The notes below the pieces were generated by a model. That model was not told the origin of the DNA. It was given only the letters and a program-made list of their open reading frames with translations, and did not search any database. A stretch of 64,000 bases of DNA from Alphaproteobacteria bacterium (GTDB lineage Bacteria; Pseudomonadota; Alphaproteobacteria; JBBDQX01), in the NCBI GenBank assembly GCA_965601735.1, contig OZ271840.1, forward strand, positions 1,192,523 through 1,256,522. Direction: 5' to 3'. Within the stretch, counting starts at the first letter, position 1. Every line of letters starts with the position of its first letter. A program made the position numbers and the translations under genes. Below are positions 1 through 64,000 of this stretch, piece by piece.

Positions 1-36
1 GGGTGAACCCCGCTGCCCGGCGCTGCGCAGCCATGG

Positions 37-480
37 TCAGTTCAGGCTGATGTCGGCGTCCTCGCCCGTGCCGCCTTCCGCGCCGTCCGCGCCGAGGGTG
101 GACAGGGTGTAGGGCGCGCCGCCGGGGCCGGGTGCCTGGTAGCGGTAGGGGCGGTCCCACGGGTCCGCGGGCACCGTGCCGCCCTTCAGGTAGGGGCCGT
201 TCCAGCGCGCCGCGCCGTCCGGCCGGGTGATCAGCGCCGCCAGGCCCTGGGCCGACGTGGGGTAGCCGCCGTTGTCGAGGCGGTAGAGGTCGAGGGCGCT
301 CGACAGGGACTGCAGCTGGATGCGCGCCACCTCGGGCTTGGCGGTGGACAGGTAGTTGATCGCCGCCGGCACGGCGATGCCGACGATCAGGCCAAGAATC
401 ACCAGCACCACCAGCAGCTCCACCAAGGTGAAGCCGCGCTCGCGGCGGCGTGTCTGTTTGCGTCTAGAGAACCAGGGCAT
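37..480 (-). CDS. gspG: Type II secretion major pseudopilin GspG
   Basis: Prepilin motif RG|FTLVELLVVLVILG, then ALDLYRLDNGGYPT..QGL.AL, WNGPYL and DPW.RPYRY. Start at ATG 480 (alternative 492). Confidence 0.95.
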   Translation of the reverse strand: MPWFSRRKQTRRRERGFTLVELLVVLVILGLIVGIAVPAAINYLSTAKPEVARIQLQSLSSALDLYRLDNGGYPTSAQGLAALITRPDGAARWNGPYLKGGTVPADPWDRPYRYQAPGPGGAPYTLSTLGADGAEGGTGEDADISLN

Positions 481-1687
481 GGACACCGACAATAGCTGAA
501 AGCAGCGACAGCACGATCACCGCCACCACCAGCCCGATGGCGACGATCAGCGCGGGTTCGATCAGCGCCACCAGACGGCGCAGCCGGGTTTCCGCGTCCT
601 CGGCGAGACCGTCGGCGGCATGGCGCAGCATGTCAGACAGCTTGCCCGATTCCTCGCCCGCGCGCAGCAGCGCCAGCGCCACCGGCGGCAACACGCCGCG
701 CTGTCCGATGGCGTCAGCCAGCCGTTCGCCCGCCCGCACCGGCGCGGATACCGCGGCGATATCGTCGGCCAGCACGGCGTTGCCGGCGGTCCCGGCGGCG
801 AGGCCGAGGGCCTCGGGCAGCGCCGTTCCGCTGTCGAGCAGGGCGGCGAGGGACCGGCATAGCCGTTCCGCCGCGAGACCGCGCAGCAACGGCCCGGCCA
901 GCGGCAGGCCCAGCAGCAGCCGGTCGCGCGCCCGGCGCGCCGCCGGCGCCTGCATCCGCATCCGCAGCAACAGCCACGCCCCCGCCAGCGCCAGCGCCGC
1001 AACCCAGCCCCAGTCGCGCAACGCTGCGCCGGTGCCGACGACGATGCGGGTCAGCAGCGGCAGTTCGGCTGCCGATTCCCGGAACAGCGCCTCGAACTGG
1101 GGCACCACCACGGCCAGCAGCACGATCAGCGACAGCCCGGCGGCCGCCAGCAGCACCGCCGGATAGATCAGCGCAGAGGCAACCGCGGCAGCGAGGCGTT
1201 CGCGCCGGGCGCGGGCGTCGGCCAGGCGTCCGAGTGCAGGCGCCAGGGCGCTGCCCGCCTCGCCGGCGCGCACCATCGCCCGGTCGAAGCCGTCGAACAG
1301 GCGCGGATGGGCGGCCATGGCGTCGGAAAGGGTGCCGCCGCCGCGCAGGGCGGCGCGCATATCGCCGGCCGCGGAGGCCAGCGCCGGGGACGCATCCCCG
1401 CCGGCGGCCACGGCCAGCGCCCGGTCTGCGGATAGGCCGGCGGCGATCAGGTTCTCCAAAGCACGCAAGAAGGCGGTGACCTCCGCGCGCGCCGTACGCC
1501 GCCGGCGCCACAGGGTGGTGCCGGCGCTGCCCGTATCGTTGGCTGCCGCGCCTGCCGGCTCGACGGAGACCGGCAGCGCGTCGCTGCGGCGCAGGCTGTC
1601 GACCGCGGCGTCCCGGTCCGCCGCCTCGATGATGGTCTCGGTGATCTCGCCGCTGGCGGCGACGGCGCGGACCTGGAAGCGCGGCAC
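464..1687 (-). CDS. gspF: Type II secretion inner-membrane platform protein GspF
   Basis: Two T2SSF repeats (AGEAGSAL, ALIYP, AGEESGKL..ML, LIEP) with TM helices. Start placed at GTG 1687, just after the gspE stop; the longer ORF overlaps gspE. Confidence 0.9.
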   Translation of the reverse strand: MPRFQVRAVAASGEITETIIEAADRDAAVDSLRRSDALPVSVEPAGAAANDTGSAGTTLWRRRRTARAEVTAFLRALENLIAAGLSADRALAVAAGGDASPALASAAGDMRAALRGGGTLSDAMAAHPRLFDGFDRAMVRAGEAGSALAPALGRLADARARRERLAAAVASALIYPAVLLAAAGLSLIVLLAVVVPQFEALFRESAAELPLLTRIVVGTGAALRDWGWVAALALAGAWLLLRMRMQAPAARRARDRLLLGLPLAGPLLRGLAAERLCRSLAALLDSGTALPEALGLAAGTAGNAVLADDIAAVSAPVRAGERLADAIGQRGVLPPVALALLRAGEESGKLSDMLRHAADGLAEDAETRLRRLVALIEPALIVAIGLVVAVIVLSLLSAIVGVHALVL

Positions 1688-1689
1688 CG

Positions 1690-3369
1690 TCAGGACCCCT
1701 GGGTGACGCGCAGGACTTCTTCCAGCGTGGTCAGCCCGCGCGCTGCCTTGGCCAGCCCGTCCTGGCGCATGGTGACCATGCCGCTCCCATGCGCCGCGCG
1801 GGTCAGCGCCGGGGTATCGTCGCGGGCCAGCACCCGGGCGCGCAGGGCGTCGTCCAGCGGCAGCAGCTCGGCGGCGCAGATGCGGCCCTGATAGCCGCTG
1901 CCATGGCAGGCGTCGCAGCCTGCCGCCGCGTAGAGCTCGGCATCCGCGCCGTCGTAGCCGAGGTCCGCCAGCAGCGCCGCGCCGTCCGGCACCGGCGTGC
2001 GGCATTCGGGGCACAGGGTGCGTAGCAGCCGCTGGGCAAGGATACCGCGTACCGCCGAGGTGATGAGATAGGGCTCCACCCCCATATCGGCGAGCCGGGT
2101 CAGCGCGCTTGGCGCATCCGTGGTGTGCAGGGTCGACAGCACCAGGTGACCTGTCAGCGCCGCCTGCACAGCGATCTGCGCGGTTTCCAAGTCGCGGATT
2201 TCACCGATCATGATGATGTCCGGGTCGTGGCGCAGGACGGAGCGCAGCACGCTGGCGAAGCCGAGGCCGATCTCGGGGCGCACCTGGACCTGGGTGACGC
2301 CGGGCAACTGGTATTCCACCGGATCCTCGACGGTGACGATCTTGCGCCCCGGCGTGTTCAGCCGCTGTAGCGCGGCATAGAGCGTGGTGGTCTTGCCGCT
2401 GCCAGTGGGGCCGGTGGCGAGGATGATGCCGTCGCCGCCGTCGAGCAGGCCGGCGAGCCCGTCGCGCAGATCCTCGCCGAGGCCCAGCCGGTCGAGCGCC
2501 AGCGGCGCGGCGGCCTTGTCGAGGATACGCAGCACGATGCCTTCGCCATGCAGCGAGGGCACGCAGGAGACTCGCAGGTCGATGGCGCGGCCCTGCACGG
2601 TCACCCGGCAGCGTCCGTCCTGGGGCAGCCGGCGTTCGACGATGTTGAGCCCGGCCATGATCTTCACCCGGCTGACCACGGCGGCGTGGCGGGCGGCGGG
2701 CAGGCCGTCAACATCGCGCAGCACCCCGTCGATGCGGTGGCGCAGGCGTAGCCCCTGGCCGTCCGGTTCGAGATGGATGTCAGAGGCGCGCGCAGCGACC
2801 GCCCGCTCGATCAGCCGGTTGACCAGGCGCACCACCGGCACCTCGCTGGCCATCTCACGCAGGCGTTCCAGTTCGCCAGCGTCCACGGCGGCGTCGGCCA
2901 GGGTATCTGCCCCATCATCGCCGTAGAGGCGTGCCAGATGCTGGTCCAGCTCCACGGGTACCGCCACATGGGCATCAATGCGCCGGTCGAGCTGCAGCGC
3001 CAGCGCCTGAAGGGTGCCGCTATCCAGCGGGTCGGCCATGGCCAGCGCCACTGCCGCGCCGTCATCGGCCAGTGGCAGCACCCGGCAGGTTTGCAGGAAG
3101 GCCGGGCTGAGCCGGTCGGCCAGCAACGGGCTGTCGGGATAGGCGTCCGCCGCTACAAGCGGCAGGTCAAGCGCCGTGGCCAGCGCCGCGGCCACCGCCG
3201 CCTCGTCGGCAAGGCCCAGGCGGGGCAGCAGCCGGTGCAGTGGCTCGCCGGTCTCGGCGGCCACCGCACGGGCGCGCGTGAGGCCCGCGTCGTCCAGCAC
3301 CCCGTCGGCCAGCAGCCGCGCGACCACGGGTTCAGTGGCGCTGTCCAGGTCAGGCGAGGAGGGGGCCAT
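1690..3369 (-). CDS. gspE: Type II secretion ATPase GspE
   Basis: Walker A GPTGSGKTT, TVEDPVEY, LRHDPDIIMIGEIRD, TGHLVLSTLHT, and Zn-binding CPEC...CDAC. Confidence 0.95.
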   Translation of the reverse strand: MAPSSPDLDSATEPVVARLLADGVLDDAGLTRARAVAAETGEPLHRLLPRLGLADEAAVAAALATALDLPLVAADAYPDSPLLADRLSPAFLQTCRVLPLADDGAAVALAMADPLDSGTLQALALQLDRRIDAHVAVPVELDQHLARLYGDDGADTLADAAVDAGELERLREMASEVPVVRLVNRLIERAVAARASDIHLEPDGQGLRLRHRIDGVLRDVDGLPAARHAAVVSRVKIMAGLNIVERRLPQDGRCRVTVQGRAIDLRVSCVPSLHGEGIVLRILDKAAAPLALDRLGLGEDLRDGLAGLLDGGDGIILATGPTGSGKTTTLYAALQRLNTPGRKIVTVEDPVEYQLPGVTQVQVRPEIGLGFASVLRSVLRHDPDIIMIGEIRDLETAQIAVQAALTGHLVLSTLHTTDAPSALTRLADMGVEPYLITSAVRGILAQRLLRTLCPECRTPVPDGAALLADLGYDGADAELYAAAGCDACHGSGYQGRICAAELLPLDDALRARVLARDDTPALTRAAHGSGMVTMRQDGLAKAARGLTTLEEVLRVTQGS

Positions 3370-4102
3370 GCACCGCTCCGATCCAGGTTGCCGCCGCCAG
3401 ATAGGGGCCAAAGGCGATGGGCGTCGCAGCCGTTACCGCGCCGCGCCGCATGCCAAGCGCCGCGACGACGAGCGCCGCCACGCTGGCCACCAGCAGCACG
3501 GTGCCGAGGCCACTCCAGCCAACCCAGGCGCCGGCGGCAGCGAGCAGCTTGGCATCGCCGAGGCCGAGCCCGTCGCGGCCGCGCAGGCGGCGGTAGACGA
3601 AGGCCGCACCGGCGAGCAGACCGTATCCCAGCACCGCGCCGAGGGCCGCGCCGGTCAGCGCCGCCTGCCCGCCGGTGAGATAGGCGAGCGTCAGCCCCGC
3701 GGCGATCAGCGGCAGGGTCAGCGCATCGGGCAGCAGGAAATGGCGGCGGTCGATCAGCGCCAGCGCCAGCAGGCTCCAGCCCAGCAGCAGGGCCGGGCCG
3801 GCAGCAGCCGGCGGCAGGGCCAGCACGGCCCACAGCGCGATGCCGGTGGCTGCCAGCTCGGCAATGGGTTCGGCGGTGCCGATGGGGGCGTCGCAATGGC
3901 GGCAGCGGCCGCGCAGCCACAGCCAGCTCAGCACGGGCATCAGGTCGCGGGGCTGCAGACGGGTCTGGCAGCACGGGCAGGCCGAGCGCCCGGCCAGCGC
4001 GCCGCGCCAGTCCGGCCAGCGTGCCGCCAGCGTCGACAGGAAGCTGCCGACGAACGGCGCGGCCAGCACCGCAAGCCCTGCCCATCCGGCATCCATATCC
4101 AT
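3350..4102 (-). CDS. gspO: Prepilin peptidase/N-methyltransferase (A24; GspO/PilD)
   Basis: GSFL, RSACPCC, GRCRHC Cys pairs, ID..HFLLPD, GLGLGDAKL aspartyl motif, IAFGPYL; multiple TM segments. Confidence 0.92.
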   Translation of the reverse strand: MDMDAGWAGLAVLAAPFVGSFLSTLAARWPDWRGALAGRSACPCCQTRLQPRDLMPVLSWLWLRGRCRHCDAPIGTAEPIAELAATGIALWAVLALPPAAAGPALLLGWSLLALALIDRRHFLLPDALTLPLIAAGLTLAYLTGGQAALTGAALGAVLGYGLLAGAAFVYRRLRGRDGLGLGDAKLLAAAGAWVGWSGLGTVLLVASVAALVVAALGMRRGAVTAATPIAFGPYLAAATWIGAVHGPLLA

Positions 4103-4189
4103 GTGCCCCAGCGTTTCCCCCGTTGAAAGGCCGGGTTATCCTAGCCCACCCGGCGGTACGATGCGCCGGGATTCGCAAGGGAAGACCGC

Positions 4190-4618
4190 ATGCAGCGCGA
4201 GACCATTCTGATTGCCGGCCTGGGCGCCGCCTCGATCCTGTTCGCTATGACGCTCGCCGCCTGGCTGGCCGGTCCCGCGCCGGCGCCCGCACCCGCGCCG
4301 GCGCCCGCGCCGATGGCGGCGCAGCCCGCGCCGGCCGCTCCCGGGCCAGTCATGGCCCCGGGCGAGCGGCCCGACGCGGAAACCATTATTCGCCGTATCG
4401 ATGCCCTGCGTGCGCGGCTGATCGCCAACCCCGAAGACGCGGAAGGCTGGCGCATGCTTGGCCGGACCTACATGTCGATCGGGCGCCACCGCGACGCAGT
4501 CGAGGCGTGGAGCTGGGTGCAGGAACTGGTGCCCGGTGATCCGCAGGCGGCCGGGGCGCTGGAGCAACTGCGCGCCATCGCCGAACAGGGTGGCCGCCAT
4601 CCCCCCACCGGCCGTTAG
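4190..4618 (+). CDS. Membrane-anchored TPR protein resembling the CcmI/CycH/NrfG TPR domain
   Basis: N-terminal hydrophobic anchor, (PA)n linker, then LRARLIANPEDAEGWRMLGRTYMSIGRHRDAVEAW, typical of cytochrome c maturation TPRs. Confidence 0.65.
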   Translation: MQRETILIAGLGAASILFAMTLAAWLAGPAPAPAPAPAPAPMAAQPAPAAPGPVMAPGERPDAETIIRRIDALRARLIANPEDAEGWRMLGRTYMSIGRHRDAVEAWSWVQELVPGDPQAAGALEQLRAIAEQGGRHPPTGR

Positions 4619-4725
4619 ACCCGCGCCCGCCTGACCCGCGACCGGAACCGCGCGCCGGGGAAAAACCTGTCGAAACGCCCCGGACGCTGGTCTAAGCTTT
4701 TCAGTCAAATACGGGGGGTTTGACG

Positions 4726-6087
4726 ATGCTTGCACGCTTTCGGGTGTCTCATCGTAGGGTTCGGGCTGCGCTCTACGCGCTGGCCATGGCGGGCGCTTTC
4801 GGCGCCGCGCACACCGCCGCCGCCGATACGCCGGTGCCGCTGGTGGACAAGGAAATCCACATGGGGATCGCGACCTGCGCCGGCAGCACCTGCCACGGCG
4901 CGGTGCAGGCCTGGCAAGGGGTCCAGGTCCTGCAGAACGAATTCATCACCTGGCAGCGCAAGGACCAGCACGCCAAGGCCTACCAGGTGCTGCTCAACGA
5001 GCGCTCCAAGCGGATCGCCAAGAATCTCGGGCTGGAGGCAGCCCACACCGCGAAGGTGTGCCTCGACTGCCATGCCGACAACGTGCCCCAGGAACGCCGC
5101 CACCGGACCTTCCAGATCTCTGACGGGGTGACCTGCGAAGCCTGCCATGGCGGGGCCGGGCGCTGGATCGGCACCCATATCGCCGCCGACGCGACGCACC
5201 AGAAGAACATCGCCAACGGGCTGTATCCGACCGCCAACCCGAAGGACCGGGCAAAGCTGTGCCTATCCTGCCACTTCGGTGACGAGAACCGGTTCGTCAA
5301 TCACCGCATCATGGGCGCGGGCCATCCGCGCATGAGCTTCGAGCTCGACACCTTCACCGCGCTGCAGCCGGCCCACTACCGGGTCGACGCGGACTACCGC
5401 AAGCGCAAGGGCAGCTGGAACGGCGTGCAGACCTGGGCCATCGGCCAGGCGATGGCGCTGCAGATGCAGCTCGACGCCATCCTCGACCCGAAGAACGGCA
5501 TGGACGGCATCTTCCCCGAACTGGTGAACTTCGACTGCCATTCCTGCCACCGCAGCCTCAACGCCCAGCGCTGGGAGGCGCGCGAGTCCGTCGGCCTTGG
5601 CCCGGGCATTCCGCGGCTCAATGACTCCAGCATGCTGATGCTGACCGTGATCGCGCGGCATGTTGACGACGCCCTGGGCCAGACGCTCGCAGCGCGCATC
5701 CGCGCCCTGCACGGCGCAGTGCGCCAGGGGCATGACGCGATGCTGCGCGAGGCCCGTGCGCTCAAGGCAGTCAGCGACACCCTGGTCGACCGATTCTCCG
5801 CGCGCCAGTTCGGCAAGGCCGATATGCAGGCGCTGCTCGTCGGGGTGATCGATTTCGGCCTTGCCGGGAATTTCACCGACTACAGCGGCGGCGAGCAGGC
5901 GACCATGGCGCTGGCCACCATCATCAACGCCATGCAGGACACCGGCGCCATCGACAAGGCGCGCGCCGATGCGCTCAGCAAGGTGCTGGAAAAGGCCTAC
6001 GCCGCGACAGCCAGCGACGAGAAGTACACCGGCGCCGGCTACGCGGCGGCGCTACGCGAGATCAAGGCCGCCATCCCGCAGCTCTAG
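4726..6087 (+). CDS. Exported multiheme c-type cytochrome (c554-like; 4 CxxCH + 1 CX4CH)
   Basis: Signal peptide ending ..HTAAA; motifs CAGSTCH, CLDCH, CEACH, CLSCH, CHSCH; helical C-terminal domain. Confidence 0.85.
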   Translation: MLARFRVSHRRVRAALYALAMAGAFGAAHTAAADTPVPLVDKEIHMGIATCAGSTCHGAVQAWQGVQVLQNEFITWQRKDQHAKAYQVLLNERSKRIAKNLGLEAAHTAKVCLDCHADNVPQERRHRTFQISDGVTCEACHGGAGRWIGTHIAADATHQKNIANGLYPTANPKDRAKLCLSCHFGDENRFVNHRIMGAGHPRMSFELDTFTALQPAHYRVDADYRKRKGSWNGVQTWAIGQAMALQMQLDAILDPKNGMDGIFPELVNFDCHSCHRSLNAQRWEARESVGLGPGIPRLNDSSMLMLTVIARHVDDALGQTLAARIRALHGAVRQGHDAMLREARALKAVSDTLVDRFSARQFGKADMQALLVGVIDFGLAGNFTDYSGGEQATMALATIINAMQDTGAIDKARADALSKVLEKAYAATASDEKYTGAGYAAALREIKAAIPQL

Positions 6088-6189
6088 ACTGCGCCCACCA
6101 GATCGCCTGGACCAGCCCGGTTCCGGTGTCCGACCGCAACGCATTCTGGGGCGCGCTGGGCTGTTCCTGCTTCGCGGTATAATCCGCCG

Positions 6190-7800
6190 ATGACCGACGC
6201 GCCCGCCTCCGCACCGGCTTCCGCCTGGTCGCCCTTCCGGCACCGCGCCTTCGCCATCCTGTGGGGCGCGACGGTGGTCTCCAACGTCGGCACCTGGATG
6301 CACGATGTGGGCGCGGGCTGGCTGATGACCTCGCTGGCACCGTCGCCGTTCATGGTGGCGCTGGTACAGGCGGCGACCACCCTGCCGATCTTCCTGTTCG
6401 CGCTGCCTGCCGGCGCGCTGGCCGACATGGTCGACCGGCGGCGCATCCTGCTGGCGGTCTCCGCCATCATGGCGGTCGCCGCCGCCGTGCTCGGCCTGCT
6501 GGTGGCGCGGGACCTGGTGACGCCCTGGGTGCTGCTCGCCTTTACTTTCGTGTTCGGCGCGGGGGCGGCGTTCACCGCGCCGGCCTGGCAGGCGGTGGTG
6601 CCGCAGCTGGTGCCGCGCGCCGAGCTGCAGCCGGCGGTGGCGCTCAACAGCGTCGGCATCAATATCAGCCGCGCCATCGGCCCGGCGCTGGGCGGTGCGG
6701 CGATCGCCGCGGTGGGCATCGCCTTTCCGTTCTTGCTCAACGCCGTGAGCTTCCTGTGCGTCATCGGCGCGCTGCTGTGGTGGCAGCCGCCGCCGCGTCC
6801 CGCCGGCGGCCTGCCCGGCGAGCGCTTCATGGCGGCGATGCGCGCGGGCCTGCGCTACGCCCGGCGCAGTGCCGCGCTGAAGCACACCCTTTGGCGCGCG
6901 GTCGCCTTCTTCCTTTTCGCCAGCGCCTACTGGGCGCTGCTGCCGCTGATCGCCCGCGACCTGCTGTCCGGCGGGCCGGCGCTGTATGGCGTGCTGCTGG
7001 GCTGCGTTGGCGCGGGCGCGGTGCTGGGCGCGCTGCTGCTGCCGCGGCTCAAGGCGTGGCTCGGCCCGGACAACCTGGTCGCCGCGGCGACCGCGGGCAC
7101 CGCGCTGACCCTGGTGCTGTTTGCCACCGTGCCGCTGCGCGAGGCCGCCGCCGCGGGCAGCCTGCTGGCCGGCGCCAGCTGGATCGCGGTGCTGTCGAAC
7201 CTCAACGTGTCGGCCCAGGTGGCGCTGCCCGAATGGGTGCGGGCGCGCGGCCTCTCCTTGTTCATGATGGTGTTCTTCGGCTCGATGACCCTGGGCAGCC
7301 TGGTCTGGGGCCAGGTCGCCGAGGCGCTGGGCATCCCTGCCGCCCTGCTGATCGCGGCCGGTGGCGCGGTGGTGGCCATCGCGCTGACCCGACGCTGGAA
7401 GCTGCAGCAGGGCGCGGCGATGGACCTGTCGCCGTCGATGCACTGGCCCGACCCGGTGGTCGCCGACGGGGTCGACCCGGACCGGGGTCCGGTGATGGTG
7501 ACCATCGAATACCGCATCGACCCCGGCGACGCGGTCGCCTTCACCGAGGCGGCGGCGCGGCTCAGCCACGCGCGGCGGCGCGACGGGGCCTATGCCTGGG
7601 GCCTGTTCGCCGACATGGAGACGCCGGGCCGTTACCTGGAGTACTTTCTGGTGGATTCCTGGCTGGAGCATCTGCGCCAGCATGAGCGGGTGACCGGAGA
7701 GGACCAGCGGCTGCAGGAGGCGGTCAACGGCCTCCATCGCGGCGACGCGCCGCCGGTGGTGCGCCACCTGCTGTCGGCGGAGGACGGCCCGCCGCTGTAG
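6190..7800 (+). CDS. MFS transporter (MFS_3/DUF894 type) with soluble C-terminal domain
   Basis: About 12 TM segments; SNVGTWMHDVGAGWLMT, GALADMVDRRR, PAWQA; C-terminal SWLEHLRQHERVT. Confidence 0.9.
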   Translation: MTDAPASAPASAWSPFRHRAFAILWGATVVSNVGTWMHDVGAGWLMTSLAPSPFMVALVQAATTLPIFLFALPAGALADMVDRRRILLAVSAIMAVAAAVLGLLVARDLVTPWVLLAFTFVFGAGAAFTAPAWQAVVPQLVPRAELQPAVALNSVGINISRAIGPALGGAAIAAVGIAFPFLLNAVSFLCVIGALLWWQPPPRPAGGLPGERFMAAMRAGLRYARRSAALKHTLWRAVAFFLFASAYWALLPLIARDLLSGGPALYGVLLGCVGAGAVLGALLLPRLKAWLGPDNLVAAATAGTALTLVLFATVPLREAAAAGSLLAGASWIAVLSNLNVSAQVALPEWVRARGLSLFMMVFFGSMTLGSLVWGQVAEALGIPAALLIAAGGAVVAIALTRRWKLQQGAAMDLSPSMHWPDPVVADGVDPDRGPVMVTIEYRIDPGDAVAFTEAAARLSHARRRDGAYAWGLFADMETPGRYLEYFLVDSWLEHLRQHERVTGEDQRLQEAVNGLHRGDAPPVVRHLLSAEDGPPL

Positions 7801-7803
7801 CGG

Positions 7804-10800
7804 TTACTTCGGCAGCGCGGCGCGGCGGTCCGGCGGGGTGTCGCGGATGAAGTCCTCAAGCCGCACCGCGTCGGTGACGAACCAGGGCCGGCCGTTGCCG
7901 TCCAGATACAGCTCCTGCTGCTCCTTCAGATTGAACGGCCGCGAGCCGAGCCGCCCGAAGATGGCGATCTGGTGGCCGGTCTCGTCGACGCCCCGGTCCC
8001 GGTCGAGACCCTTGGACAGGGACAGCGCCGGGCGCATGGTCGGCTTGGTGGCGATCAGCGCGGGCTTCGGCTCCGGGCTGAAGCCGTAGAAGCGCGGCTG
8101 GGTGTCCGGCGCGGTGAGCTGCACCACACGGAGGCCATTGCGCCCATCGGCGACATAGGCGAACAGGGACGCGTTGGTCGAGGCGACGATGACGTCGCGC
8201 GCGTCGTTGATCGCGCCGTTCGCGTTGAAGGTCTCATACAGGCGCGGCTGCTCCGGGTTCTCCACATCGACGATGGCGAGGCCATCGGCGCCCGCGGCGA
8301 CATAAGCGTAGGTGCGCGCCACATAGACCCGGTTGGCCCGGGCCATCGGCACTGCCGCGCCGGCCACCACGCGGGGCTGCGCCGGCTGGGTGACGTCGAC
8401 GGTCTGCAGCCCGCCGTCGCCAACGACGAACAGGTAGCGGAACTGCACCGCGGTGGCCCGCGCGCCGGGCAGGGCGATCTGCGCCATCACCCGCGGCTGC
8501 AGCGGGTCGTCCATGTCGAGCACCACGACGCCGCGCGGGGTGGTGACGTAGAACACCGTGCCCGCGATGGTGAGGTGGCGCGCGCCATTCAGCACCCCGT
8601 CCGGGTTCCAGGTCAGCGCCCGGTCCATGAAGTTGTTGCGCGGCTCGCCGTCCTTCAGGGTCTCGTCGTTGGTCAGGATCAGACCTTCCTCGGAATCGGT
8701 GATGAAGGCGTAGCTGTAGATCGGGTGGAAGGGCTGCTCGCGGTTGGTCTCGCGCATCAGCTCGCCGGTGTTGTTCGGCGGGTAGATCGGCTGATTGGTC
8801 GGCAGCACGACGCAGGTGGCGTTCTTGCTCTCCACCGTAGTGTCGTGGCCAAGCGGCGAGAACGGCGCGGTGATGATGCGGTGCGAGATGCCCTTGTTGG
8901 CGATCGAGGCGACGTCATAGACCCGCATGCCCTCGCCACCCTGGGCGGCGTAGAGGTATTCGCCGCGGTGCTGGATGCAGCCGGTCGCCTCGCCATCCAG
9001 GTTGGCGTAGCTCTCATCCAGGATGCGGCCGCGCTGCTCATGGTCGCGGTGCCAGTCGGGATAGGCGTAACGGTGCAGGTAGCTGCCGATCACCGCCTGG
9101 GGCTCGTCATACTCGGCGACGCGGACGCCTTCGACCGCCCCGTCGAGGCCGACGAACTGGAACGGCCCGACGAAGTTCACGAAGTTGGTCCCGTGCAGCA
9201 GCAGCTGCGCCATGATCGCGTTGTTGTCGTTGTCCGCCGACAGGTGGCAGTCGGTGCAGGTCTTGGTTTCCGTCTTGCGCACGGTGTGGGCGAAGTGCGG
9301 CGCGAAGGCCTGGCTGGAATAGCCGCTGGCGGCGATCGGCGGCTGGGCGATGTAGATGCGCTCGCGGTTGATGTTCTGTGACGACAGCACCAGCGCCGAG
9401 GACGAGCGGATCGGCGCGATGGTGTTGTTCTTCACGTCGCCATGGACGCCCAGCTGGAACATCTGGTCGCGTACCACCTGCGGATTGTAGGTGGCGAAGT
9501 TGCGGGTCTCGCCGCCCTCATACTTGTGCCGCTCGGTCTTCCAGTTGGCCTGGATCGGCAGGTGGCAGCCGGCACACGATGTGGTCCAGGCGAGATGGCA
9601 GGTGAAGCACTCCATCTCCTCTTCCTTGTGCGCCCGGTCCTCGGGCAGCACGCCGGGGCCCCACTTCATGTCGATGCCGCCGCCCTCGCCGCCCTTGGCC
9701 ATCAGCTTGGCGCGCGCCGCCTTGGCGTTGTAGCCGTCATGGCCCGGCGTGACGCTATCCTTGGTGAGCGACACCTCCCACTCCAGCTCCGGGTCGAGCG
9801 CCGCGCGCTGGTAGAGCTTGCAGTCCCGGTCCTCGTCTACCGGCTTGGCGCATTCCGTACCGCGCCACTGGAAGCGGCTGCGCCCGTCCGACACCCGCAG
9901 GAGTGCCAGGTCGTTGCCGCCCGGCGGCGCGGCGGGCCCCGAGGTCAGCAGCGTCGGATGCGCGTCGTAGGTGCCATGGCAGTCGATGCAGCGGATCTCG
10001 ATCGCCGCCTGCACCTCGCCGTAGATATGGCCGTTGCCGTGGGCGTCCTGGGCGAAGTGGCAGTCAACGCAGTGCATGCCGACGTCGAGATGGATCGACG
10101 ACATGTGCACCGCCTTGTCGAACTTGTCCGGGTCGTCCGGCTCGACGATGTTGCCCTCGGCGTCGAGCAGGTTGCCCTTGCGGTCCTTCTTGAAGATCGC
10201 CCGGAAGTTCCAGCCATGGCCGTGATAGTCGGCGAACTGGGTGTTGTTGAGTTCCGGGTTCATCTCGCTGACCTGCTTGAGGAACTCCACATCGCCCCAA
10301 AGCCCGCGGATCGCCGCCTCCTCGGGATTGCGCTTGAGGATCTCGTACATCTCCGCGTGGGACGGGTAGCGCTGCTCCTCGGGCCACATCGCCGGCGCGT
10401 CCGATTCGTAGTCCCACATGGTGTAGCCCAGATAGGAGTTCACGAAGACGTTCGGCTGGTGCATGTGGCAGATCATGCACTGGCTGGTCGGGATCGCGTT
10501 GGTGAAGGTGTGGCGCAGGGGATGCCCCGACTTGTCCTTCGGGATCGTCGGGTCGGCGGTCTGCGTCTTGCCGGTATGGCCGTACTTGGCGTAGGGGCCG
10601 GAATGGCGCGGGTCGCGGTCGTTGGCGTAGACCACATGGCACGAGCCGCAGCCCGAGGTGCGGTAGTCGCCCGGCTGGTCGTTGGTGCCGAGGAACCACA
10701 GGAACGGGTCGTTCAGCCGGGTCTTGTGGATGTTGATCACCGGCACCGCGATGCGCAGGCCGGTGCCGGGGCCGCGGTTGGACTGGCGGATGTCCGGCCG

Positions 10801-11634
10801 GCCCGGTTCCTCCAGCCGCTGCAGCTGGCCCAGCGCGTTGGGCAGGCCGATCTCCGGGAACAGGTTGAGGATGTTGCGCCCGCCGCGCTCGAACACCCGG
10901 AATACGTCGGCCGGCGGGATCACCTCCCAGGCCGGCAGCGGCAGCAGGCTGGGCAGCACGCCGCGCTTCTTCATCGCCTCGGTCGGCTCCACCGGGTTGA
11001 CCAGGGTCGCCGCTTGGCCGTCGCGGGTGTAGGCCTCGCCGATGACGTAGTTCTTGAAGGGCAGGATGCCGTTGTTGTACGCCGCCCCGCCCCACAGCAT
11101 GGCGCCGGTCGACATCAGGCTGCGCTCCACCGCCTGCACCAGCGGCAGGTGGCAGGCGCCGCAGGCCTCGCGCGCGATCCGCAGGTCGCTCGGATTGACG
11201 AAGCGGATGTACTCCGGCGACTCCCTGTTGAGCAGGGTGTAGCTCTGCTTCGGGTTCGCCGCGCTTGGCCAGTGCCAGGTCTCCGGATAGCGCGGCAGCA
11301 CATGGGCGCGCAGCTTGGCCGCGGTCTCGTCCGCCGGCGGCTTGTAGAACACGCTGGCATCGCCGCCATGGCAATCGGTGCAGCCCAGCACCACGCCCGG
11401 GCTGTCATGCATGGTCGGCTCGTCGGTCTTGGTGTGGCAGCTCATGCAGCCGGCGCTCTTTGCCGCCGCCTGTTCGGGCAGCTGCGCCTTGGGCGCGGGC
11501 GGGTGCGGGGTGTAGGTGATGTCCCGCGGCGTCTCGCCGCTGGCGGCGAGGGCCGGCGTAGCGGCCGCCACCAGGGCCAGCCCGGCCAGGGCGAGCAGCA
11601 GTTGGCGCGATGTGATGCCTATGCCCATGACCAT
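7804..11634 (-). CDS. Large exported decaheme c-type cytochrome with C-terminal LVIVD-like beta-propeller
   Basis: Signal peptide (..ATPALA); 10 CxxCH (CMSCH, CTDCH, CGACH, CGSCH, CMICH, CVDCH, CIDCH, CFTCH, CAGCH, CTDCH); repeats such as YAYVAAGADGLAIVDVENPEQP and FAYVADGRNGLRVVQL. Confidence 0.88.
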   Translation of the reverse strand: MVMGIGITSRQLLLALAGLALVAAATPALAASGETPRDITYTPHPPAPKAQLPEQAAAKSAGCMSCHTKTDEPTMHDSPGVVLGCTDCHGGDASVFYKPPADETAAKLRAHVLPRYPETWHWPSAANPKQSYTLLNRESPEYIRFVNPSDLRIAREACGACHLPLVQAVERSLMSTGAMLWGGAAYNNGILPFKNYVIGEAYTRDGQAATLVNPVEPTEAMKKRGVLPSLLPLPAWEVIPPADVFRVFERGGRNILNLFPEIGLPNALGQLQRLEEPGRPDIRQSNRGPGTGLRIAVPVINIHKTRLNDPFLWFLGTNDQPGDYRTSGCGSCHVVYANDRDPRHSGPYAKYGHTGKTQTADPTIPKDKSGHPLRHTFTNAIPTSQCMICHMHQPNVFVNSYLGYTMWDYESDAPAMWPEEQRYPSHAEMYEILKRNPEEAAIRGLWGDVEFLKQVSEMNPELNNTQFADYHGHGWNFRAIFKKDRKGNLLDAEGNIVEPDDPDKFDKAVHMSSIHLDVGMHCVDCHFAQDAHGNGHIYGEVQAAIEIRCIDCHGTYDAHPTLLTSGPAAPPGGNDLALLRVSDGRSRFQWRGTECAKPVDEDRDCKLYQRAALDPELEWEVSLTKDSVTPGHDGYNAKAARAKLMAKGGEGGGIDMKWGPGVLPEDRAHKEEEMECFTCHLAWTTSCAGCHLPIQANWKTERHKYEGGETRNFATYNPQVVRDQMFQLGVHGDVKNNTIAPIRSSSALVLSSQNINRERIYIAQPPIAASGYSSQAFAPHFAHTVRKTETKTCTDCHLSADNDNNAIMAQLLLHGTNFVNFVGPFQFVGLDGAVEGVRVAEYDEPQAVIGSYLHRYAYPDWHRDHEQRGRILDESYANLDGEATGCIQHRGEYLYAAQGGEGMRVYDVASIANKGISHRIITAPFSPLGHDTTVESKNATCVVLPTNQPIYPPNNTGELMRETNREQPFHPIYSYAFITDSEEGLILTNDETLKDGEPRNNFMDRALTWNPDGVLNGARHLTIAGTVFYVTTPRGVVVLDMDDPLQPRVMAQIALPGARATAVQFRYLFVVGDGGLQTVDVTQPAQPRVVAGAAVPMARANRVYVARTYAYVAAGADGLAIVDVENPEQPRLYETFNANGAINDARDVIVASTNASLFAYVADGRNGLRVVQLTAPDTQPRFYGFSPEPKPALIATKPTMRPALSLSKGLDRDRGVDETGHQIAIFGRLGSRPFNLKEQQELYLDGNGRPWFVTDAVRLEDFIRDTPPDRRAALPK

Positions 11635-11636
11635 GC

Positions 11637-13562
11637 CTAGAAGGTGAGGATCAGGTTGCCGAGGACGGAGTAGTAGTGGTCTTGCGCCAACGCCCCGCCC
11701 GATTCGGTGGTGTAGAGGTCCTTGAAGCCCTCGCCCGCGAACAGCACCGCGCCCGAGAGGCGGAAGACGATGTTCTGGGAGAAGAACGGCCGGTAGATCA
11801 GTGCTGCCGAGACGTCGACGCCGATGTCCTCGTCGATCACACCCTGGTTGCGGATTGCCTCAATGTTGGACGTGTCGACGAAGCGCAGCTTGTTGACGTT
11901 GGTCGACAACCGCAGCTCCGGCAGGATGTCGAAGTCGGTGCCGAAGCCGTACAGCATGATCCCCGGATTGTTGAAGTTCGACTGGCCGTGTTCCTTGGTG
12001 GTCCGCAGCTCGGCCAGCACGCCGTTGCGCTGGGTCAGTGCCACGCCGCCGCCGCCGATGAAGGGGATGCCCTGGCGGATCCAGTAGCTGGTGTCGCCGC
12101 CGGCGAATTGCGGGTTCTCGAAGATCGCCGCGAAGCCCTCTTCCTTGTCGTCGAAGGGGTCGGAGTCGCCGCTGGCATAGAGGAACGAGCCGCGCAGGCG
12201 GATCCAGTCCAGGTCGACCGACGGTTCGGCGGCGAAGAAGTAGGCGCCGATTTCGGTTTCCTCGCCCGGCGGGTCGCCGGTGAGCACATTGTGCCCGTCC
12301 TGGCCCCAGGCGTAGTAGGCGGAGACCGTGAGGTTGGCGCGGTCGAAATGGCCGTCGCCGTTGAAGCCGAAATAGGTGACCTGGTAATCGCGCAGCCGCT
12401 CGTCGCCCAGCGAGGCCGGGCGCTCGATGAAGTCGTTTTCGTTGAAGAAGAAGGCGTCGTCCTCGCCGTTGCGGTTATGCACCACGGTGAACTGGGAGAC
12501 GAAGCCCAGCATCGGCATGTCCTGGATATACAGGTTGGCGACGAACACATCGTCGTCGCGCCAGGCGACGCCGACATCGTTCAGGCCGCTGTTGGTGTCC
12601 TTGTCGAGCCGGCGGAACCAGGCGAGGTTGTACTGGAAGATGTTGTTGTCGCGGCTGCCGAACAGCCGGATACCCATCTGGTTGTCCTGGAACAGGAAGC
12701 CGCGGAAGTCGGTCGAGAAGGGCTGGATGCCGATGCGGATCGAGTCGAAGTCGTAGCGGTCCGACACATTGCGGATGTGGTAGTCGAAGAAGCCTTCCTG
12801 CAGCGCGATGTGGAAGTCCTCGCGCGTCGTACCCTGTCGCGGGTCGCGCTCCAGGAAGCCGACCTCCTCGGCCTCCGCCCGGTTGAAGTTGATCACCGGG
12901 GTCAGGCGGAACTCGTAGTCCGGCGGCTTGTAGGCCGTATTGCCCTTAATCAGCGACGCGCTGAGGATGATGTTCTGGTTGTAGAAGGTCTGGGTGCCGT
13001 CGCTGAAGATGTTCGACGTGCTCGACGAGTTGGTCGAGTTGGGCGCCGTCGGCGTCGGCACCTTGCGCGGCTCGACCACCGTATCGGAGATCGCCAGCAG
13101 GTTCAGGAACCAGTCCTTGGTGCCGAGGATCGGCCGGTCGCCCTTGATGTAGTTCTGGTTATAGGGGTCCCACCAGATCGCCTCGACGCCGATGGCATCC
13201 GCGAGGCGCCAGCGGTCGGGTACGGGGATGAACTCGCGCGGCAGGTTGGGCTGCGGCGGCGGCACCGCGCCGGGGTCGATCTGCGGCGGGGCGACCCGCT
13301 CCTCGGGCAGTTGCTGGCCCGGAATGCGCCGTGCCTGGCCGATCTGCACCGGGGTGTCGACCGCCGCGGGGGCCACGGTGACCGGGGCCAGCGGACGCGG
13401 CGGCACCGGCGCGGGCACGGCGGGCGCCGGCGCGCGCACGGCGGCCGGCGCCGGGCCCAGAATCATCTCCTTGCCCGCCCATGCCGGCCCGGCCGCGGCG
13501 GCGGCAAGCGCCGCGGCGGCGGTCAACAGAACCCGGCCGGGCCTATTTATTGGCGCAGACAT
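11637..13562 (-). CDS. Putative outer-membrane beta-barrel protein
   Basis: Signal peptide (..PAWA), Pro-rich linker, many amphipathic aromatic beta-strands, C-terminal YSVLGNLILTF (BAM-type terminal Phe). Start 13562 or 13571. Confidence 0.75.
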   Translation of the reverse strand: MSAPINRPGRVLLTAAAALAAAAAGPAWAGKEMILGPAPAAVRAPAPAVPAPVPPRPLAPVTVAPAAVDTPVQIGQARRIPGQQLPEERVAPPQIDPGAVPPPQPNLPREFIPVPDRWRLADAIGVEAIWWDPYNQNYIKGDRPILGTKDWFLNLLAISDTVVEPRKVPTPTAPNSTNSSSTSNIFSDGTQTFYNQNIILSASLIKGNTAYKPPDYEFRLTPVINFNRAEAEEVGFLERDPRQGTTREDFHIALQEGFFDYHIRNVSDRYDFDSIRIGIQPFSTDFRGFLFQDNQMGIRLFGSRDNNIFQYNLAWFRRLDKDTNSGLNDVGVAWRDDDVFVANLYIQDMPMLGFVSQFTVVHNRNGEDDAFFFNENDFIERPASLGDERLRDYQVTYFGFNGDGHFDRANLTVSAYYAWGQDGHNVLTGDPPGEETEIGAYFFAAEPSVDLDWIRLRGSFLYASGDSDPFDDKEEGFAAIFENPQFAGGDTSYWIRQGIPFIGGGGVALTQRNGVLAELRTTKEHGQSNFNNPGIMLYGFGTDFDILPELRLSTNVNKLRFVDTSNIEAIRNQGVIDEDIGVDVSAALIYRPFFSQNIVFRLSGAVLFAGEGFKDLYTTESGGALAQDHYYSVLGNLILTF

Positions 13563-15522
13563 TCTGGGCATTGCTTCCGAGGAAGGGTTTGAAGGGACAG
13601 TTCACGTATCGCAGCCGCGCGCCCTGGGGCGACAGGTTGTCGGCGCGGAGGCTGGCCGGCGCGTTGCCGACACCGGTGTTGAGCGACACGCCCGCGTCAT
13701 GCAGGCCGAGGAAGGAGACCATGTCGTCCTGGTCGATGCCGTCGCCGGACACGCCGATACCGCCGATCACCGTGTTGTCGCGGTAGATCGGTACGCTGCC
13801 CGGGAAGATCTGGAAGCCGTTGGCGATCCGCGTCAGCGTGCCGCCGCCGGCGGACCGGGTGAAGAAGCTGCAGGTCGCGTCCGTGTCCGTCGGTGTGCCT
13901 GCGTTGTCGGCGTAGAGGACATGCAGCGCGATGTTGTCGAGCACCGCGTTGAGCTGCAGCCCGGTGTTGAACGGGCTCCAGGTATTGAACGGCTCGGAGA
14001 AGGGGCCGTTGGGCGCGCCGTTGATGCCGTCCGGATAGAACGGCCGAGACAGGTTGCCGCCCGAGCGGTCGGAGAACGCGATGCCGTCGGCCAGCGCATT
14101 GGGCCCGACAAAGGCGCGCACGCGGTCGAGGTAGCGCTCCAGGCGCACGCCATTGGCATTCTGCGCCGCCGGGGTGCTGGCCACGGTGGAGCTGTAGCTC
14201 TGCAGGTAGGTGGCCGCCCCGGTGCTGGAGAACAGGGCCGCGGTGCGTGCCTTCTGCAGCGACACGTCGGTGCCGAAGATCGGCGCGTCTGGCGTGCGCG
14301 CGATGCCCAGGATGTTGCCGTTGGCATCGACCACCGAGATGGTGACCTGGATATGGCTGCGGAACGGCTGGCGGATCTGAGCGCGCCCGGCAAACGCGAT
14401 CTTCAGCGCGTTGCCGATGATGGTGGTGACCTCGTTGGCGGTCATCCCGCCGCTGCCGGTGGCCGGGGTGGTGCTGGCGGTCGGTGGGTAGCGGTTGGTG
14501 CCGCCGGCGTTGTAGAGCACGAACACCGGCTTGCCGACGAAGTCGTACGTGCCCGCCGTGTCCTCGGCGAAGCCCGAGGCGGTGGTGCCGTAAGCCTGGC
14601 CGGCCAGCGGCGAGGCGGCGGCCGTGTAATAGCCCTGCACCGTGGTCAGGTTGCCGAGTGTGCCGTTGACCGCGGCGAAGCTGGCGTTGCCCGGGCTGCT
14701 GCGCAGTTGCGAGCTTTCCGCATCGGTGTAGCGGAAGGTCTTGCCCTCGAGGAAGATGCGGTTGCCGCGGATGTTGGTCGGCGGCGTAAACAGGAACTGC
14801 CCGGCGATGGCGATTAGTTCATCCGGGTCCTCGTCGAAGTTGCTGATCGACAGGTCCAGCGTGTAGTCGCCGTCGGATTCAACGCCGATGCCGCCGACGA
14901 CCTGGCCGTTCTTGTAGAGCGGCATGCCGCCCGGGTCCGCCGACAGGCCGAGCGGCGAGCGCTTCGGCCCGATGGTGCTGTTGACCAGGCCGGTCACCGT
15001 GGCGTTGGTCGCAAACCGGACCGACAGGTCTGAACAGGGCAGCTGGCTGAACTGCACCCCGAACAGCGGGCCGGAGGGCGCGAAGGACTCACCCGGGTTG
15101 AAGTGCTCCTGGACGATCTGGCTCGCGGTCCGTGTGGTGAATGCGTTGCCGCTGGACGACAGGTAGGCGCCGGTGACCGCCTTGGTGATCGCCGACAGCC
15201 GTCCCGAGGGCGAGGCGGTGGCGCCGAGCGAGTTGAAGGTGTCCTGCACCTGTTCCAGCCCGTTGGTGCGCGGAATGCCGCGCCGGGTGGTGACCTCGAC
15301 GCGCGACGGCGCGCCGGTCATCGAGAACACGCCCAGCACGTTGCCGACCCGGTCGACCACGGCGATATGGGCGGGCTGGTTGCGCGCGTTGGCCTCGTTG
15401 GCCGCCGCCGCGATGATCTGCCCGACTTCCGCGGACGTCAGGCTTTGGGCCCGCGCCGGGCTGGCCGCCAGGCACAGAGCCAGCGCGGCGGAGGCGAGCA
15501 GCGCGGTGCGGGCGGTCGCCAT
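13543..15522 (-). CDS. Exported heme-binding protein with two GlcG/HbpS-like (DUF336) domains
   Basis: Signal peptide (..PARA); duplicated motifs IAVVDRVGN...GGMPLYKNGQVVGGIGV and ISVVDANGN...KARTA...GSVPIYRDNTVIGGIGVSGDG..QDD. Confidence 0.8.
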   Translation of the reverse strand: MATARTALLASAALALCLAASPARAQSLTSAEVGQIIAAAANEANARNQPAHIAVVDRVGNVLGVFSMTGAPSRVEVTTRRGIPRTNGLEQVQDTFNSLGATASPSGRLSAITKAVTGAYLSSSGNAFTTRTASQIVQEHFNPGESFAPSGPLFGVQFSQLPCSDLSVRFATNATVTGLVNSTIGPKRSPLGLSADPGGMPLYKNGQVVGGIGVESDGDYTLDLSISNFDEDPDELIAIAGQFLFTPPTNIRGNRIFLEGKTFRYTDAESSQLRSSPGNASFAAVNGTLGNLTTVQGYYTAAASPLAGQAYGTTASGFAEDTAGTYDFVGKPVFVLYNAGGTNRYPPTASTTPATGSGGMTANEVTTIIGNALKIAFAGRAQIRQPFRSHIQVTISVVDANGNILGIARTPDAPIFGTDVSLQKARTAALFSSTGAATYLQSYSSTVASTPAAQNANGVRLERYLDRVRAFVGPNALADGIAFSDRSGGNLSRPFYPDGINGAPNGPFSEPFNTWSPFNTGLQLNAVLDNIALHVLYADNAGTPTDTDATCSFFTRSAGGGTLTRIANGFQIFPGSVPIYRDNTVIGGIGVSGDGIDQDDMVSFLGLHDAGVSLNTGVGNAPASLRADNLSPQGARLRYVNCPFKPFLGSNAQNVCANK

Positions 15523-15524
15523 GG

Positions 15525-15971
15525 CTATTGCCCCGCCGGCTGCGGCAGCAGCCCGAACAGGCCGTATTTCAGCACCCCGCCGGCGCGGTAACCCACCGCC
15601 AGCGTGATGCCGTGGTTATCGGCGGCGATGTCTTCATTCAGCAGCTTGAACTCGAGCTGCCCTTCCGAGGCGGCGAAGCCGTTGTCGGCGAGGGTCTCCA
15701 GGTTGCCGTCCCACGGCACCCAGTAACCGTCGCGGGTGCGCTGCCGCCGCTCGGCGCCGCCGAGAATGGCCCAGACATGGGTCGACTCCGGGCTGTCGCC
15801 GCCGAGCGCCACGGTCAGCCGCAGATCGCCGACCTGCCCGTCGGTTGTGAGCGTGCCGAGGGATGCGCCGGTCTCGCTCAGGCTGTGCGGCCCGCCGGTG
15901 TCCGCCGCGTGCACGCCGGGGGTGCAGAGCGCCAGCGCGGCGGCCAGGGCCAGGGCGCGCGGCGTTCTCAT
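15525..15971 (-). CDS. Small secreted hypothetical protein
   Basis: Signal peptide (..GVHA); 4-nt overlap with the upstream gene and 2-nt gap to the downstream gene; predicted beta-rich. Confidence 0.7.
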   Translation of the reverse strand: MRTPRALALAAALALCTPGVHAADTGGPHSLSETGASLGTLTTDGQVGDLRLTVALGGDSPESTHVWAILGGAERRQRTRDGYWVPWDGNLETLADNGFAASEGQLEFKLLNEDIAADNHGITLAVGYRAGGVLKYGLFGLLPQPAGQ

Positions 15972-17743
15972 CGCACCCCGCCCGCGTCCAGCGCGGCGCG
16001 TTTTTCAGGCGCCGGGGTCATCGCCGGCAGGCCCTCGAAGTGGAAGTTGTGGCACTGGATGCAGCCGGTCGGCACCCGGTCGGCGGCCTGCTCGCCGCCA
16101 TGGCACTGCTGGCACAAGCCAATCTGCGGCAGCAGCACGTCGGTCGCCTGTTTCGACGTCTCCGCCTTGTGGCAGGCTGAGCATTCCATGTTGTCGTGGC
16201 TGCCATGGTGGAACAGCCCCTTGGGCAGCCACCGGTCAGTGACCAGCACCGGCTTGATGTCCCAGCTGATGGTGTCGGCCGTGACGGTCTGGGACATCTC
16301 ATGGCAGACGCCGCAGACCGAGCGCGAGGCGTAGAGGGCCGCCTTGTCCGCCTGCTCCTCGGCCCAGGCCAGCGCGCCGAGCCTCTCCTGCTCGGTCAGT
16401 TGGGTGCCAGGGCGGCGGCGCACCACCGCGGGGGCGTCCGGCGTGGTGACCCCGCCGCGCAGCGCCAGGTCGGAGTAGAACTCCTGCACCGTCAGCAGCG
16501 CCGCTTCCAGGTCGCCATGGGGCAGGGTGCGGTCCGGCGCCGCCGGCTCGAAGCGCAGCAGATGGCATTCGGCGCAATGCTGCTCCATGTCGATGGGCCG
16601 CAGGCCGGCGCCGCCGGGTTCAACCGCGTGGCAGTCGGTGCATTGCAGTTCGGTGAAGCCGGGCTTGCCCGGTACCCGCAGCCCGCCGGGCTTCATGTGG
16701 GCCGCGTGGGTGAAGCGCAGGTTGGAGTTTTCTTCCGGCCAGGCGGCCTGGTCCAGGGTGATGCGCTGGCGGGTGCCGGCTGCCGCGTCGACCACCACGG
16801 AGGGACGGAACTGCGGATGGTCGTATCCGAAGTCTGCGGCGTTGAGCAGCTTGGTCTCCGGTGCCTGTTCGTCCAGCGCGCTGTGGCAATCGGCGCAAAA
16901 CGCCTGGTCGCTGCGGATGATGGCCTCGGGCCCGCGATGCTCCTTGTGGCAGCTCTGGCAGGCAACGCCGGCGACCTCGTGCAGGCTATCCATGGCCGCG
17001 AAGCGCACCGGGTCGACGTGATGGGGCAGCCCCTCGTGACAGACCGCGCAGGCGCGGTCGGGTACCTGCTCGAAGGCGTTGAGGTGGCAGGCGCCGCAGT
17101 CGTCGGCGATGAACTTGTGCGGCCCCGAAACCTCGCCGCTGTCCCAGGCCAGGTCGGCCTTGATCGGCCACGTCGCCTCGGGGGCAGGCATCTCCTGCAT
17201 CGGCACATCGGCGCGCGGGCCGTCGGCGCGCTCGATGAAATAGCCCACCACCGGCCAGACCAGGAACAGCGCCAGTACGGTTAGCGCCAGCGCCCAGGAC
17301 GTCCCCCGCCGGCCCCAGCCCGCGTCAGCGAGGCTGGTGCGGCTGCGGGCCTGCAGCAGCGCCAGGGAATCGTCGGGCGGACGGACCATCTCCACCGAGA
17401 CCGCGACCTCGGCTGCCTGCGACCCCTCGGCGTTGTCCTCCGCTGCGGGGTCGAGGACGACAACCTCGTAGGGCCCGACCTGGATGACGCTGCCCGGGCG
17501 CACCGGGCCGGAGTTCGCGACCCGGCCGTCGATCATCGCGTTGGCCTGCGGGGCGGCCTCGTAGAACAGGCCGTTGGCGCGCATGTGCAGGGCGCCCTCA
17601 TGCAGCAGCACCCGGGAGTCGAGCAGCTCGACCTCGTTGTCGGTGCTGCGGCCGAAGCGTACCTGTTCGCAGGTCAGCCGCTCGTCATGGCTGACCACTG
17701 CGCCGCTCCGCCGTCGGGTGAGATGCTTGACCAGAACGTCCAA
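15968..17743 (-). CDS. FHA-like domain + TM helix + periplasmic decaheme (cytochrome c3-like) protein
   Basis: N-terminal VRFGRSTDNEVEL (FHA-like); TM WALALTVLALFLVWPVV; 10 CxxCH (CGACH, CAVCH, CQSCH, CADCH, CTDCH, CAECH, CGVCH, CSACH, CQQCH, CIQCH). TTG start. Confidence 0.85.
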   Translation of the reverse strand: MDVLVKHLTRRRSGAVVSHDERLTCEQVRFGRSTDNEVELLDSRVLLHEGALHMRANGLFYEAAPQANAMIDGRVANSGPVRPGSVIQVGPYEVVVLDPAAEDNAEGSQAAEVAVSVEMVRPPDDSLALLQARSRTSLADAGWGRRGTSWALALTVLALFLVWPVVGYFIERADGPRADVPMQEMPAPEATWPIKADLAWDSGEVSGPHKFIADDCGACHLNAFEQVPDRACAVCHEGLPHHVDPVRFAAMDSLHEVAGVACQSCHKEHRGPEAIIRSDQAFCADCHSALDEQAPETKLLNAADFGYDHPQFRPSVVVDAAAGTRQRITLDQAAWPEENSNLRFTHAAHMKPGGLRVPGKPGFTELQCTDCHAVEPGGAGLRPIDMEQHCAECHLLRFEPAAPDRTLPHGDLEAALLTVQEFYSDLALRGGVTTPDAPAVVRRRPGTQLTEQERLGALAWAEEQADKAALYASRSVCGVCHEMSQTVTADTISWDIKPVLVTDRWLPKGLFHHGSHDNMECSACHKAETSKQATDVLLPQIGLCQQCHGGEQAADRVPTGCIQCHNFHFEGLPAMTPAPEKRAALDAGGVR

Positions 17744-17752
17744 CGCCGCCCC

Positions 17753-18583
17753 CTACCAGTAGAAGAAGACAGCGATGATGTGCGCCACCAGCGCCGCCAG
17801 CAGGGCGCAGGTCAGCGGCACGTGGAACAGCAGCCAGACGTCGAACAGCGCCTTGTACTGCACGTCGCGGCGGGCGCGCTGCAGCAACTGCACCCGCTTG
17901 GCCAGCAGGGTGATGAGCTGCCGCGCGGCTTCCGCCTGGGAGCCGGAAAACTCCTCGCCCATGGCGCGGATACCCTCCAGTGCGCGCGTCGTCGGGCAGT
18001 TTGGGTCACGTCCCGAGAGCTGGCGCACCAGCCCGCCGCCGATGCGCGTGTTCTCCTCGGCGTCGGCGAGCAGCGCAGTCACCTTGTCCGGCAGCGTCAG
18101 CGCCACGTCGTTGCATTCGCGGCGCAGCTCGGCGATCTGCCCCATCATCTGCTCAAGCGTCAGCCCGGCACGGTTCTCAGCACGCAGCGCCGGCAGGCGC
18201 ATATAGAAGTAGATGCCGAAGATACCGGTCAGCACCACCGCGACCATCAGCCCGTAGGCCAGGGTGTGAACGTTCAGCCCGAACTCGAAGCCGGTGTGCA
18301 GCGTGGCGATCACGATCAGGCCGAGGCCGAGATAGACATGGGCCGAGGCCCAGTCCTCCAGCATCAGCGCGCCGACGCCGTAGCGCCGCTTGCGGATGCC
18401 GAACCATGACAGCCAGACGATCAGCAGCGCCCCGATGGTCCCCAGCGTGTAACCCAGCCAGGTGCCGCCGTTGGGGCTGTTGAACGGATCGTGCAGCACA
18501 TAGGCGACGATTGCGGCAGCGACCAGCAACAGGGTCAGCTTGAGGTAGCGGAAGTTGCGGTAGACGAGGATCGATTGATGCAT
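17753..18583 (-). CDS. Integral membrane protein, putative di-heme b (ferric reductase TM-like)
   Basis: About 5-6 hydrophobic segments; His pairs in TM helices: WASAHVYLG...ATLHTG and WLLFHVPL...LVAHII. Confidence 0.7.
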   Translation of the reverse strand: MHQSILVYRNFRYLKLTLLLVAAAIVAYVLHDPFNSPNGGTWLGYTLGTIGALLIVWLSWFGIRKRRYGVGALMLEDWASAHVYLGLGLIVIATLHTGFEFGLNVHTLAYGLMVAVVLTGIFGIYFYMRLPALRAENRAGLTLEQMMGQIAELRRECNDVALTLPDKVTALLADAEENTRIGGGLVRQLSGRDPNCPTTRALEGIRAMGEEFSGSQAEAARQLITLLAKRVQLLQRARRDVQYKALFDVWLLFHVPLTCALLAALVAHIIAVFFYW

Positions 18584-18602
18584 GGCCCGTCCCGATCCCC
18601 GC

Positions 18603-20996
18603 TCAGCGCGCCAGCTGCGAGATGGAGAAGAACTCTTCCGGGCTGACCCGGATCGCCGCGCCGGTCGGGCAGGCGCGCACGCAGGCAGGGCCCCCGTCCA
18701 GGTCCTTGCACATGTCGCACTTCACGGCCTTCTTCGGCGACTCGGAGTCCGTCTTCTCGGCCCGCTTCGTCTTGTCCTCGCCGGGACCGTCGCCCAGCCC
18801 GAACAGCATCCAGCTCAGCAGCCCCGGCTTGTCGGGCTTTTCAGTCGCCATGTGGATGACGTCATAGGGGCAGTTGCGTTCGCAGTTGCCGCAGCCGATG
18901 CAGCTCTCGTCGATGAACACCTCGCCGTCGGGGGCGCGGTGGATCGCGTCCGGCGGGCAGTCGGCCATGCAATGGGGATGCTCGCAATGCCGGCAGGACG
19001 TCGGCACATGGATGGTGGCGTAGGTTGGCCCCGCCTCGCGGTCGAGCCGCGACGTGCCGCCGTGGGTCTCGGCGCAGGCCTTCTCGCAGTTGTCGCAGGC
19101 GATGCAGAGCGACTCGTCGATCAGCAGCATGTCGGTGGCTTCGCCGATGCCCTGCTCGACCAGGAACTGGATGATGTTGCCGGCCTCGGGCTGCGCCTCC
19201 ATGGCCTCGGATTCCACCAGCCGGGTCAGCAGCCGGTCCTCGACCTCGCGGCGCAGCGCCGGATCGACCTGCATCAGCCCCTGGAACACGCTGCCTTCGA
19301 GCCAGATCGTCTCGCACGCCACGGCGGCCCGCACGGTGCCGTTGCGCGGCGCGTTGTTGAGCAGCCCCATCTCGCCGACATAGTGGCCCGCCGGCACGTA
19401 GGCGATGACCACCTCCTGGCCGCCGATCTCGCGCGAGACGGTGACCGAGCCGCGCTGGATGAGGTAGACGCCGTCGGCCTCGTCGCCCTCGCTGAACAGC
19501 AGCTCGTCCTTCTTGAAGCGGCGGATCTCGGCGGTCTCGACCACCGGGCTCAGGGTATCGGCGCTGAGGTTGGGCGACAGGTAGGTAAGCAGCTGGCGCA
19601 CGATCGCCGCCTGGCTCAGGGTCTTCTCCACCGAGGCGACCGAGTTGATGGTCTTGATCATCGTGCGCCGCGGCGATTCCAGCAGGATGGAATGTTCCGC
19701 CGCCAGCACCGTGGCCGAGCGCCGCCGCCCCTGCAGCAGGCCCATCTCGCCAAAGAAGTTGCCGCGCCCGAGGCCGACCCGCTGGGTGTCGTCGTCCGGG
19801 TCGATGAGGATCTCGACCCCACCCTCGACGATCATGAAGAAGGAGTTGGTGTAGTCGTTGCGCTCGAACACCGTGTCCCCGGGCTTGGGGAAGTGGAAGC
19901 TGCTGTCGATGAGGAACTCGCGCAGCTGCAGGGTGGTCAGGCCGCTCAGCAGCGGCACGCTGGTGCGGATATGCTCCAGCAGCTCGTCGACCGTGTGCTG
20001 CTCCAGCAGCGGCCCGAACTTCTCTTCCAGCAGCGGCTCGTCGGCGGGCTTCACCTCATTGCCGAGGATGAACTCAACCACCTCGTAGCCCTGGTTCATC
20101 GCCTGTTTGATCAGCGGATAGCCGCCAAGCGCGCCGATGATGTAGAGGCCGGGGACGTTGGATTCGTAATTGGCGCTGAGCTCCGGCAGGGCCGCGGGGT
20201 CCTTGCTCGGGAACTCAATGCCGCAGGCCTCGACGAAGCGCCGCGGCGGGATCGCGCCAAGCCGCGCGATCACCCGGTCGCATTCGACGACCGCCTCGCC
20301 GTCGGGCACCGACAGCACCATGGCGCCGGGCTGCACACGGGCCGGGTTGGCGTTGTAGTAGCACTCGATAGCGCCGCTCTCGATCGCCGCCTCGATCAGC
20401 GCCCGGTTGCCGTCCTTGGCGCGGGCGAATTCATCGCGCCGGTTGACGATGGCGACCCGGTTCTGGTGGGCCAGGCCGATGGCATTCTCGATCGCCGCGT
20501 CGCCCGCGCCGATGACGACGATGCGCTCGTCCTCATAGGCGTCAGGATCGTCGAGCTGATACTGGATACGGTCCCAGTCCGCGCCCTCGCAGTCGAGCTT
20601 GCGCAGGTTGCCTTGCAGGCCGATGGCGAGGATCACCGTCTCGGCGATGATGGTCTCGCTGCGGTTGATGGTGATCTCGAAGCCGCCGCGCTCGCCGCCA
20701 ATCGCGGTGACCTCGGCGTTGAAGCGGACATTGACGCCGGCTTTCTCGGTCTCGTCGTCCCAGGCGCCCAGGATCGCCTCGCGCTTACCGGCCTCGAAAG
20801 ACATGGTCGAGCGCAGCGGCAGCACGTCCGGCGTCGCCATGACGTGCTTGCCCTTCTGGTACTTGTAGATGGTGTCGGAGAGGTGGTCGGTGCGTTCGAG
20901 CAGGATGTGCGAAACGCCGTGCTCAGCCGCACGGCCGGCGGCACTCATGCCACCCGGTCCGGATCCGACGATCGCGATCCGATACGTCTCCGTCAT
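18603..20996 (-). CDS. FAD/NAD(P)H oxidoreductase fused to two cNMP-binding domains and a 4x[4Fe-4S] (DmsB-like) domain
   Basis: IVGSGPGG and VIGAGDAAIE Rossmann motifs, SNVPGLYIIG; FGEMGLL...RSATV and VGEMGLL...RNGTV; CIACDNCEKAC, CRHCEHPHCMADCP, CIGCGNCERNCP, KCDMC...PACVRACP. Confidence 0.9.
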   Translation of the reverse strand: MTETYRIAIVGSGPGGMSAAGRAAEHGVSHILLERTDHLSDTIYKYQKGKHVMATPDVLPLRSTMSFEAGKREAILGAWDDETEKAGVNVRFNAEVTAIGGERGGFEITINRSETIIAETVILAIGLQGNLRKLDCEGADWDRIQYQLDDPDAYEDERIVVIGAGDAAIENAIGLAHQNRVAIVNRRDEFARAKDGNRALIEAAIESGAIECYYNANPARVQPGAMVLSVPDGEAVVECDRVIARLGAIPPRRFVEACGIEFPSKDPAALPELSANYESNVPGLYIIGALGGYPLIKQAMNQGYEVVEFILGNEVKPADEPLLEEKFGPLLEQHTVDELLEHIRTSVPLLSGLTTLQLREFLIDSSFHFPKPGDTVFERNDYTNSFFMIVEGGVEILIDPDDDTQRVGLGRGNFFGEMGLLQGRRRSATVLAAEHSILLESPRRTMIKTINSVASVEKTLSQAAIVRQLLTYLSPNLSADTLSPVVETAEIRRFKKDELLFSEGDEADGVYLIQRGSVTVSREIGGQEVVIAYVPAGHYVGEMGLLNNAPRNGTVRAAVACETIWLEGSVFQGLMQVDPALRREVEDRLLTRLVESEAMEAQPEAGNIIQFLVEQGIGEATDMLLIDESLCIACDNCEKACAETHGGTSRLDREAGPTYATIHVPTSCRHCEHPHCMADCPPDAIHRAPDGEVFIDESCIGCGNCERNCPYDVIHMATEKPDKPGLLSWMLFGLGDGPGEDKTKRAEKTDSESPKKAVKCDMCKDLDGGPACVRACPTGAAIRVSPEEFFSISQLAR

Positions 20997-21162
20997 CCAC
21001 AATTCGGCGCGTGCGGACCCATTGCCCCCGGCCGCCGCGCCGTCCCCCATCTCTTATCGCTACAAGGCTAGGAGCCGGGCAGAACCGAGGCAAGCCATAA
21101 AGGCGCTTGACCAAGGGCTTGCGGCCTGTTTGGGCGGCCGTCCCGCGATCTTGCAGCGCCGC

Positions 21163-21897
21163 CTAGAGCGCCGCGCGGGCGACCGACATGCCGCCGTCCA
21201 CATAGATCACCTGGCCGGTGACGAAGGCGGCGTCGTCTGACAGCAGCCAGCCGCACAGGGACGCCACCTCGCGTGGGGTGCCCATGCGGCCCATCGGCAC
21301 ATCGCCCTTGCGGTCGTCGCGCAGCAGCTTGGCCGGCGCGTCGGCATCAAGCAGCAGGTCTGTGCGGATCGGCCCCGGCGCGATGCAGTTCACGGTAATG
21401 CCGTCGCCTGCCGTCTCCAGCGCCCAGGAACGGGTGAAGCCGGCGAGCCCCGCCTTGGTCGCCCCGTAGGCACCCCGCCCGGCGCGCCCCAGCGAGGCCC
21501 GGCTGCCGATATTGACGATGCGCCCGCGCCCGCGCGTCCGCATCCCCGGCAGGCAGGCGCGCGCGCAGATCAGCGCGGCGGCGAGGTTGACCGCCACCAT
21601 GGCGTCGAGATCATCAAGCGGCCCGTCGCCCGGCGCATCCAGCGGCGCCTGGCGGTCGAGTCCGGCATTGTTGACGAGGTGGTCGACAGGCCCGTCAGCG
21701 AGGATGTCCGCCAGCGCCGCCTCGGCGGCCGCCCGGTCGGCCAGGTCGACCGCCACATGACGGCCCCGGAAGGCTGCGTCCGGTGCGGTGCGGGACAGGC
21801 CGATGACGTCATGGCCCGCCTCCAACAGCCATTCGGCGATGGCGCGGCCGATGCCCCGGCTGGCCCCGGTGACGATGCTGAGCGGCGGGGCGCTCAC
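21163..21897 (-). CDS. Short-chain dehydrogenase/reductase
   Basis: TGASRGIG, NNAG, YGATK, NCIAPG, VDGG. Confidence 0.93.
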   Translation of the reverse strand: MSAPPLSIVTGASRGIGRAIAEWLLEAGHDVIGLSRTAPDAAFRGRHVAVDLADRAAAEAALADILADGPVDHLVNNAGLDRQAPLDAPGDGPLDDLDAMVAVNLAAALICARACLPGMRTRGRGRIVNIGSRASLGRAGRGAYGATKAGLAGFTRSWALETAGDGITVNCIAPGPIRTDLLLDADAPAKLLRDDRKGDVPMGRMGTPREVASLCGWLLSDDAAFVTGQVIYVDGGMSVARAAL

Positions 21898-22001
21898 CGC
21901 CGAGCGGTCCGGAAAGTCTTTTCCATCGGCTCAGCAAAACCGCTCCGGCGGCCGGGCGCAACTGCTAGCATGCGTCCCTGATCCGCCCGCAGGAGCCCGC
22001 C

Positions 22002-23744
22002 ATGCCCCGCTTGCTTCCCGCCGTGACCGCCGCCGCGCTGGCCCTCTCGCTGGCGCAGCCCGCCGCCGCCCAGACCCGGGCAGCGCCGGAGATCGCCACC
22101 GGCTTCGCGCCGCGGGCGCCGGTCACCGCAAACCGCTTCATGGCGGTCACCGCCAATCCCCATGCCAGCAGCGCCGCGGTGGCGATGCTGAAGGCCGGCG
22201 GCAGCGCCGTGGATGCGGCGATTGCCGCGCAGATGGTGCTCAACCTGGTGGAGCCGCAATCGTCGGGCATCGGCGGCGGCGGCTTCCTGCTGCACTGGGA
22301 CGCGGCGGCCGGGCGGCTCGACAGTTATGACGGGCGCGAGACCGCGCCGGCGGCGGCCACGCCGGACCGCTTCCTGCGCGACGGCAAGCCGATGAAGTTC
22401 CGCGAGGCGGTGCCCGGCGGCCTGTCGGTGGGCGTACCCGGACTGTTGCGGATGCTCGAGATGGCGCATCAGCGCCATGGCCAACTGCCCTGGGCGGACC
22501 TGTTCGCGCCGGCCATCGCGCTGGCCCGCGACGGCTTTGCCGTCTCGCCCCGGCTGTCGCGGCTGATCGCGTCCGACCCGTTCCTGCCGCGCTTCGCTGC
22601 CAGCCGCGCCTATTTCCTCGATGCGGCGGGGGAGCCGCTCAAAGCTGGCGTGACGCTGCGGAATCCAGCCTTCGCCGAGACCCTCACCCGTATCGCGCGG
22701 GAGGGGGCGGACGCACTGCATACCGGCCCCATCGCGGCGGCCATCGTCGCCGCGGTGCGCGGGGCGTCGGTCAATCCGGGCGACATTACCCCGGCGGACC
22801 TCGCCGGCTACCGCGCGGTGCGGCGCGATCCGGTCTGCATCGGCTATCGCGCCTACCAGGTCTGCGGCATGCCGCCGCCGACATCCGGCGGGGTGGCAGT
22901 GCTGCAGATGCTGAAGCTGCTGGAGCCGTTCGACATCGGCGGGCTCGACCCGCTGTCGGCGGACTGGGCGCATCTGATTTCCGAGGCCGGGCGCCTCGCC
23001 TTCGCCGACCGCAACCTCTATCTCGCTGACCCGGACTTTGTCCGCGTGCCGGTCGAGGGGCTGCTGGATGTCGGCTACCTGCTGCGCCGCGCCGCGACCA
23101 TCGATGTGGGCTCCGCCATCGGCAAGGCCCAGCCTGGCGACCCGCCGGACAAGGCCGGGCTCGACTGGGCGCCGGGGCAGGCGGCCGACCTGCCGTCCAC
23201 CACGCACCTGTCCATCGTCGATGGGGCGGGCAACGTGGTCTCCATGACCAGCTCCATCGAGAGCCAGTTCGGCTCCGGCCTGTTCGTGCGCGGCTTCCTG
23301 CTCAACAACGAGCTGACCGACTTCTCCTTCCGGCCGGTGCGCGACGGGCGCACGGTCGCCAACCGGGTCGAGCCGGGCAAGCGGCCGCGCAGCTCCATGG
23401 CGCCGATCCTGGTGCTGCGGGGCGGCAGTCCGGCCCTCGCCATCGGCTCGCCGGGGGGCAGCCGCATCATCGGTTACGTGGCGCGCGCCACCATGGCGAT
23501 CCTCGACAACGGGCTCGATCCCCAGGCGGCGGTCTCGTTGCCCCATGTGGTCAACCGCAACGGCGCCACCGATCTGGAGCAGGACACCGCGGCGGTGCGG
23601 ATGAAGCCGGGGCTGGAGGCGCTGGGCCATGAGGTGCGGCTGCGCGCCATGACCAGCGGCCTGCACGCCATCGCCATCGCGCCCGACGGCACGCTCACCG
23701 GCGGCGCCGATCCGCGCCGCGAGGGCGCGGCGATGGGGGAGTAA
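22002..23744 (+). CDS. ggt: Periplasmic gamma-glutamyltransferase
   Basis: Signal peptide; EPQSSGIGGG, DGRETAP, nucleophile TTHLS, LNNELTDFS, PGKRPRSSMAP, GSPGG, ADPRREG. Confidence 0.93.
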   Translation: MPRLLPAVTAAALALSLAQPAAAQTRAAPEIATGFAPRAPVTANRFMAVTANPHASSAAVAMLKAGGSAVDAAIAAQMVLNLVEPQSSGIGGGGFLLHWDAAAGRLDSYDGRETAPAAATPDRFLRDGKPMKFREAVPGGLSVGVPGLLRMLEMAHQRHGQLPWADLFAPAIALARDGFAVSPRLSRLIASDPFLPRFAASRAYFLDAAGEPLKAGVTLRNPAFAETLTRIAREGADALHTGPIAAAIVAAVRGASVNPGDITPADLAGYRAVRRDPVCIGYRAYQVCGMPPPTSGGVAVLQMLKLLEPFDIGGLDPLSADWAHLISEAGRLAFADRNLYLADPDFVRVPVEGLLDVGYLLRRAATIDVGSAIGKAQPGDPPDKAGLDWAPGQAADLPSTTHLSIVDGAGNVVSMTSSIESQFGSGLFVRGFLLNNELTDFSFRPVRDGRTVANRVEPGKRPRSSMAPILVLRGGSPALAIGSPGGSRIIGYVARATMAILDNGLDPQAAVSLPHVVNRNGATDLEQDTAAVRMKPGLEALGHEVRLRAMTSGLHAIAIAPDGTLTGGADPRREGAAMGE

Positions 23745-23932
23745 GGGATTCCCAAGAAGAGAGCCTTAGAACGGCAACTTGAGGACGATCTCCCAGGCGC
23801 GTAGATGCGACAGAAAATCAAGAAATCCGCGAATTAAACGCGCGTTTTTTCAATCTGAGCGGGTTTTAAATCGCTTGTAACCACCGAGAGAAGAAATCAC
23901 CATCTTCGTTAAATCGAGGAACGGAGTAGGTG

Positions 23933-24544
23933 ATGTATCAACATCTGAAGCGAAGAAGAGGTCGCCCCCTTGGGTCTGGAATTGATGACTCGGTTTATCT
24001 GAACCAGATTGCAGACCTTAAGTTTGAGAACCCTAAGTTGAGTACGTCATCGGCGGCAAAGCGTGTTCGCAAAAGGGCAGGCTCTACCCTGCAGCATGTG
24101 ACTGAGCCTACCTTTGTCAGGCGTATGCAAAGGAAATGGAACGAGAGTGAGAGCCAGTTGCTAGTTGCCGCAGAGAAACGCCGCGCTGAAGCACTCAATG
24201 CAGAATCACGGATTGACGCCACGCTTAACATGTCTTCCTTGGTCGGCTGGCTACCTGAAGGGTTGCCTGCAGCAACCATCGCAAGGTGTGTGCAGATGGC
24301 ACTTTCGATTGCAGAACGAAACGCAATAAATGAAGCGATAGGGCTGGACGCTCAAACCATGAAGACGATGTCCGCAATGACCCCCTACTCAGCATATTCT
24401 CTCAATCACCGTTGTTCTCCTCTTCATCCTCCTGATAGTTCGGTGCTTGAGGAAGCGATCAGGCTCCACGAGTCTGGTTTTCAAGATGAGGCGAGTGAGC
24501 TTGCTGAACTTTATCGTGATTCGTTGCTCCGGGGATGGAGATAG
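23933..24544 (+). CDS. AT-rich hypothetical protein with basic RGRP (AT-hook-like) N-terminus
   Basis: About 203-aa ORF with AT-rich codons and an upstream GGAG; KRRRGRPLGSGIDD N-terminus. Confidence 0.6.
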   Translation: MYQHLKRRRGRPLGSGIDDSVYLNQIADLKFENPKLSTSSAAKRVRKRAGSTLQHVTEPTFVRRMQRKWNESESQLLVAAEKRRAEALNAESRIDATLNMSSLVGWLPEGLPAATIARCVQMALSIAERNAINEAIGLDAQTMKTMSAMTPYSAYSLNHRCSPLHPPDSSVLEEAIRLHESGFQDEASELAELYRDSLLRGWR

Positions 24545-24599
24545 AGACGGAGATCAGCCAGCCCGTGCATCTCGACCGTAATGCAAGAGTGCCCGGCGG

Positions 24600-24692
24600 T
24601 TAGCCGCCCCCACCTATGAAGAACAGCATGATGATGGCGGCGAGCACGGCGGCCCAGATCGCGATCTTGGTCTGGGATGGGCGGCCCGCCAT
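24600..24692 (-). CDS. Putative 30-aa single-TM small protein
   Basis: Hand translation gives MAGRPSQTKIAIWAAVLAAIIMLFFIGGGG*; starts 5 nt after the pagL-like stop; GC-rich third codon positions. Confidence 0.5.
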   Translation of the reverse strand: MAGRPSQTKIAIWAAVLAAIIMLFFIGGGG

Positions 24693-24697
24693 CGGGC

Positions 24698-25267
24698 TCA
24701 GAACCGCAGGTGGTACTTGATGCCGAGATTCTCGACGCCGTCGTTCTCGTCGCACAGGCTGGCGTTCGACATGTGGTCGACGGCCAGCTCGATGGCGTCG
24801 CCGTTCGGCAGCCGGTAGCCGAGGCCGATGCTCTCGCGGAACAGCAGCGGGCAGCCCAGCGCGCGCTTGTCGGGGACGTTGCCCTCGGTCTCGCCGTCAT
24901 GGACGCCGCCGCCGAAGAAGGCGCTGATGAAGATCGGCCCGGCGATGTCGAAGTCCCAGGTGACGCCGGCATAGACCGCGCTGGTGTCGCCGGCGGTATT
25001 TAGCGAGAAGCCCGCCGTCGGGCGCGGCGACCAGATCCAGTCGAGCCAGGCTGGCGAGCGGCCCAGCACCTCGATGCCGAGGTTGGCGCCGCCTTCCTCG
25101 TCATTGTCGGTGAATTCCGGATTGTGGATCTGCGCCGCGAAGCGCATCTCGACCACCGACGGGTGCGGCTGCGCCGGGCGCGATGTGTCGACGGCCTGGG
25201 CCGCGGCGGTGGCGGGCAGCACAACGAGAAAGGCGAGCGCGGCAAGCGCGCGGAACACGAACGGCAT
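24698..25267 (-). CDS. Lipid A 3-O-deacylase (PagL-like/acyloxyacyl hydrolase) beta-barrel
   Basis: Signal peptide; LGCPLLFRESIGLGY; DHMSNASLCDENDG (H-x-S-N); terminal YHLRF. Confidence 0.85.
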   Translation of the reverse strand: MPFVFRALAALAFLVVLPATAAAQAVDTSRPAQPHPSVVEMRFAAQIHNPEFTDNDEEGGANLGIEVLGRSPAWLDWIWSPRPTAGFSLNTAGDTSAVYAGVTWDFDIAGPIFISAFFGGGVHDGETEGNVPDKRALGCPLLFRESIGLGYRLPNGDAIELAVDHMSNASLCDENDGVENLGIKYHLRF

Positions 25268-25421
25268 CACAGTCACGAAAGCACCCTGAAAGAATCCCCG
25301 CTCCTGATTACGACAGCCGGGGCGGGGGATCAACGGGGCGGGCAACCGATGCGGCGCATTGCCCGGGCAAGGACGCCCACTAAACCTGATTTGAAAAACT
25401 TCGAGAGGGCATAATGCGGTT

Positions 25422-26126
25422 ATGACCAAATCTGAACAACACGCTCAGCATGTGATCTCGACGATTCAGCACCTCAGATTCGATTTTGAGGACGCCTGTA
25501 ACGTGGAAGCGTTGTTGATTGCTCTTGATGATATTGCTGAGCAGGCGGATAGCGTTGCTGGGAAGAAAGATATCCTTGGCTCACTCTCGCTCTTGCAGAA
25601 GAGCCTTGTCGGTCGCCTGATCCTAACTCTCGCGCGTGCCTACGATCCTTGGACCAAGAAAAACCCCGACCGCATGAGCTTGCCGGCTATTTATTGGCTA
25701 GTTGACAATGATTTAGGATGTAAGAAATTATTGATTACTGAAGTAGATCTAGAGAAATCTTATAAAAATGCTAGAAAATCCTACAAGAGGGCATTAAGAG
25801 CCCAATCCTTTCGCGGTGTTGAATTCGCCATCGAGAATCACTCCAAGCTTTCTCCGCAAGAACTAGACGAGGAACTTTCGAAGTTCTTTCTGACAAAACT
25901 GATACGAACTCCAAGAGATCAGGTTCTGGCGCACAATCTGCGGGACAATGGCTCAATGCATCCCACAGTCAATGACCTAAAGATGCTGCTAGACGTCACG
26001 CTCGAACAGGTTGAGATTTTGTCGAGTGCGTTTGGCGGCATATCTGTTCGCTTCGATGCCGCGAGAGCCGTCTCTCGAAAAAGAGCAACTCGCTTCAGTG
26101 CATCTTTTGGACGTCCCCGGCCATGA
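25422..26126 (+). CDS. AT-rich HEPN (AbiU2-like) domain protein, candidate RNase
   Basis: Helical protein with RLILTLARAYD and an R-x5-H motif, RDQVLAH; codon usage unlike its neighbours. Confidence 0.6.
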   Translation: MTKSEQHAQHVISTIQHLRFDFEDACNVEALLIALDDIAEQADSVAGKKDILGSLSLLQKSLVGRLILTLARAYDPWTKKNPDRMSLPAIYWLVDNDLGCKKLLITEVDLEKSYKNARKSYKRALRAQSFRGVEFAIENHSKLSPQELDEELSKFFLTKLIRTPRDQVLAHNLRDNGSMHPTVNDLKMLLDVTLEQVEILSSAFGGISVRFDAARAVSRKRATRFSASFGRPRP

Positions 26127-26136
26127 AGGCGCATCT

Positions 26137-26925
26137 GTGTTGACTGATAGCCCTGTGAAAATCTCCGACGATGGCGGTATCCGCCGCCTCGTCCTCAACC
26201 GGCCCGACAAGCACAACGCCTTCGACGATGCGCTGGTCGCCGCCCTGTCGGATGCGCTGGATGCGGCCGCCGCGGACGACGCGGTGCGCGCGGTGGTGCT
26301 GTCCGGTGACGGCCCCAGTTTCTGCGCCGGCGCGGATATCAGCGTGATGCGCCGCAGCGGCACCCTGTCCCGCGACGAGAACATCGCCGAGGCCGCCGCG
26401 CTGGGCGCGATGATGCACAAGGTCTACATGCTGCCCCGCCCGGTGGTCGCCCTGGTGCATGGCGCGGCTTATGGCGGTGGCACCGGCCTGGTCGCCGCCG
26501 CCGACATCGCGATTGCCGACGCCGGCGCGAAGTTCCGCTTCTCCGAGGTGGCGCTCGGGCTGGTGCCCGGCGTGATCTCGCCCTATGTGCTGCGTGCGCT
26601 CGGCGAACGTCAGGCGCGCCGCCTGTTCCTCACCGCCGAACCGTTCGGCGCGGCGGAGGCCCAGCGCGTCGGGCTGGTGCACGAGGTGGTGCCCGAGGGC
26701 GGGCTGGAGGACCGGCTGGCGGAGCTGGTGAAGCTGTTCGCCGGCAACGCGCCCGGCGCCATGGCCGGGTCCAAGGCGCTGGTGCGCGAGGTCGGCGGCC
26801 GCGCCATCGACGACGAGACGCTGGCCCTGGTCGCCGGGAAGCTCGCCGATGTGCGCATGCTGCCCGAGGCGCAGGAAGGGCTCGCCGCGTTCCTGGAGAA
26901 GCGGCGCCCGGCCTGGAAGGCATGA
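26137..26925 (+). CDS. liuC: Enoyl-CoA hydratase, methylglutaconyl-CoA hydratase-like
   Basis: [50 protein letters not shown]; coupled to HMG-CoA lyase. Start GTG 26137 or TTG 26140. Confidence 0.8.
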
Positions 26926-27827
26926 GCCGCCCGGCGCGGGTGCGGATCGTCGAGGTCGGCCCGCGCGACGGGCTGCAGAACGAGCCCGCCCCGGTCTCGC
27001 CCGAGGACCGGGCGCGGCTGGTCGGCCTGCTGGCGGATGCGGGCCTCACCGACATCGAGGCGGGCAGCTTCGTCTCGCCGAAATGGGTACCGCAGATGGC
27101 GGGCACCGACGCGGTGCTGGCCGCGCTGAAGGACCGCCCCGGCCTGCGGCTGCCGGTGCTGGTGCCGAACATGAAGGGCTTCGAGGCGGCGCGGGCCGCG
27201 GGCGCGCAGGAGGTGGCGATCTTCGCCGCCGCGTCGGAAAGCTTCTCCCGGAAGAACATCAACTGTTCCATCGACGAGAGCTTCGAACGGTTCGTGCCGG
27301 TCGCCGACGCGGCAAAGGCCGCCGGCATTGCCCTGCGCGGTTATGTCTCCTGCGTCATCGACTGTCCCTACGAAGGCGCGGTGGCGCCGGCGGCGGTGGC
27401 GGCGGTGTCGGCGCGGCTCGCCGCCATGGGCTGCTACGAGGTCTCACTGGGCGACACCATCGGCACGGCGACGCCGGACCGGCTGCGCGCCACGTTGGAC
27501 GCAGTCGCCGCCGAGGTTCCGGTGGCGCAGCTCGCGGTGCATTGCCACGACACCTGGGGCCAGGCCATCGCTAACATCGCCGCGGCGCTGGAGATGGGCA
27601 TCGCCACGGTGGACAGCGCGGTCGCCGGGCTCGGCGGCTGCCCCTACGCGCCGGGCGCGGCAGGCAACGTGGCCACCGAGGACGTGGTCTATCTGCTCGA
27701 CGGGCTTGGCATAGACAGCGGCGTCGATCTCGACGCGCTGGGCGCGGCGGGGCGGTTCATCTGCGATCTGCTGGGCCGGCCGCCGGCGTCGAAGGCGGCG
27801 CGGGCGCTGGCGGCGCGCGCCGGCTAG
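26922..27827 (+). CDS. liuE: Hydroxymethylglutaryl-CoA lyase
   Basis: [51 protein letters not shown]. Confidence 0.95.
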
Positions 27828-28582
27828 GCAGCCCGCCCGGCGTAGAACATGTAGCCGTAGCTGCCGCCGAAACGGCGGCGCATATCGATCTCCCGCGCCG
27901 TCGCCGCGATGACCTCCAGGGCCATCGCGTCCCCCGCATGGGTCTCGCGCAGGCCCGGCAGCTTCGCTTCCAGCGGGGTGTAGTAGTCGTCCCACCAGCC
28001 GGCGTCCGGGACCGGCACCGTGCCGGCGAGGGCGTAGCCCGCCTGTTCGACCGCTGCGGCCACGGCCTCCGCCGCGCGCATGTCCGGATACTCCTCGGCG
28101 AAGAAGGCGGTGGCCGCGTCCGGCGGTGCGTCGGTGAACCAGACCATGTCGCTGAACACCAGATAGCCGCCGGGGCGCAGCAGCCGCCGCCAGGCGGCGA
28201 GCGCCGCATCGACGCCCATGATGTAGGCGGACCCCTCCGCCCAGATCAGGTCGAAGGCCCCGTCATCGAAGGGCAGGTCGGTCATGTCGGCGGCCCGCGT
28301 CTCGATCCGGTCCGCCAGCCCGTCGGCCTGCGCCGCCGCGTCGAGCTGGTCGAGGAACTCCTGATGCAGGTCGACCGCGGTGACCGTGCCGCCGGTCGCT
28401 TGTGCGAGCGTCCGGGTCTGCATCCCCGGCCCGCAGCCCACATCCAGGATGGCGGGTTCCGCCGGCAACGCCGCACACAAGGCGAGGGCGTCGCGCGTGG
28501 CGGCGGCGCAGCCGGGGCCCTGGCGGGGCAGGCCGCGCTGTACTTCCATGAACAGGGCGAACAGGCGCGCGTCGTCTTCCAT
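27824..28582 (-). CDS. Class I SAM-dependent methyltransferase
   Basis: [39 protein letters not shown]. Confidence 0.9.
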
Positions 28583-28649
28583 GGCCCCAATGATGCGCAG
28601 ACGCGCGGCGCGATTCCACCGCGTCGCGATATGCCCTAAAACCGGCGCC

Positions 28650-29795
28650 ATGTTTTTGCTCGAACATGACGGCAAGGTGCTGCTCGCCGGGCGCGGGGTG
28701 CCGGTGCCCGACGGCGTGATCGCCGCCACCGATGGGCCGCCGCCGGCCCTGCCGCCGGGGCCGTGGATGGTCAAGGCGCAGGTGCCCGCTGGCGGCCGCG
28801 GCAAGGCGGGCGGCGTGCGCGCCGCCGATACGCCGGACGCGGTGGCCGAGGAATTGCGCCGCCTCGCGGGGCTCGACCTCAAGGGCCTCGCCGTCGCCGA
28901 GGCGCGCATCGAGGCGCGCGCCGCGTTCACCGCCGAATGCTATCTCAGCCTCGCCCTCGACCCGGACGCCCGTGCGGTCCGGGTGATGACGGCCGCCGAG
29001 GGCGGCATCGAGATCGAGGAGAACCCCGCCGCCGTGCAAAGCGCCACCGCCGCCCCGGACGCGGACGCGCTGGCGGCCTGCGTCGCGGGCCTCGCGGCGG
29101 GCTTCCCGGCGGCCCGGCGCGCAGCGCTGACCGCCGCCGCCCGGCCGCTGGCCGAGGCGTTCCTGGCGCTTGACGGGATGCTGCTGGAGATCAACCCGCT
29201 GTTCGTGCTGAAGGACGGCGGCTGGTGCGCCGGGGACGTGAAGCTGGTCACCGACGACAACGCCCTGGCGCGCAACGCGGCGCTGGCGGCGCTGCTGGAT
29301 GCGCGTAGCACGGCTTACACGGACGCGGCGCGCAAGCGCGACTGCGGCTTCGACTATGTCACCGTCGACCCGCAAGGCGAGATCGGCCTGCTGACCACCG
29401 GCGCCGGGCTCAGCATGATGCTGATCGACGAGATGCGCGCCATGGGCATGAAGCCCTGCAACTTCCTCGACATCCGCTCCGGCGAGCTGCGCGGCGACCC
29501 CGCCCGGTTGATCCAGGCGCTGCAGTGGATCATGGAAGGCCCGAAGGTCCGGGTGCTGCTGATGAACTTCTTCGCCGGGGTCACCGACCTGGGCGAGCTG
29601 GCGCGGCTGATCCTCGAAGCGCTCGACGCGGTGCCCGAGGCGCGCGGCCTGCCCATCGTCGCGCGCCTGGTGGGCAACGGCTTCGACAAGGCGCAGGCGG
29701 TGGCGTCCGCGCCCGGCTCGCCGCTGACGCTCGAGCCCGACCTCGACGCGGCGGTCGCGGCGGTGAAGAAGATCCTGGAGGCGCCGGCGCCATGA
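28650..29795 (+). CDS. Acyl-CoA synthetase (NDP-forming) beta subunit, divergent SucC-like
   Basis: LLEHDGK, VKAQV..GGRGKAGGV, EGGIEIE, LEINPL, DDNA, GAGL, NFLD, RLVG. Confidence 0.88.
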   Translation: MFLLEHDGKVLLAGRGVPVPDGVIAATDGPPPALPPGPWMVKAQVPAGGRGKAGGVRAADTPDAVAEELRRLAGLDLKGLAVAEARIEARAAFTAECYLSLALDPDARAVRVMTAAEGGIEIEENPAAVQSATAAPDADALAACVAGLAAGFPAARRAALTAAARPLAEAFLALDGMLLEINPLFVLKDGGWCAGDVKLVTDDNALARNAALAALLDARSTAYTDAARKRDCGFDYVTVDPQGEIGLLTTGAGLSMMLIDEMRAMGMKPCNFLDIRSGELRGDPARLIQALQWIMEGPKVRVLLMNFFAGVTDLGELARLILEALDAVPEARGLPIVARLVGNGFDKAQAVASAPGSPLTLEPDLDAAVAAVKKILEAPAP

Positions 29796-30673
29796 TCGAT
29801 CCGCGCATCGACGGCAACACGCCGATCATCGTCCAGGGCATCACCGGCCGGCAGGGGCGTTTCCATGCCGGGCTGATGCGCGGCTATGGCAGCAACATCG
29901 TCGGCGGCACCTCGCCCAGCGGCAAGACCGCCGAGGTGGACGGCATGCCGGTGTTCCTGAACTGCGCCGACGCGGTCGCCGCCACCGGGGCGACCGCCAC
30001 GCTGACCATGGTGCGCGGCGACGGCGTGCTGGCCGCTGTCACCGAGGCGCTGGATGCGGGCATCCGGCTGATCTGCTCGCCGACCGAGGGGGTGTCGGTG
30101 CATGACGCGCTGGCCGCGGCCCGGCTGATACGTGAAGCCGGCGCCCTGTGGATCGGCCCGTCGACACCGGGCATGGCGGTGCCGGGGCAGGCCAAGCTCG
30201 GCTTCCTGCCCGACGTCTCCCTGGCGCCCGGGCCGCTCGGCTTGATGTCCAAGAGCGGCACCCTGAGCTACGAGATCGGCTACCGGCTGGTCGGCAAGGG
30301 CCTCGGCCAGTCGGTCTGGGTCGGCGTCGGCGGCGACCCGGTGAAGGGGGTGCGCTTTGGCGAGCTTGTGCCCTTCTACAAGGCCGACGCCCAGACCGAG
30401 GGGCTGGTGGTGATCGGCGAGATCGGCGGCACCGAGGAAGAGGACCTGGCCGCCGCCCTGATCGAGCATGATTTCGGTAAGCCGGTGTTCGTGCTGGTCG
30501 CCGGGGCGACCGCGCCCGAGGGCGTCACCATGGGCCATGCCGGGGCGCTGGCCCACGGCGCGCACGGTACCTTCGCGGCAAAGAAGGCGGCGCTGGAAAA
30601 GGCGGGCGCGCGGGTCTTCGCCCATATCGCGGAGCTGATCGACGCGGCTGCGGACACATTCAAAGGGAGCTGA
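29792..30673 (+). CDS. Acyl-CoA synthetase (NDP-forming) alpha subunit, divergent SucD-like
   Basis: VQGITGRQG.FH, SKSGTLSYE, GGDP, IGEIGG, phospho-His loop MGHAGA; ATGA overlap with the beta subunit. Confidence 0.9.
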   Translation: MIDPRIDGNTPIIVQGITGRQGRFHAGLMRGYGSNIVGGTSPSGKTAEVDGMPVFLNCADAVAATGATATLTMVRGDGVLAAVTEALDAGIRLICSPTEGVSVHDALAAARLIREAGALWIGPSTPGMAVPGQAKLGFLPDVSLAPGPLGLMSKSGTLSYEIGYRLVGKGLGQSVWVGVGGDPVKGVRFGELVPFYKADAQTEGLVVIGEIGGTEEEDLAAALIEHDFGKPVFVLVAGATAPEGVTMGHAGALAHGAHGTFAAKKAALEKAGARVFAHIAELIDAAADTFKGS

Positions 30674-30676
30674 GAC

Positions 30677-31843
30677 GTGGACTTCATTCCGACCGACGAA
30701 CAGCGCGAGATGGTCGACACCGTACGCCGCTTCCGCCGCGACGTGATCGAGCCCAACGGCATGAAGTGGCTCGACGGCAGCTTCCCCTGGGAGAACATGA
30801 AGGGGCTGGGGGAACTCGGCGTGCTGGGCATGGCCGTGCCCGAGGAATATGGCGGCATGAGCGCCAGCATCCTCGACACCCTGCTGGTGCTCGAAGAGAT
30901 CTCCAAGGGCTGCTACGTCACCGCCATGGCGGTGCTGGCCGAGGTCGGCAGCCAGACCCGCATCATCGCCACCTTCGCCCCCGAATCGATCAAGCGCGAG
31001 ATCCTGCCGCGCATCGCCACCGGCGAGGCGATCCTCGCCATCTGCATGACCGAGCCGGACACCGGCACCGACGTCCCGGCGATCCGCACCAACACCAATG
31101 TCGAGGGCAACCGGGTGGTGGTGAACGGCGCCAAGACCCTGTGCAGCCGCGCCGAAGTGGCGGAGATGTTCGTCGTCTACACCCGGGTCAACAACGTGCC
31201 GGGCCGCGAGGGCATCGGCTGCGTGCTGGTGCCCAAGGACGCGCCGGGCATGGAGATCAACACCACGTACCACACCATGGGCGGGGAATATCTCTCCGAC
31301 GTGCGCTTCGACAATGTGGAGCTGCCGCCGGACAACCTGGTGGTCGAGGGCGACGGCCTGAAGAAGCTGATGACCGCGTTCAACACCCAGCGGGTGCTGA
31401 ACCCGTCGATCTGCCTCGGCCTGGCCGAGGGCGCGATGGAGCATTCGATCCGCTACATGCGCGACCGCAAGGCGTTCGGCCAGCGCATCGGCGACTTCCA
31501 GGGCCTGCGCTGGAAGCTCGCCGACATGGCGATCCAGATCGAGGCCGGGCGCAGCCTGCTCTACCGCGCGGCGGTCAGCGGCGGCGAGTTCCCGGACCCG
31601 ACCCTGGCGGCGATGGCCAAGGTCTACAACAACGAGATGGGCATCCGGGTCTGCTCCGAGGCGATCCAGATCCACGGCGGCTACGGCTTCACCGACGAGT
31701 TCCCGGTCTCGCGCTTCTACCGCGGGGTGCGCTATGGCAGCCTCGGCGGCGGCACCACGGAGACGCTCCGCAACTGGGTCGGCCGCTACCTGGTCGAAAA
31801 GGTCGATCTGGACACCGGCATCCTGGCCCCCGACCTGTTCTAG
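30677..31843 (+). CDS. Acyl-CoA dehydrogenase-family flavoprotein lacking the usual catalytic Glu (possible desulfinase-type)
   Basis: PEEYGG, MTEP, NGAK, RKAFGQRIGDFQG, QIHGGYG; LGGGT and FNTQR at the two usual Glu positions. Confidence 0.88.
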   Translation: MDFIPTDEQREMVDTVRRFRRDVIEPNGMKWLDGSFPWENMKGLGELGVLGMAVPEEYGGMSASILDTLLVLEEISKGCYVTAMAVLAEVGSQTRIIATFAPESIKREILPRIATGEAILAICMTEPDTGTDVPAIRTNTNVEGNRVVVNGAKTLCSRAEVAEMFVVYTRVNNVPGREGIGCVLVPKDAPGMEINTTYHTMGGEYLSDVRFDNVELPPDNLVVEGDGLKKLMTAFNTQRVLNPSICLGLAEGAMEHSIRYMRDRKAFGQRIGDFQGLRWKLADMAIQIEAGRSLLYRAAVSGGEFPDPTLAAMAKVYNNEMGIRVCSEAIQIHGGYGFTDEFPVSRFYRGVRYGSLGGGTTETLRNWVGRYLVEKVDLDTGILAPDLF

Positions 31844-32052
31844 GTCCCATCCGGCGGGCTTGAAATATAGGACTTTGAGCCTATATCCCCGTCATGCATG
31901 GCATGGCGGGACCCCTGACAATCTCGGTGTCAACATCGGCGCAACGTCGCGCAACATCCGGTGGTTTTCCGCCGGATGCGCGACTCAGGAATCGTTTGTT
32001 TTCAAGGGGTTGGCCGGCCCCCTGTCAACAATTGCCAACATTGGCGTTTTTT

Positions 32053-33864
32053 CTACGCCCCGTCGGGCAGGGTGTAGACCCGGACCGGCTCGGAGTGGCC
32101 GCGCACCGGCACCTCGCCGGCGGCGCGCAGGCTGCTGTCGCCCGCCGCGTCCACGGTGGCGTCGGCGACCAGCAGGCGGGTGCCGAAATCCTTGTTCATG
32201 CCTTCGAGCCGCGCGGCGACATTCACCGCGTCGCCATGCACCGTGTAGTTCAGCCGCCCCTCCGCGCCGACATGGCCGGCGACCAGCGGACCGGTGTTGA
32301 CGCCGACCCGGCAGACCAGGGATTCGCCGGCGAAGCGTCCCGTGTCGGTCTGCGCGATCATCTCGCGCCCCGCCGCGATGGCGTTGGCGGCATGGTCCGG
32401 GTCCGCCACCGGCACATTGAAGATGGCGAGGATGGCGTCGCCCTGAAACTGGGTGACCACGCCCTTGTGGCGCTCGATGATCGCGACCATGGCGGAGAAA
32501 TAAGCGTTCAGTACCTCCACCGTGCGCACCGGGCCGAGCCGCTCGGTCATCGAGGTAAAGCCCTGCAGGTCGACGAACAGCACCGACGCGGTCGCGGTCT
32601 GCGGCGCCATGGCGTCGTCGCCGTCCTTGAGCACCGCCTCGGCCACCGCTTCGGGCATGTAGCGGCCGAACATGCGGCGCACCCGGGTGCGGTCGCGCAT
32701 GCCGCGCACCATGCGGTTGAAGGCGGCCGCGGAATCGTCGAACTCGCGCAGGCGGCTGCGCGGCAGCGGTTCGATGTCGTCGAGGCGCTTGTCGTGGACA
32801 AGCTTGGCCAGGTCGGCGATGCGCCGGGTCGGCCGGCTGATCAGCCGCCCCGCGGCGACGCCCGCGCCCACCGCCAGTACAAGCAGCCCGGCGCCGACCG
32901 CCAGCGTGCGCTGCACCCGCACGATCTGGGTCTCGGCGGTATCGGACGGCAGATGGACGCCGATGGTCCAAGGCTCCGGCCCGTACTGGTCGAGATCGCG
33001 GGTGACGAAATAGAAGCGTTCCCCGTCCATCTCCCGGCCGAACACGGTGGATCGGTCCGATGGTGCGACCAGGCCCATGGGCAAGGCCGCGCCCTCGCTA
33101 AGTGCGGCCAGCGGCGCATCGGCGATCTCCGCCACCGACGGCAACGGTGCCTCCTCTCCCGGCAGCGGCCGCCAGTCGATCATCAGCGGATGCGCCAGCA
33201 CCTGGTCGCGGCCATACAGCACGAAGGGTGTCGCGGTGCCGCCGGCGCGTGCCGCCAGCGACTGGGACAGGTCGGCGATCCGCACCACCTGCACCATCAG
33301 CGCCTTGAGCTCGCCACCGCGCCGCAAGGGCGTGCGCAGGCTGACCGACACCCGGCCCACAGTGACGGGGATGAAGGGTTCGTCCCAGAACGGCTCCTGC
33401 CGATCGGCGGCGGCAGCGATGGCGTCATCGATGCCGTCGGACGGGGCGACCTCGATCTCCTGCATCGGGCCAAGGTCGCGGGTGACCCGCTGCAACCGGT
33501 TGCCGGGCAGCAGGATACCGACGCCGAAGATCTGCGGCGTTGCCGCGAGCGCTCCGTCAACCAGCCGTTCGAAGGCCGGGTCGCCAGTCTCCATGGTGCC
33601 TTCCGCGAAGCGCCGGGCGATGAAACGCGCCTGCGCCTCGACCGGCTCCAGCAGGCCGGCGATCTCCGCGGCCAGCAAGTCGACCTCGGCATCGGCCTTG
33701 TCGCGCAGCAGTTCGCGGGTGTTGGCGCCGGCGCTATAGACGCCGATCAGCAGCATCAGGCCGACCGCCAGCGCCATGATGCCTGCCAGAACCCCGGCCA
33801 GCACGGTGCCCAGGGGCAGCCGCAGCCGTCGGCGCGGCGGCGTTGGCGCCGGCGCGGTGCTCAT
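32053..33864 (-). CDS. Membrane-bound class III nucleotidyl cyclase (TM-periplasmic sensor-TM-HAMP-cyclase)
   Basis: VLFVDLQGFT, QFQGDA, GVNTG, YTVHGDAVNVAARLE; two TM helices; HAMP-like ISRP...EF...AFNRM. Confidence 0.92.
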   Translation of the reverse strand: MSTAPAPTPPRRRLRLPLGTVLAGVLAGIMALAVGLMLLIGVYSAGANTRELLRDKADAEVDLLAAEIAGLLEPVEAQARFIARRFAEGTMETGDPAFERLVDGALAATPQIFGVGILLPGNRLQRVTRDLGPMQEIEVAPSDGIDDAIAAAADRQEPFWDEPFIPVTVGRVSVSLRTPLRRGGELKALMVQVVRIADLSQSLAARAGGTATPFVLYGRDQVLAHPLMIDWRPLPGEEAPLPSVAEIADAPLAALSEGAALPMGLVAPSDRSTVFGREMDGERFYFVTRDLDQYGPEPWTIGVHLPSDTAETQIVRVQRTLAVGAGLLVLAVGAGVAAGRLISRPTRRIADLAKLVHDKRLDDIEPLPRSRLREFDDSAAAFNRMVRGMRDRTRVRRMFGRYMPEAVAEAVLKDGDDAMAPQTATASVLFVDLQGFTSMTERLGPVRTVEVLNAYFSAMVAIIERHKGVVTQFQGDAILAIFNVPVADPDHAANAIAAGREMIAQTDTGRFAGESLVCRVGVNTGPLVAGHVGAEGRLNYTVHGDAVNVAARLEGMNKDFGTRLLVADATVDAAGDSSLRAAGEVPVRGHSEPVRVYTLPDGA

Positions 33865-34646
33865 CCCTTCGGCGCCTTGCGCCGGTCGAGGAAGGCCTGG
33901 ATCATCCGCTTCGGCTCGTCGGTCTCAAACGAGCGGGAAAAGGCGCGGATGCCGGCCTCGATGGAATCGCTGACCGCCAGCTTTTCCCAATCCTGCACCA
34001 GCGTCTTCTGGGCGCGGGTGACGACCGGGCCGCATTTCAGGATCGCGCCGAGCCAGTCTTCCAGCGCCGCGTCCAGTCCGTCGCGTGGGGCGATCCGCTC
34101 CAGAAAGCCGATGCGGTACGCCTCATGGGCGTCGATATGAGCGCCGGTCAGCACCAATTCGCGCGCCTTGCCCCAGCCGACCAGCATCGGCAGCAGGCAC
34201 GCTTCCATGCCCGACGGGATGCCAAAGCGGGTCTCGGGCATGCCAAGCTTTGCGTCATCGACCCCGATGCGCAGGTCGCAGGCCGCCGCCAGTTCCATGC
34301 CGAAGCCGAAGCAGTAGCCGTTTATACGCGCGATCACCGGCACCGGCACGTCGCGCACCGACTGGCAGGTCAGGTGGGTGATGGTGGCGGCGCGGTAGGC
34401 CTCCTCGGGGCCGTATTTGGTCATCTCCGCCAGATCCGCACCGCCGACGAAGGCAACGTCGCCGACGCCGGTCAGTACCACGGCGCGCAGGTCGCCGTCC
34501 TGGCCGATCTCGCCCAGCAGGTCGATCAGCCGGCGCTTGCCGTCGCGCCCGAGCGCGTTGCGTTTGTCCGGATTGTTAAAGGTGACGGTGGCGATCCGCC
34601 CCGCGGGCCGGTCGTCCGTGGTAAGAAGCAGAAGGTCGTCGGTCAT
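33861..34646 (-). CDS. Enoyl-CoA hydratase/isomerase family protein
   Basis: NPDKRNAL, AFVGGADL, PVIARINGYCFG.GMELAAACD, GMPETRFGIP. Confidence 0.92.
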   Translation of the reverse strand: MTDDLLLLTTDDRPAGRIATVTFNNPDKRNALGRDGKRRLIDLLGEIGQDGDLRAVVLTGVGDVAFVGGADLAEMTKYGPEEAYRAATITHLTCQSVRDVPVPVIARINGYCFGFGMELAAACDLRIGVDDAKLGMPETRFGIPSGMEACLLPMLVGWGKARELVLTGAHIDAHEAYRIGFLERIAPRDGLDAALEDWLGAILKCGPVVTRAQKTLVQDWEKLAVSDSIEAGIRAFSRSFETDEPKRMIQAFLDRRKAPKG

Positions 34647-34705
34647 GGTCGGGTGCCTTGTGCAGCCGCACCCGCCGCGCCGGCGGGCCTCGGGGGACTA
34701 TAGCA

Positions 34706-35515
34706 ATGATGGACCGGGTCACAGCCCTGCTGCGCGAGGCCGCCGCGATCGATGTGCTGCCGCGCTACCGCCGGCTATCCGAGGACGAGCGTTTCCAGAA
34801 GCAGGGCGGCGAGATGGTTACCGCCGCCGATCACGCGGTGGAGGCGCGGCTGCGCGCCGGCCTCGCCGACATCCATCCTGGTGCCGCCTTTGTCGGCGAG
34901 GAGAGCGCGGCGGAAGACCCGGACAGCTTGGCGGTGCTCAGCCGTCCTGGTGCGGTCTGGGTCGTCGATCCGGTGGACGGCACCCATAACTTTGCCCACG
35001 GCAAGCGGCACTTCTGCATCATGGTGGCGCTGGTCGAGGACGGCGACACCGCGGCGGCGTGGATTCACGATCCGCTCGACGGCTGGACCGCGGTGGCCAA
35101 GCGCGGCGCCGGCGCCTTCATCGATGGGCTGCCCCTGCGCATGTCGCCTGCGCCAGACGATGTTGCCGACTGGAAGGGGGCGGTCTCGACCCGCTACCTG
35201 CCCGAGCCGATGCGCGAGACCGCGCGCAACGGCGCGGCGCGCATGGCGCAGAGCCGCACCTACTTCTGCGCCGGGCACGACTATGTGGCAATGCTGCGCG
35301 GCGCCCGGCACCTGGCGCTGTATTACCGCACCCATCCGTGGGATCACGCCGCCGGCGCGTTGCTGGTTTGCGAGGCCGGCGGTGTCGCGCGGCGCTTCGA
35401 CGGCGCCGACTACCGGCCTGGCGAGGACGGGGTCTCGCTGCTCGCCACCGCCGACGCGCCGAGTTGGCGGCGCGCCCGCGACCTGTTGCTGACCGGCGCC
35501 GGGGATGGCATATGA
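34706..35515 (+). CDS. Inositol monophosphatase family protein
   Basis: VTAAD, VGEE, WVVDPVDGTHNF, PWDHAAG. Confidence 0.93.
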   Translation: MMDRVTALLREAAAIDVLPRYRRLSEDERFQKQGGEMVTAADHAVEARLRAGLADIHPGAAFVGEESAAEDPDSLAVLSRPGAVWVVDPVDGTHNFAHGKRHFCIMVALVEDGDTAAAWIHDPLDGWTAVAKRGAGAFIDGLPLRMSPAPDDVADWKGAVSTRYLPEPMRETARNGAARMAQSRTYFCAGHDYVAMLRGARHLALYYRTHPWDHAAGALLVCEAGGVARRFDGADYRPGEDGVSLLATADAPSWRRARDLLLTGAGDGI

Positions 35516-35602
35516 CCGCTAACTTTCTTCCCGGCATTCCCGCCCGCTACACTCCGGCCGCCGCCGTTCGCCGCGGCCCAAGCAAGATCGAGGAACACCA
35601 AG

Positions 35603-37192
35603 ATGCGTGACCTTCACTTCCCAGGGCGCTCGCCTGTCCGTTCCATGAACGCCATGGCGGCGACCTCGCAGCCGGCGTCCACGCTGGCCGCGATCGAGAT
35701 CATGCGCCAGGGCGGCAACGCCATGGATGCCGCCGTCGCCGCTTGCGCCGTGCAGTGCGTCGTTGAGCCCCAGTCCACCGGAATCGGGGGCGACTGCTTC
35801 TGCCTGTATGCACCGGCCGGCGAGAACCGGGTCATCGGGCTGAATGGCTCGGGCAAGGCGCCGGGCAAGGCCGAGGCGGGCTGGTTCCTGGAGCAGGGCA
35901 TCTCCGGCCGTGTCGATATGTGGGGGCCGCACGCGGTGACCGTGCCCGGCGCGGTCGACGCCTGGATCACCCTGCTGGATGACCACGGCACTATGGGCAT
36001 CGACCAGGTGTTGCAGCCGGCGATCCACTACGCCGAGAACGGTTTCGTGGTGCATTCGCGCACCAGCGCCGACTGGGCGTCGAACATGAAGAAGCTGCTG
36101 CAGGACCCGGACTCCTCCACCCGGTTCACCAAGTCCGGCGCGCCGCTGGCCGAGGGCGACGTGTTCGTCCAGCCGCAGCTCGCCGAGACCTTCCGCCGCA
36201 TCGCCAAGGAGGGCCGTGACGGTTTCTACAAGGGGCCGGTCGCCGAGGATATCGTGAAGAAGCTCAATTCCCTGGGCGGGCTGCACACCCTCGACGACCT
36301 GGCGGCGACCGCCTGCAAGTATGTCGACCCGATCAAGACCGGCTACGGCGACTACGAGGTGTGGGAGATTCCGCCCAACGGCGTCGGCATCATCACCCTG
36401 CTGCTGCTCAACATCCTGTCGGGCTACGACCTGACCAAGGGCGGCCCGACCAACACAGACCGGCTGCATCACCTGATTGAGGCGGCGAAGCTCGCCTACC
36501 GCGACCGCAACACCTATGTCGCCGATCCCGACTTCGCCGACGTGCCGGTCGATGCGCTGCTGTCGCTCGACTACGCGGCGTCCCTGCGCGAACAGATCGA
36601 CCCGGACCGGGCGATGAAGGACGTGCCGCCGCCGAGCCTGCCGAACGACGACACGGTCTACCTCTGCGTCGTCGACAAGGACGGCAACGCCTGTTCGTTC
36701 ATCAATTCGCTGTTCCAGAGCTTCGGCTCGGGCATCCTCGCGCCGGAATCGGGCGTGATGCTGCAGAACCGGGGCTATGGCTTCGTCGTCGAGGAAGGGC
36801 ATCCGAACTGCATCGCGCCGGGCAAGCGGCCGCTGCACACCATCATCCCGGCGATGCTGACCAAGGGCGGCCGCGCGCAGATGCCGTTCGGCGTCATGGG
36901 CGGGCATTTCCAGCCCTTCGGCCAGACCTACTTCCTGACCAACCTGCTCGACTTCGGCCTCGACATTCAGCAGTCCTTCGACCTCAGCCGCCTGTTCTGC
37001 ATGGGCGGCGATGTGGAGGTCGAGCGCTCGATACCGGCCGAGGCGGTGCACGGCCTGATGGAGCGCGGCCACAAGTGCTCCGTCATCAACAAGCCCCATG
37101 GCGGCGGCCAGGGCATCTGGATCGACTGGGAAAAGGGCACGCTGGCCGGCGGTTCGGAGCCGCGCAAGGACGGCTGCGCGATGGGCTACTAG
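35603..37192 (+). CDS. Cytoplasmic GGT-family Ntn hydrolase (YwrD-like)
   Basis: EPQSTGIGGD, TVPGAV, nucleophile DTVYL, LQNRG, PGKRPLHTIIP, GVMGG, SEPRKDG; no signal peptide. Confidence 0.92.
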   Translation: MRDLHFPGRSPVRSMNAMAATSQPASTLAAIEIMRQGGNAMDAAVAACAVQCVVEPQSTGIGGDCFCLYAPAGENRVIGLNGSGKAPGKAEAGWFLEQGISGRVDMWGPHAVTVPGAVDAWITLLDDHGTMGIDQVLQPAIHYAENGFVVHSRTSADWASNMKKLLQDPDSSTRFTKSGAPLAEGDVFVQPQLAETFRRIAKEGRDGFYKGPVAEDIVKKLNSLGGLHTLDDLAATACKYVDPIKTGYGDYEVWEIPPNGVGIITLLLLNILSGYDLTKGGPTNTDRLHHLIEAAKLAYRDRNTYVADPDFADVPVDALLSLDYAASLREQIDPDRAMKDVPPPSLPNDDTVYLCVVDKDGNACSFINSLFQSFGSGILAPESGVMLQNRGYGFVVEEGHPNCIAPGKRPLHTIIPAMLTKGGRAQMPFGVMGGHFQPFGQTYFLTNLLDFGLDIQQSFDLSRLFCMGGDVEVERSIPAEAVHGLMERGHKCSVINKPHGGGQGIWIDWEKGTLAGGSEPRKDGCAMGY

Positions 37193-37204
37193 GAGGGACG
37201 CACG

Positions 37205-37969
37205 ATGAGCGAGGCAATGGCGGCGGACTTCCGCCTCGACGGCAAGGTGGCGGCGGTCACCGGGGCAAGCCGGGGCATCGGCCGCGGCGCGGCGGCGGCG
37301 CTGGCCGCGGCCGGCGCCGAGGTGGTGCTGATGGCGCGCTCCGCGGATGGGCTGGCCGAGGCCTGCGACGAGATCGCGTCCGCCGGCGGCAAGGCGACCG
37401 CGCTCGCCTGTGACGTCACCGACCGGGCGGCCGTGCGCGCGGCCATTGGCGGGCTGCCGCGCCTCGACGTGCTGTTCAACAACGCCGGCATCAACCGGCC
37501 GCAGCCGTTCCTCGAGGTGGATGACGACGCGCTCGATTCGATCATCGACATCAATGTGAAGGCAGCCTTCGTGGTCGCCCAGGCGGCGGCACGCAAGATG
37601 GTCGAGGCGGGCAACGGCGGTGCCATCGTCAACACCTCGTCCCAACTCGCCAAGGTGGGCTCGGAGGGGCGCGCGGTCTATTGCGCCAGCAAGGCGGCGG
37701 TCGACGGCATGACCCGGACCATGGCGATCGAGCTCGGCCCCCACAATGTGCGGGTCAACAGCGTCGGGCCGACCTTCATCGAAACACCGATGACCCGGCC
37801 CTATTTCGAGGACCCGGAGTTCCGCGGCAAGACCGAGGCGAAGATCCCGCTTGGCCGCATCGGCCAGGTCCGCGACGTGGCCGGCGCGGTGGTGTTCCTC
37901 GCCTCGCCGGCATCCGGGCTGATCACCGGGGTCAACCTGCTGGTCGACGGAGGCTGGACCGCGATCTAG
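37205..37969 (+). CDS. Short-chain dehydrogenase/reductase
   Basis: TGASRGIG, NNAG, YCASK, VDGGWT. Confidence 0.93.
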   Translation: MSEAMAADFRLDGKVAAVTGASRGIGRGAAAALAAAGAEVVLMARSADGLAEACDEIASAGGKATALACDVTDRAAVRAAIGGLPRLDVLFNNAGINRPQPFLEVDDDALDSIIDINVKAAFVVAQAAARKMVEAGNGGAIVNTSSQLAKVGSEGRAVYCASKAAVDGMTRTMAIELGPHNVRVNSVGPTFIETPMTRPYFEDPEFRGKTEAKIPLGRIGQVRDVAGAVVFLASPASGLITGVNLLVDGGWTAI

Positions 37970-38811
37970 CGGCCGCGCGATTCGCGCACGGTCAGCCAGG
38001 TCACTGCGGTAAAGATCACCGCGCCGCCGAGCAGGGTCCAGAGGTCCGGCACCTCGCCGAAGATGGCGAGACCGAACAGCACGGCCCACAGCAGCTTGAA
38101 GAACTCCACCGGCATGACGACGCCGGCGTCGGCGATCTTCAGGGCCTGGGACAGGCAGAACTGGGCGGCGAAGTGGCAGAAGCCGACCAGCGCCAGCCAC
38201 AGCAGCTGACCTACGGTCGGCGTGACCCAGACCAGCGCCGCGGGCACCGCGGTCAGCAGGGTCACCAAGACGCCCATCCAGGCGACAACGGTGACGCTGT
38301 CGTCATGCCGGGTGAGCGCCTTGGTAAACAGCACCACCCCGGCCCACACGGTCGCCGAGGTGAGCATCCACAGCGCCCCCTCGCTGATCACCTCGACGCC
38401 GGGGCGCAGCACGATCCAGGTCCCGGCAAAACCGATTGCCAGCGCCAGGATGCGGCCCCGTCGCGCCGCCTCGCCGAACACCAGGATGGCGCCGAGCACG
38501 GCCCACAGCGGCGAACTGAAGCTGATCGCCGCGACCACCGCCAGGGGCGTGATCGCCAGTGCGATATGGAGCGTGATCATCGCGCCGACATTGAACACGG
38601 CGCGGCCCACATGCAGGTGCAGATGGTTGGTGGAAAACACCGACATGCCGCGCTGGGCGACCAGCGGCAGCACGAAGATGAAGGAGAACAGGGAGCGGAA
38701 GAAGGCCGACTGGGCCGCGGGGATATCGGCGCTGACCTGGCGCACCGCGACATGCAGCACAGCGACCAGCAGCGACGACAGCAGCATCAGCGAGATGCCG
38801 CGCAGCGCCAC
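37966..38811 (-). CDS. EamA/DMT family transporter
   Basis: About 10 TM segments in two repeats; FFRSLF, FSSPLW...VFGE, LRPG, AIFGE.PD. Confidence 0.9.
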   Translation of the reverse strand: MALRGISLMLLSSLLVAVLHVAVRQVSADIPAAQSAFFRSLFSFIFVLPLVAQRGMSVFSTNHLHLHVGRAVFNVGAMITLHIALAITPLAVVAAISFSSPLWAVLGAILVFGEAARRGRILALAIGFAGTWIVLRPGVEVISEGALWMLTSATVWAGVVLFTKALTRHDDSVTVVAWMGVLVTLLTAVPAALVWVTPTVGQLLWLALVGFCHFAAQFCLSQALKIADAGVVMPVEFFKLLWAVLFGLAIFGEVPDLWTLLGGAVIFTAVTWLTVRESRGR

Positions 38812-38923
38812 GGGCGCGCCGTCATAGGCTCGGCGGATGGCAGAGAAAAGAGAGATGGAACGATCCGATCCGAACGGGAAGCCGGACCGACAGTCTAGCG
38901 GCGCGGCCGCGCCCGACCGAGAC

Positions 38924-40006
38924 CTATTGCGCGCCGCCCCGGTAGGCGGCCGGGTTTCCGCTGCCCGTCAGCGCGAAGGCGTCGCGGTAAATCTGCACCA
39001 CCAGCGCCGCGCTCCAGCTTGGCCGGTAGAACACCTTCTCGATGTTGCCGACCAGTTCGCCGTGGCGCATCACCGCGCGCAGCGCCCAGAACCCGCGCTG
39101 TGGCCGCCCCGGGAGGCCGTAGCGCATGTCGTGCATCTCAGCGATCAAGGTGCCGTTATCGCCGCGTTCCAGCGTGCCGCTCACCTGGCCCATGGCGAAC
39201 CAGTAGAACTGGTAGGCCTGCCGGGTCATGCCAAGCTGCTCGAGGGACGGATGCTCGGGTGGGGTGAACCGTTCCCACTCGATGGGCGCCGGCCGCCACA
39301 TGGTGACAAAGCCGATCCGCACCTCCGGGTAATGACGCACCACGATGCGCCGCAGGAAGGGCTGGAACAGGGTCGGGTAGGCAAAGACTTGGGCGCCGGT
39401 CACGCCTTCGGCGGCGAGCTGGGCCTCGGCGAAGGCCCGCGCCCGCTCGTTCAGCCAGGCGCCGTAGAACAGGTAAGCGGTGGTCAGCGTCAGCGCCGTG
39501 CCCCCCGCCACCATCGCGCGGAACTGCCCCGTGCGCGGCATCAGCCCGTACAGCACCGCGAGCAGGAGCGGCACCGTGTAGAACGGATCGATGATCCCCA
39601 CCGCATCGATGGCGAAGCGCTTGTTCGACAGCGGCGCCAGCAGTTGCGTGCCATAACTGGTGAAGGTGTCGAGGATGCCGTGGGTGCCGAAAGCGAGCAG
39701 CCCGAGCAGCATCCACGCCACCAGGTCACGGGTGTCGGCGACGCCCGCAAGCCGCTTGCGGATCGCCCAGATGGCGCCGCCGATGGCCGGCCCCGCGAAC
39801 AGCGAGACGACCACCGAGTGGGTCAGCCCGCGATGGCCGAGCGAGGATTCCAGCGGACCCGTGCCCATCAGCGCGGCCGGCACCAGGTCGAGGTCCGGGG
39901 ACATGGCAATCAGCCCGCCGGCGATGATTGCCGCGCGCCCGAAGCGCGCCCGAAAACCGAACTGGCCGATCGCCGCGCCGAGCAGCCCTTGGCTGAATGG
40001 ATCCAT
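38924..40006 (-). CDS. YdjM/DUF457-like membrane metal-dependent hydrolase
   Basis: MDPFSQ, PDLD, HRGLTHS, THGILDTFTSYGT, IIDP. Confidence 0.88.
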   Translation of the reverse strand: MDPFSQGLLGAAIGQFGFRARFGRAAIIAGGLIAMSPDLDLVPAALMGTGPLESSLGHRGLTHSVVVSLFAGPAIGGAIWAIRKRLAGVADTRDLVAWMLLGLLAFGTHGILDTFTSYGTQLLAPLSNKRFAIDAVGIIDPFYTVPLLLAVLYGLMPRTGQFRAMVAGGTALTLTTAYLFYGAWLNERARAFAEAQLAAEGVTGAQVFAYPTLFQPFLRRIVVRHYPEVRIGFVTMWRPAPIEWERFTPPEHPSLEQLGMTRQAYQFYWFAMGQVSGTLERGDNGTLIAEMHDMRYGLPGRPQRGFWALRAVMRHGELVGNIEKVFYRPSWSAALVVQIYRDAFALTGSGNPAAYRGGAQ

Positions 40007-40137
40007 CAATTGCCGCCTTCAATTACGCTGGGCCAGAACTTAGGCATTCATCGCCACACTGCCAACGGCGCCGGCAGCTATTTCGCGCCGCGCTTCCTGC
40101 TATGCTGGCGCGAAACAACGAAGGGAGGGCCCGCGGC

Positions 40138-40983
40138 ATGCGGCTCGTGACATTCGAGGAATCGGGAACCGCGCGCGCCGGCGCGCTGGTCGAGGGCGGC
40201 AGCCGGGTGGTCGACCTGGAGGCCGGCGACATGCTGGCGCTGCTGGAAAGCGGCGATGCCGGTCTCGCGGCAGCCAAGGCCAAGGCGGACGCCGCAGCGG
40301 CAAGCTTCGCGCTGGCCGACGTGCGGCTGCTGGCACCGGTGCCACGCCCGCCCAAGATCACCTGCGTCGGGCTCAACTACCGCGACCATGCCATCGAAGG
40401 CGGCAATCCCATTCCTGATCATCCGGTGCTGTTCTCCAAGTACCCGATCAGCGTGATCGGCCCCGGCGATACGATTCGGCTGCCCAAGGCATCGACCAAG
40501 GTCGACTATGAAGGTGAGTTCACCATCGTCATCGGCAAGCGCGCCCGGCATGTGGCCAAGGAGGATGCGCTCGACGTCATCGCCGGCTACACGGTGATGA
40601 ACGATGTCAGCGCCCGCGACTGGCAGAAGCGCACCAGCCAGTGGATGGTCGGCAAGGCGTTCGACACCTTCGCGCCGATGGGCCCCGCGCTGGTCACCAA
40701 GGACGAGGTGGCCGACCCGCACGCGCTGTCGATCCGCACTTGGGTCAATGGCGAACTGCGCCAGGACTCCAATACCCGTGAGCTGATCTTCGGTGTCGGC
40801 GACCTGATCGCCGAGATTTCACAGATCTGGACCCTGGAGCCGGGCGACGTGATCCTCACCGGCACGCCGTCGGGCGTCGGCGCCTACTGGGACCCGCCGA
40901 AGCTGCTGAAGGCCGGCGACGAGGTGAAGATCGAGGTCGAGGGCGTCGGCGTTTTGGAGAACCCGGTCGCCGACGAGGCCTGA
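40138..40983 (+). CDS. Fumarylacetoacetate hydrolase family protein
   Basis: KITCVGLNYRDH, VDYEGE, NDVSARD, GKAFDTF.PMGP, GDVILTGTPSGVG; GGGAGG RBS. Confidence 0.95.
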   Translation: MRLVTFEESGTARAGALVEGGSRVVDLEAGDMLALLESGDAGLAAAKAKADAAAASFALADVRLLAPVPRPPKITCVGLNYRDHAIEGGNPIPDHPVLFSKYPISVIGPGDTIRLPKASTKVDYEGEFTIVIGKRARHVAKEDALDVIAGYTVMNDVSARDWQKRTSQWMVGKAFDTFAPMGPALVTKDEVADPHALSIRTWVNGELRQDSNTRELIFGVGDLIAEISQIWTLEPGDVILTGTPSGVGAYWDPPKLLKAGDEVKIEVEGVGVLENPVADEA

Positions 40984-41011
40984 ACGGTATTTTCGACAAG
41001 GAAACCGCACG

Positions 41012-42751
41012 ATGGATGCACTGACGGTCAACGAAGTCTCCCAGCGCCAGGCGATCATGGGCAAGAAGCACATGGTTTCCGCCGGCCATTATCACGCGGC
41101 CCATGCGGGCTTCGACATCCTGCAGGCCGGCGGCAATGCGGTTGATGCGGGGGTCGCCGCGGGGCTGGCCATCGGGGTGACCCTGGTCGACTTCGTCAAC
41201 ATCGCCGGCGTCGCGCCGATCATGATCTACCTTGCCGAGACCGATGAGGTGGTGACGCTGGCCGGTGTCGGCACCTGGCCGCGCGCCGCGAGCTGTGACT
41301 ATTTCAACCGCGAGCACGGCGGCAAGATCCCGCCTGGGCCGTCGCGTGTGGTCGTACCGGCGGCGCCGCATTCCTTTCTCACCGCGCTTGAGAAATACGG
41401 CACCATGAGCTTCGGCGAGGTCGCCGCCGCCGCAATTCGGCTGGCTGGCGAGGGCTTCCCCGCCCATGCCCAGCTCTGCCACAGCTTCGAGAAGAACGAG
41501 GCGGCGCACCGCACTTGGCCGCAAAACGCCGAGGTGTTCCTGCCTGGCGGCAGGCCGCCCAAGCCCGGCGACCTGTTCGTCCAGGCGGACCTGGCGAAGA
41601 GCCTGCAGTACATGGCTGACCAGGAAGCGGCCGCCGGCGGCGACCGCGCCGCCGGAGTGCGGGCCGCGCGGGATGCCTTCTATAAGGGTGATATCGCGGA
41701 CGCCATCGCCGATTTCCACGCCGCCAATGGCGGGCTGATGACCCGCGAGGACCTGGCGGGCTACGAAGTGGAGATCGCGCCGCCGGTGGGCGGCCGCTTC
41801 GGCGACCTCGACGTCTATGCCTGCGGCCCGTGGTGCCAGGGGCCGGTGATCCCGATGGCGCTCAACCTGCTCAAGACCTTCGACCTGAAGGGCATGGGCC
41901 ACAACTCGCCGGAGTACGTCCACACCCTGACCGAGGCGTTCAAGCTGGTGTTCGCCGACCGGGAGCGCTACATCGGCGACCCCGCCTTCGTCGATGTGCC
42001 TATCGACGGCATGCTGTCGGACGCCTATGCGGACGCGCGGCGCACACTGATCCGCCCGGACGTCGCCTGGCCGGAAATGCCGCCGGCCGGCGACCCGCGT
42101 AACCTCAAGGCAACCCTGGATGAACGCCCGGCCGACCTGGTCGGCGCATCCGGCGAGCCCGACCTGCGCGACACCTCCTACTGCTGCGCCATGGATAGCT
42201 TCGGCAACGTGTTCTCCTGCACACCGAGCGACGGGCCGCACGCGGTGCCGATGGTGCCGGGCACCGGGTTCGTGCCGTCGGGCCGGGGTAGCCAGTCCTG
42301 GACCGACCCGGCGCATGCCTCCAGCGTCGCGCCGGGCAAGCGGCCGCGGCTGACGCCGAACCCGGCGATCGCCTTCAAGGACGGCAAGCCGGTGATGCCG
42401 TTCGGCACCCCGGGCGGCGACGTGCAGATCCAGGCGATGATCCAGGTGTTCCTGAATGTCTTCGTCTTTGGCATGGAGCCGCAGCGCGCCGTGGAGGCGC
42501 CGCGCTTCGCCACCCAGAGCTTCCCCAACAGCTTCTCGCCGCACCATTACTTCCCGGGCCTGCTGAACCTGGAGGCGCGCATCCCCAAGGCGGTTGGCGA
42601 CCGGCTGGCCGAACTGGGCAACGAGGTGAAGTGGTGGGACGAGCATAGCTATAGCGCCGGCGCGGTGCTTGGCATCGTGCGCAACCCGGACACTGGGGTG
42701 ATGGCGGGCGCCGCCGATCCGCGCCGCCCGACCTACGCGCTGGGCTGGTAG
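41012..42751 (+). CDS. GGT-family Ntn amidohydrolase (non-canonical)
   Basis: GGNAVDAGVA, FADRERY.GDP, nucleophile DTSY, PGKRPRLTPNP, GTPGGDVQ, ADPRR. Confidence 0.88.
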   Translation: MDALTVNEVSQRQAIMGKKHMVSAGHYHAAHAGFDILQAGGNAVDAGVAAGLAIGVTLVDFVNIAGVAPIMIYLAETDEVVTLAGVGTWPRAASCDYFNREHGGKIPPGPSRVVVPAAPHSFLTALEKYGTMSFGEVAAAAIRLAGEGFPAHAQLCHSFEKNEAAHRTWPQNAEVFLPGGRPPKPGDLFVQADLAKSLQYMADQEAAAGGDRAAGVRAARDAFYKGDIADAIADFHAANGGLMTREDLAGYEVEIAPPVGGRFGDLDVYACGPWCQGPVIPMALNLLKTFDLKGMGHNSPEYVHTLTEAFKLVFADRERYIGDPAFVDVPIDGMLSDAYADARRTLIRPDVAWPEMPPAGDPRNLKATLDERPADLVGASGEPDLRDTSYCCAMDSFGNVFSCTPSDGPHAVPMVPGTGFVPSGRGSQSWTDPAHASSVAPGKRPRLTPNPAIAFKDGKPVMPFGTPGGDVQIQAMIQVFLNVFVFGMEPQRAVEAPRFATQSFPNSFSPHHYFPGLLNLEARIPKAVGDRLAELGNEVKWWDEHSYSAGAVLGIVRNPDTGVMAGAADPRRPTYALGW

Positions 42752-42758
42752 CCGCCGC

Positions 42759-44366
42759 CTAGCCGCGCAGCCGGCGGCTCTGGTCGAGATAGCCGCCGGG
42801 GTCGACCACCGCATCGATCAGGGCCGGCCCGTTGTGCGCGGCTACCTCCGTGAGCGCCGCGTCCAGCTCGGCGGGGGTCGCCACCTGGCGGCCGAGCAGG
42901 CCGAGGCCGCTGGCGCTGGCGGCGAAGTCCGGCCGGTCCCAGCGGCAGCCCGCGGTGGGCAGCTGGCGCGCCTGCTGCTTGATGTCGATCAGCGACAGCG
43001 ACCCGTCATTGAACACCACGACGGTGAGGTTGCAGCCGAGCCGCGCCGCGGTCTCCAGTTCGCCCAGGCACATCATCAGCCCGCCGTCGCCGGTATAGGC
43101 GTAGACCGGCCGGTCCGGCTCCTCCAGCGACGCGGCGATGGCGGCGGGCAGGGCGAAGGCCATGCTGGCCAGCCCGTTGGAGATCAGCACGTCGCCGCGC
43201 GCCCGCGCCGGCCAAAGCGCCATGGCCGCGAACATGTGGGCCCCGGCATCCACGGTGAGGCGCGATCCGTCGGGCGCTGACGATACCGCTGCGTCGACAA
43301 CGACGCTTGGTGACAGGCCGCCGTCCGACGGGTCGATATGCATACCGCCGCGCATGCCTTCGCGCAGGGCGGCGATCTCGTCCGCCGTCCAGTCGCCGGA
43401 AGACGCTGCCGGCATCACCGCGGCCACGGTCTCGGCGATGGTGCCATAGAGGCCGCTGGTCACCGGGATCTGGTTCGGCGCATGGGCGAACAGGCCGAGT
43501 TCCAGCACTGGCATGCTGTGGCCCCAGGGCTTGGCGATCAGTTCGACCGGGTCCAACCCCGCCAGCACCAGTAGGTCGCAGGCCTCCAGCGCCTTGCCTT
43601 CCAGCGCGCCGCCGGTGATCAGCCCGATGCTGTTGGGGTTTTCGTCGGAGACCACGCCCTTGCCCTTGTAGGTGGCGAGCACCGGACATCCGAGCGCGGC
43701 GGCCAGCGCGTTGACCGCGTCGACGCCTGCGGCGTCATCGACTTCCAGACCGACCGCCAGCACCGGCTTGCGCGCCGCAGACAGCATTGCGCGGGCGGCG
43801 TCCGGATCGCCGGTCAGCGGCAGCGCCGGGTTTGCCGGCGCGCCGGCGGGCAGGCTCGCCGGTTCCTGGGCGCCGCGGGCGTTAAGGTCGATGTGCACGG
43901 GTCCGCGCGGTGCGGCGAGCGCGGCGGTCACCAGGTCCGCGAACTCGGCGGTCGGGTCGTCGGTCTCCATGCGCCCATAGCCGTTGGTCACCGGCGCAGT
44001 CATTGCGTCCTGGTCGAAATACTGGTGCCGGTTGAACGCCTTGGTCTGCGCAGCGAAGCCGTCGCTGAGATAAATTACCGGGGCGCGGTCGAGGCTTGCC
44101 TGGGCCAGCGCGTTGGTTGCCGAGGACACGCCGGGGCCCTTCGTGGTCAGGAAGACGCCGGGCACGCCGGTCAGCTCCGCCGTGGTCGCGGCCATGATGC
44201 CGGCGGCCGCCTCGGTGCGGGTCAGCACGAAGTCGATGCCGCGTTTGGCGCCATGTTCAATCAAATCAAGGCTGCTGCCGCCGCCCGGCACGCCGAACAT
44301 GCGCTTCACCCCGATCTCGCTCAGCGTCGCCGCGATCATCTCGGCGACCGTGGTCTTCCCGGTCAT
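42759..44366 (-). CDS. Thiamine diphosphate-dependent enzyme (acetolactate synthase/decarboxylase family)
   Basis: FGVPGG, TRTE, GPG, GPVH, ThDP motif GDGG...VVFND. Confidence 0.9.
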   Translation of the reverse strand: MTGKTTVAEMIAATLSEIGVKRMFGVPGGGSSLDLIEHGAKRGIDFVLTRTEAAAGIMAATTAELTGVPGVFLTTKGPGVSSATNALAQASLDRAPVIYLSDGFAAQTKAFNRHQYFDQDAMTAPVTNGYGRMETDDPTAEFADLVTAALAAPRGPVHIDLNARGAQEPASLPAGAPANPALPLTGDPDAARAMLSAARKPVLAVGLEVDDAAGVDAVNALAAALGCPVLATYKGKGVVSDENPNSIGLITGGALEGKALEACDLLVLAGLDPVELIAKPWGHSMPVLELGLFAHAPNQIPVTSGLYGTIAETVAAVMPAASSGDWTADEIAALREGMRGGMHIDPSDGGLSPSVVVDAAVSSAPDGSRLTVDAGAHMFAAMALWPARARGDVLISNGLASMAFALPAAIAASLEEPDRPVYAYTGDGGLMMCLGELETAARLGCNLTVVVFNDGSLSLIDIKQQARQLPTAGCRWDRPDFAASASGLGLLGRQVATPAELDAALTEVAAHNGPALIDAVVDPGGYLDQSRRLRG

Positions 44367-44477
44367 CTGGAATCTCCCTCCGCAGGCCCGCCAGAATACC
44401 GCTATTCGGGCAATGGAGAACCGGCGCGCGCTATAAAGAAGGTGCTGTCGTCCGGTTTTTCAGCGAGAGGTGCCGCC

Positions 44478-45371
44478 ATGTCCGCCCCGCCCTGCGCCCC
44501 GCCCGACCCCAACCCGTACGCGCCGGAGCTGCCAACGCCGCCGGGTGCCTGTGATTGCCACAACCATGTCTTTGGCCCCGCTGAGCGTTTCCCCTACGGC
44601 CCGGAGCGCAGCTACACGCCGCCCGACGCGCCGCTGGAGATGTACAACGCCATGCACGCGGCCATCGGTATCAGCCGCGCGGTCGCTGTGCAGGGCAGTG
44701 CGCATGGCACCGACAATGGCGCGATGCTCAATGCGCTAGAGCGCCAGCCCGACCGGATGCGTGGTGTCGCCGTCGTCGCCCCCGACATTTCCGATGCCGA
44801 GTTGCGGCGCATGGCCGGTCTCGGCGTCACGGGGCTGCGCTACAACCACATGTTCGTCGACGGCCAGCTCCACATGAAGGGCGGCGTCACCATCGACAAC
44901 TTTTTCGACATGCAGGACCGCATGGTCGATCTCGGCCTGCACCTGCAGCTTTGGATCGACGCGCGCGACCTGCCCGACCTTTGGCCGCGGCTGGAGACGG
45001 CGAAGGTGCCGATCATGGTTGACCATATGGGCCGGGTGCAGACCCGCCACGGCATCGACCATCCCGGGTTCCAGCTGCTGGTGCGGCTGGTCGGCGAGGG
45101 GCGGTTGTGGGTCAAGCTGTCCGGCTGCTACCGGATCTCGGACGCCCATCCGGACTACGCCGATGCGCGGCCGTTCCATGAGGCGCTGGTCGCGGCGAAC
45201 CCCGACCGCTGCGTCTGGGGGACCGACTGGCCGCATCCGCGCCAGGAGGCGACGATGCCCAATGTCGGCCTGTTGTTAGACCTGTTCAACGCATGGACGC
45301 CGGACGCCGCGGTGCGAAAGAAGATCCTGGTCGACAACCCCGCCACTTTTTATGGGTTCCCCCCGGTCTAA
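44478..45371 (+). CDS. Amidohydrolase 2 family lactonase (LigI/PDC lactonase-like)
   Basis: DCHNHVFGP, VQGSAHGTDN, DHMG, WVKLSG.YR, WGTDWPHP, ILVDNP. Confidence 0.88.
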   Translation: MSAPPCAPPDPNPYAPELPTPPGACDCHNHVFGPAERFPYGPERSYTPPDAPLEMYNAMHAAIGISRAVAVQGSAHGTDNGAMLNALERQPDRMRGVAVVAPDISDAELRRMAGLGVTGLRYNHMFVDGQLHMKGGVTIDNFFDMQDRMVDLGLHLQLWIDARDLPDLWPRLETAKVPIMVDHMGRVQTRHGIDHPGFQLLVRLVGEGRLWVKLSGCYRISDAHPDYADARPFHEALVAANPDRCVWGTDWPHPRQEATMPNVGLLLDLFNAWTPDAAVRKKILVDNPATFYGFPPV

Positions 45372-45391
45372 ACGCGCCGCGCCGCTGGAAA

Positions 45392-45407
45392 ACCGGAACA
45401 TTCCGGT
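45392..45407. promoter_or_regulatory. 16-bp inverted repeat, candidate operator
   Basis: ACCGGAA-CA-TTCCGGT in the intergenic gap, 37 nt upstream of the nitroreductase start. Confidence 0.35.
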
Positions 45408-45444
45408 CTAGGTTGCCGCCTTTCGAAGACAACGGGCGAGTCCT

Positions 45445-46020
45445 ATGGACGCACGCGACCTGATGGCGCAGCGCGCTTCTGTGCCGCCGAAGCTGCTTGG
45501 CGAGCCAGCGCCGGACGGCGAAACCCTGGATGCAATCCTCGCCGCCGCGACGCGCGCGCCGGACCATGGCCGTATGCGCCCGTGGCGATTCATCGTCATC
45601 CGCGGCGATGCGCGCGCCCGCCTGGGAGAGGTGTTCGCCGAGGCGCTGGCGCGCCGCGATCCCGAGGCGACCGAGGCGCTGCTCCAGGTCGAGCGCGACC
45701 GGCCGCTGCGCGCGCCGCTGCTGATCGCCTGCGCCGCCAAGGTAAAGACCCACCCGAAGATTCCCGAGATCGAGCAGGTTCTGTCCTGCGGCGCCGCCGC
45801 CCACAGCATCCTGCTGGCCGCCCAGGCCCATGGCTTCGGGGGCATGTGGCTTACTGGCGCAAACGCCTACGACCCCCATGTGATGGATGCGCTTGGCCTC
45901 ACCGATAGCCAGCGCCTGCTCGGTTTCATTTATCTCGGCACCGCGACCGGCGCGGTGCCGCCGCTGAAGCGGCCTGACCCGGAAAAATTCATCGAGGAAT
46001 GGACCGGCGCGGCCGGTTGA
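45445..46020 (+). CDS. Nitroreductase family protein (YdjA-like)
   Basis: QRASV, RAPDHG.MRPWRF, RAPLLI, GFGGMWLTG, LGFIYLGT. Confidence 0.9.
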   Translation: MDARDLMAQRASVPPKLLGEPAPDGETLDAILAAATRAPDHGRMRPWRFIVIRGDARARLGEVFAEALARRDPEATEALLQVERDRPLRAPLLIACAAKVKTHPKIPEIEQVLSCGAAAHSILLAAQAHGFGGMWLTGANAYDPHVMDALGLTDSQRLLGFIYLGTATGAVPPLKRPDPEKFIEEWTGAAG

Positions 46021-46049
46021 GATCAATCCGTACGGAATAAGAGGACAAC

Positions 46050-47054
46050 ATGGACAAGCTGATGGCCCTGCGGGGCGCCCGCCGCATCGTCGGCATCTCC
46101 GCTGACGTGAAGGCCGGCGAGCAAGTGGTGATCGTCACCGATTTCGATACCTCCGACGTTGCCGAGGTGATCGCCGCTGCCGCCCTGGAGCGTACCGACA
46201 ATGTGAACATCGTGGTGATGCCGCCGCGCTCGATCGACGGTGAGGAGCCGCCGGCCCCGATCGCCGCGGCGATGAAGGAGGCCGACGTGGTGTTCACCCC
46301 GGTGCGCCAGTCGATCACCCACACCTACGCCAACCGGGACGCCATCGGCGCCGGCGCGCGCGGCGTGATGCTGACCCAGTACAACATGAACATGCTGAAG
46401 AAGGGCGGCGTCTATTGCGACTTCGAGGCCCTGCTGCCGCTGTGCGAGCGGGTCTCCGCCTTCCTCGACGAGGCGAACGACGTGCGCCTGACCACGCCGG
46501 CGGGCACCGACCTGACCCTCAGCCTCGCGGGCCGCGGCGGCAACCTGCATCCGGGCCTGGCGCGCGAATCGGGCCAGATGACCACCGTGCCGAACGCCGA
46601 GTGCAGCTCCTCGCCGGTCGAGGGCACGGCCAACGGTGTGATCATCTGCGACGCCTCGGTGCCTTACTACGACATCGGCGTGGTTACCGAGCCGATCCGC
46701 TTCGACGTGAAGGACGGCGCCGTCACCAAGATCAGCGGCGGCTCCCAGGCTCAGGCGCTGGACGATCTGCTGGCCAGCCAGGGCGACCCGGCGGTCTACA
46801 ACATTGCCCAGATCTCGTTCGGCCTGAATCCGCACTGTCCGATGGAAGGCGTGATGCTGCATGACGAGGGCGTCTACGGCACGTCCCATATCGGCATCGG
46901 TACCAGCGTGCTACTGGGCGGCGAGGTGAAGACGCTGACCCACTTCGACGCGTTGATGTGGAAGCCGACCTGGGAGATCGACGGCAAGGTGGTGCTCAAG
47001 GACGGCGACTGGCTGGTGCCGGAAGCCGACGTGGTGCGCGAAGGCAAGGTCTAG
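46050..47054 (+). CDS. M29 aminopeptidase/NicX-like metalloprotein, copy 1
   Basis: GTDL, PNAE..SPVEG, GLNP, HDEGVYGTSHIGIG, THFD. Confidence 0.8.
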   Translation: MDKLMALRGARRIVGISADVKAGEQVVIVTDFDTSDVAEVIAAAALERTDNVNIVVMPPRSIDGEEPPAPIAAAMKEADVVFTPVRQSITHTYANRDAIGAGARGVMLTQYNMNMLKKGGVYCDFEALLPLCERVSAFLDEANDVRLTTPAGTDLTLSLAGRGGNLHPGLARESGQMTTVPNAECSSSPVEGTANGVIICDASVPYYDIGVVTEPIRFDVKDGAVTKISGGSQAQALDDLLASQGDPAVYNIAQISFGLNPHCPMEGVMLHDEGVYGTSHIGIGTSVLLGGEVKTLTHFDALMWKPTWEIDGKVVLKDGDWLVPEADVVREGKV

Positions 47055-47068
47055 GGGAGGACCGGACG

Positions 47069-48058
47069 ATGACCGATTCGAGCATGCGCGAGGTGCAGAT
47101 GATGCCCATCGCGCACAAGCTGGTGCATATGTGCGGACGGGTGAAGGCCGGCGAGACGGTCGTCATCGTCACCGATTACGGGATGGACCCGTCCATCGCC
47201 AAGGTCATCGCCCAGGCGGCGATGGCCGCCGGCGCCAAGCCGAACATCATCACCATGCCGCTGAACGCCCATGACTCCTGGGAGCCGTCGAAGTCGGTGG
47301 CCGAGGCGATGAAGCACGCCGACGTGCTGTTCACGCCGGTCAGCATCTCGATCACCCACACCCAGGCGATGAAGGAGGCCAACAGCCTCGGCGCCCGCGG
47401 CGTGATCATGACCGACTTCAACACCGAGATGATGCTCCGCGGCGGCATGGAAGCGAACTTCGAGGAGATCGCTCCGGAGTGCGACGCCATCGCCGAGATC
47501 CTCGACAAGGGCAAGCTGATGGAGGTGACCACCGCGCTAGGCACCGACCTGAAGATGAACATCGAGGGCCGCGAGGGCATTTCCAAGACCTGCATCGCTG
47601 GCGACAACGACTTCACCCCCGCCTGCGACATCGAGGCCACCGTTTCCCCGAAGGAGGGCGAGACCGAGGGCGTGTTCGTCTGCGACTGCTCGATCCCCTA
47701 TCTCGGCATCGGCGCGCCCGACGCCCACGTCACCGGCAAGGTGGAGAAGGGCATGGTGGTTTCGCTGGAAGGCGGCGAGGCGGCGCGCAAGGTCTGGGAT
47801 TCCTGGCAGTCGCTGAACGACCCGATGGTGTTCAACTTCGCCGAGCTCGGCATCGGCCTGAACCCGCACTGCACCGCCACCGGGCGGATGATGGAGGACG
47901 AGGGCATCCGCGGTACCTGCCATTGCGGTATCGGCACCTCGATCACGCTGGGCGGTCAGGTCAAGGCGAGCTGCCACTACGACTTCGTCATGTACAAGCC
48001 CACCATCAAGATCGACGGCTCGCCCATCATCGTCGATGGCGAGGTGGTCTGCCTCTAA
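47069..48058 (+). CDS. M29 aminopeptidase/NicX-like metalloprotein, copy 2
   Basis: GTDL, IEATVSP, AELGIGLNP, EDEGIRGTCHCGIG, CHYD; GGGAGG RBS. Confidence 0.8.
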   Translation: MTDSSMREVQMMPIAHKLVHMCGRVKAGETVVIVTDYGMDPSIAKVIAQAAMAAGAKPNIITMPLNAHDSWEPSKSVAEAMKHADVLFTPVSISITHTQAMKEANSLGARGVIMTDFNTEMMLRGGMEANFEEIAPECDAIAEILDKGKLMEVTTALGTDLKMNIEGREGISKTCIAGDNDFTPACDIEATVSPKEGETEGVFVCDCSIPYLGIGAPDAHVTGKVEKGMVVSLEGGEAARKVWDSWQSLNDPMVFNFAELGIGLNPHCTATGRMMEDEGIRGTCHCGIGTSITLGGQVKASCHYDFVMYKPTIKIDGSPIIVDGEVVCL

Positions 48059-48156
48059 CCGGCGGTCCCGCCGGCTGAACGACCCGCACCCTGAACCGGG
48101 ACGGCGGCGGCCCCCTGGGGCCGTCAGCCAGTCCCGTTGCGTGAAAGGACCAAGAC

Positions 48157-50247
48157 GTGAGCGGCCTGTCCCTCGGCATCGATATCGGCGGCACCTTCAC
48201 CGATATCGTGGTTTATGACCCGGACGCCGGGTCCCATTTCATCTGGAAGGAATCCACCACGCCGGACGATCCGGCGCGGGGCGTCGTCGACGGCATCCGC
48301 AAACTGCTGGAGGCCGAGAGCATCGACGCCGGTCGCATCGGCCGCGTGGTCCATGCCACGACCCTGTTCACCAACGCGCTGATCGAGCGCAAGGGCGCGA
48401 AGACCGGCCTGATCACCACCGCGGGCTTCCGCGACGTGCTGGAGATCGCGCGCGAGCGCAAGTACGAGCTCTACGACATCTTCATCGAGATGCCCCACGC
48501 GCTGGTGCCGCGCCATCTGCGCCGCGAGGTCGAGGAGCGGCTGTCGGAAACCGGTGCCGTGGAGACCGCGCTCGACATCGACGCCCTGACCGCGGAGGCG
48601 GACGCCCTGGTCGCCGCCGGCTGTACCTCCATCGCGGTGGTCTTCCTGCATGCCTACGCCAACCCGGCCCATGAGCAGGCGGCGGTGGCGGCGATCCGCG
48701 AAAAGCATCCTTCCGTGTCGGTAACCGCGTCGTCGGACGTCGCCCCGGAGATCCGCGAGTATGAGCGCGCCTCCACCACGGTGATCAACGCCTATGTGCG
48801 GCCGCTGGCGGAGGACTATCTCGACCGGCTGGCGGCGCAGATCCGCGACCTTGGCGCGCCGGGGCCGTTCTTCCTGATGCTGTCGAACGGCGGCCTCACC
48901 CATATCGAGGAAGCCAAGCGCAACCCGGTGCAGCTGCTGGAATCCGGCCCGGCGGCCGGCGCGCTGGCCGGCGCCTATTTTGGCCTCAACAGCGGCGAAT
49001 CCTCCGTGCTCGCCTTCGACATGGGCGGCACCACCGCCAAGGCCTGCCTGGTCGACGACGGCGAGCCGATGATCGCCTACAGCTTCGAGGCAGCCCGCGC
49101 CAAGCGCTTCATGGAAGGCTCCGGCCTGCCGGTGAAGATCTCCACCATCGAGCTGATCGAGATCGGCGCCGGTGGCGGCTCCATCGCCCATATCGATGAG
49201 CTTGGTCTGATGAAGGTGGGGCCGGAGAGCTCCGGCGCGATGCCGGGTCCGGCCTGCTACGGCCGCGGCGGCACCGGCGCGACCGTGACCGACGCGGACC
49301 TGCTGCTCGGCTATCTCAACGCGGACTTCTTCCTCGGCGGCGCCATGCAGATCGACCTGGACGCGTCCAAGGCCGCGATGCAGGGGCTGATGGACGAGAC
49401 GGGTCTTGGCCTGGTGGAGACCGCGTTCGGCATCCACGACATCGTCAATGAGAACATGGCTGCCGCCGCCCGCGTGCACATCGCCGAGCGCGGCAAGGAC
49501 CCGCGTAAATACGCCCTGCTGGCGACCGGTGGTGCTGGGCCGGTGCACGCCTATCACGTGGCGCGCAAGCTCAACCTGCGCCGGGTGGTCTGCCCGCCTG
49601 CAGCCGGGGTCGGCTCGACCATCGGGCTGCTGATGGCGCCGGCGCGGATCGACCGGGTGGTGTCCATGGTGGAGCGGCTCGACCGCATGGACTGGGACGC
49701 GTTCGAGGCCGCCTATGCCGGTCTCGAGGCGGACGCCGCCGAAGTGCTCACCGCCACCGGCGCCGATCCCAAGGCGCTGCAGGTCCGCCGCATCGCCGAC
49801 CTGCGCTATGCCGGCCAGGCATCCGAGATCGTCGTCACCCTGCCTGACGGCCCCTATGACGCCGGCACGCGTCCGGCGATCGAGGCGGCGTTCGAGGCGC
49901 TCTACAAGCAGCTATTCGCCCGCACGCTCGACGGCGTGCCGATCCAGTCGGTGAATCTGCGGGTCTCGGTCTCCGCGCCGGTGGCAGGCGGCGGCATGGA
50001 GATGACCGCGGCCAGCGCCGCCGGCGCCGATGCGCAGAAGGGCAGCCGCAAGGTCTACTTCGCGGATGCCGGCGACTATATCGACACCCCGGTCTATGAC
50101 CGCTACCGGGTGCCGGTCGGTGCGCCGATCGCCGGCCAGGCGGTGTTCGAGGAGAACGAATCCACCTTCATCGTCGGACCCGGCGCCACCAGCACGGTGC
50201 AGCCGGACGGCAGCATCGTTGTCGACCTGCCGGGAGGGGAGAGCTGA
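48157..50247 (+). CDS. Hydantoinase A/oxoprolinase family ATP-binding subunit
   Basis: GIDIGGTFTD, HATT..TNAL, REYERASTT..NAY, ESGPAAG, DMGGTT, GAGGGSI, GPACY. Confidence 0.95.
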   Translation: MSGLSLGIDIGGTFTDIVVYDPDAGSHFIWKESTTPDDPARGVVDGIRKLLEAESIDAGRIGRVVHATTLFTNALIERKGAKTGLITTAGFRDVLEIARERKYELYDIFIEMPHALVPRHLRREVEERLSETGAVETALDIDALTAEADALVAAGCTSIAVVFLHAYANPAHEQAAVAAIREKHPSVSVTASSDVAPEIREYERASTTVINAYVRPLAEDYLDRLAAQIRDLGAPGPFFLMLSNGGLTHIEEAKRNPVQLLESGPAAGALAGAYFGLNSGESSVLAFDMGGTTAKACLVDDGEPMIAYSFEAARAKRFMEGSGLPVKISTIELIEIGAGGGSIAHIDELGLMKVGPESSGAMPGPACYGRGGTGATVTDADLLLGYLNADFFLGGAMQIDLDASKAAMQGLMDETGLGLVETAFGIHDIVNENMAAAARVHIAERGKDPRKYALLATGGAGPVHAYHVARKLNLRRVVCPPAAGVGSTIGLLMAPARIDRVVSMVERLDRMDWDAFEAAYAGLEADAAEVLTATGADPKALQVRRIADLRYAGQASEIVVTLPDGPYDAGTRPAIEAAFEALYKQLFARTLDGVPIQSVNLRVSVSAPVAGGGMEMTAASAAGADAQKGSRKVYFADAGDYIDTPVYDRYRVPVGAPIAGQAVFEENESTFIVGPGATSTVQPDGSIVVDLPGGES

Positions 50248-50248
50248 C

Positions 50249-51859
50249 ATGACCGAGACCCGTTTCGATCCCGTCACCCTGGAAGTGCTGTGGACGCGGC
50301 TGATCTCCAGCGTGGACGAGGCCGCTGCCGCGCTGGTGCGCACCTCCTTCTCCACCTTGGTGCGCGAGTCCTATGACTTCTCCTGCATCATCACCGACGA
50401 GAAGGGCGAGTCCCTGGTGCAGGCGACCGACAGCATCCCCTCCTTCATCGGCACCCTGCCGGCGACGGTGAAGCACTTCGTCGATGCGTTCCCGCCCGAG
50501 AGCCTGAAGCCCGGCGACATCCTGATCACCAACGACCTGCATCTCGGCACCGGCCATCTGCCCGACATCACGGTCGCCAAGCCGCTGTTCCGCGACGGCC
50601 GGCTGATCGGCTTCTCCGCCTCCACCGCGCATGCGCCGGACATCGGCGGCAAGATCCGCTCGCCCGAGCCGCGAGAGGTGTTCGAGGAAGGCTTCCAGAT
50701 CCCGATGATGAAGCTTGCCGAGGCGGGGGAGACCAACGAGACCCTGGTCGCCCTGCTGCGCAAGAACGTCCGCACCCCGGACCTCACCATGGGCGACCTG
50801 TGGGCCCAGGTGGTGGCGCTGGAGGTAATGGAGGCGCGGCTGGCCGCGCTGATGGACGATTACGGGTTGGAGGAACTGGGGCCGCTGTCGCGCGAGATCC
50901 AGGACCGCTGCGAGCGCGCCATGCGCAACGCCATCCGCGAGCTGCCTGACGGCGTTTACACCAGCGAGCTGCAGACCGACGGCCTGATGAAGGACCCGAT
51001 CACCATTAAGATGACGCTCACCGTCGATGGCGACAGCATCGTCGCCGACTACGACGGCACCGACCCCCAGGTCGACCGGGCGATCAACTGTGCCATGTGC
51101 TACACGCTGGCCATGACGTGCTACGGGGTGAAGTGCTGCACCAGCCCCAATCTGCCCAACAACGAGGGCGCGTTCCGGCCCATCACCGTGAAGGGGCCGG
51201 AAGGCTGCATCGTCAACCCGGTGTTCCCGTGTTCCGGCGGCTCGCGCATGCTGATCGGTCACTACCTGCCGATGCTGGTGTTCGGCTGCCTCGGCGAGGT
51301 GGTGCCCGACCGGGTGATGGCGGCCTGTGGCTCGCCCATGTGGGGGATGAACCAGTCCGGCGTGACGCCCGAGGGCAAGCCCTACGCCAACATGTTCTTC
51401 TACAACGGCGGCATGGGCGGCACTGTGCGCCGCGACGGGCCGACCTGCCTGAGCTGGCCGTCGAACGTCTCCTCGACCTCGGTGGAGCTGTCTGAGCTGA
51501 TCGCGCCGCTGCGCTTCAAGCACAAGAAGCTGCGCCCCGACTCGGGCGGCCGCGGCAAGCATCGCGGCGGTCTCGGCCAGGAAATCTCGCTGGAAAGCCG
51601 GTCTGACAGCCTGATCGCCGTCTCGTTCCTTGCTGAACGAACCCTGTTCCCCGCCTTCGGCATCCAGGGCGGCGAGGCCGGCGCGCCGGGCGAGCTGGAG
51701 GTCAACGGCGAACGGGTCGATCCGAAGCGCCAGTATGTGCTGAAGCGCGGCGACACGGTGGTGATGCGCACCCCCGGCGGCGGCGGCCACGGTAACCCGG
51801 ATGACCGCGACGCGGCGCTGACCGAACGCGACGCCTTCGAGGGGTATGTCAGCGGCTAG
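50249..51859 (+). CDS. Hydantoinase B/oxoprolinase family subunit
   Basis: RTSFS..VRE..DFS, PGDILITND...GTGHLPD, H.PDIGG, EEG, DSGG.GKHRGG.GQ, TPGGGGHG. Confidence 0.95.
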   Translation: MTETRFDPVTLEVLWTRLISSVDEAAAALVRTSFSTLVRESYDFSCIITDEKGESLVQATDSIPSFIGTLPATVKHFVDAFPPESLKPGDILITNDLHLGTGHLPDITVAKPLFRDGRLIGFSASTAHAPDIGGKIRSPEPREVFEEGFQIPMMKLAEAGETNETLVALLRKNVRTPDLTMGDLWAQVVALEVMEARLAALMDDYGLEELGPLSREIQDRCERAMRNAIRELPDGVYTSELQTDGLMKDPITIKMTLTVDGDSIVADYDGTDPQVDRAINCAMCYTLAMTCYGVKCCTSPNLPNNEGAFRPITVKGPEGCIVNPVFPCSGGSRMLIGHYLPMLVFGCLGEVVPDRVMAACGSPMWGMNQSGVTPEGKPYANMFFYNGGMGGTVRRDGPTCLSWPSNVSSTSVELSELIAPLRFKHKKLRPDSGGRGKHRGGLGQEISLESRSDSLIAVSFLAERTLFPAFGIQGGEAGAPGELEVNGERVDPKRQYVLKRGDTVVMRTPGGGGHGNPDDRDAALTERDAFEGYVSG

Positions 51860-51871
51860 GCGCAGCCGCCA

Positions 51872-52807
51872 TCAGTTCACCTTGAAGCGCGGCGCTTCGC
51901 CGCGCAGGACACGGAGCACCTCTTCGACGGCGGTGACGCCCATACCGATCATGCCCTGTTCGGACATGCCGCCCAGATGCGGCGTGGCCACCAGGGTATC
52001 CAGCGCCAGCAGCGGGTGATCCTGAGGCGGCGGTTCGGTGACGAATACGTCGAGCCCGGCGCCGCCGAGATGGCCCGAAACCAGTGCGTCGTGCAGGGCC
52101 GCCTCGTCGACCACGCCGCCACGGGCGACGGACAGCAGGATCGCGCCGGGCTTCATCGCCGCCAGGGCGTCCACGCCGATCATACCCCGGGTCTCGTCGG
52201 TCAGTGGCGTGTGCAGGGACACCATGTCGCTTTCCGCCAGCAAGGTATCGAGGTCCACCGGCGTCATCACGTCGGCCAGTTCCGCCCATCGCGCCTCGTC
52301 GAGATAGGGATCGCAGCCCAGCACGCGCTTGCCGAAGCCGCGCTGGAAGGCGGCGGCGACGCCGCTGCCGATGGCGCCCACGCCGACGACGCCCAGCGTC
52401 CCGCCGCCCAGTTCCACCCCCATGCGATCCGGGGCCGGGGCGGTATCGCCGGCGCGGAGCAACCGGTCGGACAGGGCGATTCGCCGGCCCACGGCAAGCG
52501 CCAGCGCCACCGTCATTTCGACCACCGCGTTGGTGTTGGCGCCGGGCGTATTGGTCACCGCGATGCCGCAGTCGCGCGCCGCATCCAGGTCGATGTTGTC
52601 GTAGCCGACCCCGTGCCGGGCGACGACCCTGAGCTTGGCGGCGCTATTCAGGGCTGGCCGGTCGAACACCGTGCCGCGCACAACGATGCCGTCGGCCTCG
52701 GCCGGCCAACCGGCGACCGCCGCGTCGTCCCACAGCACCGCCTCGACGTGCTCGCGCAGCAGCGCGACGGCGTCCGGGTGAATCTGATCGACCACGAAAA
52801 CTTTCAT
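51872..52807 (-). CDS. D-isomer-specific 2-hydroxyacid dehydrogenase (array position 1)
   Basis: RHGVGYDNID, GVGAIG, ARGG, DVF..EP, TPH; no ACT domain. Confidence 0.93.
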   Translation of the reverse strand: MKVFVVDQIHPDAVALLREHVEAVLWDDAAVAGWPAEADGIVVRGTVFDRPALNSAAKLRVVARHGVGYDNIDLDAARDCGIAVTNTPGANTNAVVEMTVALALAVGRRIALSDRLLRAGDTAPAPDRMGVELGGGTLGVVGVGAIGSGVAAAFQRGFGKRVLGCDPYLDEARWAELADVMTPVDLDTLLAESDMVSLHTPLTDETRGMIGVDALAAMKPGAILLSVARGGVVDEAALHDALVSGHLGGAGLDVFVTEPPPQDHPLLALDTLVATPHLGGMSEQGMIGMGVTAVEEVLRVLRGEAPRFKVN

Positions 52808-52817
52808 CGCTGCCGCC

Positions 52818-53747
52818 TCACACCACCGGGTCCGCGGGCTCTTCGCCCGCGAGTACCGCCTGGATCTGGCCGACGCAGGTCAGCCCGATGGTGCGCAGGG
52901 CGTTCCCGGTGTAGCCGCCGATATGACGGGTCGCGATGAAGTTGGGCCGGGCCAGCAGCGGATGATCTGGGTCGGCCGGTTCCTTGGCGAAGACATCGGA
53001 GGCTGCGCCAGCCAGCGCGCCGCGTGCGAGCGCATCCGCCAGCGCCGCTTCGTCCACAAGTCCGCCGCGCGCCACGTTGACGAGGCGGGCCGAGGGTTTC
53101 ATGGCAGCGAGCGCAGTGGCGTCGATCAGGTGGCGGGTTTCGTCGGTGAGCGGCGCGGCAACGACGACGAGGTCGGATGCTGCCAGGAGGCTGTGCAGAT
53201 TGTCATGCCGGGCTATATCGAGGGGCCAGTCCGCCGGCGCGAGGTGCGGGTCGAAGCCGGCGGCGGCCATGCCCAGCCCGTCGCGAAACATGGTCGCGGC
53301 GGTGCGGCCGATGCGGCCCAGGCCCACCAGGCCCACGGTGCTGCCGCGCAACTCGGTGCCCATCAGGGCGGGCCGGTCGAGCGTGCCGCCCGGCCGCAGG
53401 GCGTTGTCGGCGGTGACCACATGGCGCGCCAGGGACAACGCGAGTCCGACCGCCAGCTCGGCCACCGCGCGCGCGTTGCCGCCCGGCGTCCAGGTCACCC
53501 GGACGCCATGCCGGCGGCAGGCGTCGAGATCGACCGAGTCGAGGCCCACCCCGTGTTTGGCGGCGATCTTGAGCCGCTTGGCGCGTTCGAGGGTCTCGGC
53601 ATCGATGCGGGTAAAGCCGAAGATCAGTGCGTCCGCTTCCTCTGGCCAGCGCGGGAAGGCCGGATCGGCCCGGCCTGTCAGCGTGCCGCTGCGCTCGATC
53701 TCAGCCACCGCATCGGGGTGCAGCGGCATGTCGGTGAAGACGCGCAT
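52818..53747 (-). CDS. D-isomer-specific 2-hydroxyacid dehydrogenase (array position 2)
   Basis: KHGVGLDSVD, GLGRIG, ARGG, DVF..EP, TRH. Confidence 0.93.
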   Translation of the reverse strand: MRVFTDMPLHPDAVAEIERSGTLTGRADPAFPRWPEEADALIFGFTRIDAETLERAKRLKIAAKHGVGLDSVDLDACRRHGVRVTWTPGGNARAVAELAVGLALSLARHVVTADNALRPGGTLDRPALMGTELRGSTVGLVGLGRIGRTAATMFRDGLGMAAAGFDPHLAPADWPLDIARHDNLHSLLAASDLVVVAAPLTDETRHLIDATALAAMKPSARLVNVARGGLVDEAALADALARGALAGAASDVFAKEPADPDHPLLARPNFIATRHIGGYTGNALRTIGLTCVGQIQAVLAGEEPADPVV

Positions 53748-53753
53748 GGCGGC

Positions 53754-54710
53754 TTACGGGTTGACGACGCTCTCGGGCGCGCCGCCGTCGAGCACATTCA
53801 GCAGCCGGTCCGCGACGGCGAGCCCGCTGGCGATGCGGCTTTCCCGCTGGGTCCCTGCAATGTGGTACGTGCCGACGAACTCCGGCAGCTCGAACAGCGG
53901 ATGGTCGGCGGGTGGCGGTTCCTGCTCGAACACGTCCAGCGCCGCGCCCCAGATGGTGCCGGCGCGCAGGGCGTCATACAACGCCTGCTCGTCGATGATG
54001 CCACCGCGCGCGGCGCTCACCACCATCGCGTCCGGTTTCATCAGGGCGAGTCGGCCGGCGTTGATCAAGTGGCGCGAGTCCGGTGTCAGTGGGATGTGGA
54101 TCGACAGCAGGTCGATCTGCGGCAGCATGTCCTCCAGTGTCTCGCAGCGGCGCACCGGGCAGGGCAGGCTGTCCCACGCCGCCTCAGGCAAGCCGGGATC
54201 GTAGCCGAGCACCGTCATGTCGAAGGCGCCGTGCCACTTCTTGGCAACCTTGGAGCCGATGTTGCCAAGCCCGATGACGCCCACCGTCTTGTCCTGGAAG
54301 CCGATGCCGTAGAAGTCCTCGCGGGTGACCTCCCGGCCATCACGCAGGTAGCGGTCGCACTTCGGCACCCGCCGGGCGGCGGCGAGCGCGAGCGTCATCG
54401 ACAATTCCGCCACCGCCTCGGAATTGACGCCCGGGATATTCATCACCGGGATGCCCTTGGCCTTGGCGGCGGCGAGGTCGATGTTGTCGCAGCCGACCCC
54501 GTGCTTGACGATGCCGCGCACCTTCTGCGCGCGCGCAAGTTCTTCACCGGTGATGCGCGCCTCGCGGACGATCACGCCATCGGCCTGCTCCGGCCAGTCG
54601 CCGACCGCCGGGTCGTCCCATAGCACCAGGTCGCAGCCGGCGCTGCGCAGGCGTTCGACGCCGGCCTCATTAATGTAGTTGAGGACGTAGACCGTCCGTT
54701 CGTTGCTCAT
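53754..54710 (-). CDS. D-isomer-specific 2-hydroxyacid dehydrogenase (array position 3)
   Basis: KHGVGCDNID, GLGNIG, ARGG, DVF..EP, TYH. Confidence 0.93.
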   Translation of the reverse strand: MSNERTVYVLNYINEAGVERLRSAGCDLVLWDDPAVGDWPEQADGVIVREARITGEELARAQKVRGIVKHGVGCDNIDLAAAKAKGIPVMNIPGVNSEAVAELSMTLALAAARRVPKCDRYLRDGREVTREDFYGIGFQDKTVGVIGLGNIGSKVAKKWHGAFDMTVLGYDPGLPEAAWDSLPCPVRRCETLEDMLPQIDLLSIHIPLTPDSRHLINAGRLALMKPDAMVVSAARGGIIDEQALYDALRAGTIWGAALDVFEQEPPPADHPLFELPEFVGTYHIAGTQRESRIASGLAVADRLLNVLDGGAPESVVNP

Positions 54711-54741
54711 GCCTTCCCTCCGAAATACCGCGCAGGCGCGG

Positions 54742-55689
54742 TCAGTTGACGACGTTGCGGGTCTCGCCCTTCTCCACCGCGTCCAACACCTGCTCGGCGC
54801 ACATCACCGCGCAGCGCGCCCGCGAATCCTCCGCTGCGCCGGCCAGGTGCGGCGTGCCGACGAAGGTCTCCAGGGTGTACAGCGGATGGTTCGCCTTCGG
54901 CGGCTCCTCGTCGAACACATCCAGTGCCGCGCCCCAGATGGTGCCGTCCTTGAGCGCGTTAAAAAGCGCCGCCTCATCGACCACGCCGCCGCGTGCGGCG
55001 CTGATCAGCATCGCCGTCGGCTTCATGGTCTGCAGCGCCTGCACCCCGATCAGGGCGCGGGTTTCTTCGGTCAGAGGCACATGGACCGAAACCAGGTCGG
55101 CGCGCGCGAGCAGGCCGTCGACGTCGGTGCAGCGTTCCACCGGCACGTCTAGGTCGGTCCATGCGGGTTCTGGCAGGTGCGGGTCGTAGCCCAGCACCGT
55201 CATGTCATAGGCGCGATGCCATTTCGGCGCTAGCCGCCGGCCGATGTTGCCCATGCCGATGATGCCGACGGTCTTGCCTTCAAAGCCCCGGCCATCGAAA
55301 TCCTCGCGCGCCACCTTGCGTCCCTGGCGCAGCCAGCGGTCGGCCATGGCGACCCGGCGGGCGAGAACGTGCGCCAGGCCGAAGGCGAACTCCGCGACCG
55401 CCTCGGCGTTCACCCCGTGGGTGTTCATCACCGGAATGCCGTGGGCGCGGGCGGCATCCAGGTCGATGTTCTCGACGCCGATGCCGTGCTTGCTCACCGC
55501 TTTCAGCTTCTTGGCGCGGGCAAACTCGTCGGGCGTAAGCTTGGTCGGCATGCGCACGATGATGCCCTCGGCCTCCTCGCGCCAGTTTTCCTTCCGCGGA
55601 TCGTCCCAAAGCACCAGGGTGGAAGCGCGCGCGCGCAGAATCGCCACACCGTCCGGATGGATCGGGTCGAGTACGTAGATCACGCTCAT
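54742..55689 (-). CDS. D-isomer-specific 2-hydroxyacid dehydrogenase (array position 4)
   Basis: KHGIGVENID, GMGNIG, ARGG, DVF..EP, TPH. Confidence 0.93.
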   Translation of the reverse strand: MSVIYVLDPIHPDGVAILRARASTLVLWDDPRKENWREEAEGIIVRMPTKLTPDEFARAKKLKAVSKHGIGVENIDLDAARAHGIPVMNTHGVNAEAVAEFAFGLAHVLARRVAMADRWLRQGRKVAREDFDGRGFEGKTVGIIGMGNIGRRLAPKWHRAYDMTVLGYDPHLPEPAWTDLDVPVERCTDVDGLLARADLVSVHVPLTEETRALIGVQALQTMKPTAMLISAARGGVVDEAALFNALKDGTIWGAALDVFDEEPPKANHPLYTLETFVGTPHLAGAAEDSRARCAVMCAEQVLDAVEKGETRNVVN

Positions 55690-55701
55690 GGTCCCGCCCC
55701 C

Positions 55702-56643
55702 TCAGTTGACCAGGTTGACCGGCTCCTTGCCGGCCAGGAAATCAAGGATCTGCTGCGCCGCCATTTCCGAGCAGCGCGCCTTGGTCTCCACCGCGCCGGC
55801 GCCGATATGGGGCGTACCGACGAAGCTCGGGATGGTGAACAGCGGGTGGTCGGGCGGCGGCGGCTCCTTCTCGAACACATCCAGCGCTGCGCCGTACAGC
55901 CGTCCTTCCGACAACGCGGCATAGAGCGCCATTTCGTCGACAATGCCGCCGCGCGCGTCACTGACGATGCTGGCGGTCGGCTTCATCAGGCGGATTTCCT
56001 TGTCGCCGATCAGACCGCGGCTCTCGTCGGTCAGCGGAATGTGGATGGTCAACAAGTCGATCTCGGGCAGCATTTGCTCAAGCGTATCCATCGGGGTCGC
56101 CGGCACGTCCAAGGTCTCCCATCCCTGGGGCGGCATCCAAGGATCGTAGGCCAGCACCGTCATGTCGAAAGCGCCATGCCATTTTTTCGCTACCCGCCGG
56201 CCGATGTTGCCCATGCCGATGACTCCGACCGTCTTGCCCCACCAGCTGGCGCCGACATAGGCGTGCTGGTCGAACGGCTTGCCGGCACGCATGTCCCGGT
56301 CGCCCATGACGATGCGGCGCGACATGCCCAGCGCCAGCGCGATGGCGAGCTCGGCAACCGCCTCGGAGTTCGCGCCCGGCGTGTTGACTACCGGAATGCC
56401 CTTCGCGCGCAGGCCGGCCAAGTCGATGGCATCGCAGCCGATGCCGTGCTTGGAGACGATCTGCGCCTTGGCGATGCGGGCTACCAGATCAGGCGTGATC
56501 GGCGACTGGCGCACCAGCACCGCGTCCGCTTCCTCCGGCCACTGGTCGCGGCGCGGGTCGTCCCACATCACCACATCGGCATGCTGTTTCAGCAGCTCTG
56601 GTCCCTTCGGGTGCATCGCATCGAGTACGAAGATCGTCGTCAC
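55702..56643 (-). CDS. D-isomer-specific 2-hydroxyacid dehydrogenase (array position 5)
   Basis: KHGIGCDAID, GMGNIG, ARGG, DVF..EP, TPH; GTG start overlapping the upstream stop. Confidence 0.93.
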   Translation of the reverse strand: MTTIFVLDAMHPKGPELLKQHADVVMWDDPRRDQWPEEADAVLVRQSPITPDLVARIAKAQIVSKHGIGCDAIDLAGLRAKGIPVVNTPGANSEAVAELAIALALGMSRRIVMGDRDMRAGKPFDQHAYVGASWWGKTVGVIGMGNIGRRVAKKWHGAFDMTVLAYDPWMPPQGWETLDVPATPMDTLEQMLPEIDLLTIHIPLTDESRGLIGDKEIRLMKPTASIVSDARGGIVDEMALYAALSEGRLYGAALDVFEKEPPPPDHPLFTIPSFVGTPHIGAGAVETKARCSEMAAQQILDFLAGKEPVNLVN

Positions 56644-57584
56644 GGTTTCCCTCCCTCTTCTTGTCCGCCGACCCGCACCACCCGCTCGGCGAGGACCGCC
56701 AGCGCCTCCTCAAGGTCCGGCACGGTGCCGTCGGCAGGGACCACCCCGGCGTCGAGCGTCCGGGTATGGCTACGCAAGGTGGCGGCCGACATCAGCGGCT
56801 CGATTCCTGTCTCGCGCAAATTCTCATTCACCTTGCCCACCTCTTCCAGCCGCCGCTCCACATGCACCAGGTGCGTGGTGACGATTCGGGTCAGCAGGTC
56901 GCGGAACGGCAGACGGTCCACATCGGCGACGCAATCCAAAACCTCGTCCAGCAGGCCCTGGGCGCGCGCGGCGACGAGGCATTCGACGCTCAGTGCCTCG
57001 ATGCCCTTCATCAGCACGCTGCGCAGCATCTTCACCGCCGAGGCCTCGCCCGGTGTTTCCGACAACGCCTTGGCGGAAAAGCCGAGCGGCGTCATCCAGG
57101 TTGCCATATCGGCGGCGCGGGGACCCGACAGCAGCATCGGTGCGCGGTAGCCCAGCGCGTAGAACACGCCAACCACCCCGACATCGACATAGTCGAAACC
57201 GGCGGCTGTCATGCGCGCCGCGATCGCTGCGGTTTCGCGCCGGGTGATGGTGTTGAGGTCGAGGAACAGGGTGCCCGGCGCCATCCAGGGCGCGGCAGCG
57301 TCGGCGGCGGCGTCTGCCGCATCCCCGGTGACCGCGCAGAACACCAGGGACGCCTCGCCCAGCGCCGGGCCGTAGTCCGCGGACAGCGCCACATCCAGCT
57401 CTGCGGCGCGGGCCGTCATCGCTGCGCTGCGCGCATCGCCGGCAGCGGCGGTATCGACCGCGATCAACTGCCGGCCAGGGACCGCATCGCGCCACCCGGA
57501 CTCGCCGGCGAGGCCCCGGGCCAGCGCGGTGCCGGCCTCGCCGAACCCGATCAGCGCAATGGTGTAGGGATCGGGTGATGCCAT
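56640..57584 (-). CDS. NAD(P)-dependent oxidoreductase, beta-hydroxyacid dehydrogenase-like (DUF1932-type C-terminus)
   Basis: IGFGEAG, DLNT, GEASAVKMLRSVLMKGIEAL..ECL, H.ERR.EE. Confidence 0.85.
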   Translation of the reverse strand: MASPDPYTIALIGFGEAGTALARGLAGESGWRDAVPGRQLIAVDTAAAGDARSAAMTARAAELDVALSADYGPALGEASLVFCAVTGDAADAAADAAAPWMAPGTLFLDLNTITRRETAAIAARMTAAGFDYVDVGVVGVFYALGYRAPMLLSGPRAADMATWMTPLGFSAKALSETPGEASAVKMLRSVLMKGIEALSVECLVAARAQGLLDEVLDCVADVDRLPFRDLLTRIVTTHLVHVERRLEEVGKVNENLRETGIEPLMSAATLRSHTRTLDAGVVPADGTVPDLEEALAVLAERVVRVGGQEEGGKP

Positions 57585-57591
57585 CGCGGGT

Positions 57592-58812
57592 CTAGTCCGC
57601 CAGCCCGGCGACGGCGCCGTCGCGCAGGAGATCCGCAATCTCCGTGTCCGAAAGGCCGGCGTCGCGCAGCACCGCTTCGGTATCTGCGCCCAGCCGCGGC
57701 GGCGGTGTGTCGAGTTGCGGTCCACCCTCGTCAAATGAGAAGGCGGCAACTGGCACCGTCAGGTCCCGATCAAGTCCCGGCACGTTCTTGAAGGTGCCAT
57801 GGATATTACGACTGGCGACCTGGGGATGGGCGATGGCCTCGGGGAAGGTGCGCACGATACTCGCCGGCACCCGGTGAGCGTTCAGGATTCCCTCCCACTC
57901 CGCCGCGGTGCGGGTAGCGAAAACCGTAACGAGGATCGCGCGCAGGGCCTCACCGTGTTCCTTGCGCGCCTGATGGGTGGCGAAACGGGCGTCCTCGGCC
58001 AGTTCCGGCTGGCCGATGGCGGTGCACAGCCGGGTGAATTCCTGCGGCGAGTTGCACGCGATCATCAGCAGCCGGTCCTTGGTATCAAACTTGCCTGAAA
58101 GCGGGCTGCCGCTGTTGGAGACGCCGCCCCGAGTCTCACCGCCGCTGCCGGTTGTGAGATAGTCAGCGACCACGGTGCTCATCATCAGCATCGCGGTGTC
58201 TAGCATCGACATGTCGATATAGGTGCCGGCGCCAGTCTGGGCGCGCTTGAACAGGGCGCTGGCCACCGCGAAGGCCGCCATGGTGCCGGTGGCATAATCG
58301 ATCACCGGCGGGCCTACTTTCACTGGCACCTGGTCTCGGTTGCCCGTCAGCATCATCAGGCCCGAGGCGGCCTGGATCACCATGTCATAGGCCGGATCCT
58401 CGGCGCGCGGGCCGCTACCGCCATAGCCGGTACAGGCGCAATAGACGATGTCGGGTTTGCGTTCGCGCACCTGGGCGTAGCCGGCGCCGATGCCCTCGAG
58501 CACTCCGGTGCGGTAGTTCTCCACCACAACATCGGCGGTGGCGGCCAGGCGCAGATAGGCATCACGCCCGCCCGGCGTGTTGAGATCGATCACGACTGAT
58601 CGCTTGTTGCTGGCCTGGGTCATGAAGTTGAGACCCATGCGCCGGTCGCACATCTCCTGGTGCGGCCCGCCCATCCAGCGCCGGATATCGCCCCCCGGAG
58701 GCTCCACCTTGATGACGTCCGCGCCCAGCAGTCCGAGCTGATAACTGCAGAACGGACCCGCCAGAATATGGGTGAGATCAAGCACGCGGATGCCTTCAAA
58801 GGGTCGGCTCAT
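57592..58812 (-). CDS. Family III CoA-transferase (CaiB/BaiF)
   Basis: GIRVLDLT..LAGP, LGADVIKVEPP.GD, NKRS, DVVVENYR, catalytic YD..IQA.SG, PPRLGADT. Confidence 0.95.
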   Translation of the reverse strand: MSRPFEGIRVLDLTHILAGPFCSYQLGLLGADVIKVEPPGGDIRRWMGGPHQEMCDRRMGLNFMTQASNKRSVVIDLNTPGGRDAYLRLAATADVVVENYRTGVLEGIGAGYAQVRERKPDIVYCACTGYGGSGPRAEDPAYDMVIQAASGLMMLTGNRDQVPVKVGPPVIDYATGTMAAFAVASALFKRAQTGAGTYIDMSMLDTAMLMMSTVVADYLTTGSGGETRGGVSNSGSPLSGKFDTKDRLLMIACNSPQEFTRLCTAIGQPELAEDARFATHQARKEHGEALRAILVTVFATRTAAEWEGILNAHRVPASIVRTFPEAIAHPQVASRNIHGTFKNVPGLDRDLTVPVAAFSFDEGGPQLDTPPPRLGADTEAVLRDAGLSDTEIADLLRDGAVAGLAD

Positions 58813-59071
58813 GGCGGGTCAACCGTGCGGTGCGAGGGCAGGTGCCGGCGGCGCGCCAGCATGCGGAACGCTAGCCCGAGTGCAGCGTCGACACAACGCG
58901 GTGGCGCAATTGCTGTAACGCAAGGCGCCGCATCGCCTTGGCGCGCCTTGCGCGCTCCCACGGATTGCGCCACCTTTACGCCCGCGCAACACCGCGCAAG
59001 CGCCCGGGACACAGAAGCCCGGCGGCGCAGAGGGCAAGGGGTGGGTCACCGCCCCCGTTTGGAGAGTTTCG

Positions 59072-59527
59072 TTGCTCAGCCATCATGATCGCGTCGCCGG
59101 TCTGGTCCTGTTCGTCTTCTCGGCGGCAGCCTTCGCGTTGACGTTCACCTTCCCCGTTTCGGCAATCGGGCACACGCGCATGGTGACCGGCGCTATGGCC
59201 GTGCTGTCGGCGATCCTGTTTTTCCGATCCTTTACGGCGGCTGAGCGCGAAAAGACCTTTGAGCCGTTCATGCGCCACCCGGGCCGCTTCGCTCTCGGCT
59301 TCTTGATGACAGTGGCCTATGTGTTGGGCTGTGAATATGTCGGCTACTACACCTCCTCGGTGATCTTCATACCGGTGGCGGCATACGCGCTGGGCCTCCG
59401 CCGGCCCCTGATGATCGGCATCACCACGGTGCTGTACTGTCTGACAATCTATGGCGTGTTCGAGATTCTGTTCGGGCGGCCGCTGCCCTCCGAAGGGTGG
59501 ATGGTCTGGCTGGGGCTGACGGTATGA
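59072..59527 (+). CDS. tctB: Tripartite tricarboxylate transporter small permease TctB
   Basis: 4-5 TM segments, GYY, F..LFGRPLP; directly upstream of tctA. Confidence 0.75.
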   Translation: MLSHHDRVAGLVLFVFSAAAFALTFTFPVSAIGHTRMVTGAMAVLSAILFFRSFTAAEREKTFEPFMRHPGRFALGFLMTVAYVLGCEYVGYYTSSVIFIPVAAYALGLRRPLMIGITTVLYCLTIYGVFEILFGRPLPSEGWMVWLGLTV

Positions 59528-59559
59528 ACGCCCGCCGCTTCTTTGCCGGGAGATACTGA

Positions 59560-61095
59560 ATGCTCTTCGAACCCCTGATCTCCGCCTTTTTCGCGACGAT
59601 CCAGCCTGACGCCTTCCTGGCGATCGTCGGTGGCGTCATTTTGGGCATCCTGTTCGGCGCAATGCCGGGCCTGACCGCGACGATGGCAATCGCGCTGCTG
59701 ATCCCGCTCACTTTTTCGATGCAGCCGCTGGTGGCGCTCGGGATGCTTGCCGGCATTCACAATGGGGCGTCCTACGGCGGGGCGATCCCGGCGGTCCTGT
59801 TGCGTATACCCGGCACACCCGGCGCGATCTGTACCACGTTCGACGGCTATCCCATGGCCAAGCAGGGCCTGGCCCGCACGGCATTGAAAATCGCAGTGGT
59901 CTCATCCGCCATCGGCGGGATGGTCAGCGCCATGTCGCTGATGCTGCTGTCGCCGCCGTTGTCCCGCGTTACGCTGGCCTTCGGGCCGCCGGAGATTTTC
60001 TGGGTGAACGTGTTCGGGCTCTCCTCCATCGCCGTGCTGCTCGGAGAAGATGCGGTGAAGGGCCTGCTCGCCGCCCTGTTCGGTGTACTGCTCAGCGCCA
60101 TCGGCATCGATGCTGTGACCGGGCACGAGCGCTTCACCTTCGATATTCTCTACCTTGTCAGCGGTCTGTCGCTACTGATCGTGCTTGTGGGTATGTACGC
60201 CATCCCGCCCGCCTGGGAGATGGCGGAAGACGCAAAACTCACCGGGGTTACATCGGAAGAGCTCAAGTTCGACGACACCAGCAATATCCATCTGCCGATC
60301 GGGGAACTGATTTCCACTTGGGTCCGGTCCTCCATCATCGGCATCATCATCGGGATTCTGCCGGGCGTCGGCGGTACAGCGGGCGGGTTCATTGCCTATA
60401 ACGAAGTACGCCGCGCATCGAGCGATCCCGACAGCTTCGGCAAGGGAAACCCGATGGGCGTTGCCTGTGCCGAGAGCGCCAATAACGCCGACAACGCCGC
60501 GGCCATGATCCCCGCGCTGACGCTGGGTGTGCCGGGCAGCGGGCTAGCCGCCTTGATGCTGGGTGCGCTGCTCATCCACGGCTTGCAACCGGGTCCAGCC
60601 CTGTTCCGTGAGGCCCCCGACGTGGTGTTCGGCTACATGTGGGCCATGTTCCTGTCGTCAGCGATGCTGATCATCTTCGGCGGCATGATGGCGACGCGGC
60701 TGTTCGCTCAAATCCTGCGGCTGCCGCAGGTGCTGCTGATGCCCCTGATCGTCGCGATCACGGTGATCGGCGCCTATACCTTCCAGAACAGTTACTTCGA
60801 CGTGAAGGTCATGATCCTGTTCGGGGCGGTCGGTTACATCATGGAGCGGCTGAAATTCCCTGTAGCGCCGACGATCCTTGGTCTCGTTCTCGGCGAACAG
60901 GCGGAGTACAGCATGCGGGTATCGCTACTGATGAGTGGCGACGACCCGTCAATCCTGTACACCCGCCCGCTGAGCCAGTTCGTGATCCTGCTGGTGGTGC
61001 TGGTGCTGCTCTACCCGATCTTCCGGGCATGGCAGGAAAGCCGCCGTGGCGACAAGCCGGGCGGCGAGCAGCAGACCCCGATCAGCGGCGAGTAA
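59560..61095 (+). CDS. tctA: Tripartite tricarboxylate transporter large permease TctA
   Basis: GAMPGLTATMAIALL.P, YGGAIPA.LL.IPGTP, DGYPMAKQG, ESANNA, P.LTLGVPG, GLQPGP.LF. Confidence 0.95.
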   Translation: MLFEPLISAFFATIQPDAFLAIVGGVILGILFGAMPGLTATMAIALLIPLTFSMQPLVALGMLAGIHNGASYGGAIPAVLLRIPGTPGAICTTFDGYPMAKQGLARTALKIAVVSSAIGGMVSAMSLMLLSPPLSRVTLAFGPPEIFWVNVFGLSSIAVLLGEDAVKGLLAALFGVLLSAIGIDAVTGHERFTFDILYLVSGLSLLIVLVGMYAIPPAWEMAEDAKLTGVTSEELKFDDTSNIHLPIGELISTWVRSSIIGIIIGILPGVGGTAGGFIAYNEVRRASSDPDSFGKGNPMGVACAESANNADNAAAMIPALTLGVPGSGLAALMLGALLIHGLQPGPALFREAPDVVFGYMWAMFLSSAMLIIFGGMMATRLFAQILRLPQVLLMPLIVAITVIGAYTFQNSYFDVKVMILFGAVGYIMERLKFPVAPTILGLVLGEQAEYSMRVSLLMSGDDPSILYTRPLSQFVILLVVLVLLYPIFRAWQESRRGDKPGGEQQTPISGE

Positions 61096-61105
61096 TGCCG
61101 CGCCG

Positions 61106-61858
61106 TCAGTCCTTGTAGTCGGGCTCGTCCCGGTCAAGGAAGCGCAGGAAGCTGTCCCAGAAATCAGCGGTCTTCGGTGTCGCGCCGGTGAAGCGCTTGC
61201 CGTAGTGCTGCGCCACCTCCTCGCGGACCAGCTTCAGTTCGCCCATCTGCCGTGCCAAGAAAGTGCGCTTGCACGCTTCTTCAAGCATGTAGGTCATCTC
61301 ATAGACCTCGGGCACGGTCGGGCCGGTCACCATGATGCCGTGGTTCGACAGGAAGGTGATCGGCTTGTTCGCCGCCGCGGCCATGCGGTCACCTTCCTCA
61401 TTGTCGAGCACGCCGCCGTTGTACTCGCTGTCGTACGCGATCTTGCCGGTGAAGCGCAGCGAGGTCTGATAGGCCGGCTCTAGCTTCGGGTCCTGCAGCA
61501 TTGCCAGCGCGGTCGCATAGGGCTGATGGCTGTGCAGCACCACCGTGGCGTCGGGGTGGGCCTGGTGCATCCGCGCATGGATGAAGAAGGCAGCCGGATC
61601 GACGCGGCCCTCACTGCCGTCCTGGCGGTTGCCCTCATAGTCGACCATCGCGAGCGAGCTGGCGGTAACGAACTCCCACCGGCCGTAGGTGTTGACCAGA
61701 ATACGGTCCGTCTGGCCCGGCACCACCATGCTGATATGGCCGCCGCAGCCTTCCTGCCAGCCGGCGCGGGCGCCGAGGCGGAACAGGGCGGCCAGCTCGA
61801 TACGGGCCTGGCGAACGGGATCAACGGCGTCAGCCGTGCGCAGTGCGGTCGTAGACAT
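61106..61858 (-). CDS. Class II aldolase/adducin-fold protein (array position 1)
   Basis: ARIELAA, HIS, IH..MH, VLHSH, NHG. Confidence 0.9.
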   Translation of the reverse strand: MSTTALRTADAVDPVRQARIELAALFRLGARAGWQEGCGGHISMVVPGQTDRILVNTYGRWEFVTASSLAMVDYEGNRQDGSEGRVDPAAFFIHARMHQAHPDATVVLHSHQPYATALAMLQDPKLEPAYQTSLRFTGKIAYDSEYNGGVLDNEEGDRMAAAANKPITFLSNHGIMVTGPTVPEVYEMTYMLEEACKRTFLARQMGELKLVREEVAQHYGKRFTGATPKTADFWDSFLRFLDRDEPDYKD

Positions 61859-61898
61859 TGGGATACTCCGTTAGGCGGTCGCGCGCGGCGGCGCGGTG

Positions 61899-62654
61899 TC
61901 AGTCTCGGTAATCTGGGCAGACCCGGTCGAGCCGGCGGCACTGGGCCTCGAAGAAGGCTGCCGCATTGAAGCTGGTGCCCTCATGGCGCTTGGCCCCGGC
62001 GGCGCAGATCTCCGGATCGATCTCGAACAGGTCCTTGTTGAACTGCAGCGCAAGTGCCTGGCGCTGGCAGCAGTTTTCCACGGCGTACATGCTGTAGAGC
62101 GCGGCCGCCACCGTCGGACCGGCGGTAATCACCCCATGCCCGGCAAGGAACAGCACGGTGTTGCCTTCGCCCAGCATGCTGGCGAGCCGCGCACCTTCTT
62201 CCTGGTTGTCGCCCGGGCCGTGATACTCCCGGTCGTAGGCGATCTTGCCGTAGAAGCGCATGGTGGTCTGGTGCGCAAACGCAAAGTCCATGTCCTTGGC
62301 CATGGTGAAGGCGGTGGACCAGGGCGCATGGGTGTGCAGAACCACCTTCGCTTCCGGATGTGCCTTGTGGCACATGGCGTGGATCCAGCGCGCGGTCGGA
62401 TCGACCTTTCCCTCACCCGCGACATGGTTGCCGTCGGTGTCGATGACCAGCAGGTCGCTAGCGGTAATCTCCTCCCACAGCAGGCCGTAGGGGTTGATCA
62501 GCACCAGCTTGTCCTGGCCGGGGATGACCATGCTGAAATGGTTCCCCATGCCTTCCTGCCAGCCGAGATAGTCGGCAATGCGGAAGGCGGCCGCGAGTTC
62601 GCGGCGCGCCTCCGCTTCCGGATCGGCCACGACGGTGCGGGCAGTGCTGCTCAT
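61899..62654 (-). CDS. Class II aldolase/adducin-fold protein (array position 2)
   Basis: EGMGNHFS, INPYG..WEE.TAS.L, VLHTH, GHG. Confidence 0.9.
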   Translation of the reverse strand: MSSTARTVVADPEAEARRELAAAFRIADYLGWQEGMGNHFSMVIPGQDKLVLINPYGLLWEEITASDLLVIDTDGNHVAGEGKVDPTARWIHAMCHKAHPEAKVVLHTHAPWSTAFTMAKDMDFAFAHQTTMRFYGKIAYDREYHGPGDNQEEGARLASMLGEGNTVLFLAGHGVITAGPTVAAALYSMYAVENCCQRQALALQFNKDLFEIDPEICAAGAKRHEGTSFNAAAFFEAQCRRLDRVCPDYRD

Positions 62655-62672
62655 GGCCGGGTCTCCTGTGTC

Positions 62673-63428
62673 TTAGGTGGCGTAGTCGGGCTCTTCGCGG
62701 TCCAGGATGCGCTTGTGCGCTTCCAGGAAGGCGATGGCGCTCTTGGTGGTCGGCGGGGTGCGGTCGGCCATCATCTTGCACAGGTCCTCGCGCACCTTCA
62801 CCAGGGGCTGCCCGGCGCTCTGCGCCAGCAGCTGGCGCATGCTCAGCGTCTCGACGTTGTGCATCAGGTGCAGCGCCGCGGCGACCGTCTCACCGACGGT
62901 GATCACGCCATGGGCCGCCATGAACAGCACGGTCTCACCGCCGCCGAGGGCCTCGGCCAGCCGATCGCCCTCTTCCTTGGTGTCGCCAATGCCGTTGTAG
63001 TCGCGGTCCCAGGCGATCTTGCCCCACAGCCGCATGTTGCCCTGATGGGCGAACTCCAGCTCAGCGCCCTCGATCATGGTTAACGCGGTGGAGTACGGCG
63101 CGTGGGTGTGCAGGCAGACCTTGGCGCCCGGATGCGCCTTGTGGCAGCAGGCGTGGATCCAGCGCGCGGTCGGGTGGACCTCTTCACCGTCCACATGATT
63201 GCCGTCCGTGTCGATTACCGTGAGCATGCTGGCGCGGACTTCCTGCCAGAGATAGCCGTACGGGTTGAGGAGGATCAGGTTCTCCTGGCCTGGGACCACC
63301 ATGCTGAAGTGGTTGCCCATGCCGTCCTGCCAGCCGAAGCGCTTGGCGATTCGCAGGGCGGCGGCGAGGTCGACGCGCGCCTGCCAAACGGGATCGGAAC
63401 TGGTGTCGAGTTTGCGGACGGTGCTCAT
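62673..63428 (-). CDS. Class II aldolase/adducin-fold protein (array position 3)
   Basis: DGMGNHFS, LNPYG..WQE.RAS.L, CLHTH, AHG; start at ATG 63428. Confidence 0.9.
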   Translation of the reverse strand: MSTVRKLDTSSDPVWQARVDLAAALRIAKRFGWQDGMGNHFSMVVPGQENLILLNPYGYLWQEVRASMLTVIDTDGNHVDGEEVHPTARWIHACCHKAHPGAKVCLHTHAPYSTALTMIEGAELEFAHQGNMRLWGKIAWDRDYNGIGDTKEEGDRLAEALGGGETVLFMAAHGVITVGETVAAALHLMHNVETLSMRQLLAQSAGQPLVKVREDLCKMMADRTPPTTKSAIAFLEAHKRILDREEPDYAT

Positions 63429-63497
63429 GGTCTCAGTCTCCAATAAGGCTGTGGCCACGGGGGCCGGATAGGCGATGGGCAAGTGCCGCGCGGCGGC

Positions 63498-64000
63498 TTA
63501 GCCGCCGGCGGGTTCCGGATAAAGACCGGCTTGCCGCGCTTTCGATTTCACCAGCCAGTATACCGTCTCGGTGGCGGGCGTCGATATTTCACACAACCGG
63601 CCGAGCGCAGGTACGACACCTATTAGCGGGTCGATTTCCAGCGGCCGGCCGGCCTCGAAGTCCTGCAGCGTCGACGGCTTGAAGCGCCCCAGCGCCTCAG
63701 CCCAGCCAATGCGGGTGGCGATATCGACAGCGAACCGCACCCCCAGGGCCGTGCCGACCGCACGGCACTCCGCCATCATCGTCTCCAGTAGTGGGCGGAC
63801 GTCCGGGTCGGTACACATCTCCACCATGGTGGCGCCAGTGAGCACGCTGATCGGGTTCAGCGCCGCGCTGCCGGTCAGCTTCAGCCATATATCGTCGCGA
63901 ATGCGGCAACTGGCCTCTGGCGCCATGCCGCAGTTGGCGAGGAGTCGGTTTGCAACGGTCAGCCGGTCGCTGTCGCTGCCATCGGGCTCGCCGAGCACCA
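63498..64000 (-). CDS. Ketopantoate reductase (PanE/ApbA)-family protein, C-terminal part (5' end outside the window)
   Basis: LGEP.G, IW.KL, NPIS.LT, KPSTLQD.EAGRPLEID, TP. Confidence 0.85.
   Translation of the reverse strand, partial: VLGEPDGSDSDRLTVANRLLANCGMAPEASCRIRDDIWLKLTGSAALNPISVLTGATMVEMCTDPDVRPLLETMMAECRAVGTALGVRFAVDIATRIGWAEALGRFKPSTLQDFEAGRPLEIDPLIGVVPALGRLCEISTPATETVYWLVKSKARQAGLYPEPAGG

Follow-up and report, generated by a model that had tools for sequence, protein, structure and literature searches.

What does a protein do that joins a flavoprotein, two cyclic-nucleotide-binding (CNB) domains and a four-cluster ferredoxin in a single chain, and where would its electrons go? 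Such a protein is encoded by gene A on the minus strand of the window (the whole 64,000-nucleotide stretch of DNA that was analysed). The open reading frame of gene A spans 18603..21050 and encodes 815 aa. From the start at 20996 (MTETY...) the protein has 797 aa (window 18603-20996, minus strand), and this start, which the first-pass annotation had used, agrees with the conserved N-terminus in the homologue consensus. The 120 homologue matches listed were all full-length, at 60-73% identity, and gene A is therefore not a chance reading frame. Searches with Pfam and against the sequences of the PDB recovered the flavoprotein, the two CNB domains and the four-cluster ferredoxin, so the four-module fusion that had been proposed stands. 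The AF2 model of A had a pLDDT of 85.4 and a pTM of 0.77. Neither a TM-like window nor a signal peptide was predicted, and protein A is, judged by its sequence, cytoplasmic. The gene and its modules are:

18603..20996, minus strand: gene A, four-module protein of 797 aa (flavoprotein, CNB-A, CNB-B, four-cluster ferredoxin)
19992..20996, minus strand: two-Rossmann FAD/NAD(P)H module of the TrxR/YpdA/TrxR-type-FNR fold, without CxxC (A residues 1-335)
19587..19964, minus strand: CNB-A, with the cassette G416-E417...R426-S-A-T (A residues about 345-470)
19197..19574, minus strand: CNB-B, with the cassette G541-E542...R551-N-G-T (A residues about 475-600)
18606..19139, minus strand: HycB/HydN/NrfC/DmsB-like domain with 16 invariant Cys in four cluster motifs (A residues 620-797)

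The N-terminal module was matched over cut-off by the Pfam models Pyr_redox_2 (residues 5-303, E 3.8e-26) and Pyr_redox_3 (residues 9-288, E 2e-28). Bdr/YpdA (7a7b) aligned with residues 8-291 in the PDB sequence search (E 1.2e-16), and Foldseek ranked Bdr 7a7b first for the flavin module (TMt 0.78), followed by TrxR-type ferredoxin-NADP+ reductases. Residues G11, G13, P14 and G16 of the FAD motif and G165, D166 and E170 of the second, NAD(P)H motif were invariant in 35/35 family sequences. The N185-R186-R187 stretch reported earlier does follow the second Rossmann strand; the NADPH preference drawn from it is only suggested by the sequence, as R187 is poorly kept (11/35, compared with 31/35 for R186 and 26/35 for R192).

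Since the best NCBIfam and fold matches of this module are YpdA/Bdr and TrxR, A could be taken for a cyclic-nucleotide-regulated disulfide reductase of the thioredoxin or bacillithiol type. We give this identity next to no credence, and it is effectively refuted by the sequence. The CxxC redox disulfide, which the first-pass annotation could not see, is absent from A residues 1-330 and from 35/35 aligned family members; the flavin module has no conserved Cys column, and one member has no Cys at all in residues 1-330. The scores also fall far under the cut-offs, both for YpdA/Bdr (TIGR04018, 125.9 bits vs 339.9) and for thioredoxin-disulfide reductase (TIGR01292, 58.8 bits vs 343.45). In the bacillithiol disulfide reductases YpdA/Bdr, the FAD motif includes an active Cys that is conserved; Cys occurs at positions 9-16 of that motif in 0/35 sequences of the A family.

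At the other end of the protein, several Fer4 dicluster models of Pfam covered A residues 662-780, and the four-cluster protein HycB (7z0s_B) aligned with residues 624-790 (E 5e-17) in the PDB sequence search. The cysteines fall into four motifs (C631/634/637/641, C668/671/676/680, C699/702/705/709 and C760/763/772/776), and all 16 are present in 35/35 sequences. This bears out the earlier likening of the clusters to those of DmsB/NrfC, and places the domain in the four-cluster DmsB/NrfC/HycB type. Its NCBIfam scores were far under the cut-offs (HydN 53.6 vs 260, DmsB 54.4 vs 214.1), and the operon encodes no catalytic partner of the HycB/HydN/NrfC/DmsB enzyme class. That A is a redox input module is a conclusion that we hold with good confidence.

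The fusion is not rare: it belongs to a large family that databases annotate and that has been described in print since 2007, and as a sequence A is neither rare nor new. A search at the 90%-identity level gave 7256 homologue matches, and all four modules were found in 45 of the best 150 representatives at 50% identity. The family was present in 17/300 sampled genomes of the same class and 12/400 of the phylum, and is common in marine metagenomes. The literature searched yielded neither an experiment on any family member nor a report of such an oxidoreductase under cNMP control. A CNB gene mentioned in an MSR-1 transcriptome paper proved unrelated or unverifiable, and the Tenderiales 'uet' cluster, which includes an LVIVD protein, is a different system.

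The gene context of A, which the first-pass annotation had overlooked, points to a partner for its ferredoxin domain. A opens a tightly packed seven-gene operon (A to G), in which successive gaps are 19, 9, -4, 2, -29 and 2 bp. Its further genes, and one gene on the other strand, are:

17753..18583, minus strand: gene B, membrane protein of 276 aa with five helices and no Pfam match over cut-off
15968..17743, minus strand: gene C, 591-aa anchored decahaem cytochrome (10 CxxCH)
15525..15971, minus strand: gene D, secreted protein of 148 aa without a known family, kept in 8/16 related loci
13543..15522, minus strand: gene E, secreted protein of 659 aa that has three HbpS/GlcG-like stretches, kept in 10/16 related loci
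11637..13571, minus strand: gene F, 644 aa, signal-like N-terminus and C-terminal Phe, no Pfam/NCBIfam family
7804..11634, minus strand: gene G, 1276 aa, signal peptide, 10 CxxCH and a C-terminal LVIVD-repeat (propeller) region
4720..6087, plus strand: gene H, 455-aa cytochrome c554-like protein (4 CxxCH)

B came after A in 24/26 related loci (14/16 in one set and 10/10 short loci). A, B and C occurred together in 13/16 loci, and the N-terminus of C was seen in 7/10 short loci. F was found in 10/16 loci, plus one fragment, and G in 11/16. Homologues of H adjoin A-B-C in two relatives (L036 and L038), and H is possibly associated with the A-G system. F is probably an outer-membrane barrel; automatic naming labels its Atlas neighbours 'Alginate export domain-containing protein', which serves as a lead only. 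For E, the PDB sequence search gave only weak matches, to GlcG, EfgA and PduO-C, and for G it gave 0 matches.

C begins with a YscD-type FHA-like domain, crosses the membrane once (TM helix 152-170) and carries its 10 CxxCH motifs on the periplasmic side. The sole match of the FHA-like domain was to Yop-YscD_cpl (E 3.4e-4, 21.3 bits vs a cut-off of 33.2), and it stays below the FHA (PF00498) cut-offs. No Hanks kinase (PF00069) was found in the 98.98%-complete genome, so this domain is probably not a phospho-threonine reader, a role that we judged unlikely. Elsewhere in the A family, one member (P0258) has two FHA domains fused N-terminally to the four-module protein, an arrangement that echoes the FHA-like domain on C.

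In B, the histidines H82 and H96 (helix 3), H106, and H254 and H268 (helix 5) were invariant in 36/36 sequences. Two pairs, H82/H96 and H254/H268, are each spaced by 14 residues on the two helices, and would suit two haems b, one held by H82-H254 at the cytoplasmic end and the other by H96-H268 at the periplasmic end. B also has a helical insert of ~110 residues, which the K+R counts of the loops place in the cytoplasm. The only Pfam match of B was Ni_hydr_CYTB (18.5 bits vs a cut-off of 30.1), over the last helix only; PF01292 was precomputed on 4 of 120 listed relatives; and the Atlas neighbours of B are auto-named 'Ferric reductase like transmembrane component' (0.98), again a lead only. 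The TM part of the model was poor (pLDDT about 50-67). In the PDB, Foldseek matched nothing to B at E <= 0.001, and VIA returned generic helical bundles only; their Z values, all under 10, do not rise above the noise level stated for helical models.

Complex prediction with A residues 340-797 and B, using alignments of our own, gave a score of 0.37 (runs 0.41, 0.37 and 0.36), and the best of 3 controls scored 0.00. This is a weak pass. The mark is passed by 116/157 solved complexes and 2/215 mismatched pairs, counts that hold roughly here, yet passes at scores <=0.60 comprise only 18/157 solved complexes and both of the passing mismatches. At least 85% of the contacts agreed between runs, and the partner pLDDT was at least 75. 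The models therefore lend weak support to a predicted A-B contact.

Could A instead be a soluble NAD(P)H reductase, complete in itself, that acts on some substrate in the cytoplasm (a metal chelate, a flavin or a different small acceptor, for example), with B and C adjacent for co-regulation only? One relative argues for this. A 98% complete genome (G299) carries a full-length A (64% identity); B was not found in this genome, and the neighbours of its A are unrelated (an amidohydrolase, an aminotransferase, Sel1-repeat proteins and an integrase fragment), so A may work, or persist, without B. Forms made up of the flavoprotein and both CNB domains, lacking the ferredoxin, point the same way. 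We nevertheless consider this reading improbable, given the near-constant position of B behind A and the 9-19 bp spacing in the window, the weak pass of the complex prediction, and a four-cluster wire of the sort typical of subunits that dock on membrane partners (best matches HycB, HydN, NrfC, DmsB and DsrO). That A works with B and C is, in our judgement, likely. The acceptor of its Fe-S wire is very probably the downstream membrane and multihaem system, and A probably draws on NAD(P)H for the electrons that it passes to the membrane and multihaem cytochrome chain encoded right after it.

The same components could also be run inward: a donor outside the cell or in the periplasm would supply electrons to G, these would pass on by way of C, B and the Fe-S wire to FAD, and NAD(P)+ would be reduced. 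TrxR-type ferredoxin-NADP+ reductases, the second-best fold matches of the flavin module, run from ferredoxin to NADP+ in some organisms. In addition, the available part of a preprint on porin-cytochrome systems has them serving reduction and oxidation alike (bioRxiv 10.1101/2023.11.21.568154). Against this, electron transfer from haems c or b to [4Fe-4S] clusters and NADP+ would be energetically uphill, and B, with its 276 aa, shows no sign of energy input and belongs to no known ion-coupling family. We give the inward direction little credence.

We now turn to what lies between the two redox modules. Pfam placed cNMP_binding (PF00027) on two stretches of A (E 1.4e-36, 124.7 bits vs a cut-off of 27.5), and the tandem CNB domains of PKG/PKA-R aligned with residues 347-597 (E 1.4e-24) in the PDB sequence search. 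The first-pass annotation had set these domains between flavin and Fe-S wire, as is the case, and their natural distribution suggests an insert. A 552-aa relative (P0283) has no CNB domain: ~16 residues join its flavoprotein, 52% identical to A over residues 5-325, to its ferredoxin, 50% identical over residues 620-793. This relative is a single cluster representative, and searches for its DNA context in genome (34 loci) and metagenome (60 loci) contigs gave only weak, ferredoxin-only matches (<=38% identity over <=~135 residues). One member (P0341) has one CNB domain, and CNB-CNB-ferredoxin and flavoprotein-CNB-CNB also occur alone. From these comparisons, the CNB tandem looks like an accessory insert between two cooperating redox modules.

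Whether the insert is a cyclic-nucleotide switch is less clear-cut. The GE...R phosphate-binding cassette that had been read in both domains is canonical in CNB-A and a partial match in CNB-B, where R-N-G-T replaces the usual R-[ST]-A-[ST]. In CNB-A, G416 was kept in 35/35 sequences and E417 and L420 each in 34/35, compared with 18/35 for T429. The cassette Glu of CNB-B (E542) was kept in only 22/35, and in each of the two CNB domains only 24/35 members keep the cassette Arg. The CNB-B cassette and the first cluster Cys are 91 residues apart in 19/35 members (range 84-99), which decides neither for nor against a rigid linker length. In the AF2 model, the C-helix of CNB-B (579-600) leads on, by way of a helix at 603-614, to the ferredoxin domain. 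Of the 7 class III cyclases encoded in the genome, one lies within the window. A cyclase gene lay near A in 1/21 related loci searched, with one further weak match, and we rejected a cyclase travelling with the operon as a conserved feature.

These data bear on an alternative in which the redox role is unchanged and the tandem is a structural or dimerising spacer, or binds some other small molecule, so that electron flow is constitutive or otherwise controlled. Several CNB domains of the CRP/FNR and kinase-regulator types bind other small molecules. There is also precedent in a PKA, whose CNB domains, according to the available part of its description, bind nucleosides and not cAMP (PMC10959531). 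The incomplete conservation of the cassette Arg, T429 and E542, the departure of CNB-B from the usual motif and the scarcity of nearby cyclases are in keeping with this alternative. On the other side stand a canonical CNB-A that is near the published Bact_Pyrredox consensus, as far as the excerpted source gives it, the almost invariant G416, E417 and L420, the cyclases of the genome, and the fact that the closest solved relatives, PKG and PKA-R, are true cNMP-binding tandems. On balance we find a spacer or a binder of something else rather unlikely, and keep cyclic-nucleotide gating of A as a tentative proposal, at somewhat under even odds.

How might these parts work together? From the domain identities, invariant ligand residues, operon structure and synteny observed above, we infer the cofactors, direction of flow, A-B contact and gating of the following route. 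FAD would be reduced by NAD(P)H in the TrxR-type, ferredoxin-NADP-reductase-like module, which has no disulfide centre, and a wire of four [4Fe-4S] clusters in the HycB-like C-terminal domain would carry the electrons into the five helices of B, with its two proposed stacked haems b (H82/H254 and H96/H268). B would pass them to the anchored decahaem cytochrome C, and C, by way of periplasmic D and E, to F (the likely barrel) and G (decahaem and propeller), and so to a periplasmic or external acceptor. On this route A and B would work like a split, Fe-S-wired NADPH oxidase or ferric reductase that bypasses the quinone pool. In our main reading, A is the electron-input module of a cytochrome conduit that spans the envelope, driven by NAD(P)H and independent of quinones, and the CNB tandem is a regulator inserted in it; we put the probability of this reading at roughly 0.5.

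For the regulator, a ligand at the cassettes, most likely a cyclic nucleotide, would shift the B/C helices. As the helices of CNB-B run straight into the ferredoxin domain, we propose that this domain would be repositioned and the current switched. The fullest version of the scheme would make A-B-C a cyclic-nucleotide-gated 'electron valve' that exports the reducing power of NAD(P)H, independently of quinone, to a decahaem/porin-cytochrome conduit. A cyclic nucleotide on the CNB tandem would switch the valve open or shut within milliseconds, and a second cytoplasmic input would reach it through the FHA-like domain of C. We regard it as doubtful in this complete form. Known extracellular and periplasmic electron-transfer chains are fed from the quinone pool and controlled mainly by transcription. 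If true, the valve would be the first second-messenger-gated input to respiratory or extracellular electron transfer. Reducing power would be shed or steered in another manner than in those chains, straight from NAD(P)H to cytochromes and under a ligand switch built into the enzyme. The hypothesis is directly testable, since A is soluble, cofactor-rich and easily assayed, and the CNB-less, one-CNB and split variants are ready natural controls.

Each module of A has relatives among described proteins. TrxR-type ferredoxin-NADP+ reductases (3lzw, 3ab1 and 5ygq) and Bdr/YpdA (7a7b) share with A a two-Rossmann fold that lacks the CxxC of TrxR, and an electron exchange with a pyridine nucleotide on one side and a one-electron or thiol partner on the other. 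Their identity to A is only ~18-21%, and they are single-module proteins with free partners, whereas A has a fused Fe-S partner and an inserted CNB tandem. HycB, HydN, NrfC, DmsB and PsrB have, like A, four Cys motifs that make up a roughly linear [4Fe-4S] wire; A differs in having neither the molybdo- or hydrogenase partner nor a Tat signal. In AegA such a ferredoxin domain is fused to a pyridine-nucleotide flavoprotein, as in A, and its NCBIfam model (NF009408) matches A residues 625-787 below cut-off. However, the order of the modules is reversed in A, and the CNB tandem stands between them. The tandem CNB regulators PKA-R/PKG, and CRP, are the best solved sequence relatives of A residues 347-597 and share the cassette and the B/C-helix layout with it, while their output domain is a kinase or DNA-binding domain and that of A is redox.

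A and B together are also reminiscent of the NADPH oxidase/ferric reductase (FRD) and MsrQ-type proteins, in which electrons pass from cytoplasmic NAD(P)H through a flavin and two bis-His haems b, stacked from one side of the membrane to the other, to an outside acceptor. This likeness is one of logic, and the dehydrogenase here would be a separate protein of the TrxR fold with an Fe-S wire.

Two published descriptions come closer to the whole. A fusion of a flavoprotein with tandem CNB domains was catalogued in 2007 as the 'Bact_Pyrredox' CNB subfamily (Kannan et al. 2007, Genome Biol 8:R264), which is a sequence class and not a characterised enzyme. As the excerpted account defines the subfamily, A belongs to it, having an N-terminal Pyr_redox module and tandem CNB domains with the subfamily cassette: the consensus GEMGLISGRRRGATVRA and the CNB-A sequence GEMGLLQGRRRSATVLA agree at 13/17 positions, counted by eye. 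The available part of that account makes no mention of function, gene context or a C-terminal four-cluster ferredoxin such as A has.

The second is the ptdABCDEFG cluster, for which the literature searched held one preprint only (2024, bioRxiv 10.1101/2023.11.21.568154). In the available part of the preprint, a porin-cytochrome role is proposed for ptd, which occurs in marine Alphaproteobacteria and other phyla, and the function of PtdE-PtdF-PtdG is called 'completely unknown'. These three are described, in order, as a CNB-domain Fe-S protein, a ferric-reductase-like transmembrane protein and a periplasmic decahaem cytochrome, an order that matches A-B-C; the likeness is between descriptions, not sequences. 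That text credits PtdE with two clusters, whereas the 16 invariant Cys of A indicate four. The rest of ptd, as given there, comprises a pentahaem PtdA, a porin PtdB, a separate FAD/NAD(P) oxidoreductase PtdC and a tetrahaem PtdD, unlike the D, E (HbpS-like), F and G (decahaem-propeller) found downstream of A-B-C here. None of the six ORFs with at least 3 CxxCH in this genome has exactly 5, and the operon has no separate FNR-type gene as a counterpart of PtdC. F, as a possible barrel, and H, with its 4 CxxCH, are only candidate counterparts of ptd genes. In one of the related loci (L038), a pentahaem and a tetrahaem gene adjoin A-B-C.

The minus-strand ORF at 18603..21050 encodes protein A, whose conserved start Met at 20996 gives a product of 797 residues (P0001). 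The four-module fusion proposed in the first-pass annotation was borne out by Pfam and by PDB sequence searches, which found the flavoprotein, both cNMP-binding (CNB) domains and the Fe-S module. The matches, by residue of A, were:

5-303: two-Rossmann pyridine-nucleotide flavoprotein (Pfam)
8-291: Bdr/YpdA, bacillithiol disulfide reductase (PDB sequence search, E 1.2e-16)
two cNMP-binding domains (Pfam, 124.7 bits; cut-off 27.5)
347-597: tandem CNB of PKG and PKA-R (PDB sequence search, E 1.4e-24)
624-790: HycB, four-cluster subunit of formate hydrogenlyase (PDB sequence search, E 5e-17)
between 662 and 780: 4Fe-4S dicluster models (Pfam)

Every NCBIfam model scored A below its cut-off (the top model, YpdA, reached 125.9 against 339.9), and A has neither a TM-like window nor a signal peptide. 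The AlphaFold2 model, built on an alignment of 35 relatives, was confident (mean pLDDT 85.4, pTM 0.77). In it, the C-helix of the second CNB domain, CNB-B (579-600), runs on via a helix at 603-614 into the ferredoxin domain. Foldseek matched the flavoprotein module alone, with Bdr/YpdA at the top (TMt 0.78), followed by TrxR-type ferredoxin-NADP+ reductases of Bacillus, Chlorobaculum, Rhodopseudomonas and Thermus; the four modules together had no counterpart among solved chains (TMq at most 0.35).

Conservation was assessed across 35 full-length relatives of 30-74% identity. The four Cys motifs noted earlier are present in A, and all 16 cluster Cys residues are invariant, as are the FAD motif (G11, G13, P14, G16) and the second dinucleotide motif (G165, D166, E170). 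The NRR reported after the second Rossmann strand is N185-R186-R187, and the putative 2'-phosphate site is partly retained (R186 in 31/35, R187 in 11/35, R192 in 26/35). The cassette ends R-S-A-T and R-N-G-T are likewise both in the sequence, and across the relatives the phosphate-binding cassettes vary more than the cluster Cys residues and dinucleotide motifs. The cassette of the first domain, CNB-A, keeps G416 in 35/35, E417 and L420 each in 34/35 and R426 in 24/35; that of CNB-B keeps G541 in 32/35, E542 in 22/35 and R551 in 24/35. The flavoprotein part of A lacks a CxxC, as had been noted. Disulfide-reductase chemistry is ruled out for A, because all 35 relatives lack a CxxC in this module, the alignment shows no conserved Cys column within it, and one of the 35 has no Cys in the module at all.

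The fusion proved to be common, contrary to the earlier claim of rarity: among 8000 scored candidates from a 90%-identity collection, 7256 matched A. The 120 matches listed were all 772-826 aa long, with 60-73% identity over 94-100% coverage. Their sources name them only as 'cyclic nucleotide-binding domain-containing protein' or by JGI composites (CRP-like + thioredoxin reductase + Fe-S hydrogenase component). Matches in this collection include entries under the names Zavarzinia sp., Nisaea acidiphila and Oceanibacterium hippocampi. A search of 1.84 billion representatives at 50% identity gave 930 proteins with E <= 1e-30; 45 of the best 150 carried all four modules, judged by BLASTP coverage, and many others were fragments. 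In evenly drawn genome samples A has a patchy distribution: of 300 further genomes in the class, 17 carry it (16 full-length, 1 remnant), and of 400 further genomes in the phylum, 12 do, including 5 from outside the class. It is present once in the host genome (3.27 Mb, single contig).

The representatives included several variant architectures:

P0366, P0374, P0375, P0386: CNB-CNB-ferredoxin, without the flavoprotein
P0290, P0294, P0325, P0334: flavoprotein-CNB-CNB, without the ferredoxin
P0341: one-CNB form
P0258 (1134 aa, representative library): all four modules, preceded by two fused FHA domains

The most telling variant, and apparently the best evidence on how the redox modules relate to the CNB block, is P0283 (552 aa), a single cluster representative whose contig was not found among the genome and metagenome contigs searched. 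Its flavoprotein module is 52% identical to A residues 5-325, and is followed after about 16 residues by a four-cluster domain 50% identical to A 620-793; CNB domains are absent. This suggests that the flavoprotein and four-cluster modules interact directly, with the CNB block of 294 residues inserted between them as an accessory. The earlier interpretation probably holds in so far as it gave the CNB tandem the part of a regulatory insert.

The first-pass annotation stopped at the gene itself; its genomic context adds conserved membrane and multihaem partners. A opens a tightly packed minus-strand operon, in which the gaps from A to G are 19, 9, -4, 2, -29 and 2 bp:

17753-18583, minus: B, membrane protein of 276 aa, with thousands of relatives called 'hypothetical protein'
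15968-17743, minus: C, weak YscD-type FHA-like N-terminus, one TM helix and 10 CxxCH
after C, minus: D, small secreted protein
after D, minus: E, secreted, with three HbpS/GlcG-like stretches
after E, minus: F, 644 aa, family-less; its N-terminus is signal-like and its last residue is Phe; Atlas neighbours auto-named alginate-export barrels
after F, minus: G, 1276 aa, with a signal peptide, 10 CxxCH and an LVIVD-repeat region

Profile searches with B gave no family over cut-off. Five His residues are invariant in 36 aligned sequences (H82, H96, H106, H254 and H268); H82 and H96 are 14 residues apart in helix 3, and H254 and H268 14 apart in helix 5. The layout of these pairs is the classic one of a membrane-spanning stack of two bis-His haems b, making B a putative dihaem protein. 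Judged by the distribution of Lys and Arg, a helical insert of 110 residues faces the cytoplasm, as do the H82/H254 ends. Atlas neighbours of B are auto-named 'Ferric reductase like transmembrane component', which serves as a lead only. C probably uses its FHA-like domain for protein-protein contacts, not to read phospho-threonine, because the domain falls under the FHA cut-offs and a search of the genome yielded no PF00069 kinase. The P0258 fusion hints that an FHA-type module may act directly on A, as this domain of C might.

Only six ORFs genome-wide have at least three CxxCH motifs. Three lie inside the window, and the fourth, an ORF of 815 aa with 12 CxxCH (C1:1177075-1179519, plus strand), lies about 13 kb ahead of the window start, so that four of the six multihaem ORFs fall within about 33 kb. 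Also in this part of the window are:

4720-6087, plus: H, cytochrome c554-like, 4 CxxCH
6190-7800, plus: MFS_3 'transmembrane secretion effector' transporter (E 3.2e-193), between H and the operon end
464-2014, minus: T2SSF gene, within a few kb of the cytochrome genes
1690-3411, minus: T2SSE ATPase with an MshEN domain, similarly close to the cytochrome genes

Homologues of H (46-53% identity) adjoin A-B-C in two relatives without D-G (L036 9164-10606 and L038 317-1714), which suggests that an H-like protein could be an alternative or additional periplasmic partner.

Synteny was compared at 16 loci around class-level homologues and at 10 short-flank loci from the phylum sample. A, B and C are adjacent and co-directional at 13 of the 16 class-level loci. 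At the others, the contig runs out within B (L041), A survives only as two fragments between SDR genes (L040 in genome G155; residues 7-78 and 673-793), or a full-length A stands alone among unrelated neighbours (L033 in genome G299). D is present at 8/16 of these loci, E at 10/16, F at 10/16 (plus a fragment) and G at 11/16. In the phylum sample B directly follows A at all 10 loci, and the start of C lies within the short flanks at 7. Overall, B follows A at 24 of 26 loci. G299 is a counter-example to the A-B partnership: in this 98% complete genome, B was not found genome-wide with B as query, and neither B nor C lies near A. G299 and G155 belong to one family, a lineage that appears to be losing the system. 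At L038, pentahaem and tetrahaem genes adjoin A-B-C in place of D-G; the 648-aa ORF at 1772-3715 (plus strand) has 5 CxxCH and adjoins both the tetrahaem gene and A-B-C.

Upstream of A in the window are:

21163-21897, minus: SDR gene, 167 bp upstream of A; placement not conserved in relatives
22002-23744, plus: gamma-glutamyltranspeptidase gene, kept beside A in a same-genus genome (L041, 68% identity)
24698-25429, minus: PagL-like lipid A deacylase ORF
25422-26126, plus: AbiU2/HEPN ORF
32056-33924, minus: membrane-anchored class III nucleotidyl cyclase, sharing the strand of A and 11 kb upstream of it

The deacylase and AbiU2/HEPN ORFs, with a 204-aa ORF without a family, are held by a low-G+C stretch (24001-26000; 0.567 against about 0.67-0.75 elsewhere) that is possibly acquired DNA.

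The most likely reading of these gene contents is an electron path that avoids quinones. NAD(P)H would reduce the FAD of A, and electrons would pass along the four [4Fe-4S] clusters, cross the membrane via the two haems b of B, reach the decahaem protein C and continue via D-G to a periplasmic or external acceptor. Contact between A and B was modelled by complex prediction (A residues 340-797 with B) from our own alignments, for which the calibration counts hold roughly. The score was 0.37 (runs 0.41, 0.37 and 0.36; best of three controls 0.00). Of 157 solved complexes 116 reached the mark, as did 2 of 215 mismatches; in the band at 0.60 or below, which includes the present score, only 18 of the 157 complexes did so, along with both of the passing mismatches. 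The runs shared at least 85% of their contacts, and partner pLDDT was at least 75. The prediction thus lends weak support to an A-B contact.

Could cyclic nucleotides gate this flow through the CNB tandem? The idea is suggested by the canonical CNB-A cassette, the helix tying CNB-B to the ferredoxin domain, the insert-like character of the tandem, the seven class III cyclases encoded in the genome (one of them at 32056-33924) and the analogy with PKA-R, PKG and CRP. It is weakened because the cassette Arg is incompletely conserved, because G299 carries an orphan A, and because a conserved cyclase neighbour is missing: a cyclase lies near A at 1 of 21 loci (L037 11558-12088, directly upstream on the same strand), with none seen elsewhere except one weak match. 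On balance we regard gating as a tentative proposal, at somewhat under even odds. What the analysis adds is a set of conserved partners for A, namely a putative dihaem protein in the membrane and a system of multihaem and porin components. These recast a curious fusion as a testable model, that of a ligand-gated, quinone-independent input to electron export.

A literature search for a cNMP-regulated oxidoreductase of the A type found no experimental work. A flavoprotein + tandem-CNB class was catalogued as 'Bact_Pyrredox' by Kannan et al. 2007 (Genome Biol 8:R264), and by a by-eye count CNB-A agrees with the cassette consensus in the accessible part of that paper at 13 of 17 positions. Its tables, in that same part, give neither a ferredoxin domain nor a function, whereas A carries a four-cluster ferredoxin. 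A preprint (10.1101/2023.11.21.568154) names a cluster, ptdABCDEFG, whose function 'remains completely unknown'. As far as its accessible text describes them, PtdE-F-G match A-B-C in description and in order, and the penta-, tetra- and decahaem combination is that of L038. In contrast, D-G of the window differ from the ptdA-D described there, and the pentahaem ORF of the ptd cluster is absent from the host genome by a CxxCH count over its ORFs. Because these two printed sources already cover the fusion and the gene trio, A is, judged by its sequence, a new member of a catalogued, uncharacterised family, and the operon is probably a variant of the recently named ptd cluster.
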